Assembly (NCBI GenBank): GCA_000708835.1
Contig: DF237534.1
Location: 1 to 55,661 of the forward strand
Length of the DNA stretch: 55,661 bases
From: Klebsormidium nitens
Lineage: Eukaryota; Plantae; Klebsormidiophyceae
Reading direction: 5' to 3'
This document shows positions 1-55,661 of this stretch, piece by piece. The notes under the pieces were generated by a model. That model had not been told where the DNA came from, ran no database searches, and saw only the letters and a list, made by a program, of their open reading frames with translations. Position 1 is the first letter of the stretch. The number at the start of each line of letters is the position of its first letter. The translations under genes were made by a program, and so were the position numbers.

Positions 1-451
1 GTCGACGCAGCGAAGGCAGATGAGATGCCCCCCCTTCCCTGGGCAGATCACTGCACCACCCCTGTTCCGTGTCCGCTCCCAGTGAAAGGGTGGGTTCTTG
101 CGAGAGTACACTGGTGCACTCGACTTGCACTGGAGCCCAGAGCATGCTACACCAAAGCCATCCCTCGTGAATGCCTCCGCTCTGTGCAGTGCAAAAGCAT
201 ACCCGTAGTCGAAAGCAAAGTCCCCGTCGCCTGTGCCCTGCTTTCTAATGTAGGAAGTGCGTCCGCCTCCCAACCCCTCGGACGGAGGCGGTGGAACTGC
301 TGCTGGAACGCTTCCAACGTCTGAGAATTTGACAGCAGTGCTCGGGATGGGCTCCGCATTTCCATCGATAGTCACAGCTGCACAAGCTCGGACTGCAGAC
401 CCAACTGGGAGAGTTGTGTGAAGCGCTGCGTTCTGGGCGGGTGCTGTAGAC
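1..451 (-). CDS. Partial internal exon of an uncharacterised gene with a Cys/His-rich (RING/PHD-like) segment; continues beyond the left edge
   Basis: Minus-strand acceptor ttttttctctggcag ends at plus 452. One frame is stop-free to position 1: STAPAQNAALHTTLPVG...FGVACSGLQCKSSAPVYSRKNPPFHWERTRNRGGAVICPGKGGHLICLRCVD. It is absent from the ORF track because it has no start codon. Upstream exons were not resolved. Confidence 0.45.
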
Positions 452-1394
452 CTGCCAGAGAAAAAATGCCGAGTCCGAAGCCAACTCGGCACTTAGGTCT
501 GACATAGGTAACCCGCCTGTGGCCCCAATTGGCCAAAGTGTCAAGTGCAAGTACAACTGCAGGCCCTTGCAGGTCCCGGCGGTCCGGGTACCAGCCCGAG
601 TGTAAGCTCCGGGCAACCTGCTGCCTGAAAACGAGGCGTTTTCGCGCCCGGTGGTCCGATCCCGACGGTGTTTCGAATTCCGAGTGATCGATCCCGGAGT
701 CCCGGTCGCAGTACTTGCTATTTCACGGCACCTCCAGGCCGTAAGTATCCCGACCGACGTACTGTACCGTAACTTGTCCTTTTTGACGGGTGCACCAAAC
801 CCGTAAGTACTTACAGATGCAAAGTCCTCGACCCCCCCTCGACAGCCCCCCGCTCCTGTCAGGAAAGGTCGATTTTCTGAGTCACCGTACGGAAAAGTCA
901 TCGACGGTGCCGACCTGGTCGGGGACTGCCTCGAATTTTGCGAACCGCGATGACCGCTCGTTAAATTCCTGTTTGGTCATCGACGGCGCGGAGATGATCG
1001 AGGGTTTCAACTTGTGGCCCCGTTCGTCCGATGAAGCTTGGTTAGATTGCAAGGTCGCGCCGGCCCTCGATGAGGCTGCGACCGCGGCGGCTTTCAGCTT
1101 TTAACACGGCCGCTCACGCGGCCGGGTCCTCAGTTTTTAGGGTTCCGCCTGGCCCCGTCACGCGCCATCCTCCGAGTCCTGCAACCTCAACTTGAAGTTC
1201 AAGACAAGGACGGCTGTCCGAGTTGGATGTACCTGCTCCTCTTGTGTTTATGGTGTCTATCTGGATTAGCGTGTGACATGCATTGTTCAGCTGAGGGCAG
1301 AATATTGAGAAGCTGCCAAACGGAGAGGGGGTTTTGTGACTAAGTTGCTCAACTCGCGACAAGGATTTTGAGTCGTCTTCAGAGCGACACAACA

Positions 1395-4300
1395 ATGGAG
1401 CGCTTGTTGACCAGGTCTGTCTTGAGAGGCATTAGAAGTACACAGAGCAGTGACTCCTTTGGAGCAGCCAAAAGAGTAGCTGAAGTCTGCAGCATCCCCC
1501 AAAAAAGCAGTTGCAACCTCTCCAAAGTCTCAATCTATAGCTCCCCGGGGAGACAAATCACCTCTTTCACAGACCCGCGCGAAGCGTCTCAAGGCGTGTT
1601 TCACCATTGGCAATTTGCAAGAGGGTACATTTGTGGAGTCTCGAAACTTGGCCACAGCAGAACGTTTCAGCTTCCACAATCAGAGAGGAGTGAAGTTTGT
1701 CTCCGTTCCTTTTCTGTCGCTGCAGCTGCTGATGATATTTCAGCGCCAGTGATTGACACTGTCCTGATTGCAAACAGGGGGGAGATTGCCTGCAGAGTAA
1801 TCAGGACAGCAAAGCGTTTGGGTGTCCGAACGGTGAGCTGGTACTGAATGAAGTTCTTGGTGGCACAAATTTCTCGCCACTTTTATGAAAAACAGAGTTG
1901 AAATGTAGCCATGTCTGAAAGTTTGAGGGGTTTGCAGTTGAACTTTTGTGGCTTTCAACAAGTTGCATTGGGGCCTTGAAAGCTTAGGTCGAACAGGAAA
2001 GAGCATTGAGCATACTGATCGTGTATTGTTTTCCTGGTTTCAGTGAATCGTTTAGTCCCTTCAAGACCGTGTTGCAAGACCAAACATGCTCGGTCAGCTT
2101 TCTCTTTGCTCTGGCTGTAATTTAGCCACTTCTCTTCACTGACGTCTCCTTGCAATTCAGCTGTTACACCGGCCAAACAGCAATGTAATCATCTTGTGAG
2201 TTTTTTGATGAACAGAACTTATTCTGGACTAGATGACATAGTGGCCTTCAATCAAGCTGCCAGCATCCAGTCACCAAGTGTGGAGCCTGGAGCCCCTGCT
2301 TCCTTGTATACTGCTTGGTGCCCTTCTCAAATGCAATCGCTGAAGGTATGCATGCATTCTAATTGAACAATATTCACTTAGGACACATAGGTAGCAACTG
2401 GACTGTAGTTAAGTGCTTCCAACTGACCATCTTGTTGTAACAGGTGGCGGTGTACAGTGAAGCGGACGCCCAAGCGGAGCACGTCCGGCAGGCTGACGAG
2501 GCCATATGCATAGGCCCGGCGGCATCGAGCAAAAGCTATCTAAGAGGAGACAAGATTCTCGAGGCGGCTCTCAGAACTGGGGCCAAGGCGAGCACACGCA
2601 GCTTGTTCTAAGCTGCCCTTGGCCGCTCTGATTTTACGTCATCACGACTCCTGGAACCGTTTCTTTTGCCACAACGTCTCTGTACAAGAGTCTCAATCAT
2701 CTTTCTTCCAAATCCACGTACTAGCAATGGACACTTTTTGGATCATTTATATAATGGAGGTTGCACAACAATGCGCTTGCAATCCTCCTGTGGAAGACAA
2801 GCTGCGGTTTGTTTTCGTCACGGGTACTCCAGCTCACATGAGAATACCGCCGTTTCAAGAGCAGGCCCTTGGGCTGTCCAAACCTAGCGCCTTCACTTGC
2901 GCAATCCACTTCATTTGCACGTGCTGACAACGAAAAACGTTTACTCCTAATCCCAATCCCACGGTTCTGTGGCTGCTCTAGAAACTCCTCCCTACTTCTT
3001 ATGAACTAGGAACGGGAACAAGTTTGATATCTCGTTTGATTGATCACGCTGAGAAGTGCTGCCCAATAGCCGAGCGTGACACTCTTGTTTCTCACCCATC
3101 CGCAGGCTGTTCATCCTGGATATGGCTTCCTCTCAGAGAACGCCGAGTTCGCCAGGCAGTGTGCCGAAGCCGGAGTCGAGTTTATTGGACCCCCAGCTTC
3201 GGCGATTGAGGCCATGGGTTCAAAAAGGTGAGCTCATCGACCTTCAAAGGTCGTATCGCGAAGGAATTGGTTGTTACTGCAGTGGCCTAAACGAAAGGCC
3301 ACTTCGCCGATTTTCCCATCCCTATTCTGTCAAGTGACGAAGCTTGACGGTTCTCAACGGCATCTTTTCCATACTACTATGTTTACAAGACTCTCGTCAC
3401 AAGCTTGCTAAAAACGGCCTAAGCAGCCACCAAGGAATGAATGCTCGTCTTGAGTGTTGACAGCATGACGTCATCCTTCGCAGTGCGGCGAAGGCGCTGA
3501 TGTCAGCTGCGGGCGTGCCGGTGGTTCCGGGGTACCACGGATCGGAGCAGGCCCCTGAGTTCCTCGAGAAGGAAGCCGAGAAGACAGGCTACCCCGTCAT
3601 GATTAAGGCGGTGCAAGGCGGCGGAGGAAAGGTGGGCGTGTCTCACTCTACCCGCAGCATTTTCCAATCTACCTCTGCGAGTTTGAGCTGGAGAATCGTT
3701 TGAGCGATTTCTATTGTTTTTTCTGCGGGCTACGCTTGACGTAAAGAGTCGGACAGACTGGAGGCTCTAGGAGATATGGGCGTCAATACGCTCTAAAACA
3801 CTCATGGCCGTCACTTGCAGGGCATGCGCATCGTCGAGAACGCGTCCCAGTTCCGCGACGCCCTCGCATCAGCGCAGCGCGAGGCGATGAGCTCCTTCGG
3901 CGACTCCCGCGTGCTCATCGAACGGTACCTACCGAAGCCACGTCACATCGAGGTGCAGATCTTCGGCGACAAGCACGGCAACGCGGTGCACCTCTTCGAG
4001 CGGGACTGCAGCGTTCAGCGACGACATCAAAAGGTCAGAAGCGTTATGGTCGGCCATTTTGGTATTTGTCGTCATCCGAGCTGGTCGGACTTTGGTTCGC
4101 TTTCTTTTTATCCAGTCTAGGGTTTGAATGACTGGGTTTAAAGGACGGGCCAAAGGGTGGCGACTCGCACGGCCTACGGTTCACTTAATTTGATTCGTTC
4201 CTTGCTCGATTGCGTCCATTCTTGTTTATTTTCTGGTCAGTTAGTGTTGGTCCTTTCTCAGTATAATGTCTTCCATAAAGCACACCCAGTTATATGGCCG

Positions 4301-7300
4301 GCGCAATCAAAACGAAGTCATCGATGCGCACAGAATAGGTGGTCTGTGTCAAGAAGGACGCACGTTGTGTTCGGAGAGTTTTAGGAACTTTTCTCCTCGA
4401 CCCATGTCAGAAGTCGCAGTCCTTCACCACGTCACGCTGATGTCAGCTGGCCCTTTTCCCTTGTTGGTAGGTCATCGAGGAAGCACCGGCTCCTGGAGTG
4501 ACCCCCGAGTTCCGAAAGAGAATCGGCGGCGCGGCCGTTGATGCTGCCAAGGTGAGGGGGCCGTCGTTTAGCGCCAGATCTAGTTGCATATTTCCCGGCC
4601 CTTAACGACTCTCTATACTTGGTGAGTCGTTGGACACGGAGTTTATCCGTTGCTGGTAGCCGCATCCTTTTGAAGTGGGGAAGGGTGATCGATTGAACAA
4701 GAAAGGTCTTGTGTTTAGAAGATATCAAGAGCATGTAAGGATAGTTGGAACACCGATGACAAGCAAGAAAGAACCCATGAATCACGTACATGCATTCAGA
4801 AGCTAGTTCTTATGCACTTGTTCCGCAGGCCGTGGGTTATGGGGGCGCAGGCACAGCAGACGTCATCGTCGATCCCGAGATTGGTCTTCTTCTTCCTGGA
4901 ACGTTTTAAGTAGAAGCTGGTTTCCGCTTTCCAAGTAGGAATGTCTTGACTTGAGCATTCCTCGCAGGCGGTGGGTCACGTTGGCGCAGGCACGGTACAC
5001 TTTATTGTCAACCCAGGTTCATGAGACTCTTCCTTGAAATGAACGCATCTTAATTTCAGTTTTCAGAAAGTTTTATCGGGTGTCCTCCTCCGGAAGCCGT
5101 GGGTTACGTGGGCGTGGGCACGTTAGAGTCTAGTGTCGATTTCGAGACGACGGAATATTTCTGCAAGCAAACGAAAAATCCGACACTTGCGTTTCAGAAG
5201 GTCGATCTCGTAGTAGAACATCTTACGATTATGTATTTCTCGCAGGCTGTGGATTACGTCGGCGCAGGCACGGTAGAGTTCATCGTCGATTCCAAATCGT
5301 TGGATTTCTTTTCTATGGAGATGAGCACGCGGCTCCAAATATCAGAAGCGTGAACCAGTTGCCATATGGGAAAACCCCGAAAGTATAATGAAGCCCTTAA
5401 TTTCAATCGTTTATCAACCTCGTGAAATTCTGTTTCTCGCAGGCCGTGGGTTCTGTGGGCGCAGGCACGCTAGAGTTCATCGTCGATCCCGAGACGATGG
5501 AGTTCTTCTTTATGGAACTGAACATCTCCGCTTCTCGTTCCAGAGCTTGAAGTCAATCTCTGAAGTTCAAACGCCATGGTCTTGCTTTCCCGCAGGCCGT
5601 GGGTTACGTGGGCGCAGGCACGGTTGAGTTCATTGTGGACCCAGAAACGATGGAGTTCTTTTTCATGGAGATGAACACGCGGCTCCAAGTGGAGCACCCG
5701 GTCACGGAGATGGTCACCGGGACGGACCTCGTGGAGTGGCAGCTGCGCGTTGCGGCCGGGGAGCGGATTCCGCTGCTACAGGACGGAATCCAGCTGCAAG
5801 GTCAGCAGAATTATTATCAGTCGTTTCTCGCTTGTCATACTTAGAAAAGCATGCTGCGAGAATATCACTTGGCCCGGTATGCACACTGATTTGGTTTAGT
5901 TTCTTCTGAGTCGTGTGCAGAACCTGCAGGAGGTGATGAGCTTCAAAGCTTTCAAGCTGCCCCAATTGCGCACACGTTCTTCCAGAGTATCCTCGACGTG
6001 CCCGGATCGAACAATTGCTTTTGCTCCGTTTTGGGCGACCAACTTTGCAGAGCACCAGTCGCCCTCAGTTCCCCTGAAGGTGTCGCTGTCAAGTCTAATG
6101 TATGAGCAGCCGCTCACACAAGTAGACACAGGGACGGATTCAGGAATTCATTGATGAACTTGAGGAGCCGTCTTCAATCATCGCTGAAGCACACTTGTAA
6201 TTACGAAGCCATTCTCGGATCGTAGACCTTCTTCCCGAACCGAAACTCCAAAAGTTCACCATTGGAAAGTGACGGTTTGAGCCATCCAAGTGTACGCTGA
6301 AAGCGTCCTCCGACGCAGGGTCTGCTAAGGGACTATTCCGATCCGGCGACGGCTCCATCCTAACCCAATAATTAAACCCAAATTTCCAGCCTTAAATTTC
6401 AACCGCTCAACGTTCGCCCGCAGGTCACGCGTTCGAGACCCGCATTTACGCCGAGAACGTCCCCCGGGGCTTCCTCCCGGCCGCAGGCCGGCTGCACCAT
6501 CTCCGAACGCCGTCGGACCTGCCGGGCGCCGTCCGGGTCGAGACGGGCGTCCGCGAGGGTGACGTTATCAGCACGTACTACGACCCAATGATTGCGAAGC
6601 TGGTCGTGTGGGGGAAGGACCGGGGGGCGGCGCTCGTGAAGCTGCGGCAGGCGCTGGGGGAGTACCAGGTGAGCTGGGATGACGTCAGCCAGTGGGTGAC
6701 GTCATCATGTGACGTTGCGGTCCATTCAAAGGTCTGGACGGTCGGGCTCGTGTGGTGTTTGGAGTCTTCAGTCATTACGGAAATAAGGTGTCAAATGCTT
6801 TTCCGCTCAGGGAAGTTTCGAGAGCCCTCGAAGGCCGGGTCCGTTCTTTGAGGTTTGCTTTAATCCAACGGTCCATTTCAATCAAATCAGGCTCTTTCCC
6901 GGACATATGAAAGGGCGAGGGTGTCTTGCTCGAGGTTGGCTTGTTTGACATTTTGAGCATCGGACAGAGTCGGAAGATCTGCAAACTTTTGCGAAACAAG
7001 CTTAAGACGGAACCGCTCGGCAAGCTGCGCTTAGCTGTGTCATCCCTCAGCTCAGTAGCTTCTATCACGGCTAACCGCCAAGACAACTGAGATGAATCGA
7101 GTCAGAAGCAGGTTCACAGACCCTGAGCACTTCTTGAGAGCCGCTTACCCGCAAACCCACCGGAAGTATCTTGGACCAGACTAGGGACCGGGACACTAAG
7201 AGTACTTCTCGGACAGAAGATGAGAGTGAGACCCGCTTTGTTTGACTACCAACGCCTTCCTCCAATCAGAACCGGCCTCTCGCTGCAGATTGCCGGCATG

Positions 7301-10300
7301 CCCACCAACGTACCGTTTCTCAAAGCCCTCGCCGCCCACCCGTCTTTTTCCGCTGGTGACGTGGACACGGGCTTCATCGGACGTCACAGAGCGGCGCTGA
7401 TTCCCGAGCGGCTGTCCGAGGAGGGCGCGACCGCGCCGGCTAAACCCCTTTATGAGGGTTTAGAAACCGGGCGTGTTTACACCGAAGGAGAAAAGGAGGC
7501 GCTTGCGGTGGCTGCGGTTGGGCTGTGTTTGCAGGAACGGGTTACGTTGAGAGGTGGGTTATAAAGGGGTTAACGCATTGACGACGAATTCAAGAAGTCG
7601 TACTCAATCTGATTGCAACGCGTACCCCTTCAACAAGTTACAAGAGTGGATTGGGTTGAGAAGTGGGTTCAAAAGGCGGTCATATTTGGGCCGAAGAAGA
7701 TAGAAAATCCAAATACAATTCACTCACCCCGTCGTATCCCTCAAACAAGCACCAAGAAAGGACGTGCTAGCGCATTGGGAGAATGTCAGCTGTCGAACTT
7801 TGTCTGCCGCGTCCATTTTTCAGAGATGGGTTTGGGATGCGGTCACACTACGTACGTGATTTGGGGAGGCGAGTATCGTTCAGAGGTGGCTTTGGGATGC
7901 ACTCATGTCCAGAGATCGGTTCGAGAAGATGCGAAGCGTTCAGCTGGGCTTGGGATAAAGTCGATAAATGCTTTGTTTCTCACGAGTAAGTCATGTCAGA
8001 AATTGTTGAGTTTCTCTCGGGAAAGGGAACAGAGGAGCCATGCCTCCTCTCACCAAGTGAAGGAGGGGGTTTGTGTGGTCAAGCGCTCTTCTCGCTCCCG
8101 GTCCACGATCCGCCTTCTTCAAAAAATGTGCGTAATGAGGCCCTCCATTTTGCAGACACTTCTCTTTGATAGGCTGTGCTCGAGCACCAACGATTGAGAT
8201 CGGCCCAGCCACTTTGTGCCGCTGCAGGTTATTGGCGCCTTCTGACATCGTTGGTTCCGACTAACCCAACCGCTTTCAAACGCTCATCCACCATGATATC
8301 CCGCATTCTGCGCCACTGTCGCGAGGCCAAGAAGAGCTCCGCCCCCCCCTCAACAAACAGCCATACCTATGTCATCTGAGGACTTTGGTCCGCTCTACAG
8401 ATGATACGCTATGGAGCGCCGCTGCCGGAGTCCGCTTGAACACCGGCTTCTCCCAACCGGTCGCCCTTCAACCGGTCGACGAGGCAGCAGGCCCGGGCGA
8501 CCTAGAAGCCGCAGCCGAGCACGTGACGGTCGCCCACAATCGGGACGGCAGCTTCCAAGCGGTAAGACTTGTAGGACATGTGTAGGAAACGTCGGCCTGA
8601 ATAAGTAATCCGAAGGAATTGGAGTTTGTCAGATTCTGCCCAATCAGCGTTTGAGAATGGCACACTAGCTCTTGGCGACTGTGAGGGCAGAGACTTCGCC
8701 TGTGGTGACTGCATAGGTGCCGTCAGCTAGGCTTGCCGAGCGGTTTTCAACGTGAGGCTTTGACAGCTCATCGCTGATGTATGCTGTATCCACTAGGCTC
8801 TTAGGGGTGTTAGGTACAGGGAAGCAGATCTGCGATGCACAAGTCTTCGTCTGTGGTACTTCACTCATGACGCCGGATCCCATGTTGGGCGACGGAGCCA
8901 TGACGTCAGCACCGCGTCTCTTTAGTTTTCGGTTGCCAATTCTTCAGTAGAGAGTCCAAACCTACATCGGGCTTGACGATAGATGGTCTCATAGCTGACG
9001 TGTGCGTTCAACAAGGCGGCTTGTTTTCAAAAATTGAGGTGGAAGCTACCCCTGTTATGTAAGATTAACGAAAACGCTGATCAATTGGAAGCGTTTTGCA
9101 GAGTTTTGGCGACCACTGCTGTCTGGTGAAGGCCCAGTTGGACGCCGGAGACGTCAAGAAGCTGCGAGTAGAAGTGGACGGGCATGCAAAGACGGCGACG
9201 ATTGCCAGGTTTGAGCAGGTGAGTACTTGATGCCTTTTCGCGGAAAATTTCGAAATCTGGCGGAAGGAGATAACGTTCCCATATTGCATCCGCTCAATCA
9301 TACGTGAGCGATAGTAGGGCGATAGCGAAACATGACCAGTTCTGCTCACGGGGAGACTTCAGGTGCGTGGCTCCTCCAGATCTCGTCACTGCTTTTTTCC
9401 GACTGTTTGCTCATTCTTGCTTCCGGAGAATGAACGTCTCCCGGCGCTCCGTTACGCATCGAGATGAAAAGTGCGCTCCTCTTTATATGCCTATATTTCA
9501 AGTATGATAAGGTCATGGCCTGGGTCTACGGGTGGGTTAGGCTGGGGTTTAGGGTGGGTCAGTGTGCTGATTGCGTGAATCTGTTAAGGTAGATTTTGAG
9601 TTCTCTTTTACCCCCGGGACTGTTGTTTAACGTACGTAGATTCATCCTACCAGGAGTATCTCTTCTTCGCCGCTCTTTGAAACCCGCGGCTGGTGTCCGT
9701 GCATTTGTATTCATCTGCCTCAATCAACCTTCTATGCAAAGGATCACAGCGTTCACTAACATTCTGGCTGCTGATCACCCTTGGTCAAGCTGATTACGTC
9801 GATCTGGCTGATGACCGGCACTCAAACGGAAAATAAGTAGCCCCCTACTTTCTTTTCCATTCTGGACTTCGAATCTCCACCAGGTTTGGTTAACGACGTT
9901 CAGATCAAGTCAAACGGCACGTCTTAGATCCGCATGGTCCATTCGCCAATTCTTCGCCAATTCGAGTAAGCAGCACAACTCTGCCTTACTAAAGGACCTC
10001 ATCACGTCGTCCGAACTCGTTTCAGGGGGGCCGCTCGCACCTGCACCTGTGGCTGGGGGGCGCCCACTACCACTTCACCGTGCCCAAGGCTGCCCCCTGG
10101 GAGGAAGACGGCGACCCCCTGCAGCGGCACGGCAAAACGGTGACCCCCATGCCGGGGCGCGTCGTGAAAGTGGTCGCCGCGAAGGGCGCGCTGCTCAAGA
10201 AAGGCGACCCTATTCTGATCCTGGAGGCCATGAAGATGGAGGTGAGCCGTTGGGGAAGAGGTGCAGAATTTATTGGGGTTGCTGTACACGACACGCAACT

Positions 10301-10962
10301 GCAGCAAGTGCGTCACGTCTCCGTAGAGGATGCCTTCTGAACGGCGCGCATGCCGATTGAGTGGAAAGGCCTTTTTAGCGACCTCTGAGCACTACCATTC
10401 GTACGATAGAAAAGTGGTGCACAGTTGTGGGTATTAAAAACCAGCCCGCCTTTGTGCATTCCGATAAACAAACGCCTGGTCAATGTTTAAGTCTTGATCT
10501 CAAGAAAATAAGGTACATAAATAATAAGGTCATCTTACCGGGCAAGAACAAACAAGACATCCTAACCCAAAGATTCACCCGCTCCGCACCGGAACCTACC
10601 CTAACCACCAAGGCTAACTCCACCCGTCCGCCGGGCTTGACCTTATCATTTATAGGGCTTATCATTCACAGATGAGTCTTAGCTGGTGCATGTCGATAGC
10701 CCGCGACTCTCAGACCGCTTCCCGGAAGCTCCGATGATCCAGTACCCCAACGTATGAATGGCCACATGTATCAACGTATTTAGCATGCGGTTCCCAAAAC
10801 TTCATTCTCGGTAACTCCCTTCAACTGCAGCACATTGTGCGGGCACCAATGGAGGGTCTGCTCGAGGCGTTGGCCGTGAAAGAGGGGCAGCAAGTGGAGG
10901 AAGGCGCGTGGCTTTTCGAAATGAAGGTGCGACGAACGTATTCCTCAATAGCGACGAGCTAA
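1395..10962 (+). CDS. MCCA: 3-methylcrotonyl-CoA carboxylase alpha (biotin-containing) subunit, about 828 aa, 13 exons, with a long N-terminal targeting-like extension
   Basis: Exons 1395-1832, 2444-2587, 3106-3227, 3484-3631, 3821-4033, 4471-4551, 5596-5800, 6424-6668, 7289-7553, 8401-8561, 9102-9218, 10026-10241, 10831-10962 join with consistent phases. Biotin carboxylase motifs: [97 protein letters not shown]. Biotinyl motif EAMKME. The VVPGYHG/EQAPE and [19 protein letters not shown] segments fit MCC alpha better than ACC, PCC or pyruvate carboxylase (from memory of these families). Confidence 0.9.
4815..5690 (+). repeat. Tandem array of six copies of [3' splice site + start of MCCA exon 7]; five degenerate copies and one functional copy
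   Basis: Units of the form cgcag|GCCGTGGGTTACGTGGGCGCAGGCACG begin at 4829, 4968, 5096, 5246, 5443 and 5596 (spacing 139, 128, 150, 197, 153 bp). Confidence 0.92.
7819..7956 (+). repeat. Degenerate 60-bp-period intronic tandem repeat (3 units) in MCCA intron 9
   Basis: ttcagagatgggtttgggatgc (7819), ttcagaggtggctttgggatgc (7879), ttcagctgggcttgggat (7939); exact 60-bp spacing. Confidence 0.6.
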
Positions 10963-11492
10963 GGGTCAGGAGTGGAATCAAAGGACGCTCTTGAAACACT
11001 CTAATTTGAGTACATGCGTCCCTTGTTCGCATCAACCGTCAATCACTCTTTGACCGCGGTCGGGGAATGGAAAGACAATGCTTCACGTCCGCTACTTTGG
11101 GTGTGTTTGGCACATGGGTATTCCAGAACCTTGTGCATTTCTCCAGATCTGTCGTACTGCTTGCAACTTGGTGAAGAAACGGCTAGCCTGTTAGCGACAC
11201 ATAGTAAAGACGCCGCTGCGAAAAATAGGTCCGCCGCTTCGTCGAACACGACTCTGGCTGTTGTCAGTACTTTTTCCGGGAATCATTTTCTCATTCCGAG
11301 CGTAGAACAAGAGACGTGCCCAAATCATGAGGCCTCGTCGAGTCTTGGACCAAGTCTTGCTGACGCCGTGCTTTCGCATGGACTTCGAGCGTAGCATAGG
11401 TTTCCGCCGGAGTTAGCAATATGTTTCCCTTGTTATCTCACAGCTTATGGGCTATTTACTACGTGTGAATTACATCTCTGCTTCTTTCTCAG

Positions 11493-11519
11493 GAATCAAT
11501 AGCGCCAGTCAAACTCTGA
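11493..11519 (+). CDS. Candidate alternative terminal micro-exon of MCCA (ESIAPVKL*)
   Basis: Pyrimidine-rich acceptor catctctgcttctttctcag ends at 11492. The exon is phase 0 and compatible with a donor AAG|GTGCGA at 10927 in the last MCCA exon. Confidence 0.35.
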   Translation, partial: ESIAPVKL

Positions 11520-12599
11520 CGCTTTCCGCGAGCTGGTGAGAGTATCTCTACGATACAATGTGTTTCGGCTAGCAAGCGCTCCAGACTTGGGCGCCTGACA
11601 AGGACATTGTTCAGATTCAGCAGTTAGTGCTTGCCTTGCAAACGTTTTTGAGGAACCCTGTACATACTTAGGAGGTTGGGGAGCGACAGAGTACATATGC
11701 GTTGATCAATGTTGAGATTAAAAAGGCCTTGTAGCTTATTAGAGAACGTAGATCCAGGGAGACGACAAAGAGAGACATGTCACTGTATAGTAAGCGGCTT
11801 CGAGATAGGTTCTACTTACTAGGCTTGTAGGCTGTTGAAACGATGAGAAACTCTGTGGACGACTTTTGTCGGCCCATCCGTTCAGGTTGAGAGCGCGAGC
11901 TCAAAGCTGGTGCATCCAAGTGACGCTGACACAGTTCAACCTAACTCAAAACTCGAATTTGCGCACATGCAGTTCACATACGCTTTTATTGACTCGTAAA
12001 TCGCACATGGGTGCATGCATGTCCCGCCTCAGTAAAGTGCGGCTAATGCACAAACTTACCCAATCTTTGACTCGAAGCCCAAGCCCCGCTCCCATGTATG
12101 TCGAATCTCAGATCGATCATGCTTATCGTGTATAGGTGCGATGAATCCAAAATAATGAGATATCTTATTCAATTCAATCTGCATGCCTGACAATCACTGA
12201 ATTAATAAATCACGACCTGCACGAACAGCCTTCATGCGGGACGTGTACGAGATTTGAGGTCAATGACCGAGTCACTCAGTGCAGTGACCGCTGTATCATT
12301 AACCGGACCTGAATCACAGAGTTATGAAACCTCCCGCGACCGGGCACATCCCGGCTGGGTGGCGCCGCCACGGCCTTGATATCATGGTTCATCGCATCCA
12401 ACAAAAACGTATATCATGGTGCTATACTTGGGACCTTAGACAGTGCATTGAAGGAATAATATGGGAATGTCAATCAATAACAGTCGGGAGACTCACTGAG
12501 TCTGGATCCACACGTCCCTTTCAATCCAGATTCGGGCAAGGGCGCGCATATTGATCCTATAGCAGAATTGAAATCATAAAATGATAATGATATCTGAAT

Positions 12600-14714
12600 G
12601 GCCGAATACGGTGGGCTCGCGGGTCCCTATTCGCGGCCGCGGCCGGCCCAAACCTGACTGGGCCGTCCGATCCGACCGTCGACCGTCCGATTCGAACACC
12701 GATCAACGTCTGAAAACCATCTGCTGGACACATCGGACGGTAAATCATACCGACGAATACCCTGTGCGCGCACACATGAGACTTCTGCGCAAGAATTTCG
12801 GGCCCGACCTTGAAGCACAGAAGCTCAAGCGTTGCGATTGTGGACAGGATATTTGGTCGACTCGGCTTTCGAGACTCGAAGCATGGTTGAATGAATTCAA
12901 GGTAATGTCATCATTCTCAGTATGACAGAGATGTGGAATTGGACGCTTGCCGCCATGTCCAGAGGTACCCGCTACTACTACTAGTAGGTACTACCTATAA
13001 GATAGGACGGCCGACTCATCAGTGACTCGAATTGCCGCAGACCTGCAGGGCAGCTCAGGACAGCCTGGATTGAGGAGATCTTCAACAAGCTAGAGTTCAC
13101 TCTTGCTAAAACCTGACGTACGTAAGTTTAGGACGTGTTTCTTACGTAGCACAGTACATCAGCTACGTCTTTCAAGCTGGCTTTGGCCCCTGGCACAGAT
13201 TGCGGGGCAGATTAAGACGACTGACATTTGAGTCGTTAATCAGTATGTGAGCCACCTTAGTCTCACAGGACACCATTAGTCTTTTAGGCTCGGGCGTTTG
13301 CTTGTATCCAGCTTGTATCTACCCAATTGCGGGGCATCTGGCTTAGCGTGGTGAGTAAATCTAGGTCAGCGTACAGCTTGCTAGCAACGCTATAAAGGCA
13401 GATCAGAGATGTGTAATTCTCCAATGCAACGGTGGCGATTGCCGGCAACGATCAAGCTCTGCCGACGCAGAGCACTCCAGTCATAGACGGATAGAGCAAT
13501 CAATACCGCCAGCTGCCGAACCCTCGCTGGCGCCGCCTTCCATTATCAGCCGCAAATGTGGCCAAATCTGACTTCTTGCACCTAAGAGCTTCTTTACTCT
13601 TCGAGATCTGAGATGAAACCTCTAGGGGAGCTGTGGCTAGCTGGGTCTCTCTGACACGCTGACACAAGAAGGGGCTCCAGGGACGTAATGGACAAAATGT
13701 GCTCGGGGATGCAAGTCTGCATGATATCGGCTGTCAGCGCACATTGGTGATGTCATGCACAATCTGCGAATTCCCTTGTCCGCCACCGCTATCGTCAATC
13801 ATACCGTCCAAGTTTTGAGCGCAGCTGCCATAGGGATATTATTGGAGCACGTGCTTACTGGCTGCATTGGAGCTGGTCCTCTAGTCCGTCCTCACTATGC
13901 AAACCAGGTAATTTCGCTCTACTGCTCATCAAAAAGAGTGTCGCCGTCACTTTCACAGGCAAAATTGAAGTTTACCGCTCAACTCTGAGATCCCATTGTA
14001 AAACAGAGTGCAAAGTGCAGCTTTGGCAAAAGGAACGACCTTGGCGGCTCACCTCGTAAAGCAATCCTGTAGCTCATGACTGACCTTACTGATTTGGATC
14101 TCTTTTCCATCATGAAAGCTTTGTGACAATAGAAAGTCACCCCCCTTTCTCTGCCTGGGACTTCTACCAACGAGATCTCTTTGCTGCTTCAACGCTACTT
14201 TTGGTTCGACTCTGACAAAGCTAGCGCAATCGATTGTTTCAACACATCGTTACTCAAGCACCCCCTAGTGATGCGCAAATCGTGCGGCCCTAGTTCTTTC
14301 AGTCTTGGGGGGCTGCTTCTTTGTCCCAAGGTTCAGTGGCTGGCACTATCATTTGTGTTCAATGGCTGATCAAAGTTTACCAGTACAAGTTTTAAGAAAA
14401 AGAGGCTATCCGTGAATGTCATTGCCATGGCTTTTGGACGCTTTACCTAGCTTGAATGGCACCAACTTGCTCCTGAAGGCTAGTAATATCACACAAGAGT
14501 AGGATATTGTTCACAACAAGAGAATAAGCCCGTGTTCAGACTGCAATAGGAAATTACTCTGCCACTCACATATCCCTCTTGCCATCAAAGGATGTCGCTA
14601 CCTGGAGTGAGGCAACCACCTGACTAGCATCCTCCATTTATCTGTTCCAGTAGGGCATGAGCAGCTGCCTCATTGTGACCTATCCACAATGGGGCCAAGA
14701 CTGCGCAGAAGGAA
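12600..14714 (+). promoter_or_regulatory. Probable promoter and spliced 5' leader of the histidine kinase gene
   Basis: GC-rich patch at 12600-12780; donor AAG|GTAATG at 12902; acceptor/donor pair around 13041/13049-13121 (GTAAGT at 13122); acceptor ctgcgcag at 14708, 6 nt before ATG 14715. No convincing coding frame links these pieces. Confidence 0.3.
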
Positions 14715-17700
14715 ATGACGTCCTGTCAGCTAGGCCCTGGCACGATGAAGGACCAGGGTCCTGGGCGCGATGTTACACACGGGCCTTTTCCAACAGGCAT
14801 GCTCTTTGAGAAACCGGGGGCATGCACCATCACCCCTGTTTCCTCTGGGGTCAGCCGGCTGGCGGCGGCTGCCTTTACGTGCTTTGCACGTGGGCGGACT
14901 CGTTTCATGGTCTGCAGGACCAGTAGCCTGAAAATGAGTTTCTCTCAGGTGAGAACGCATGAACCAGGTAGCCTTTCTGGTTGAAACCTTCTGCTTGTGC
15001 ATTTTGATAAGCAAACGTCTCTCCTTACACGACCTTGTTTTGAGTGTTTTGAGACACGTACTTCTAAAAGAACAGGGTAGCTGCGCATTAGAGCCGCACA
15101 TCCGCATCTCTGTGAGTTGCTCTGCGAAGATGATGTCTGGAAGCGAACGTCAAGGCATGCCTTGGCAAACATCTCCCCTGGCAAGAAAGAGGCAGGCTGA
15201 TCTTAGCTGAGTTGTACATTGAGGAGCAGCACAAATGTCGAAGTAGGCTGGTTCCCATATGCAGCTATGTGAAGCTCGCAGATCCTCACAAGGCTTCAAA
15301 GTGTTTCTTGATCGTCTCGTTTAAACGCTTCCTCTCCTTACGGGAGCAGAAGCTTTCAAGCCGCTGAAAGTTGACGCATTTCAGAACAGGCCGTCTTCAA
15401 TCTCTTTGCGCCTCATGACATGGCTTTTGCTCGTCAAGTATTCTACACGATGGACGCAGGGCGTCTCCACACGGAGATAATCACAGTCGTCAAGAGCACC
15501 TGGATGTTTTCATTGCAGGATCCGATGGAAGTAGCCTTCCTTGAGGACTTCGAGAAGCAAAGCCAAAAGACGCTGCGCCTGGCGCTCATCTCGAGCGCGC
15601 TCATTATCTCGGTGTACATTAGCATTGGTAAGTACCGGTGACATTGGGTGACATCTTCCTCGCCAATGAAGTCTCATCGTTATTGGAGTTGCAGCTAGGC
15701 AGCGCTTTCAGATCTTGATGTCGAGTAATTCTTGACATTGCTCGTCGTCAGACCAAAGTACTGAGGAGGCTTACACACAGCAGAAAAATGGATGTACAAA
15801 CAGTGCCATACTGCATCTCGGTCCGCGTTGCACTGCACTACGCTGCCCTGCGCGGCCCTGCCCTGGGTAAATACTCTCTTCCGTTATGCACGAGCGGTCA
15901 AGCCATTGTCCTTTTGCTCTTCAGAGAAAGGCCTACGGAAAGGAGCGTCGCTCCATTCTGATAACTTGGAAACCTGACGCGGATCATACTGCCTTTTTCA
16001 CAGACTTTCTTTCCTTGAAGAGCAAAAAGATGTTTCACCAAGTCCTCGTGGCCAGATGCATCCTCTGCACTTTCTGCTTCATTGCGTACGTGGCCTCCTA
16101 CTTCCCGCTCTTCGGTTGGAAGGTGAGGATAACCTCGGCATAAATCTTGTTCTTCACTCGTAGGGTGGCAGCATGCCGGGCTTTGCGCTAAAGAAGTTGC
16201 TTACTCAATGGCTTGAAAAGGCTTTGACGAAATGAATGATAGGATTTCATTCCTGTCGGACAAAGATCGAGAAGGTTTAGCCAGCTGATTCAAGCCAGTT
16301 CCTCTTAATACTTGAGGGATGAATTCTCTTTAACGCTCCTGGTAATTTTTCTGTATCTTTGACAGTGGTAAAGCCACATTAATGGATTAAATATTGAGAA
16401 AGTCAATGAATCAGCTCCTCTGCAGGCCTTATTGGTAATCAGTCGCGGGTGTGCATTGATTGAAGTATTCCTCCTCTTTCTTGCAGAACTGGCAGCCGTT
16501 CACATTCTTTTGCTGCTTCAGGTTAGTATATTGTCCCTCCCTCCACCGTTTCACCGTACTTTGAATGCAGCGGAACGTCCTTCCATGCATGCAAGTACTT
16601 GCAGGAGCGTTGATCGAGTGTAAAGCTTGATGGACACTTTCAAAGGATTCTCAGAAATCTCTCCAAGACCTTAAGATGCACTCTGTATCTTATCCTCATA
16701 TGAGATGCCACTTTGTACGTGAAACGGTTCTGACCTTCCCGTAAGTGCCTGTGCAGCATTTCCGTCGGATCGAGCATGCTGCCAGCCGTGTTCAGCAGGG
16801 TGGCAGGTTTCCTGGCCCTCTTCCTGGCTCTCAGCTTGACGTCGGGCTTTATCAGACTCCGCACGTCATACGCGTGCCTCATTCTTATTACTACCATCTC
16901 CGTATACACGATTGCCGGTCATTTTGTCCAACGGCGAGGTACCCTAGTCGACCAGATGCACAGTACCGACGAAAAGGCTTTTGTGTCCCCTGCGACAGTG
17001 CTCGTGAGCTTTATCAGCCCTCCTTTCTGTCCATCTAAATGAAATCTGCTTTACTGATCCATGCACCATCTGAGATGCTATTGCTAGCACTCCACTCAAA
17101 CTCCGGTTTGAGCGGCAGATTTTGCCGTCAGCCGAGCTGCTGTACGATCTCTGATGTTAGATCCTCCTCAGCTCGAAGTTGGGGTCCTGCTGCTAGGCTT
17201 CGCACTGAAAACACTGAATTTGTTTCTCCTGACGCATTCTCTGTCCTGCAGATGGCCCTAGTAGCGGCTTGGCTCATGTGGTCGTCCTACCTGTTTGAGT
17301 GCTACGCTCGGAAACAGTTCCTAATCCGCTGGGAGCTCAAAAGCACGGAGAAGTCCAACTCTGCAGCAGATCAAGCCTATGACGCGAAGGAAGCGAAATC
17401 TGCCTTCATGTCAAACATGTAAGTGCATGTAAGCATGCGAAGCTGCGAGAAGGATGACTCTACGAAGATACCAATAAAGCCCGAGGATCCGCTCTTATCG
17501 AACAAGCACCAGAAGCTTGTTCCTTTCCAAATGCTGGCAGTGGATCGAAGAACAGCGGACTGTACCCTGGATTATCAAATGCTTGTTTGCTCTGATATTT
17601 TGTCAGCCCTTATGTTGTGCTCAAGCCACAGCATTCTTCGCTTGTGCAGGAGTCACGAGATTCGGCATCCGATCATCGGGATTCTAAGCTGTGCTGAGCT

Positions 17701-20700
17701 CCTAGATACCACGGAGCTGACGTCAGAACAGCGGGAATCGGCAGCTATCATGAAGAAGGCTGCAGAGGACTTGCTCAGTCTCATCAACGACGTGCTAGAG
17801 GTCAGTGACAGCTTGTAACACTCACAAAACGTCTTCCGTTATGCTTTCGACGGTAATATGCATTGAATGTATGCATGATCTTCTCAGCCGCGAAGAGACG
17901 GCGAACAAAACCTGCGCCACTCTCGGCATTTGGCGATAACGAATGAGAGACTATAGGCCGAGATTGTTCAAAAGTTCCAAGAGTCTTGAAGGATTGACGG
18001 AAAGGGGCTGCCATTTACAATTCACTACAATTAATGAACAGGTTCAGACACGTCAATAACGTCAAAGTAAGATTAAGGTCACTCTACAGTTCCAAACTAA
18101 TACACGTGGGTCGGGTTTCTTTGCAGTGGAGCAAGCTGGAGGCCGGTTGCTTCAGGCTGAATCTCAGGGTAAGGAACAACTGCCATTGAGTGCCGGAAGC
18201 GTGCAGCCTGATGTGGAACAGTATGCATCAGGCTGCCTTTACTCTCAACTGAGATAGACTGACTTCTGCACTCAGCAAGTTCTCTCTTGTAAACGTCGTT
18301 CATTGCACGAGTTCCTTAGGTGTAGCCAGCCCTTATTCAAACATTGCAAAGAACAGCAAAGGAACAGACACTTTCGAGTATTTTTTCGCACTCGGTTTCT
18401 CAGTCTCGTCATCCATTCTCGTTGTACAAGGGACACTTAAGACGTCGTTCGAACAGATTGTAACCAGCCACTAGCCTGGCTTTATGATCGCTCAATCTCG
18501 TCATCTTCATGAATACTGAAGTTCGAGATCGACTCTTGCTTTGATTCACTGGGTAGCTTCAGATACCGTCAAACCTGAAAAGGAACAAGCTGCGCTGGTC
18601 TGTTCCTAGTAAACCGCTTGGCTTGGAAGGCTTCCCGAACAAGATGATGGATTCCGGATAGAAAAGCTGGCTTGTTTGAAGCGAGCATGCGTCGAATCTC
18701 TGTGTTGACTTGTAAGCATGTCGTTTTCTGCAGGGCTTTGACCTCCTCGAGCTGATTGAGGATACAGCAGACATGGTGGCACCATCTGCGTTTGCAAAGG
18801 GTTTGGAGTTGGTGACAATCATGCAAAGCTGGACGAAGAGAGCCGTCGTCGGGGATCCACTGGTGGTGCAGGGCATTTTGATTAACTGTAAGTTTCTGCG
18901 TCCTTGCAAGAATCCGGGCTTGAGGTGGTCCACGTCTTCTGGCGTTGCCACCGGTTCTTCTCCCTTTCCCGCCAATTGCGAGGAGTGCTTATGTCACATT
19001 TGATAGAGGTTAGCAAACTGGGAGGGAGTGGAGGGTCCCGGAGCGTGCTGCTTTTCTGCTGCTTTCTTGGACTGCACACAGCATGACTTGCCCTAAACAC
19101 AATCAAGAAAAGATGTCTAAAACAGCGGCGATGGTAGTCCAGCATCTATCGAGCCAGAAAGATGCAACGGAAGGCTGCTTGGGTGAAGGCAGTCATTGAG
19201 TCTCTGTCAATACCATAATGCTCTGCATGCAAAATGCCAGCGAACATCTGATTTGATGTCTCACGCGCAGTGCTGGACAACGCGGTAAAGTTTACCAAGG
19301 CTGGAGGCCTCGCTTTGGTCGTCGAGGAGAAATCCGGGCCAATCGCGCGTGACGCACTTGTCATCCGCTTCTCCTGCGTTGACACGGGTAGAGGAATACC
19401 TGAAGACAAGCTAAGGGTGCTGTTTCGAGAATTCTCCCAGGTCGACATGCGGTTCTCCAGGGAGGTGAGACTAAATGTTCGCTTAGCTGTTCTATCGGGC
19501 CAGCCTTCCCACTAGATGAAAAGATTCAATCTGATTCCGTCAAAGAACACCGTTGAGCCAGGAATTACTTCAGCCCTCGGGCGCTAATGCCCTTCTGCCA
19601 GATTGCACAGCTTGATTCCATAATATTTGGGACAACTCTACTGTCGATCTTGCGAACTGCGAAACAATTGAAGCAGGGTAAACCTCTAGGAGGACCAGCA
19701 CAAAGGAAGCATCTTCCAAAGCCTGAGTGCCAAAAGGTCCAGGCGAGCTTGTTAAACCCTACTCCGACTAGCTTCTAAATCATGAACATGCTTGCAGATC
19801 GAAGGTCTCGGATTGGGCCTCGCGCTTGTGCTCGGATTTGTAGACATCTTGGACGGTCAACTGGGCGTGTCGACCAATTCCAAAGCACAGCCACATGTTC
19901 CTACTGGCTCCATCTTCTGGTTTGAAGTGCCGTTCCGGGCATCGACCTCCGGGCCCGTTGTTCGTTCCGACGAGAAGTTGCGGAAGTCGTCACCGCGGGC
20001 GCCGGTTTGCGTGTTGTGCGTCTCGCCGAGTATGCTCGTGAGGGAGATGCTCAAAAACAACCTGGAGCCCGACGCCGGAAATGGTTGGGAAATCATGGTT
20101 GGGAGTTCGCTAGGCGAGGTGATTGATAGCAGCGATTATAAGCAACAGGAGTGGTCGGCGGCCGTCGTAGTCACGCAACGCGTCGAGGATTACGGAGAGC
20201 TGAAAGGGCGGGTTGAAACGAGTCTGAGAGAGAAAGTGCGATGGTTGCTGCTCACTAAGCAGGAGCAGAAGAAGCCCAACGGCTTTTGGGGGGTCATTGA
20301 GCAGCCGGTCCGGAGGGCAAACTTAGTCCAGGCGGTGGTCGGAGCGTGCAAGGACGCGCTGCTGACAAAGGAGCCGCCTCTAGTTGCTTCAGTGCGGACC
20401 ACCGTAGACCTAGATTCCAGAAGGAGGGGTTCCTCCAACATACCGCGTTTGTCGTCCCTCGACTCGAAAGTCTCCTCGGCCCGCACGTCGCACCGGATGT
20501 CGGGTCGATCCGGGGAGGCGGAGCCAGAGCAAGCCAGTCTTAGAACGCTTCCAAGCGTTAAGGAAGGCGCCGAGCGCTCGCATGCGGCGGCGAACGGAGA
20601 CTTGAAGCGGCACGAAGTGCTGCTTGTGGATGACACTGCGGTGACGCAGATGCTCGGCAAACAGGTTCTTTCGAGCGCAGGATTTGCGGTTGAGGTTGCG

Positions 20701-23700
20701 GGGAACGGTCTCCAGGCGGTGGAGAAGTGGCGGGAGAAGGAGTACGATGTCGTTCTCATGGACATCGAGATGGAGGTGAGCTTAAATTGCATTGCAAGTG
20801 CTATGCTCGCTGTGCCTTGGACAGCGACAAGGGTTTTTGATGTGGTCGAAAGATTGCTAATCGAAGCATGTAAATGCATCGTTCACAGTCCAGACTAGAA
20901 CTGCTTCCCGCCTTTTTCCTTCAGGGGCTTCATTCTGAAGGTATCAATGATGTTTCAGGAAGAACGAGACGCATGCATGTTTTTCCTCTGCTGGAAGCTT
21001 CGAGTGAGTAGGGTTCCCTTACGGTTGCGGTTTCGAAAATGCCGATTGGCAACAAGATATCAACCTTTTTAGCAGCAAAAAACTTGACTGGCCAATGTGA
21101 GGTTGCTGGATGGGTCCTCAAGGCAAGCATAGAGCCTTCTTACTCCCTTCGCGCAGATCTTGAACGGGTATGAGGCCGCGGAAATGATCAGGAAGGAGGA
21201 GATCGTACGGGGCCGCCGACGAGTGCCGATCATCGCGCTCACGGCGCACGACAGCCTGGGTCCGCGAGGCTTCCTTATGAACGACAAGCTGACTCGGCCA
21301 GTTTCCAAAGCGCTCATGGTAGAGACCGTGAAGACCTGGGCGCGCGGTTTCCAGCTTGACCTACTCGGGGCCAATCCTCTTCGTCAAAAGGTGCCGCTTC
21401 TCGAGAGGGACCAATCGAGGCGAAAGACGCACATCAACACCTTTCACATTGAGAGGGCTTTGGTGAGCATGAATCCTTGCTCCAAGGTGCTACACATACT
21501 TGACTGTGGTTAGATCATGTCCTTTCTTTAACAGAGTAATGTGCAAAGGTTTGGTACCTCCAGCACCCTTTGCTTATCCGATGCGGATGAAATAAGGACA
21601 GGAGCTCTTTACTTTCCATATGAAACTGTTCTTGATATTCCTTGCTTCGGTTTTGTGGGGCCCTCTATTTGCGGGCGAACGCTGCCAGTTCCGGACTGTT
21701 TACAGCTTCTCTCGTCAACCTCTGATGATCCAGAGTTTCGGACATATGCTGCAGAGCCCGATTCAAGCTTAGAGAGAGGGGCTCAAGACGATTTCCTAAG
21801 TAATACAAGTAAACGTTGCAGCGGCCATGGCTATTCTCTAGTGTTCTTTGTGCTAGCTCTCACTCACGTACATGAACATGAAGGACCCCTCGCCCGAAGT
21901 TTTCGTGTGAAGTCAAGGAGCTACCTTAACGTTTCATGCTCTTTGCAGGGCAAGATTCAGAGTCGAGCCAGCTTCGGCGATTATACGGCGTCCGACGACG
22001 AGGATCCACCATCTGTTCCGGGCTCGGAGACGGAGTTGCCTGTATATAATAGGCCCGCGGCGCACAGTTTAGACGACATTCGGCAGCCTCCAAGCCTGGA
22101 TGATTTTGAAACATTGGTCGACAGTAGAGCGGCCGACGCGCAAGCATCGAGCGCGGCCAATCGCGCAGCGCCTATCTCGGAAGCGCGAGCAATGGGAAAC
22201 GGACCGGGGACCACCGATAAAGGTGGGGATAGACGGGGGAACGACATTCGTCCTCAACGGGTCCACTTGTACGGTCCCTCCAAGTTCCGCGACGACCTCG
22301 AAGCTCTGCAGCTGCTCGATCTGAGCCAACCAGGTCCGCCGGAATCGGGGTCCGGCGGATCTGGTCTTCCGGTGGTTATCGAATCAGACCCAGGCGAATC
22401 GGTGTCCGCCAGGCCAAGCGCTGCGTCTTCGATCCCAGACTCTATCAGCCAGAGAATAAGGGTCGCCGGATCCGTCGGATCAGTGGATAGTCTGAGCGCG
22501 CGTTCCCGGCAGGCTTCTGAGCCGTCCGAAAAAGGTGGTGTCCGAAAACATTCTCTGCCGGCAGCCGCGGGTGCTCCACGTGTTGCCGACGCCACAGTTG
22601 CAGCGGACACGAGAGACAAGAGCGACAGCATGTCCAGTGTACGGAGCTCCGAAACGTCGTTCTCAATGCCGGAGGAGGCCCAGGCGTACTACCAGACGGT
22701 ACGTATGCCCTTCTGCCCTCGTTTGCCCGTTGGACAGTAGATCCCAAGGTGATCGGTCTGAATGCTTATGAGTAAACAATTAAGATATTGCTGCAACCCG
22801 CTTGAGTTTGTGTTTGGCACAAAGAATCTCTCCTCCAGCTTCTTGTCTACGTTCTCTTCACAGCGCTCTCTTTGCTCGATCTGCGAGCTCTATATGGGTG
22901 GCCTGGTGGTTCACCGCGCGTGCATTGGATCGAAAGAATTTGAGATTTGTACTTCAAGGGACATAACGGCCGCGTACTCGTGGCAGCTGTTAGCTTGGGC
23001 GCTGAGGTCTTGAGGTAGAAACTGGCTTGAATGTCTCTAGAAGAGGTCACGAAGCTGGTCTGAATGTTTTGCGAGTTATGTGCACGGGTCCAAAGTTTGA
23101 CGTCTGCACAGATAGTTCCGACGCTTTTCGCTGCAGGCTCAGGGGGACTACTCCTGGAAACTTGGAGATTCGAAGTGGCCCGCCACGTTCATGATCGGGA
23201 TTTTGGCCGGGGGAATGCTCGCATACCCACTGCTTGACTACCTTGCATCAGGGTAAGCAGATCATACGAAGTATCCAAGACAACATTCCAATGGGTTGTG
23301 TCTCCATTCGTTCCTGTGTAGTCTCGCTCTTTGCTGAAGCGACTCAGCGCCTTGCCAGCACCTCTCCGCATCCAAAACTCTTCCTTTCAACCCTTGTCTC
23401 GGCACGTCGGCGCTAAAGGCTCATTCCTGGTGCACTTTTGAAATGAGTACTCAATCCAAAGTCAAGCTGCCGAAAGTCAAAGACTGTTTTGACAGAACCT
23501 GCGGCCGCCTCGGAACGTGATGCACTCCTCGAAGTGAGCAAAAATGCAAGGCTCCGCGTGAAGCTTCTTGCTGACTATTGAATATTCCCTCAAATTACTG
23601 CAGATACTACTCGCGGAACCAGACATGCTGGGTCCTCCGCTGCTTTTTCACCGTCATCTTGCTGGGAGTCGCAATCTTCGGCACGCTTCCAGTCTTCACC

Positions 23701-26700
23701 CGCTGGATGGTAAGCAGCTGGAACTCATGCCCTTAACATCATTGCCGGGAGATCTGATTTTTAGCCATTTTTACCATCTTCCGGGATGCTCACGGTTGAA
23801 GCTTTTGAAATTTTTTACATGGCAGTTTTGCAGTTGATTTGCTACACAGCTGGACATTGTTCAGCTTCATACATCATAGGACGAGCTACAGTCGAACATA
23901 AAGAGAAGCGGATAGATGCTTATTCGGGCTCAGTTTTGCTGGCAACGTAGTTATCTGCTGATATCCCACTTCTGAGTAATCTTTTTGACTTCTTACGAAG
24001 CACGTGTTGCTAATGGGTGTCTGTCTGAGTTCTCCACCAATTCTTCAATGAAAGTGACGAGCAATTATCTCCTTTTGCAGGCCAGGAACCCATTCCGAGG
24101 GGAGGTCTGCCTTGCAGGGCTGATGATCTTCACGCTGGCCGGTCTCATGACCATCTGCTGGTTCGACGAGAAGCTCAGCCCTTTGAACCTCGACATGTGG
24201 CTCAGCTGGTTCTACCTTTTGGTCTGCATCAATCTTTTCTGCCGCTTCGCCGTTTCCTCGGCGGCCTCGGTGATCCTCATGGTTGTGTACATGGTAAGAA
24301 TGCATCCGACAATTTCTTTGACTCCTTAGCTGGGCGGTTCTCAAAGCTCGAGGTACTGAACAAAAGGAAGAGAAAAAAGGGATCTGGCTAAGCTTCCGAC
24401 AGGAACATTAACGCATCTGCTAGTTGTGGCCGGGGCTTACGGAAAAACCACTAATCTAAACGCTCGAAACTCTTCTAAACGTGGAGGTATCGCCCGGCAC
24501 ACAACCAGACAGGCGGAGAACTTGCCATTGGTTCTCACCTTTTACTAGTTACAAGATGCACTAGTAGAAGTTTTGGTGGAGCTACAAAGATGAGTGACGC
24601 AATCTGAGGTCCTGAGTGCCACATCCTCCAGGGAAACTTCCCTTGGCGAAGCAGGATCTACCTTGGCTCTTATCCTTCACTAGAGTCCATTATCATGCGC
24701 CAAGATGCTGAAATACACGAGTGAGATCTTGAACTGTTTCCTTAGCTTTCCGAAAGGAATCGAATCAACTTTTGCATTGAACTCCCGAACTCCCGTTCGT
24801 ACATTTTGGTCAACCTACGATGGATCGAAATATCGGGTCCTTACCCAGATGATTCTTAATCGGCAGGGTGTCCTACTTTGCAGGCTGGCTCGATTCACCA
24901 ACAGCAAGCAGGATGCGTCCCCAAAGTTGCAGCGAAATCGAGCGAGGGATTGTACGTCAGCAACGAGAGCTTGCGCAGTATCATCTTCGGGTACTTCACG
25001 GTCGCCGCCTTTCTCATCTGGCAGGTATGAGGCCCTGCTTTGTCCGCTTCCGTGCTAAGATCATATTCCATCAAGGGACTGAAGAGATCATGTCGGTGAA
25101 ATCAACGTACTGCCGTGAAATCAGGTCTACGGGCTCCACCCAAAATACCGTAACAAGCTGCTGATGGTACATTCTCAGAGCGACTCGATGCATTTGACTT
25201 TTTCGGGCTATTTGGCAGCGCCGCACTGCCTGTCAGGCGCGTGTCGGAATGCCACGTGTTATACGATGCCGGTAGCGAGGGGCTCTGGTTTTGGACCTGT
25301 CAGGAAGATTGCTGACATTTGATTTGGGGAGACGGGCAGGCACGCGCCTTGCTCTTATACGCTTCTTCTAACGTCACTTAATCCGTCAGCAGACGTCACT
25401 TTTAAGCTTTAGTGCCCTGCCGCGCAGTGTTGCTCGTACCTCCTGGAAAGAAGCGCCATCGGTGAGCAGTCCCTCACCGAGTCGGTGCGCGCCGCCCACG
25501 CGGCCGCGCGGCGCGCGCGACACGCGGAGGCCGCGAACGTCGCGACCACGGAGTTTTTGGCGACTCTCAACCACGAGATTCGAACGCCCTTGGCGGGAAT
25601 CATCGGGATGGCGGATCTGCTGATGGACTCAAAGACGGAGCTAACAAAGATGCAGGTGAGAGAGGCTTCTCTTGATGGGATAGCTAGCGTTGAAGTCATG
25701 CGGGGAACTGCTTGCTCGTTGGAAGATCGACATGCCATACGGAATGACGTTAAGTCGAACTTGAAGGTCTCTGCCGGCCAAGAATGTTTCTCCTTTTTCA
25801 GAATTGGGATTGAAGTTGTCATGTACCATTTAATAGAATCTAAAAACGAAGGCAGCCGAATAATTCTGGTGCAATGAAGATGAGAAGTACAGTAAACTCA
25901 CGAAGGAGCATCAAGGAATTTGGTTCCAGAATACCCCTATGACAACTCCCCTGGAAGACCGCTTGTAAATCACGCTTTACAGCAAGTTATGTCCTGCTCA
26001 TTGCACCCAAACTGATGCACCTTAACGTTACGATGATCGAACCTGCAGGAGGAACTTCTGCACACGGTCCAGCAGTCTAGCAATCAACTGAGCGCGTTGA
26101 TTGACCAAGTCCTGGATTTGAATCGTATCGAAGACGGGCATCTGGATCTGAAGGTAAGACCCGAAGCCTGGAATCAAGGTCGAACACTTTTTCTCTCTAC
26201 TCGCCCGCTATTCTCAGAATCTCCTATCTCAAACTGAAGCTTCGGTCACACGAAGATGTCCCTGCTGTCAAAGATCTCCCACGAGATACAAGGAAGGAAC
26301 AACGCCTGCTCAAAAGAGGTCTTGAAAGGAAGCGTTGTCAGTCTCTCAGGGACAATGTTTGCGATGAAAGGAGGAGTTGCAGATGATGACAGCGCAGGCA
26401 GCCGAAGTAAGCTGCCGACAGAAGCATGTCAGAAGAAAAGCCCTTCAAATATCCTTGCGTTGCTTGAGCAACCCGGTTCGTCAACCTGGTTGGCAAAGTA
26501 AAGCTGATTGATTCAGATCCCGACTCGCTTCACAGGAGTCCCGCCTGGACCTGCGGACGCACCTCGAGGAGACAGTGACGTCAATGAGCCACGTGTGCTT
26601 CGCGAAGAACGTGGAGCTGTATTTGGACGTCCGGCTAGAGCACACGCACTTCCGCGGCGACCCGGTCCGGCTGCGCCAGATGCTGACCAACTTTCTGTCA

Positions 26701-29700
26701 AACGCCATCAAGTTTACGGACAAGGGCGAGATCAAAGTGTCCATCGAAACGGTAGTGGAGGACGACGGGGAAGCGCAGCTGAAAGTCTCGTGTACAGATA
26801 CAGGTGAGAAAGTAATTATCCCATGTACCACCAGCTGTCTTGTGTACTACTGAAGAGCATTACGGCATCGGCCTTGTGCAAGAGCGGAGCGGGTACTGCG
26901 GGTCCTTCGGCGCAAAAAAAGATAGAAAGAAGTCAGAACTTCCTCTGCAGGCAGCGGGTCACGCAGGGTCCACCGGAGCGCCTCTTCGATTACTCTGTAA
27001 AGTCATCCAACAGAACGTTGTTTTGTCACCTCGCTTGGATATCGACGGAATGCTATAATCCAGAGCGGGCAAAGCTTCCGCAAGCCCAAAGACCCTGAAC
27101 TTCCGAGACTTGCAATTCGCTATCGTCCTCTGCAAGCTGGGCCGAAGACAAAAATAAGGTGAAGCGGCTATTTGTGCGCGTCAAGCGGGCAACCAAAGCA
27201 TCGTTATCAGCTAGCTCGTCACCTTTCTGAAGGACGACTGCAATGTATCTAACTCGACCATTGTTCCGTCTGCAGGTCGGGGCGTGTCACAAGAGCAGGT
27301 GGAGCGGCTCTTCGTGCGCTTCAAGCAGGCGTCAAACATCGACCTGAGCGACATCCGCTTGCAGCGGCGCGGCCAAAAAGGGACTGGTCTGGGTCTCTCC
27401 ATCGTCAAAATGCTCGCGGAAAGGATGGGCGGAAACTGCGGCATGAACAGCAAACCCGGGGAAGGCAGCCAGACCTGGTTCACGGTCAAGCTGGCGAAGG
27501 CCCCGGACGATGCCCCGAGAGGGGGGGTGATCCTGAGGCGCAATCATCCCCCCTGCAAAGTGTTGGTCAGCCACCGGTTGTCGTCAGTCGGGCTGGTGCT
27601 GTGCCGCTACCTCGCTGAGTGGGGCTACGATGCGACGCTGGTGACGTCGGCTGGCGACGTCATTGCGCTATTTGAGGGGGGGTCCGACAAGGGGGTCCCG
27701 CCGGGGGGGGGCGACGAAGCGGTCTCCCCGGGGGGGAGCCAACCGGCGAAAGCCGCGCCATTCAGGGTGATCGTCCTAGACGGGTCACTGCTGGCGTCCG
27801 GGGGACACGTGCTGACGGAGCATCTGGTCAGCAGCAAAGTGGGGGTGGTATTGATGACTAACCCGGGGATCACCCGGTTGGAACCGGAGGTGGAGCTCCT
27901 GGACCCGATCATCTGCAGGAAGCCCGTGCGGTACGTACCGTTCTTCGAGGCGGTGGGTGCCGCCCATAAGCAGGCGGCACCGGTTGCCGCGGGCGGTCCC
28001 AAACCCGTCCTCGACCGATCCGCCAGCACTTCGTGGGCGATGTTCGGTGCGACCGGCATCAACTTCGGGGGCCTAGTTGCGGCCGCGGACGTGACCCCCC
28101 GGGCCGAAGACTCAGAGCCGGGGGGAGTGCCCGGTCAGGAAGACCACCTGCCTGACCCAGAGGTCGTCAATTTCTCCGCGCCACCTCAGTCCGCCCCGTC
28201 CGTTCCGGAGCGGAACGAAGGCGCGGATCAACTACCGGGCTCAGTCCCGGACTATGCTTCTCCTCCCGGGGGGGCGGTTCAGAGTGACGGCGAGGCCCCC
28301 CCGGAGCGGCGGCGGTACGTACTGGTGGTGGAGGACCATATGGTGAACCAGCGGATCGTGTGCAGCATCCTGAAGAAGTTGGATGCTGACCTGGAGGTGG
28401 CGAACAACGGGCTCGAAGCGGTAGCGGCCGCGGAGAAGGGGGCGTATGACGTCATCCTCATGGACTGCCAGGTGGGTGGCTTGTATTCCCTTTGTTTGAC
28501 AGGGTCAGCGAGAAGGACACTCGGTCTCCTTGAGAAGTAGCTATTGTAGTGCGAAGCGTGTCAAATCCATGTCGCAATTTCCTATCTCTCTACTTACGGG
28601 AAATTTCAAGCTCGGAGTGGTAACGGAGGTTTGAAAGAAGTGACCAGTGTGATCTGAGAGCAACACTTCAACTTCCCCTCCGAGAGCTTGACAACCGAAG
28701 CCGTCGCTTTTGATATAGCTGAGCGTAGCGGAGTCTTGAAACATTTGTCGAGGCGGATGATGCGAAACCTAACTTACGGACAAGGAAAGCTCACAATAAA
28801 CAACAGTTCGTGCGAAAAGAGCATCAAGTGGGATTAGTAAGATGCCAAGCGCCGTTGATCTCCTTGCAGATGCCGGTAATGGACGGCTTTGAGGCCACGC
28901 AGCGAATCCGCGAGCGCGAGGAACAGACGGGCGGCGCGCACGTGTGCATCATCGCGCTTACGGCGATGGCGATGCCCGGCGACCGGGAGAGGTGCCTCAA
29001 CGCGGGCATGGATGACTACATGGTACGGCCTTTCGACTTTTATTGTGAACTCACATTATAGATTAGACAAGGGCGCCCAAGCTTGTCTCTTGAACGGATG
29101 GATTGTCTTGAAAAGGGAGCCGAATTCAGCTTTTGAAATAGGAGCGGTCGACGACATTACGATCGCCCCAAGAATGATGTTGCGCGTCCGCAATGAGGGA
29201 CAGCAGAACACTGCTCCTGCTCTCTGGTGACTAGAACGGAACGGGTCAGAGTACGTCAGCCTGACGATCGAGTCTCCTTGCGGCTTGTGCCGGAGACTCC
29301 TGCCACTTCTCCTTGGCAGGTTCGGGTCTCGATCCTCGTAGTCTTTGAGCTGGCGCTGGTTCACATTCCTCAAGTGCAGTACACTTCAATGAGTTTCCAA
29401 CATCCGGAGACTTGCCTGCCGCTGTAGAACCCAGAATTCATGGATGCGAATGGACTTGGAAGAACCTGTCCATCGCCCAGCTTGGCTTCCTACATATTAC
29501 GTAGCTCTTTTTTCGCCTTCTCGAAACTACGTGGGCAAGAACTCAGAGAATGCGGCCAGCTTGTGAGAGTGCCCAGGTCAATGTGACGAAAACGAGTCGC
29601 AACTGTGTTGATTCTGTCGCTTGGGAGAACTTCGAAACAGGTTTGAGGTCCCGAGCGCGGTTGAGGTCAGCGCCTCCAAAGCATTCTCTGAGACTAATCT

Positions 29701-29901
29701 CCTTTACCATGGATCACCGTTTGTAACTGGATTTGTAGGGCGACTCGCTTAAGCTCTAAAGCGCAGGCGCAATGAGGAACCAACTTTGAGAAACCTTGAT
29801 TTCGTTGCTTATAAAGTGCTCGAATCTTGTTGCAGACGAAGCCCGTTAAGAAAGACGCAGTGCAGGCGATGCTGGCGACTTGGACATCTGGACGAAGGTA
29901 A
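14715..29901 (+). CDS. Membrane-bound double hybrid histidine kinase: 6TM-HisKA-HATPase-REC-like-REC, linker, then 6TM-HisKA-HATPase-REC-like-REC; about 2001 aa, 23 exons
   Basis: Exons 14715-14948, 15519-15627, 16004-16122, 16487-16521, 16757-17003, 17252-17418, 17650-17800, 18127-18168, 18734-18887, 19271-19464, 19798-20775, 21157-21390, 21949-22698, 23137-23252, 23604-23709, 24081-24293, 24884-25024, 25428-25655, 26049-26153, 26536-26803, 27276-28471, 28870-29022, 29836-29901 sum to 6006 nt with matching phases and no internal stop. Module 1: [38 protein letters not shown]...MDIEM. Module 2: [36 protein letters not shown]...MDCQMPVMDG...MDDYMTKP. The true start codon and small TM-region exons are less certain. 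Confidence 0.88.
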
Positions 29902-30860
29902 TAAAATAGGTCTTGTACTGCAAGTTGGAAAGGGTCCGTGGGCTCCGGCCTAGACAGTCAAATCAAAAGCAGCATGCATTGAGGGATATGTATTGACTTC
30001 CAAGAGTCGGCAATCAGTCGAAATTTGCAAGCCTTACGTATCACAAGCAGATCGCGCGTGGGCGTTGCGGCAGGGCGGCTGCCAGGATGAGAGTCAAGCT
30101 AGATCAACTGTACGAGGATGAAAAGTAAAGGATATCATGGGTACTGTAAGGGTAGGCGAGACAAGGTGTACTTAAAAAACTAGCGGCGCTGCGGATTGCA
30201 AATTTGCAGAGACTGCTGCCAGTCAAGCTTTAGCAAGCTAGCTTTGTTCTGTTGCTGACGTTCTCTTTCAGGGCGTGGTTGTAATGTTATGATGTAATCC
30301 TATCTGCCCGCAAAGTCGTCTTGCGATCCTTATTTGGTCGATCTCACTGTTACGTACCCGTTCATCCACTCACGTCGCGAGTTCCGGGGTATCCATCTAG
30401 ATGCTTGTTGGCATGCTATCGAAGCATCCAGAGCTTCTCGGACGCCCCATGTTCAAAAGCGATTTGGGCCGCCATTGTGAAAGTATTAGTGGTCTCTGAT
30501 CAGGATTCATTCTGATTCGTGTCACTGGCAAGTTGCTCTCTCAAATAGTCTACACTCCCACAACTGAGAATGCTGTTTTCACTCATGAGTCAAGGGCGCC
30601 GGGCGATATACGTCATGGCATCATTGCATACGAGTATGCAGACTGATTGAGAAGTAGTGTATTGTGAGGGGTGGTCTGGGACGCGGTAAAAGCCCTTACA
30701 TGCTGCGTTTCTAATTTGTCTTACTTCCGACGTCACTGAAAGATGCCGGGCCCGATTCACGATCTGCACAAATACGTGGTGCGTGGAACAGCATTCGTGA
30801 GATGCAGCTTTTAGAATGTCGATCACGCAAATTGAGGCGCAGGCCACCTCGAAGTGTTTT

Positions 30861-30895
30861 ACAATAACAAACACAATAACAATAATAATAACAAT
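30861..30895. repeat. Short imperfect (CAATAA/AAT) microsatellite
   Basis: acaataacaaacacaataacaataataataacaat, between the HK and TrmJ genes. Confidence 0.55.
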
Positions 30896-31266
30896 TTACT
30901 AGAGCCGGGGTACTGTTGATCTTTGGTGGTTAGCAGCGAGATTGCGCCGGCCAATCAGTGGCTGCCTTGAATGGCATGTGGTCTCGTCGGTGGGTACCGG
31001 TTGTAACTAGGTTGTTCATGCAACGGTTACTGTCGGTATAGTACCTACCGGTTTATAGCGGTACCAGTTTCGTGGGTCAGGATCATGCATGGAACTCACG
31101 CGTGATCCACCTGTTTACAGAATCGACAAACTACGACTTTGCTGCCGGCGCAGGGGCGGCCGTCTTGCTCTTCAACAGCGGGGTCAATGTTGAGGTTTGA
31201 CAGGCGCTAAGGGAGTTCCATTCGTCCCCATATCTGGAGACAGTTCTCTTCTCGTTTCCGTGTCCC

Positions 31267-34200
31267 ATGGAGACGTGGGCAGCTAGATGCACCTCATACA
31301 AGCCAACGCCAGCCTGCGGCGGTGCTTTGAAAAGGAGCAACCCCGATCAATGTACAAACTTTAGGCAGGGCCGTACACCGCATATGTCGGCAGTCAGCAA
31401 ATGCGCTTTCAACGCTGCTTTAATGTGTGATGGTGGTAAAAGCTTTCGCCCAGAGGCAACGGGAGCAGAGTTTCTGAAGCGTCTCTCAAGGAATTCTCTG
31501 GGGACATGTGCATCAGAAGCGCAAGTACACAGAGACACAAACTGCAGCTGGAAGAAGGGTTTCTGCCACAATTACGAACGGACGGAAGCGTCTGCGAAAG
31601 TGTGTGCATTGAGGAGAGATGTTGCCTCTCGAGCTGTGGCGTCCGACTCAGATCGGGGTGGAGACGAGAATGAAGGCCTTTCCGAAGTGAGCAGCCATTT
31701 TTCAATTCTACTACTATATATATACCAGCAGTACCAGCAGATTTAACGGTCTGGAAGTCACATAGCTTGAATGAAGTCACATTTCATCTACTTGGAAGCC
31801 ATCTTTGCTTAACTTTCTCTCCTTCTTGTGCCAGTTGTGGTGGTTGTGTCATTTCTTCCCTCATGTGCACCCAAGTGTCGCTTCCTGGGCTTGCCGAGTT
31901 GCTCAACAGCGATATAAGTGGTCAATCATGGTCAGCCTTTGGGAACTGGAACGGTTTGATCTAGTGTGTTCCTCAAACCTAGTTTGCGTAGCCCACTTTA
32001 CTCGATGCATTTCGTCTAATACACCTTCTCTTGAAAGACGTTTGCTCACAAATTCTGATCAACTCACTCTGCTTCGACCACTTCTAGTACCGCACTCTCT
32101 TTGAAATTCACTGCTTGACTCACTTCCCTTAACACACTGTGCTAAATTCACTCTACTTACTCCAGGTTCGGATCATTCTTGTGGAGCCTCGGGGCGCCTT
32201 GAATGTTGGGATGGTTGCCCGGAGCATGGCAAACTTTGGGTTAAGACACCTGGTACTGGTTAACCCCCAGGGAGAAGCTGCTGATTACCAAGGAGAGGAG
32301 GTAAGAGCCCCCTCTGAACTTCTCCTGATTCTGTTATCCTGCTAACCATCCACGGTGCTTCCGTCTAGAAAGTTAGTGCCTGGTGCAATAAGAGCCCAAG
32401 TGTACTTTTTTAGGCGAGCTGACACCTATGCAGTCTGCGCAGAAAGGGGAGTGCATAATGAAATCGAAGAACATATGACGGCCCCCTTGTTCATGTCACT
32501 TGTGCTAGTTCAGAAATTTTGTTTTGGACAATCTTCAAACCTCAACGGGCAGTGCCTAAAGCCATCGACAGGCATGTCACAGATTCACAGAACATGGTAA
32601 ACCGGGTTGCTAACCTGCCGTAACCAGGCCTGCAGAATGGCCTGTCACGCGGTGTCAATCCTAGAAGAGGCGACAACGGCCCCGACTCTCGCCGCCGCTC
32701 TAGCCGGAGTAACGAGAGCGGTCGCAACTACCGCCCGTCAAAGAGCCCCCCCGGCGCCCCCCTTAGAGATCCTGAAAAGCAGAACGGTGGGGGGTGGCCT
32801 GGATTGGCTGCTGGAAAATGACGCGGGCTGCTCGGCTATGATTTTCGGGTGAGCTGTCTTGTTTGGCAAACCCCCTGTTCATTAGTGTCTCCCATAGAGG
32901 GCAAACTTCTGAAGTCTTGAATACCGGGTCCGTGACTTCAGTCGAAGTGCGTACTTTGGATGCACAGCACAATGCATGAGATTATCGCAAAACTGACGGC
33001 TTATATAGGCTGGAAGCTCAGATTGACGGACGACAATTGCAGCTGCGGTTGTGAAAGGGACTGAGTGTGTCAAGTGAGACTTCAGCCGCGTTTGTCTAGG
33101 TCTCTGGTTGTTGCCCGGCGTTTGTCCATGTTCTCCCTACTACAGCCTGCTCGCTTTTTCAATGCGCCGTCGACAGGTTGTTCCCCAAGGATGGATATGT
33201 CGGGCAGTTTGCCAGATCCTTACATTAGAGACCAAAAATAGGCCCAAACAGCACGCCAAAGTGTCGCAGCAAAGCGTTCGTCTGCAAATGTTAATGTTTC
33301 CCGGGTCATGGCCAGCTTGTCCCTCGAATCTGTGAGCTTTCATACTGTCGAAGTTTTGGAGAAGCTGCCAGGAGGCACATAGCCTCAAAACATAAAGAAG
33401 CACTGAGCGTCTGAATCAAAAGGAATCAGGATACAAGGAAAAGGCAGGAAAGCAAGAAGAAAAAGGATTCTGCAAGGAAGCAAAAAGGGAAAGAGGACAC
33501 GAGTCGTGTCAAAGGGCCTGGGCAATCCGCGTATACTCCTCTTGTCTTCTTGAAATTAAAATCCAACTAGAATGTCCTCCCCCTTGGAAGTTTTGCGATG
33601 AAACGTTCAGTATGGAGCTAAGGATTTTTCGTTTTCGAAGCAGGGACCCGCTGGGGTTAGTAGGGGTTTAGTCGCGTAGGTTTCGATCTCGGGTCAACGC
33701 GGTCAACCTGGTAAGGGTTTCGGCGAATGGAATCATGATTAAAGATGCCGTTTTTGGAACATGTCATGTCAATAAGGGAGGCAAATAGTGACGTCAGAAG
33801 TAGTGTATGATTGATTTGTTGTTCCTTTTGCAGTCGGGAAGATAGCGGCTTGACCAACGACGAGCTGAGCTTTGCGCAGCGCACGCTCATGATACCCAGC
33901 AGCCCGGCCTACTCTTCCCTGGTGGGTTAGGACTCAAACCATCTCTTAACCCACATTTCATCGCCCTTGATTGACACTTCCGTTTTCGATCCCGTCGTCC
34001 TGGTGCGCTTGCTGGGCGGTTTGAGCTGCCGTCGATGACTGTGCTCTTCTTCTCTGCAGCACAGCTGAGCGCTTACGTTTTCATGTCCTGTACTTCTAGC
34101 ATCATCACGAGCTTAAATGATACTCAAGAAAGACCCCCTAAAGCCGTCCGGCTTTCTGGCACTCGAACAACCGAGTCCAGGTCGAGTCGGAAGACTAATC

Positions 34201-36564
34201 GGGATACTTTTAATAAATCCCCGTCTTTCTCAACCACAACCCCTTCGGTTGATCTTTTCTAGATTTATTCTTTCATGGGTTCCCTTTTCAAGGATTGTCC
34301 GATCTTTTGTGCACCCCAGCTTTCCCCTTCCATCGAATGTTTCCAAAACAATCTTTCTGATGACAATTTGTTTCGCAAACAGTTCGCTAATCCCTCCACG
34401 TTCCGTTGTCTTGCAGAACCTCTCTCATGCTGTGGCCGTCGTCTGCTACGAGCTCTCCCAACAAGCCCGCTCGCATCGGGCTCCCGAGCGAGTACCACGT
34501 GTCCCTGATGACGTCAGCACGTCGAGCGTTCTCGACGATGACGTCAGTGAAAGTAGAGCCAGATCCGCAACCGGACCGCAGCACTTACACGAAGAAAGCG
34601 GAATGTTTACACCAGATTTTAAGAACGGCCCGGGTTTAGAACCAGAACCATCGTTAGGGGTCCAAGATTTAGCAGATAAAAGCACTTCCACGTTGGCAGG
34701 AGAAAGTGGTTTTGCAGATCCTCCGGAAGCTAGCACAATAGAAGAACGCGAAAAACTGTATCGACAAGAATCGCAGTCAGGTCAATCGGAGGAGAACGCC
34801 TGGGAAGAGAGGGGGGATTCAGAAGCAGACTTCTTGCAATCAAGGCAACTAGAACGGGAAGGCCTTGTGGAGTCGCCGGACGGCCTGGGCCGGCCCGGCT
34901 GGCGGAAGACCCGGCGGCTGGACAGGGCCCTCAGACGAACGGACGTCGCAGACGGTGCGGACGTCGAAGGCGCACTCAAACAGGCGGAGGATCTGCTGAC
35001 CAAGGTGCGTCCGAATCGAAAGGAAAGAAACGGTTTTCTTGTTCCTGCACATGTGCGAGCAACCAGGGCTGCTTTTGCGGTTGTGGTAACGTTAGACATG
35101 GGGAACCAAGATTGAACCGTTCCGACTCTGAAGTCAATCAAGCCGCAAACCAGGGTGGGTCCGTAACGGAGTTGACCATTCGAGGTCCTTTCAATCTGCT
35201 AAGCGTTGAGGTCGGCCCGGTCCGTCTGGAGTCTGGCCCCGGTCGAAGATTTGTTTGCAAACCTTCTTACTTGTCATTGGCCTCTGCTCTTTCGAATTGT
35301 CGTTTGCCTCTTGAGTTTGTCCAAGCTTTCTGTTCCTGTCCGGCTTTTGCCGACCTTTCTGACCATTCGGGCAGATTTGGCCACTGACGCGAATCCAATT
35401 TGAGCTCATCGCAAAACTTTACCCGATGTGCAAATGTCGACCCTTCGATGAATATAGTCCATTGATCCAACGACTGAATCTCTGCGCAATGGGCGAATCT
35501 GCGATTCACACAAAGAGATTCTTGCCCAACTTGGACCCTTCACTGCCCTGGACATTGTTGATCAAACGCCCAGAGTTCTGCGATCAACGGCGGCCAAGTT
35601 TTGACTGAACTTGCAGTACCTTCAATCAGCCTCAGGGCTTCGAATTGACATTTACCGTTTGAATCGTCCCTGACCTAATCTTTTGTAATACTGCCCTTCA
35701 AAGTACACTTGGAAGAAAGGCAGAGAGGTACGCTTAGGATCCCAACCCCGTTGCAATTTTGGGCGCTTCTTTGACCAGGATCACTAGGTACTGCTACTTG
35801 GGATACTGATTCCTCTTCTGGTGATTCTTATTCCGGCGGAACTCCCTCCTTGCGCAGATGGGCTTCTTGAAGGGCGACACGCGGAACGCGAAAGTGCCGA
35901 AGCTCCGCCAGCTGCTGGTGCGGGCGTCCCCAACGAACTCCGAGGTGTGCATACGCACTTTTGCCCCCTTTCCCTGTGGCCGAGTGACGTCATGAATGTG
36001 AAGAAGCGCTTGGCATGCCTCTACATAAGTTGGTGGCCATGAAATTCTTCAGTGATCAACCGAGTGAGTAGGAGGGATGGAAAAGAGGGAGACAAGTGGA
36101 AACTCGCCCCTTGCCTAAGCCTGAAAGTACCAGGCAATTCCGTACTCTGCTTGTGCGTTCGGATGAGATGTAATTGTCGACACTCTTGACGGACACTCTT
36201 AACGGACATGCGAGAAGCTCTTGCGACAGATTCGTAATGTCCATTAAGGCTGATATCGCATTCTTACCGTCAACGTTCTCACGTCCCAAGTGGGAAACTC
36301 GCGTTCTTGTTTTACAGTGTTTTTATCTTTTAGCAGCCTACTTTGGGCTGATAGCCCCGACTATCCAATCGTACCGGGGCACATTAGTAACATCGGGGAG
36401 TAGCTGACGTCACCAGTCAAAGAAGGTGCTTAACGTGATTTGTCTGGCTCATTGCTGGGTTGAACTTACCTTTTTTACGAATCTTACAGGTGGCACTTCT
36501 TCGAGCCATAATCAGGAGGATGGACTGGCACGTTACGAAAGCTCAGGAGAACGATCATCAATAA
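31267..36564 (+). CDS. trmJ: TrmJ/LasT-type SPOUT tRNA/rRNA 2'-O-methyltransferase, about 537 aa, 7 exons, probable organellar transit peptide
   Basis: Exons 31267-31686, 32166-32300, 32628-32848, 33834-33921, 34417-35004, 35858-35944, 36490-36564 are phase-consistent (1614 nt). Motifs: VRIILVEPRGALNVGMVARSMANFGL, VATTAR, IFGREDSGLTNDEL, IPSSPAYSSLNLSHAVAVVCYEL. TrmJ C-terminal helices: MGFL...KLRQLLVRA...EVALLRAIIRRMDW. Confidence 0.85.
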
Positions 36565-36987
36565 CGTTTAAGAGCCTTGCACGACAAGAAGTCTGCCGAC
36601 GGTGATCAGCAATTCGTAGGAGAGAAGCGTTGAAGATGAAAAATAACCTGTGTCCAACATGGAGCATTTGACAGGCTCAGGCTCAACGCGAAATAGTCTT
36701 CGATGGAAGCTTATGACGGCCAAGGAGCGCCCGGTCATCCAAATCAAATGCATGGCAGCATCATTACTAAGTTATGCAACAATGCTCCTGCGCCACCCCG
36801 AAAGAGGAGCCATGTGCAGTTCAATTATGTTGAGCGGCATAAAAGCCATGTAGTTTCATGCATCTTGTTTGATCATCGGAGTGCATGGTTGCACATGCGC
36901 TCATGACGTGCTTCGATCGTTGACATGCACCACGTGGAATGCATGTACCGCGCGACGTACACGGCTTGCATTGAATGCATACGAATC

Positions 36988-37485
36988 NNNNNNNNNNNNN
37001 NNNNNNNNNNNNNNNNNNNNNNNNNNNNNNNNNNNNNNNNNNNNNNNNNNNNNNNNNNNNNNNNNNNNNNNNNNNNNNNNNNNNNNNNNNNNNNNNNNNN
37101 NNNNNNNNNNNNNNNNNNNNNNNNNNNNNNNNNNNNNNNNNNNNNNNNNNNNNNNNNNNNNNNNNNNNNNNNNNNNNNNNNNNNNNNNNNNNNNNNNNNN
37201 NNNNNNNNNNNNNNNNNNNNNNNNNNNNNNNNNNNNNNNNNNNNNNNNNNNNNNNNNNNNNNNNNNNNNNNNNNNNNNNNNNNNNNNNNNNNNNNNNNNN
37301 NNNNNNNNNNNNNNNNNNNNNNNNNNNNNNNNNNNNNNNNNNNNNNNNNNNNNNNNNNNNNNNNNNNNNNNNNNNNNNNNNNNNNNNNNNNNNNNNNNNN
37401 NNNNNNNNNNNNNNNNNNNNNNNNNNNNNNNNNNNNNNNNNNNNNNNNNNNNNNNNNNNNNNNNNNNNNNNNNNNNNNNNNNNNN
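36988..37485. other. Assembly gap (N run)
   Basis: Run of N. The long ORFs in the track that span it are artefacts. Confidence 1.
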
Positions 37486-38246
37486 TCATATATACTGCAC
37501 AGGCTGGCCGCAGATTTATGCTGCCCCGTCCGGCCCGCGGGCTGGCGCACCGGCCTGATATCGATCATGCACATGGCTGCCCGATCAATACCACCGGATT
37601 GCACACCGAAGTATGTCTGGTTAATAAAATCAAAAACGCAGCCGTAATGTGCATTACGAAGACGGTCAAAAGAGCTCAAGCTGCAACCGCGCCCTCAACT
37701 TGAGTCAGCAGTTGGCCGTTCGAGCATGTGTGCAATCGATGCCTTTGTGATCATCAGTCGCAATCGAACATGGTCTATGCACAAATATGTGAGAGTGGAC
37801 GCTTCAAGTTACTTGTAATCGGTTCCCAACCTTTATGAGGCCAGACTCCAGCCCTTTTGTAATCAGTCTTCAACCCTTGAAACGTACGGTCTCCATGCGA
37901 ATGCAAGTAAGTACGCGCAACAGCGTGGCCGGCCCGCCCGCTGGCAGTGGGTGGGCGGGCCGGCATCCTTCTTACGCCGCACTTTTCTTTGCTTCTTCCA
38001 ACTGCGCGGACATGGCCGCATACTGAGTCGACAAGAACACACTTTCAAAAGATCGCGTACAACTGCCAAGTTCTTATCTCGTCTGGCAGTGATCTCAACC
38101 CGGAAACCTTTACTTGCCGTGTAATCAACAAAAATGTGTTAGTGGGTCATGTGGCACTTCGCGAACCATTTTTCAAAGTCTGTTCCAAATCCTGGGGAGG
38201 ATGCTTACTTCGGACCTTGCGACATCGGACGATTCTCGACTCTTGA

Positions 38247-38346
38247 TCCAGGACAGTCACGGCAACCGACGTTTCCAAAAGGAAACTGAACGTGCTCCAG
38301 GACAGTCACGGCAACCGACGTTACCGAAAGGAAACTGAACGTGCTC
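38247..38346. repeat. 49-bp direct tandem duplication (2 copies, 2 mismatches)
   Basis: ccaggacagtcacggcaaccgacgtttccaaaaggaaactgaacgtgct at 38248 and ccaggacagtcacggcaaccgacgttaccgaaaggaaactgaacgtgct at 38297. Confidence 0.95.
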
Positions 38347-38426
38347 GCCGGCAAATAAATCAACACAATATAAAGCGGTATCCTATTTGTGGGGAGGCCT
38401 GTAGACGCGCACAAATCCCTTGTGTT

Positions 38427-40008
38427 TCAGGAATAGTGGCAGAGTACCCTTGTGACCTTCCCGTCGCTGTCTAGTACCATGGTCTCCGCCGCGGTAAGGT
38501 CCCGCACGCTGCTCTTGTAATAGATGACTACGCTGGACACACCCGGCAGGGCAGAGTGAAGTGTAAAGTGCAGATTGGTGTGCGCAGCTAAGGCCTGTAA
38601 GAAGGAGGAACTCGCGGTCAGCTTTGGATCGGAAGAAGGGTATTTCTCGATCTAGTGAACAGTAAGCTTTTTGGGGTTCACTAAAAACACCCGCTCCGTA
38701 CCCGTACCCACCCTAACCCTACTCGTCTCCGTTACTGGCTCTTACTGTTCACTACATCGATTGGCTGGAAGAAAGGCGAAGGTCGTCAGGTGCTTCCGTT
38801 CCTGCGGGGCAGTCGGTAAGGCAATCTCAAACTTTGACACAGCGCAGAAGTGCGAGGCAGAGTGGCCAATTGTGTCAAGCGGCTCGGCGCCCTCCTGTTG
38901 TTGCGACAGTCAAGAGCTGCTCTCACGTGCAGACGATTTATTTTCGATCGGTTGCACACAGACGTATGAGTACTAAGAGCTTGCTCGAACGCATCTTTGC
39001 AAAACAACATTTTGTTGAGGGGCCAAACAACCTTTCGTGAAGGAGGTCGCCTTAGCCGAGTTCAGAAGATCTTCCCCGTTGAAAGCTCGATCTTAACAAT
39101 TCCATACGGATAGAAACGACTCCAATCGCCATTTCGAAGGCCGTTGTTGGTGAGTTTTATGTCCCCCTGATGGAGTACGTTTATGGTATTTCTAGGGGTC
39201 TCGCCAGTTCGTTTATCACAAGCTTTGTCCGATCGTTCGACGTCCTGAAACTCAGGCTTTCCGGAAGGGACAAAAAGCCTTATCTCAGAGTGGGCCGAAA
39301 GAATGGAAGGAGAGCGATCCGAAGTGAATGCCTAAGCAAAGGTTGACCGCACTTGAACGTCCGGTTCACTGAATGCAAACCAGCAGATACGCTCAGATTT
39401 GATAGATTGAATGAGGACATGATCGAGACACAGTCACTATTAAGCGCCAGCAACTCGGACAATTCGGGACCAGACCTTGTGCTACCCTACACCCTACTGG
39501 AGTTTTCATCGAAAGTAATCGCCCTGGACAGATTTGAAAAATGGTGCGACGCGCACTATTTTCAGAAATTTTCGGTACACGAATTGGTTGGGACAACCGG
39601 GAGGTTCCTTCAGGCCTTGTTCACTGCGGAGGGTTTGCCTGGTAGATTGACCCAACCGAGTTCGTGGATCCAAGTCAATCTGGATTTCGTGCAAAGCCCA
39701 TATCTGCTGGGGTCCTCAGAGCGGACAGGTTTGACGACAACTCCCCTAGAACCTCAAACACCTGGTCTGGTTTGGAAGGAAGAAGGGAAAGAATGACAAA
39801 GGCCCCGCCCCACCTTCTCCCAGTAGGCCCGCAGCTCTTTCTTGCCGTGCACCGTCCCGTCCTCCTTCCCCGCGAACTGAACGGCAAATGGTGACGTGAA
39901 GATGACGTCATCCGAGTAGTGGACGAGCACGGCGTCGATGTCGTGCCTGTTCCAGGCCTCAATCCACTCGTGCGCCAGCGCGTCCGCCTGCGCTTGAGTC
40001 ACGGGCAT
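38427..40008 (-). CDS. SnoaL-like / NTF2-fold protein, 120 aa, 2 exons
   Basis: Exon 1 40008-39814: MPVTQAQADALAHEWIEAWNRHDIDAVLVHYSDDVIFTSPFAVQFAGKEDGTVHGKKELRAYWEK, donor GTGGGG. Exon 2 38594-38427: ALAAHTNLHFTLHSALPGVSSVVIYYKSSVRDLTAAETMVLDSDGKVTRVLCHYS*, acceptor ttcctccttcttacag. WIEAWNxHDIDAVLxHYSDDVxFTSP is the typical start of SnoaL-like proteins. Confidence 0.88.
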
Positions 40009-43000
40009 GGCTTGCAGAAGTGGGCTGTTTTCTCCGTGGTGGGGGGGGGGGAAGAAGAGTTGGAAAATGAAGATGTACAAGCATTTAAAGCAACTGTCAA
40101 AAAAGGCGCCGGAAGGCAAAGACCAGGAAATGCACAGTCAGTGAGTCTGACTCTTTTTCGGATTGACCGAGTCGTCAATACTACCCACTTTGGGTGCACA
40201 GGACCATGAATTGCCTGGATTTGACTGTCCCACTTTCAAGAGGTTCACTTGCTGAGTGACTCAAGGTTCAGAAAGACCTGGGTACAGAAAAGGGAAACTC
40301 AGCCCCAAAACATACCCGCTCCGCACCTGCAGAAATCGTTAACTCCCGGCATCGAAACCACCCATTCCCTGGGCGCCTGCCTTTCGTTGCTAGAGTCGTA
40401 AGTCGCTTTGAAGAACTGCGTCGCTCTATTAACAGTAATATATGTGAGACATGAGTCATGTTAGCTGCCAACCAGAAGGGGACTATCTCTCACCAGACTT
40501 GTTGAGGTAAGGGCACCCGGTCCCTTCTGTAGATCAGGGCACTCGCTCCCTTCTGCACCTACTAGGAGACGACGTTAGTTATTCCAAAATTGCCAGTCGT
40601 AAGGTCCCCTCTTTTCAGATTCTGTTTGAGAGATGCCCCTAGCCACAGCTTTCTCAAATTGTATCTCTCAGAAAGTGTGGTCCAGATAAGCAATCTGAAC
40701 TTCTTTGTATTAAAAGTGGGTTGAACATACATGGTTTGGATTGGACGGACATGGTCATATGTTTGGATTAAACGGACATGGTCATACAATGGGGAATCTG
40801 ACATGGAAGACTCCGGATGCATCTCTGCACCACAATGAGGCAGGAACGAAAGGGATATACTCAACCGCACCTATTGATTGATCTGGAATGAAACCTAAGT
40901 GGCTTGTCGCTCATACTGTGATTGTCAGCAACTGAAATGCTAGTGGTTCAATCAACACCCCAGGAAGGCAGAAAGAAACGGGTAGGAAAAGGACTGTATC
41001 CTCAAATCTCTTATTTCCTGAGATCCACCCTCCTGAGTGCCTATGCTTTTGAGCTCCACTCCATGACTTGTTTGCAGGGTCAGGTCTCCTTGCTGACAGA
41101 TAAATACTTGCAGCCCCCCGCCTAAAGCTTTCAGCCAGGATACATCTTCAGTCAGCAGTCTCTACCCTTGGAGCATTCTATGCTGCAAAGCTGCTGTAAA
41201 GGCAGAAAGATCTGATCGGCAGCTCAAGTCTGTTTGGGTATCAATGCGGCAGCCATTGGCCGTTCAGGCACCGTCATTCAGCTGACCCAGTCTTTCAATC
41301 CAGCTCCTTCACGGTCGCTGCCAAGGGGGCCGGTTCAAGAATGCAGGAGGCAAGCAGGCGTCGGAATCAACTGCCGGTGCAAAGCAGCGCAATGCAGGCT
41401 AACTCACCTTATAACTCTAGCTGGGAAGCAATGATATGAAGCCCACCCCCTCCGTGTGCACAATTGTGAGTGTTTCTTAACTCAACAACTCCGACTCATG
41501 CGTCAAAGCTCAGTTTTTCCAGCTTCTTTCCTCGTGACGACTGCAAGTGGGCTGCATCTATTGAGCAGAGCGTGCTGCGCTTAGTGGCCTTCCTGTATGA
41601 GCCCTAGTATATGAGCTCGCGGCCGCCATTGCCTGCAAAATCTGCCTAGCTGATCAGCTAGCGCGGTACGTGACTCGATCGTAACCGGGAACGGCTGGAC
41701 TGATACGGTAATGGTTGACGAGGTTGTTGGAGCTTTGCTTGTTCCGAGCGACCGGCAGTATTGCCGCTATAAGCTTGACGGTTCGTGAAACGGCAGGCAT
41801 AAAACTTGTCAATTCTTCCGGTAAATCAAATTGACTGATAAGCATAATAATTACATCATTTTGGCCGGGGTCAAATCATACATTTAAGTTTATAGATTTC
41901 GGTCGAAATCATATCAACTCTTCAAAATAGAAAAGTGGCCACTGTCAGTTTGATCGCACGTACGCGCATCTTCATGAAGCGCTAGCGTGTCAATTTGACT
42001 GAACGGAAAATGCAGTGCGTATACGATGCATATAATCTACCTAGCTAGATATCCTGCATGTGTGACAACGTGAGCATTTTTGGTGGCGCGGGCATATCCA
42101 TATGCCAACGTGGCGACCAAGTGGCGCCAAACTGTTCAAATACTGGTAGCTAGGGTGAGATAGGGCGGCTGAGCGCGTTCTGCTTTGCTTCTCTGATCTA
42201 GCCTCTAGGATAGGTATGCACCAGCGAGATGGCCAGTTCCCGGTCAGCTCTTCAGTGCTTCGCTCAGCTTGCAGGTAGTGAATGCTCTCAGTCTCTCTAG
42301 ATAGCTGTTTGCCTTCAACATCCAACAACTACGGGCTGCTGGAAACGTCACGTTGAGATAAGGAATATGGCTAGGTACCACCGTCAAGAAGAGGACGAAT
42401 TTGGAGATGACGAGATTGCTGATGAAGCGCGAGAGCTTATGCAGATTATATTCGGTGAACCCGAAGAATGGTATGATGTGATTGAAACCGCTCCGAAGCA
42501 GATGCGGCAAGCGTGTCGGGTTGCAAAAGACAAGGCAGCAGCCCTAAGGTGCTACTGCATTGAAGCAGGGCTCTTGAAACTTCCAGTCCGTGCAAAGGTG
42601 GGAAAAACAAGGCAGGCGTGTCCGAAAGATGTTAACAGGAAACGACGGAGCCTTGAAGCCAGCCTGCAGAAGCTTTTTGCAAAGGGTCGTGCTAATGGAG
42701 CAGGGGTCGAAGAGTTTGTGTGGGGTATATCTTACGGGGATGGCAGCATCAGGATTGGTGAGCTCTGCTTACTTACGATTCTGGCTGGTTATTGGTTACT
42801 AGCTGTATATGTTGTGACGTTGAAAAAGAGGGTCCAAGAGGTAACATCACTAAAGTAGCATTCGCACTCCACAAGCACACCCATGGGCGAGCCGCTCACT
42901 GTCAGTAAAGAATCTATTTTTGAAATGGGCACAGGCTCAAGAGTAACTCTTCTGTGTCATGTTTGACTTGATCAGCAAATGCCCACTGACTTGCTAAGGA

Positions 43001-45779
43001 ACTCTGAATGCAGACTGCTCTGATGTTGTGCACAGGTTTTGATGAGGTTCTTGCTCCATCTGGCAACAAGAGGGTTACATGGAGAAGGTCCGGCAGCATG
43101 CAAACAACTCAAAGTTGACGGCACAACAGTTTAAGGTGAGGGTGGCAGATTACACTTCATCCTGTCGAAGCCAAAGTTGTGCTCCTTTGGCATGGCCACA
43201 GGCTGGATGGTACAGATGGTGTGCTTGATCTCTAAGTGCCCTTCGTGCGGCTTTCAGTTCTGGCAATGACATGGCAAGGCTGTGGGTTGGTTGAGAAGCG
43301 GCCCCTGATTGACAAGGGCTGACAATTATGTTGGGCTTTGCAGGACAGCTTGCGGCCTGCAGATCTTACCACTCTCTTGTCCAAGCACCTCACTGTACCG
43401 GAGCGCAAGGCAGCTGTAACTTCTTTGGGGCCAGTGTGCTCTCCCCCAATGGCGGTCACATCCTTCACTGCCGCGTTTGGGCCTGCGAGTGGGCGCTTGG
43501 CATGGTGGCCTCCAGTTGTACCGCTCTTGAAAGCATGGAAGCTGAAAGCGGAGGAAACCATCGCTGTTCTTGAAGCGATGGCACGGAACATTGTGACGCA
43601 TTTCGGTGAGCACGCCGGGCCAATACAAGTAGACAAAGAGGCAAGGACCTTTGTGTAGCCGGTCTGCTCATTCCAGCTTGGGGCCTCTTTCTTAAGGTTT
43701 CTCACAGAGGACAAGCTTCAGAAATGCAGCGGACCAGGTGCGGCAACCTTTTTCTACTCTGTTGCATTCAGTATTAGCCCAGCTTTCGTGATGCTGCCGG
43801 CAGTCAGTTTAGAGTTGTACACGGTTTGCAGGGGCCGGCACAACTATGTCGGAAGAAGAGCAGAAGCGTGGCTGCCTGGAGGTTTTCAAACGGTGTGTGG
43901 TGGGGGCGCATGTTGCTGCTGGCCTGAAAGGGTCCGACAGTCAGAAAGTGGCCATTTTCGAGCTCATCGGCGAGAAAGCTCTGATGACGTGGCAGCTTCC
44001 TGAAGCCAGTGGCCAAGGACAGGAAGGTGAGATACGCTTGCCAATCTAGGAATAAGACTTTTCTCATGATGACTTGGAGTCTCTAATCGGTGGCCAGGGA
44101 CAAGAGATTGAGAAATTTGTTCAAACTTGACTGTCAACTCGATATGAAAGGAAGACTGGTTCTGCTCTGTCAAATAAGTCCCGGTTCTGTTTGAGTATGC
44201 AAGTCTTCACATTCTTGCTCGTGCCTAAACCCTTCCAGTCAATACAGCGCTGCCCGAAGCCTTCCAGTCAATATAGTGCTGCAAGTCAACTTTTACATAT
44301 GAGCACCCCGGAAAGCTATTTGCCAGTCCCCGTGCAGAGTCTTGTCACACGAAGCAATCAGCTATAGATCTCTATTCCCTCATTCATTCAGGTTCGACGA
44401 AATGGCATCTTGTCAGCCTTTGCTAATCTGTCGCAGGTTGCGACAGCGGCGCATTGAGGCAACCTCCTGCCCCAAGACGGGTGAGAAGGACCAAGGCGCA
44501 AATGGGTCCGCAACCCTTCCCGTGCCCGCACTGCATTGGCGAGTACTCCACAGCGGCGGCCGTACGGGCTCACCGGTGTAAAGCTAGAAGTGGGGCCCAG
44601 CCAAACACGGAAAGCCCCGAGACGGAAGCCCCCGCACCGGAGGGAGCTCACCATGGCAGGGGTGCAAGCCCATCATCAAACGGAGGGGAGGGGGATCACT
44701 GGGATGACGGACCGGATGGTGCCTTGGACGAACTCATTGAAGAAGTGGAGCGCGACGGAGCACAAGGTACGAAGAAGCTGAAATCTGCTTGTTGTACTAA
44801 AAATAAGTCGTCGATTGGCCGTTCTTTCAAAGTTGCTTCTTCACGGAGGCCCCGGAGATCAATCTAAAGTGCATCTCTCACAGCGTGCGCAAGGCAAGCT
44901 GATTCTGCATTGCTTACTACACTAGAAGAATGGAAAGTCGGCTGCCTCGGCCTCTACTTTTGAGAAGCGGTTGTGATTGATTGTTGCTTAACGAGTCACC
45001 AACTTCAATTTGGAGTTTTTTGAGTGTTGAGTGTTCATTTGCGCTTACAAAGTTAGAGAAAGACTTCCGTTTGCAATCAGCTCTCTTCAAAGCTCAATGG
45101 CACACTCAAACTCCGATTTCGGCTTTGATTAGACCAGGTGTACGACAAGCAGTGAAATCAGATGTTTGCAAGCAGAGCAAAGCAACAAAAGTCATTGGCG
45201 TTTGACAGGTACCGCAGTGTCCGAAGGGACAGTGCTAGCTCAACCAGCAGCTGCAGAGTTCCTTCAAGCTGTACAAGCTTTTGCGGCGCCATTCGAGCAA
45301 GACGCCAACGCCCCATTCCACCTCCTCAAGCTGCTGAAAGACCTGCTTGATAAGGGGGACGTTGGCCGTGATTTTCTGTACGTACTGCACACTATGCAGG
45401 GAGTGGGAACCGTCTCCACGAGACTCCTTAAAGCCGGCCTAGGTCTGGCAGTGCCAACGGACACTCTGCTGATAGAGGCACACACAGAGGTTGTGGTTAA
45501 GTATCTCCGTCCTGGGTCGGGAAACTGGCCGAAGTTTGTGGAACAGTGCGAACTACTAGAAGATCTAGCAGAGAACATGGGAGGGGAACTTGCGGAGCGA
45601 TGGTCGTGCTTTCAACGAGCGATTATTAATCCGTTGCTTGCAAGCGAGCTGGTGGTCAGATTTAACCAAGAGTCGTTCTTTGGAAATCTGAGAGCCTTTG
45701 TAGAGCGTGCGAACGGGGCGCTCCAGGGCCATCAAAGGTTGGGCCAGCATGGCGTCGCACCAAGCGTGCAACACGAGAA

Positions 45780-46810
45780 GGGGCAGCGCGACGGGGCCCC
45801 GAGTGCGCAACCGGACGGGGGGCAGCCTGAAAAAGCCTCTAGTCCAAAAACGGTGGGTGGGCAGCCCGACAAGACGCCGAGTGCGAAAGCGGGGGTGGCG
45901 CCGAGCATTAGGGCGTTTTCAACGCAGCCTGGAGGGGGGGGGGCTGATAAGGCCTCAAGTCCGATTCCGGGGGGGGGTCCGATCACGGCGAGGGGGCCGC
46001 TCGACAAGAGGCCGAGTGCACAGCACGGGGGGGCGCCGGGCGAAAGGGTGCCGGGAACGCAGCCGGGGGGGGGGCAGCCTGACAAGGCCTCCNNNNNNNN
46101 NNNNNNNNNNNNNNNNNNNNNNNNNNNNNNNNNNNNNNNNNNNNNNNNNNNNNNNNNNNNNNNNNNNNNNNNNNNNNNNNNNNNNNNNNNNNNNNNNNNN
46201 NNNNNNNNNNNNNNNNNNNNNNNNNNNNNNNNNNNNNNNNNNNNNNNNNNNNNNNNNNNNNNNNNNNNNNNNNNNNNNNNNNNNNNNNNNNNNNNNNNNN
46301 NNNNNNNNNNNNNNNNNNNNNNNNNNNNNNNNNNNNNNNNNNNNNNNNNNNNNNNNNNNNNNNNNNNNNNNNNNNNNNNNNNNNNNNNNNNNNNNNNNNN
46401 NNNNNNNNNNNNNNNNNNNNNNNNNNNNNNNNNNNNNNNNNNNNNNNNNNNNNNNNNNNNNNNNNNNNNNNNNNNNNNNNNNNNNNNNNNNNNNNNNNNN
46501 NNNNNNNNNNNNNNNNNNNNNNNNNNNNNNNNNNNNNNNNNNNNNNNNNNNNNNNNNNNNNNNNNNNNNNNNNNNNNNNNNNNNNNNNNNNNNNNNNNNN
46601 NNNNNNNNNNNNNNNNNNNNNNNNNNNNNNNNNNNNNNNNNNNNNNNNNNNNNNNNNNNNNNNNNNNNNNNGCCGAGTGCACAGCGCGGGGGGGCGCCGG
46701 GCGAAAGGGCGCCGGGAACGCAGCCGGGGGGGGGCAGGCCTGACAAGGCCTCGGGTCCGAATCCGGCCGGGGGGCCGCCCGAAAAGATGCCAAGTGCACA
46801 GCTCGGGGGG
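45780..46810 (+). repeat. GC-rich coding minisatellite (PSAQxGG / GGQPDKAS units) spanning an assembly gap
   Basis: Near-identical blocks of about 80 bp, ccgagtgcacagc...gggcgaaaggg...gggaacgcagccggggg...cctgacaaggcctc, at 46012-46092 and 46673-46752, with more diverged units from about 45780. Confidence 0.85.
46093..46671. other. Assembly gap (N run) inside the coding minisatellite
   Basis: Run of N flanked by repeat units. Confidence 1.
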
Positions 46811-49149
46811 AAGCCGTGTATAGGTGAGAGAGACGTTTCGGCCATGTCGGGGTGGGGCATATCTGTTGTCCGCGAAGGCAAGTTGGTGATTCCGAAGTTG
46901 TTTTTAAAAACTACCTAAAAGTATCGCAGACCATTTTACAGCGGTTCAAGCCACTCAGCGTTTGGCAGCGGTACAAGGTCAACCTGCATGCCACTGCCTA
47001 CAAGCATACAAGTCCAAATTGTTTTTCGTGCAGAACCAGAAGACCATGCTCGGCTTCCACCTCGTCCAAGTTCCGACTTAGCGTCTGGCACCCTCAAGAG
47101 GAAGATTGCTCCTGGAAAAGTACCCAGAGGTAACGAGCCGAGGCTTGCAGCTGTCACGTGTTTGCTCGGGGGTTGAAGGCTTCCAAAAGCACACAAACTG
47201 CTCTGGACATACGGTTTTACTGCTGTTGCTTTTCACTCGCATCGATCCACGAAAGCACAATGCTTCCGGAGATTCTTCTTTCGCTTGTTTCATCGGTATT
47301 GAGTTCGGAAATAACTCGAAGGTGTTGAGACGCGTTTGGGGTGTTCTTGTTTGTAGGTCGAGGAAAGAAGTCAAGGGCCGGGATTGCCGAATCAAGTAGC
47401 TCAACGGAAGGTGAGCGCACTGTCAGCATGATTTGTGTAACCCATTATCTGACTTGGGTGATGAGCTGAAAGTCTAGTCCTACATTGTCGAAACTAGCCT
47501 CCGTCACAACAACTAAGCATCAACAATTTTAGTCTAGAAGGAGAATTTGGGACTGGCATGTCGAAGTGCTTGCTCACTGCTCAGCACACCGTCTGATTGC
47601 AACCTTGTGCTTGTGCAGGGGGCGGTGTTGAAAACCTGCCAGGTGGAGTCGGAGGTTCGTTCCCACGGATAATGATGCCCGACCGGCCGCCGAGACGAGT
47701 CGCAAGTGCCGGTGTTAGCCAAGTTTTGAAAGAGTTGACGAACGGATCACGTCGCTACCGCTGATATTCTTGTCTACTTGTTGTTTAGTCTGATGGTTGC
47801 GTTGCTTTGAAGGGGCTCCGGCCCCAAAAGATTGAAGGTGACTAAGCTTAGCACTGAACTTCGACCGAGTCCCTATCTATGATCAGGCTCCTGTTGAGGT
47901 TCTCCAATCGAATTCCTATGGGTTCAATGAGGAACGGATAATGTGCTGTATCATACATACTATGCCAGCAAGTATCGTGGCGTTGAGTTGGGGCTTGAAG
48001 GTCAAGATGACATGTAGTATCTCCAGATAGTATCTAGATAGCCGGTTGTGCGGTTCAGTCAAGTGCTACAACTGCGGAATCATGGCATTGCAAGTGACGC
48101 CGCAACATCGTTGTGTGACATGAACTGGACAGATAAACGATACGGCAAAAGCATTGCAGAATACAGCGCGGACAATGGTACCTCAATCCGCTTAGGTAAT
48201 ACGGTGCCAAACATGCATTCAGGCCACCAATAACTCAACCGTCTATAAGGCCGTTTCGATTATTCTCAGTGTTGGCGATGTGTCTTCGATTCAATATATT
48301 GACACATGCTGGCAAGGTTCCGAGGTCAAAATGAAATCCGCAATCATGCAGTAACCTATTCACGAGTGAAATCTGACAACGTGCTAGCCTTGCGTACACA
48401 CGCTGGCGTGCTTTACGGTATGAACGTTGCGCTACGGTTGACTTAGAGCACGCCACCTGGCCACCCTGCATGCGCCCATGCATTTTTCAAGCTCAGCGAG
48501 GCGTTGTTGACAGCGGCGCAGCATATGAGCAATCCAAATCTGGCTGCATACATAGCGATTCCGCACTTTCCTCAAAGTTTGGCAGCTTGAGTCATGTGCC
48601 GCCACATTATCAATTTACTAACTTATAGTAAAGCGACTCATGACGGTAGTGCCCGACGATCATGGTCACCCAACCAGATCGTCAATGTATTTCGCGCACG
48701 GGCCAGGATGCTTTAGCCGCTGCGCGGTCATGAGTAGTTAATTGTCATGCATACTTTGAGCTCTCATCCACGCGCTACAGATACGAAACTTTGAACCTAT
48801 GATGCATGCTAATTCAATATGTAAACCATCCAATTTCAAGCGGTCATAGTGACTAAATACCGATCATTATCTTGCAAAAGAAACCAGCATGCCCGGGTGC
48901 AATTCAATGACTAAGCGGCGGCCGCCACTGCCGAGATGCATTGAAGGGCAACTTAATATGACCGACCCATGCAGATCACGCGTTGCGTTCCAATTTCTTG
49001 ACCATAGGGCATACCTAAGCATGCAACCGTTTGACCATCGGGCCTCTTTAGGTTCTTGAAGATCAAACGACCATTTATTCATGGTCACAAGAACAATACG
49101 TCGAAAGCGCTCGGTTGCGAAACTTAGAAACAACTGTTAACAGAGTATA

Positions 49150-52100
49150 TTATACATTCTCGATGTCACATGATTCTACATCTGCGTCGAAGTCCTCAAA
49201 TAAGTTACCTACGGCCTCCTCAAGCTCCGGGCCTACCCGACTAGTTAACGAAAGAATATCGCCACAGTCCTGTTGCCGGTTCAAACAGTGCAGATAATAC
49301 CTAGCAAATGCTAGAAAGGTAGCCTGGCTCATATACGCGCATTGTGATTTTATGTTTGCCAACCTCGAGTTTCTTTGCTCGTGGACTATTGTGTTCCGAC
49401 TTTGCAACGATGGGTTGCGCTTGATGGCGTAAGCTATACTACAATCCTTATGGTTTGGCTGGTGAAGCGCATCAATTCCTACTAATGTATCTGCGGCCCA
49501 TTCAGGCTCCCTATTCAGAATGAATGCGTTGGTAATGACACCCGTTGTCATAAGCTACGAGTTTTGGTGCGCGCTTCCAGCGAGTGTAAAGAACCTCGAA
49601 CAAAGTTCTCGGAGACTCAGCGTTTCGCATAACCAAAAAACCAATGCAACGACTGCATTTTAAGCAGAACACTGTGAGAAGCCTCAGCGTGATGCCCAGA
49701 TGCTTGTACTGGTACTTACGACACGTGGCTCCCGACTTCTGGCTCACATAGTCCGCCCGGTATCGCCGCACTCTCCTGACAACCGGTAGAGTTGGAAAAT
49801 ACTGGCCCGTCCGCATGAACATCTCTTCATCGGTCCACGTGGTAGTACCTGCAAGGCAAAGGTGCATATGCTGAGGCAGCTCGACTAGTGGGAAAAAACG
49901 TCATGATATGCCACCCTACGAACCAGTATCAACTTCGGATAGCAAGAAATGCATGGACTCGGCAATCTATCAAAGAACTAGTCTGGGCGAGAAAGAAATA
50001 CATCAAAGACTGCTCAGAACCCGGAAGTTTCTCCAATCATTCGAAAGAAGATCGAAAAGCGGATTGCACTCCGTACCCCAAAATCTGTTGATGAAAAAGT
50101 CGCTACTCACTCTGCACAATGGTATTAAAGACGAGTTCCTGATGACGTCAATGTTGCATCAGACGAATGAGAACTCACTTAGTTCCGGATGCTCGGAGAG
50201 AGCGGGCTCCTTGCGGTTGGCAGCCTGAGACGGAGAGCGCTGGACGGCGGGCTTGAAGGCACGCCGTGCCACCGCAAGCATGGCCCTGGATTAGACAAGT
50301 TTTGTAGAAAGTCACCAGGTTGACTTCGATTAGCCTGTCTCATCGAGCAGTTCACCGTCTCAAACTTCGCGCGGTCCGTTCTCAGATTGCAACTACACCA
50401 TCGGTCACCTCGTGGTTAGTGGGAAGATAGCCCACTCGAAACTGATTTCGTGCTGAGAGATTTTCCCCGGAAGGAAGCATTGCTCGTACTTGAGCTGCCG
50501 GTTACATGTACACATTTTCTGCCGTCCACAGCAAGTGCATGTTTCCTACACTAACAATGACCGCCTGTGAATCTGTAGATCAATTTGACTGAAGATTCGA
50601 ACAAAGTGCACACAATACTGACCTCAGAAGATCGACCGCAGTGCGATCGAGTTTACCATCCGCAGCTCGTTTTTGAAGGGCAAGTATGAGCGAATGCAGA
50701 ACGGACGCGTTGGATGCGAACAGCTGGTACGACTCGAAGTCGGCTATGTGGCCGTGTTGCAGAAGATGGTTCTCCACGACGGCAAAGACGCTCGAAGGAA
50801 GGAGAGAGCAGGTAGGTGCAGAGGACTCGACCGCATGCAGAAACTCCCGCACCTCTGGCCGGGCGAAGTGGCGGTCCTGTGCGTGAGAAGTTCCATTTGA
50901 AGAACTTTCAATATCGGAGCGCAATTTTTCCGGATAACCTTGACCGCGGCAACCTGATTCTATGTTCCTTGAGCGAGATGCTAAAAGAGGTCACCTAATA
51001 CACGCAACATTCAGCAACAATCAGATAACAGGACTGGTTAATCAACATAACCGGCCAAGTGACGAGAGTGACGGCTAGTGGTCAAAGTGTTGCCACACTG
51101 TTCCCAACTAGGGAAATTGTTGGGCAACAAGATGCAAAGTGGGACACAACTTGCGACGCCGCAGTTAAATTGCACAAGCGAATATTGGGAAGATCAGGAG
51201 ACTTGCATTTGACAACGCTGTACTACGTCAAGTACTTCCCCACCACCAGCTTGGTTTCCATTCACTCGAAGTCGCCAAGGCACTCGACTTGCTTACCTTG
51301 TCAGTGAGGGGAGCGTCCACGAGGAAGCAGAGGACCGAAGCCTCCTCTTCAGATTGGAGAAGCTTGCGGAGCTCAGCATACTTCGCATCATCCAGCCCCG
51401 CTCCTCGGGCTGTCGTACTGCAGGAAGGAAGCGGATGATCTGAGATGGATGTCTAACAAAGCAGCCAGCGGTTCAGCGGTTCTTTCTACCAACGTAACGC
51501 TCGTTGTGATTGACGCCTAACCACAAAATGAACGAACCGAACGCAAGGATGGCGACGACTGTGGAGTTCCGTGCATGGCACACGACCCGAAAGCGGTATA
51601 GGGGCTGTCGTAAAGAAGATGTCAAAAAGCCGATCACTTCTGCTTTTAATCTCAGAGACGTCCCTATAACCTCAAAAACGTCCCCAAAGGGACCTTTTGT
51701 GTCCATGGTCTCCTTAGAACCGGACATTGACTCCCCAATCCAACGGAATGATATTTCAGAGTGGATGTGTTGATGAAGCTAGCGAACTAAGCAAACGACC
51801 ACTAAAGGACGCAGCTTGCTCGTGATCCTCACATCCTGTCTTGCATTTAATTCCCAGATGGCAGATCGAATCCATTGAACGGAACTTAGCGTGGGGTACC
51901 TACTTGCAGATTTTTATCCAGAACCTCTTCCTAAGGTGGGCGGTTGGGGGTTTCAGCACTTTAAGGCTCGAGCGTCCCTGCCCACCACGACGCTCTCCAA
52001 TTAGCCAGAACACTGCCCGCAAGGCTGTCCGAATCAGTAGACGACTCTTCGAGCAGACCATTAAAATTTTGTTATCTTAACTGAGAACTGGATCTATTCT

Positions 52101-55100
52101 TGCCACCCTGTTGGACAAAATGAAGAAAGACAAATCTAAAGAATTCTGTTAACGGCCCTGTTAAATCTCACCTTCGCTTTGAGAATCGAAGCAAAAGTTG
52201 CCGAGCAGGAGCAGCTTTGACGAGTATCCGCTCGGTATGCAGGGACCCCGAAACCAGGGGTTCGGATGCAGGACTTGCCCATGGTTGGACCAGGTAGCTG
52301 AAGCTCGAGTTGAATCCGAGTAGGACGCCGTCCGCTGTAACCTCTTCCGGCTCACCAACCGGCCTACACGGAGACGTTGGAGGAATTAGTTATCTAATCG
52401 ACGTGGTGGGAGACGACGAATCTTTCGAAGATCAGAGCAGCCTTGGCGTTGTGTCGCATGCGCCAAGGGAACCGCATACCAGGCTGCACACGTACTCGTT
52501 CCGCTCGTCGCTCCTGCAGCCGGTCGTCGTTAAAGTGAGTACGGAGTAGAGAGCTCGCTTTTCGACAAGAAAAACCCTTTGAACTCATATGGGCATACAG
52601 TGACTGATTGTGCACCAAGCAAATCCTGCCGCCCGGTTCAACGGACATCTGATGACGTCAACGCTTTCAAGATGCACGCTTATGTCGAGCTTGGTCCCAC
52701 TGAGTTATGATCGAAGAAGCGAACGACGGGTCATCAGATCAGCCGAACTTGCCTCTCCAAAGACCGGGGAACGAGAGACAGGTGAGCGACTAGTTTCAAT
52801 CATAGAGAGACGGATGAGGAGAGTGGTCGTTCAGAATCTCTTACCAAAAAGCCTCGAAGCTTTCATCAAGTTTCGTACCTGGCATCGTGCCCGGTTCCAT
52901 TGCAGCACTTGCAGCTGAAGGACGTCTTGTAGTCAATTCTCTGCAGGTTGATATAGTCGAGCCAGGCGGCTTGAAACTTGGAGCGCATGTTGGCGTACTT
53001 CTTCTGGCAGGAAGTCTGGAGGCAAACCAATACCAGCGTACATGGAGACTTGCGTGCTCCACATGGAGAAAAAAGGCAGCTTGGTTCTCCAGAACTGATG
53101 GGAGTACCTGGCGACAAGATGAAAAGGGACCAAGCTTTACGCGGCAGCTTGAGTATCGGAAACGTTAAACGCTTGCCTTGCGGAAACCTCCATTTTGCAA
53201 AGCTCTAGAAAACCCTGCAAAAGGCCCAGAATGCCCACCTTGGCGGTCAGTCAGAAGCAACCCACTGAATCGATTCTCCCACGATCCTCTTCACAGGCAC
53301 ATTCCTGAATATAAGTACTGAAAGTTACAAAGCCAAATCTTTTAGGCTACTAAGGTGCGTGAACAACAAAGTTGAGAGCAAGAGAGGAAGAGAAACGAGC
53401 GCACTAAACACAAGCGAGTTGATTGCTGGAAGAAACTCGAAGACTATATTTAGGGGCAAAGAATGACGACAAGGCAAGCATCTGGTTCGTTTCAAGGCAC
53501 ACAAGATGTAAGCAGGGCCTCTGAAACCATTTCCTCAGACTACAGAAAAGGCCAAGCACCAAAACAATATCTTTCAAACCTTTTTTGAATCAGACGTGGA
53601 GAAGTAGCCGTACGAATATTGAATCTGCTGTCCGGCACTCACCAGTTCAGCAACTCATAACTGAAGAGGTAGACATTGCTGAAGTTGAGGAGACCAACCG
53701 AGGCGCCATCGTAATGCTTCTTGCCACCGCACAGACATGCCCACTCCTCCACCTCAGTGGACACAGGGGCAGTCAGATGGAAAATAGTACCTGACACCCA
53801 CTTCTTCTCTGCTGCCTCCCAAGACCGACCACAACCGCACTGCACCCCCGGCAGTTCCGTTTTGATGGAGCATTTGGGCGGGAACCGGAGCTCAAGGGTG
53901 CCTCGCCTTTTCAAGATATCTGCCAACTCTGGCCCAATCAAATGAGGTTCCTCAACCCGCACCCTACTCAAACAGGTCAGTCGTCTCATCCCTGTGCTAA
54001 GGTCCGATAGAGCTCGCTTGAGGCGCTCCTCAAACTCTGCCGCAGTAAGGGCCTTGCTTGGGGGGACTAAAGCGCTGGCTTCCTCAACCTGGGCCTGTAC
54101 GTGCCAGCACTTGATCCGCCCGCTGCCGGAGCAAGACGTGCAGGCCAAAGTTCCTCGGCTGGTCCGGCGGACTACTGCATACCCCTTGCTGGCGCAGCCA
54201 ACCAAGACTGTGGGAAGGCCGTCCTTCCCTGACCAGGGCAGAGGAATACTTGAAACGCTAACGAGTCGTTCCCCTTCAGCTTCGGTGTCTATCTCCAGCT
54301 CCGCCACTCGCACTGCTGGGGAAAGCACAGCTTGCCTCCTACTTAGGTCCTCAATCTGCAATCCAAGCGTGCTGGCGATGCGTAGAAGGACTTTCAAATG
54401 ATAGCATTGCCCAGCAAGGCCAGCTAGAAAGCTGCGGTCGATTGCTGTCCTAGACAAAGCCTCAAACAAACTCCGATGTAAGATAAGGTCATCAGAGCAA
54501 GAACACCACCAGACGGCGCCTGGACCGCTCTCCCCCAAGGTGATCGTCTTCACGCCAGGGAACTCAAAGCGCATCCAGTCGACATCACCACTTGAAAGAG
54601 AGATTGCGGGAACGCAGACTGCTGCCTGTCCTTGTGAAGAATCGCTCGAGGGCAAACCAGGCGCTCCCTGCATCTGTTGAGCAGCTGAGAGCAGTACTTT
54701 TCCAGAATTGGGTCTGTTTCGGGAGCATTGGGAGGAGCGGCTGCTGGATCCTGGAGGCATGAAGCAACCTCCTTTGCAGGTGTGACTTCAGGGTTGAGAT
54801 CCAAGCAGTCTTCGTCAGCAACGTCCTGATCACCAGACCCTGCCATTGCAGGGATGGCGTTTTCACCTAGCTGCTGACCTATTGAAGGACCACTCCCTGA
54901 CGGCGCGTCTCCCACAGAACCTATGCCTGCTCCTTGCTGCCGTCTCACCAGGCTGGTTTGGAAAAAACTCCCAGCTCGAAAACCAACAGGCTTGCTTGCA
55001 ATGCTGCCTTGCTGCTGGCTGCACCTGGCTTGGGAAGCCTCCCCGGAAATGAGGCTTGAGGACATGTTTGTCACAGGGGTCATCCTGCGACTAGAACCAT

Positions 55101-55173
55101 CCCTACATCCAACATATGCTGTTCTTGTTGGACCAGCGGGCCGGCCGCGCTTACTGGGTGGCTCCCCTTCCAT
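49150..55173 (-). pseudogene. KDZ/Zisupton-like transposase (SWIM finger, CxC-type cysteine cluster, D-D-E-like core), about 1040 aa, 7 exons, 3 single-base frameshifts
   Basis: Exons 55173-53643, 53107-52879, 52363-52172, 51417-51297, 50876-50623, 50285-50179, 49848-49150, all GT-AG with matching phases. Motifs: WWCSCS...QCYHL (SWIM); CTSC...CWH; QCGCGRSW...GTIF...WACLCGGKKHYDGASVGLLNFSNVYLFSYELL (CxC4-like); FQAAWLDYINLQRIDYKTSFSCKCC; VTADGVLLGF; VFCLKCSRCIGFLVMRNAESPRTLFEVLYTRWKRAPKLVAYDNGCH; LNREP...IDALHQPNHKDCS; NTIVHEQRNSRL. Family assigned from remembered motifs, not from a search. Confidence 0.75.
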
Positions 55174-55661
55174 GCTAGCTTGTCAGTCTTTTTCTGATGC
55201 CGCGGCACACAGGAAGGGCCAGCAGCTTAGGTCACGAGATGATACGCACCATAGCATGCGCAATGGTAACGCCCTGGGCCTCAGGCTTCAGTTCGAGCAA
55301 AACGAATCCGGCTCCTCACAAGTAAGATTCTGCGCACAGCATGGCATGCCAGGTCTGTCGATCATCGAGCTGATCAACAGTGTCGGACGGTCAATTAACT
55401 CAATTGCACGTAAAGTTACTTTTGCTGTCAAAGTGATCTGATCAGAAAAACCTGGTTTAGCCGTCAATTGGACTGAAACCGCTATCTGTGACTTTATCCA
55501 TCAACATGACCGACTCGTAACTCACGTAATTATCTATTTTTACTGTCACATTGACTACACGCAAAAAATCTGCACCTTTTCTTACTCGAAACGGTCGAGC
55601 AGAATGAAACTCACCCTATCTCCCGGTAGGATTTCAGCTTGGATGTTTTGGCACGTTTGAT

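Follow-up and report, generated by a model that had tools for sequence, protein, structure and literature searches.

A predicted dual hybrid histidine kinase with a membrane domain in each half from Klebsormidium nitens

Introduction

Dual histidine kinases have been catalogued in eukaryotes but are barely understood. A locus of the alga Klebsormidium nitens raises the question of whether the two halves of such a protein are two independent sensors held at a ratio of 1:1, or whether they pair with each other. The locus (positions 14715–29901, + strand, as are all features below) lies in contig DF237534.1, of which positions 1–55,661 were analysed (the window). An original prediction had read it as a single chain with two full sensor-kinase-receiver modules, built around a membrane bundle of the adenylyl cyclase type. 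Two related organisms were used for comparison: one is represented by Logan contigs L001 and L085, the other by JGI metagenome contigs L003 and L004. We estimate the probability that the locus is one intron-rich nuclear gene for a dual (tandem) hybrid histidine kinase of ∼2025 amino acids at about 65%; the spliced fusion, topology, activity and dimer arrangement of this protein are predicted ones.

Results

Twenty-three exons, with canonical AG/GT borders throughout (GT-AG), were assembled into a stop-free reading frame, in line with the original estimate of about 2000 residues. The frame runs from ATG 14934 to the TAA at 29899–29901 (5859 nt, 1952 aa), and a start at the upstream in-frame ATG 14715 yields 2025 aa. 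The latter start, as first proposed, is plausible because exon 1 (14715–14948, ending in MSFSQ at the second ATG, donor GTGAGA) is open and conserved in L085. There the exon is free of indels, the ATG is kept with an in-frame stop upstream, and the substitutions fall mostly on third codon positions (9/6/19 for positions 1/2/3). All exons could be mapped over their full length in both relatives. The predicted order of domains is six hydrophobic segments, HisKA, HATPase_c, a receiver-like segment, receiver 1 (REC1) and a disordered linker of 290 aa, after which the series is repeated and ends in receiver 2 (REC2); HisKA, HATPase_c and Response_reg were each found twice on the + strand with Pfam. 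An additional micro-exon near 23834 in module 2 was considered and rejected; the acceptor-like site is conserved, but the length is incompatible with the frame in L001, and a donor is lacking at this place in the window.

An exhaustive search of a set of 5.8 billion proteins returned no spliced, transcript-derived protein and no annotated full-length model. With the exon of 441 aa as query, the search yielded exon-sized open reading frames of the relatives (P0001, P0002) and otherwise only distant, mostly bacterial kinases; the best full-length matches were bacterial (E ∼1e-34), with no close annotated eukaryotic protein. A metagenome scan with the alignment of the receiver-1 tail gave 80 bacterial loci, found through generic receiver motifs, none of which had the membrane or linker parts.

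The junction of the two modules was analysed at the level of single splice sites. The exon that ends receiver 1 starts at 21157 as predicted, but its end was misplaced at 21390; the true end is 21462, followed by the strong donor GTGAGC at 21463. The donor at 21390 was rejected because the next 24 codons (21391–21462) are under strong purifying selection (dN/dS 0.047), and conservation of this exon with L001 extends to 21467. Since both donors are in phase 0, the reading is stop-free with either. The borders of the linker exon (21949 and 22698) and the start of the following exon (23137) were correct from the outset. The junction intron (21463–21948, 486 nt, phase-0 donor) contains no block conserved with L001 between 21468 and 21934. 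The sequence beyond the donor differs among the three taxa and has in-frame stops in all of them; retention of the intron would add 16 codons, followed by TAG 21511. A shorter intron of 72 nt (21463–21534), which would render 21535–21948 coding, was discarded, since conservation is lacking over this stretch and L001 has a closed frame there.

The linker exon (21949–22698) encodes 250 aa, starts with GKIQSRAS, bears a conserved motif of 21 residues and ends in a stretch of 14 residues. Its composition, rich in Ser, Ala, Asp, Pro and Gly, agrees with the Ser/Pro/acidic linker noted earlier. No Pfam domain was detected in it, its dN/dS is 0.43, and the L001 reading frame was the sole match in a protein search. 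In the three taxa the exon is open and its length is a multiple of three, it has no conserved in-frame ATG, and the conserved peptide (invariant GKIxxRAS) begins exactly at the acceptor. Both the phase-0 donor '...ERAL/GT' and the phase-0 acceptor 'cag/GKI(Q/R)xRAS' are kept in the three taxa, and the receiver-1 donor is identical in position and phase in L001 and L003. The linker acceptor is preceded, at a distance of 16–24 codons, by an in-frame stop in L001 and L003/L004, and the interval has no ATG. Given the phase-0 junction sites in the relatives, the stops in the intron and the linker without a conserved ATG, the fusion of the two modules into one chain, as originally predicted, is well supported by comparison of the sequences.

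The locus could be read as two tandem paralogous genes, the first ending at TAG 21511 and the second having its own promoter, with the junction frame unused or reduced to a minor read-through isoform; we consider this unlikely. The stop only 16 codons past the donor fits such a reading, but in both relatives the receiver-1 exon is conserved up to the donor and not up to the stop codon. Module 2 has potential starts in the linker exon (the Met in ARAMGNG and in DSMSS), but these positions are not conserved. Module 1 begins with MSFSQ immediately before its pre-TM1 motif, and the corresponding position in module 2 may thus have served as a start in the past; the stops upstream of the acceptor, the conservation of the linker from the exact acceptor onwards and the common phase of the two splice sites all speak against separate genes at present. 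Even under the single-gene reading, retention of the junction intron may give a product of module 1 only, or module 2 may have an internal promoter.

The kinase core of module 1 (17650–19971) was recognized by Pfam with E values of 3.8e-11 (HisKA) and 1.1e-07 (HATPase_c). The HisKA part is encoded by exons 17650–17800 and 18127–18168, with the codon of the phospho-acceptor His at 17654–17656, and HATPase_c by exons 18734–18887 and 19271–19464 and the start of 19798–20775. The boxes read SHEIRHP (H), DNAVKFT (N), DTGRGI (G1) and GLGLGL (G2). The core of module 2 (25461–27556) gave Pfam E values of 2.5e-10 and 3.8e-06 for HisKA and 6.3e-09 and 8.1e-13 for HATPase_c. Here HisKA is located in exons 25428–25655 and 26049–26153 (His codon 25572–25574, H box NHEIRTP) and HATPase_c in exon 26536–26803 and the start of 27276–28471; the boxes comprise 20 residues plus GTGLGL, with HATPase_c boxes of 19 residues. 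The H, N, G1, F and G2 boxes are intact in both cores, and both halves are apparently catalytically competent. Taken by sequence, the features of a hybrid histidine kinase (HisKA with its His, the HATPase_c boxes and a C-terminal receiver) are all present.

Each kinase core is followed by a putative pseudo-receiver. The module 2 domain (27557–27976) was modelled by AlphaFold2 as a (beta-alpha)5 fold with a pLDDT of 70–80; the top Foldseek matches of this model in the PDB were receiver domains, with TM-scores of 0.66–0.78 normalised to the target, and ShkA (6qrj) was also matched. The module 1 segment (19972–20362, borders approximate) aligns with its module 2 counterpart and is assigned as a probable pseudo-receiver through the fold of the latter. 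Pfam Receiver_CRE1 was not detected. The true receivers follow further downstream. REC1, together with a conserved tail of 40 aa (...HIERAL), spans 20611–21462, that is, the end of exon 19798–20775 and exon 21157–21462 (Response_reg 6.6e-11). The receiver has the DD, LMD and ALTA motifs, but its K-P motif reads LTRPV, with Arg instead of Lys, in each of the three taxa; in view of this conserved change, REC1 may be attenuated or have a regulatory role. REC2 (28313–29901; end of exon 27276–28471, exons 28870–29022 and 29836–29901; Response_reg 3e-08 and 8.6e-11) is canonical, with ED, LMD, ALTA and TKPV (DDYMTKPV), and its exons map on L001 and L003.

The membrane domain of module 1 (15519–17418) is encoded by exons 15519–15627, 16004–16122, 16487–16521, 16757–17003 and 17252–17418. 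The third of these is a micro-exon of 35 nt (11 residues), the protein of which is 100% identical on L004; the last carries TM6, a motif of 18 residues and the signalling helix. The membrane domain of module 2 (23137–25460) comprises exons 23137–23252, 23604–23709, 24081–24293, 24884–25024 and the start of 25428–25655, the latter marked by a 16-residue sequence. The membrane exons of module 1 all map over their full length on L004, and those of module 2 map on L001 and L004. A hydropathy scan gave six peaks per membrane region, with loops of at most 26 aa, as anticipated for a layout of about 6+6 segments with short loops; in module 1 the third hydrophobic segment is weak, and the first loop, which is rich in Lys, is a poor fit to the positive-inside rule. 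The pairs of pre-TM1 and post-TM6 motifs described before are both present and conserved in the orthologs. No CHASE, GAF, PAS or other sensor domain was found by Pfam in any exon, nor was a cytokinin or ethylene receptor feature of plants (CHASE or the three-helix ethylene-binding domain), and the membrane exons gave no Pfam match at E≤0.1; the exons were scanned singly, which reduces the sensitivity. With this scope, the earlier claim that the modules have no CHASE, GAF or PAS sensor holds. Profile searches with membrane exons of each module retrieved close relatives only, and a membrane exon of module 1 had no matches in bacterial and archaeal genomes.

The two modules align collinearly (E 9e-33), with 26% identity across the TM-to-kinase region, and three introns coincide in position and phase. 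Judged from this comparison, the halves are probably old paralogs, with 26–35% identity and three common introns; the kinase-core tree did not settle whether they are sister paralogs (duplication versus fusion of unrelated kinases). The membrane domains by themselves align collinearly but weakly (hhalign, local, E 0.007, probability 5%). Histidine kinases function as homodimers. On the basis of this general biology, a side-by-side dimer is most likely, in which each module would pair with its own copy on the second chain; a single polypeptide would thereby couple two sensors at a fixed 1:1 stoichiometry.

Pairing of the halves within the chain, which would place the DHp domains in an intramolecular four-helix bundle below a 12-helix receptor and create a pseudo-heterodimer analogous to the membrane adenylyl cyclases, is improbable in our view. 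The predicted topology is formally that of M1-C1-M2-C2, and the long disordered linker would let the halves fold back. In both halves 46 residues, without a gap, separate the conserved SYL[FL]E motif from the phospho-acceptor His, which would allow the signalling helices of the two halves to pair in register; however, simple paralogy predicts equal spacing as well. The hallmark of the cyclase pseudo-heterodimer is the complementary degeneration of its two halves. Here the full set of boxes is retained in both cores, unlike in cyclase C1 and C2, which counts against the pseudo-heterodimer of the original prediction. In addition, heterodimers of paralogous DHp domains are unusual, and the present halves are only 26% identical over the TM-to-kinase region. 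The six-helix kinase receptors CqsS and LqsS can take over the function of cyclase anchors (PMC4821796), which lends the intrachain arrangement some plausibility, but a sequence link of the present protein to cyclase membrane domains, or to the elements that follow them, is missing.

This link was sought at several levels. The connection between membrane and catalytic parts of membrane cyclases is defined by the CTE, with SxL/MP or NxLP at its centre (PMC9552081). No CTE is present after TM6 or TM12; the segments that follow TM6 continue directly to the H box. No PDB sequence was matched, even at E≤10, by the exon that carries TM6 and the post-TM6 motif. A cyclase domain (C1, C2) was found in none of the scanned pieces, the cytosolic parts being HisKA, HATPase_c and REC. 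The cyclase-like motif E-x3-R-x2-F-L is present in module 1, as had been stated, but not in module 2, which has a different sequence of 14 residues at this site; its occurrence in only one half also argues against intrachain pairing. The bundle of the cyclase type thus finds no support in these comparisons. That the protein is a single-chain pseudo-dimeric receptor kinase, with a 12-helix ligand-binding unit formed by its two diverged 6TM bundles and with an intramolecular DHp four-helix bundle, as a counterpart of the cyclase design reached independently through duplication and fusion, is very improbable.

Discussion

The dual hybrid histidine kinase that we favour would have, in each half, a membrane domain of about six helices, a signalling helix, DHp/HisKA, HATPase_c, a pseudo-receiver, a disordered spacer and a true receiver, and the halves would be joined by splicing of the end of the receiver-1 exon to the disordered linker exon of 250 aa. 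Each membrane domain may sense a signal within or near the membrane, and each kinase core would autophosphorylate and pass the phosphate to its own receiver and from there to HPt proteins.

The architecture had been thought to belong to no characterised family, which is too strong a statement, as dual histidine kinases are a named class (PMC6324907, PMC4965123, PMC3783435) and a protein of related design, P0023, exists. The class includes Tco2/Tco4 of Cryptococcus (fungal group XII), DhkD of Dictyostelium, CowcHK5 of Capsaspora and KniteHK1/2 of Klebsormidium (PMC6324907, PMC4965123), and, judged by its gene model, the present protein resembles them in having two HisKA-HATPase_c-REC units per polypeptide. 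In DhkD both kinase units are located behind a single-pass transmembrane segment with extracellular PAS/PAC (PMC3783435), whereas here PAS/PAC is absent, a second polytopic membrane domain is predicted between the units, and each unit would thus have its own membrane sensor. This predicted second membrane domain is what would be new relative to the dual histidine kinases, KniteHK1/2 being compared by their kinase and receiver units. P0023 (1937 aa, ENA metagenome contig, prokaryote-type) also has one chain with two membrane-anchored sensor modules, each with a kinase core and receivers. Its sensors, however, are classical 2TM periplasmic ones (HAMP; CHASE) rather than 6TM bundles with short loops, it has a terminal Hpt, and the membrane parts have no sequence in common.

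Within each half, the order DHp-CA-receiver-like-REC is that of Caulobacter ShkA and plant AHK2-4/CRE1, but here CHASE is absent and the unit occurs twice per chain. For the sensing function the best analogy for each half is probably provided by CqsS and LqsS, in which a six-helix receptor with short loops is joined directly to DHp and a lipophilic ligand is sensed in the membrane (PMC4821796). These receptors are bacterial and have a single module, and they are likened to the present halves by layout, not by sequence. If the analogy holds, the protein would illustrate CqsS-like, membrane-embedded sensing by a histidine kinase in a eukaryote.

With the membrane adenylyl cyclases the predicted protein would share a formal plan, in which a six-helix bundle with short loops precedes a cytosolic catalytic part and, beyond a long linker, a second bundle precedes a second catalytic part. 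The M1-C1-M2-C2 layout of the cyclases arose by duplication and fusion (PMC9552081), a history to which the present protein would offer a natural parallel. The catalytic fold is different, and cyclase domains, a CTE, similarity of the bundle sequences and complementary half-sites are all absent here; the resemblance is one of analogy, not of family membership. The family was very rare in public data, with four sources, all of them unannotated, so that it is easily missed.

Gene structure and orthologous loci

The window has a eukaryotic character: its G+C content is close to 50%, introns are numerous and there are two N runs. In the 14.7–29.9 kb interval of the + strand, Pfam searches located HisKA, HATPase_c and Response_reg domains, each twice and in that order. 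Exons were placed by reading the three frames together with splice signals; 23 were assembled, every acceptor being AG and every donor GT, with a majority following the pattern (c/t)ag at the acceptor and gt(a/g)ag at the donor. They form a single open reading frame that starts at ATG 14934, stops at TAA 29899–29901 and encodes 1952 aa; an in-frame ATG at 14715 would add 73 aa (2025 aa in total). The original prediction placed the start at 14715, which is plausible, because the first exon counted from there is open, kept without indels in a close relative and diverged mostly at third codon positions (9/6/19 substitutions at positions 1/2/3), and an in-frame stop lies further upstream. A 35-nt micro-exon (16487–16521) encodes the peptide [11 protein letters not shown], which is unchanged in a distant relative. 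The gene as first observed was confirmed, with one exon border corrected (see below).

An exhaustive search of proteins, with the 441-aa exon 27215–28537 as query, yielded two exon-sized open reading frames from relatives; the other matches were distant kinases, mostly bacterial, and no close annotated eukaryotic protein was found. The contigs of both frames led to orthologous loci: L001 and L085, from the same Logan sequencing run (protein identity about 85%), and L003 and L004, from two JGI metagenomes (about 50–85%, varying by exon). A 543-bp ENA contig is a fourth source of relatives, and the gene family is rare in public data. The DNA alignment of the window with L001 comprised exons only and therefore provides an independent exon footprint; every assembled exon, aligned singly, matched L004 and/or L001 over its full length.

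Junction of the two modules

The end of the receiver-1 exon had been put at 21390, which is wrong: conservation with L001 extends to 21467, the 24 codons 21391–21462 have a dN/dS of 0.047, and a strong donor (TTG/GTGAGC) is present at 21463. In all three taxa the exon terminates as ...(F)H(I/L)ERAL followed by GT, in phase 0; 3' of this donor the sequences are unrelated and soon reach a stop. Conservation between the window and L001 resumes exactly at the acceptor 21948/21949, and no conserved block was detected within the 486-nt intron in this comparison. The linker exon peptide begins with GKI(Q/R)xRAS, again in phase 0 in the three taxa. In L001 and L003/L004 a stop 16–24 codons upstream of the acceptor closes the frame without an intervening ATG, and Met residues within the linker exon are not conserved. 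In each taxon this exon has no in-frame stop and its length is divisible by three (250, 267 and about 256 codons); within it, [21 protein letters not shown] is a conserved motif. Its dN/dS of 0.43 is as would be expected for a disordered yet coding spacer. Taken together, the junction, its phase and the conservation of the linker make a good comparative case for in-frame splicing of receiver 1 to the linker and then to the second membrane domain. The searched proteins included no spliced, transcript-derived protein of the tandem kinase. We consider a single fused gene probable. Within the junction intron, 21532–21948 (+) contains 139 stop-free codons in the frame of the flanking exons; this stretch is probably due to chance, since it shows no conservation and L001 has a closed frame here.

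Kinase cores, receivers and the relation between the halves

The H, N, G1, F and G2 boxes are complete in both kinase cores. In each half a receiver-like (pseudo-receiver) domain separates HATPase_c from the true receiver (19972–20362 and 27557–27976, +), bringing the number of receiver-fold domains to four per protein. An AlphaFold2 model of exon 27278–28471 contains a (beta-alpha)5 unit (pLDDT 70–80), for which the best PDB matches were receiver domains (TM-score 0.66–0.78 relative to the target); ShkA, a hybrid kinase with a pseudo-receiver, was also among the matches. Module 1 aligns across the equivalent segment and has a Thr at the position of the phospho-acceptor Asp (AVVVTQ). The true receiver of module 2 is canonical (TKPV). 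In that of module 1 the K-P motif has, in all three taxa, an Arg instead of its conserved Lys (LTRPV; LTRP at 21292–21303), and judged from these residues receiver 1 may be attenuated or regulatory.

Over the stretch between TM1 and the kinase the modules give a collinear alignment (26% identity, E 9e-33), and the receivers of both halves share 35% identity. Taken by themselves, the membrane regions show hardly any similarity (blastp E 0.11); a local hhalign comparison gave 175 collinear columns with 23% identity (E 0.007, probability 5%). The motif pairs before TM1 and after TM6, noted originally, are indeed present and conserved among the orthologs, and the Ser of SYL[FL]E precedes the phospho-acceptor His by 46 residues in each half. 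Three introns coincide in position and phase: after TM2 (following W[KM]), at the end of the DHp domain (following L[RK]) and within the receiver (preceding xxxxG[YF]E). The kinase-core tree did not place the halves as sisters and had no well-supported branch between them. The simplest reading is that a kinase gene already containing introns was duplicated long ago and the copies then fused.

Membrane regions and comparison with known systems

A hydropathy scan gave six peaks in each membrane region, with loops of at most 26 aa, centred near residues 35, 65, 96 (weak), 113, 138 and 178 in module 1 and near residues 1113, 1147, 1180, 1211, 1226 and 1275 in module 2. The number of membrane segments in module 2 must be even, as the region is flanked by a cytosolic receiver and a cytosolic kinase. 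The membrane-region exons had no Pfam match at E≤0.1 when scanned singly, which reduces sensitivity.

The tandem kinase is best explained as a dual hybrid histidine kinase whose two membrane sensor domains are polytopic and which would act through a side-by-side dimer; we put the probability of this reading, mechanism included, at about 0.65. That the two halves pair intramolecularly would agree with their equal register and with the long, flexible linker, but found no positive support. The proposed likeness to membrane adenylyl cyclases holds for the layout, which formally resembles M1-C1-M2-C2, and 6TM kinase receptors such as CqsS and LqsS are able to substitute for cyclase anchors (PMC4821796). 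None of the tests, however, marked the bundles as cyclase-type: a PDB sequence search with the TM6 exon returned nothing at E≤10, no cyclase-transducing element (SxL/MP, NxLP; PMC9552081) is present, and the E-x3-R-x2-F-L pattern occurs in module 1 only. The tandem kinase also lacks a cyclase domain and the hallmark of the cyclase pseudo-heterodimer, two individually incomplete halves.

The statement that no characterised family has this architecture was too strong: dual histidine kinases are a recognised class, including fungal Tco2/Tco4, amoebozoan DhkD, a Capsaspora protein and Klebsormidium KniteHK1/2 (PMC6324907; PMC4965123). In DhkD one single-pass TM precedes both units (PMC3783435), whereas here a second polytopic membrane domain lies between them, an arrangement for which we found no description in the literature on eukaryotic dual kinases. 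Two kinase cores were present in 24 of 143 distant matches. Two sensors per chain are not unique, since one of these, P0023, a 1937-aa prokaryote-type protein from an ENA metagenome contig, has two membrane-anchored sensor modules (2TM-HAMP and 2TM-CHASE). The original interpretation as a whole is partly supported.

Conserved pairs of Cys lie in or beside the membrane helices. One, FFCCF in micro-exon 16487–16521 (+), is unchanged in the distant relative; another, W(Q/S)CCSYLLE (25428–25445, +), is found where TM12 ends on the cytosolic side. CWVLRC and LVCINLFC also contain conserved Cys; all of these residues could be metal, redox-sensing or acylation sites. A module 2 intron holds a conserved patch (23815–23860; about 5390–5440 in L001) with an acceptor-like ...tgcag/TTGA. 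In L001 a GTAAGT follows 20 nt later, incompatible with the frame, and the window has no donor there; the patch may be an element of the intron or what is left of a micro-exon.

Genomic neighbourhood

Past the stop codon, 29902–30167 is still conserved with L001 (75% identity) and is probably 3' UTR. Conservation returns at 31259–31714 (66%), probably the next gene, without a Pfam match. Upstream, a gene with several exons that belongs to the biotin carboxylase family (1344–10357, +) resembles a methylcrotonyl-CoA or acyl-CoA carboxylase alpha subunit, as its pieces match Biotin_carb_N, Biotin_carb_C and Biotin_lipoyl. Assembly gaps lie at about 36.98–37.49 and 46.09–46.67 kb (1077 N in total), the second breaking a long open frame (45133–46740, +) with Gly/Pro-rich repeats of the GGGQPDKAS type. 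An open frame at 39757–40137 (−) encodes a SnoaL-like domain. A 382-codon open frame (53642–54787, −) has a CxC4 cysteine cluster, of the kind associated with KDZ transposases, and probably derives from a transposon, as a remnant or a domesticated copy.
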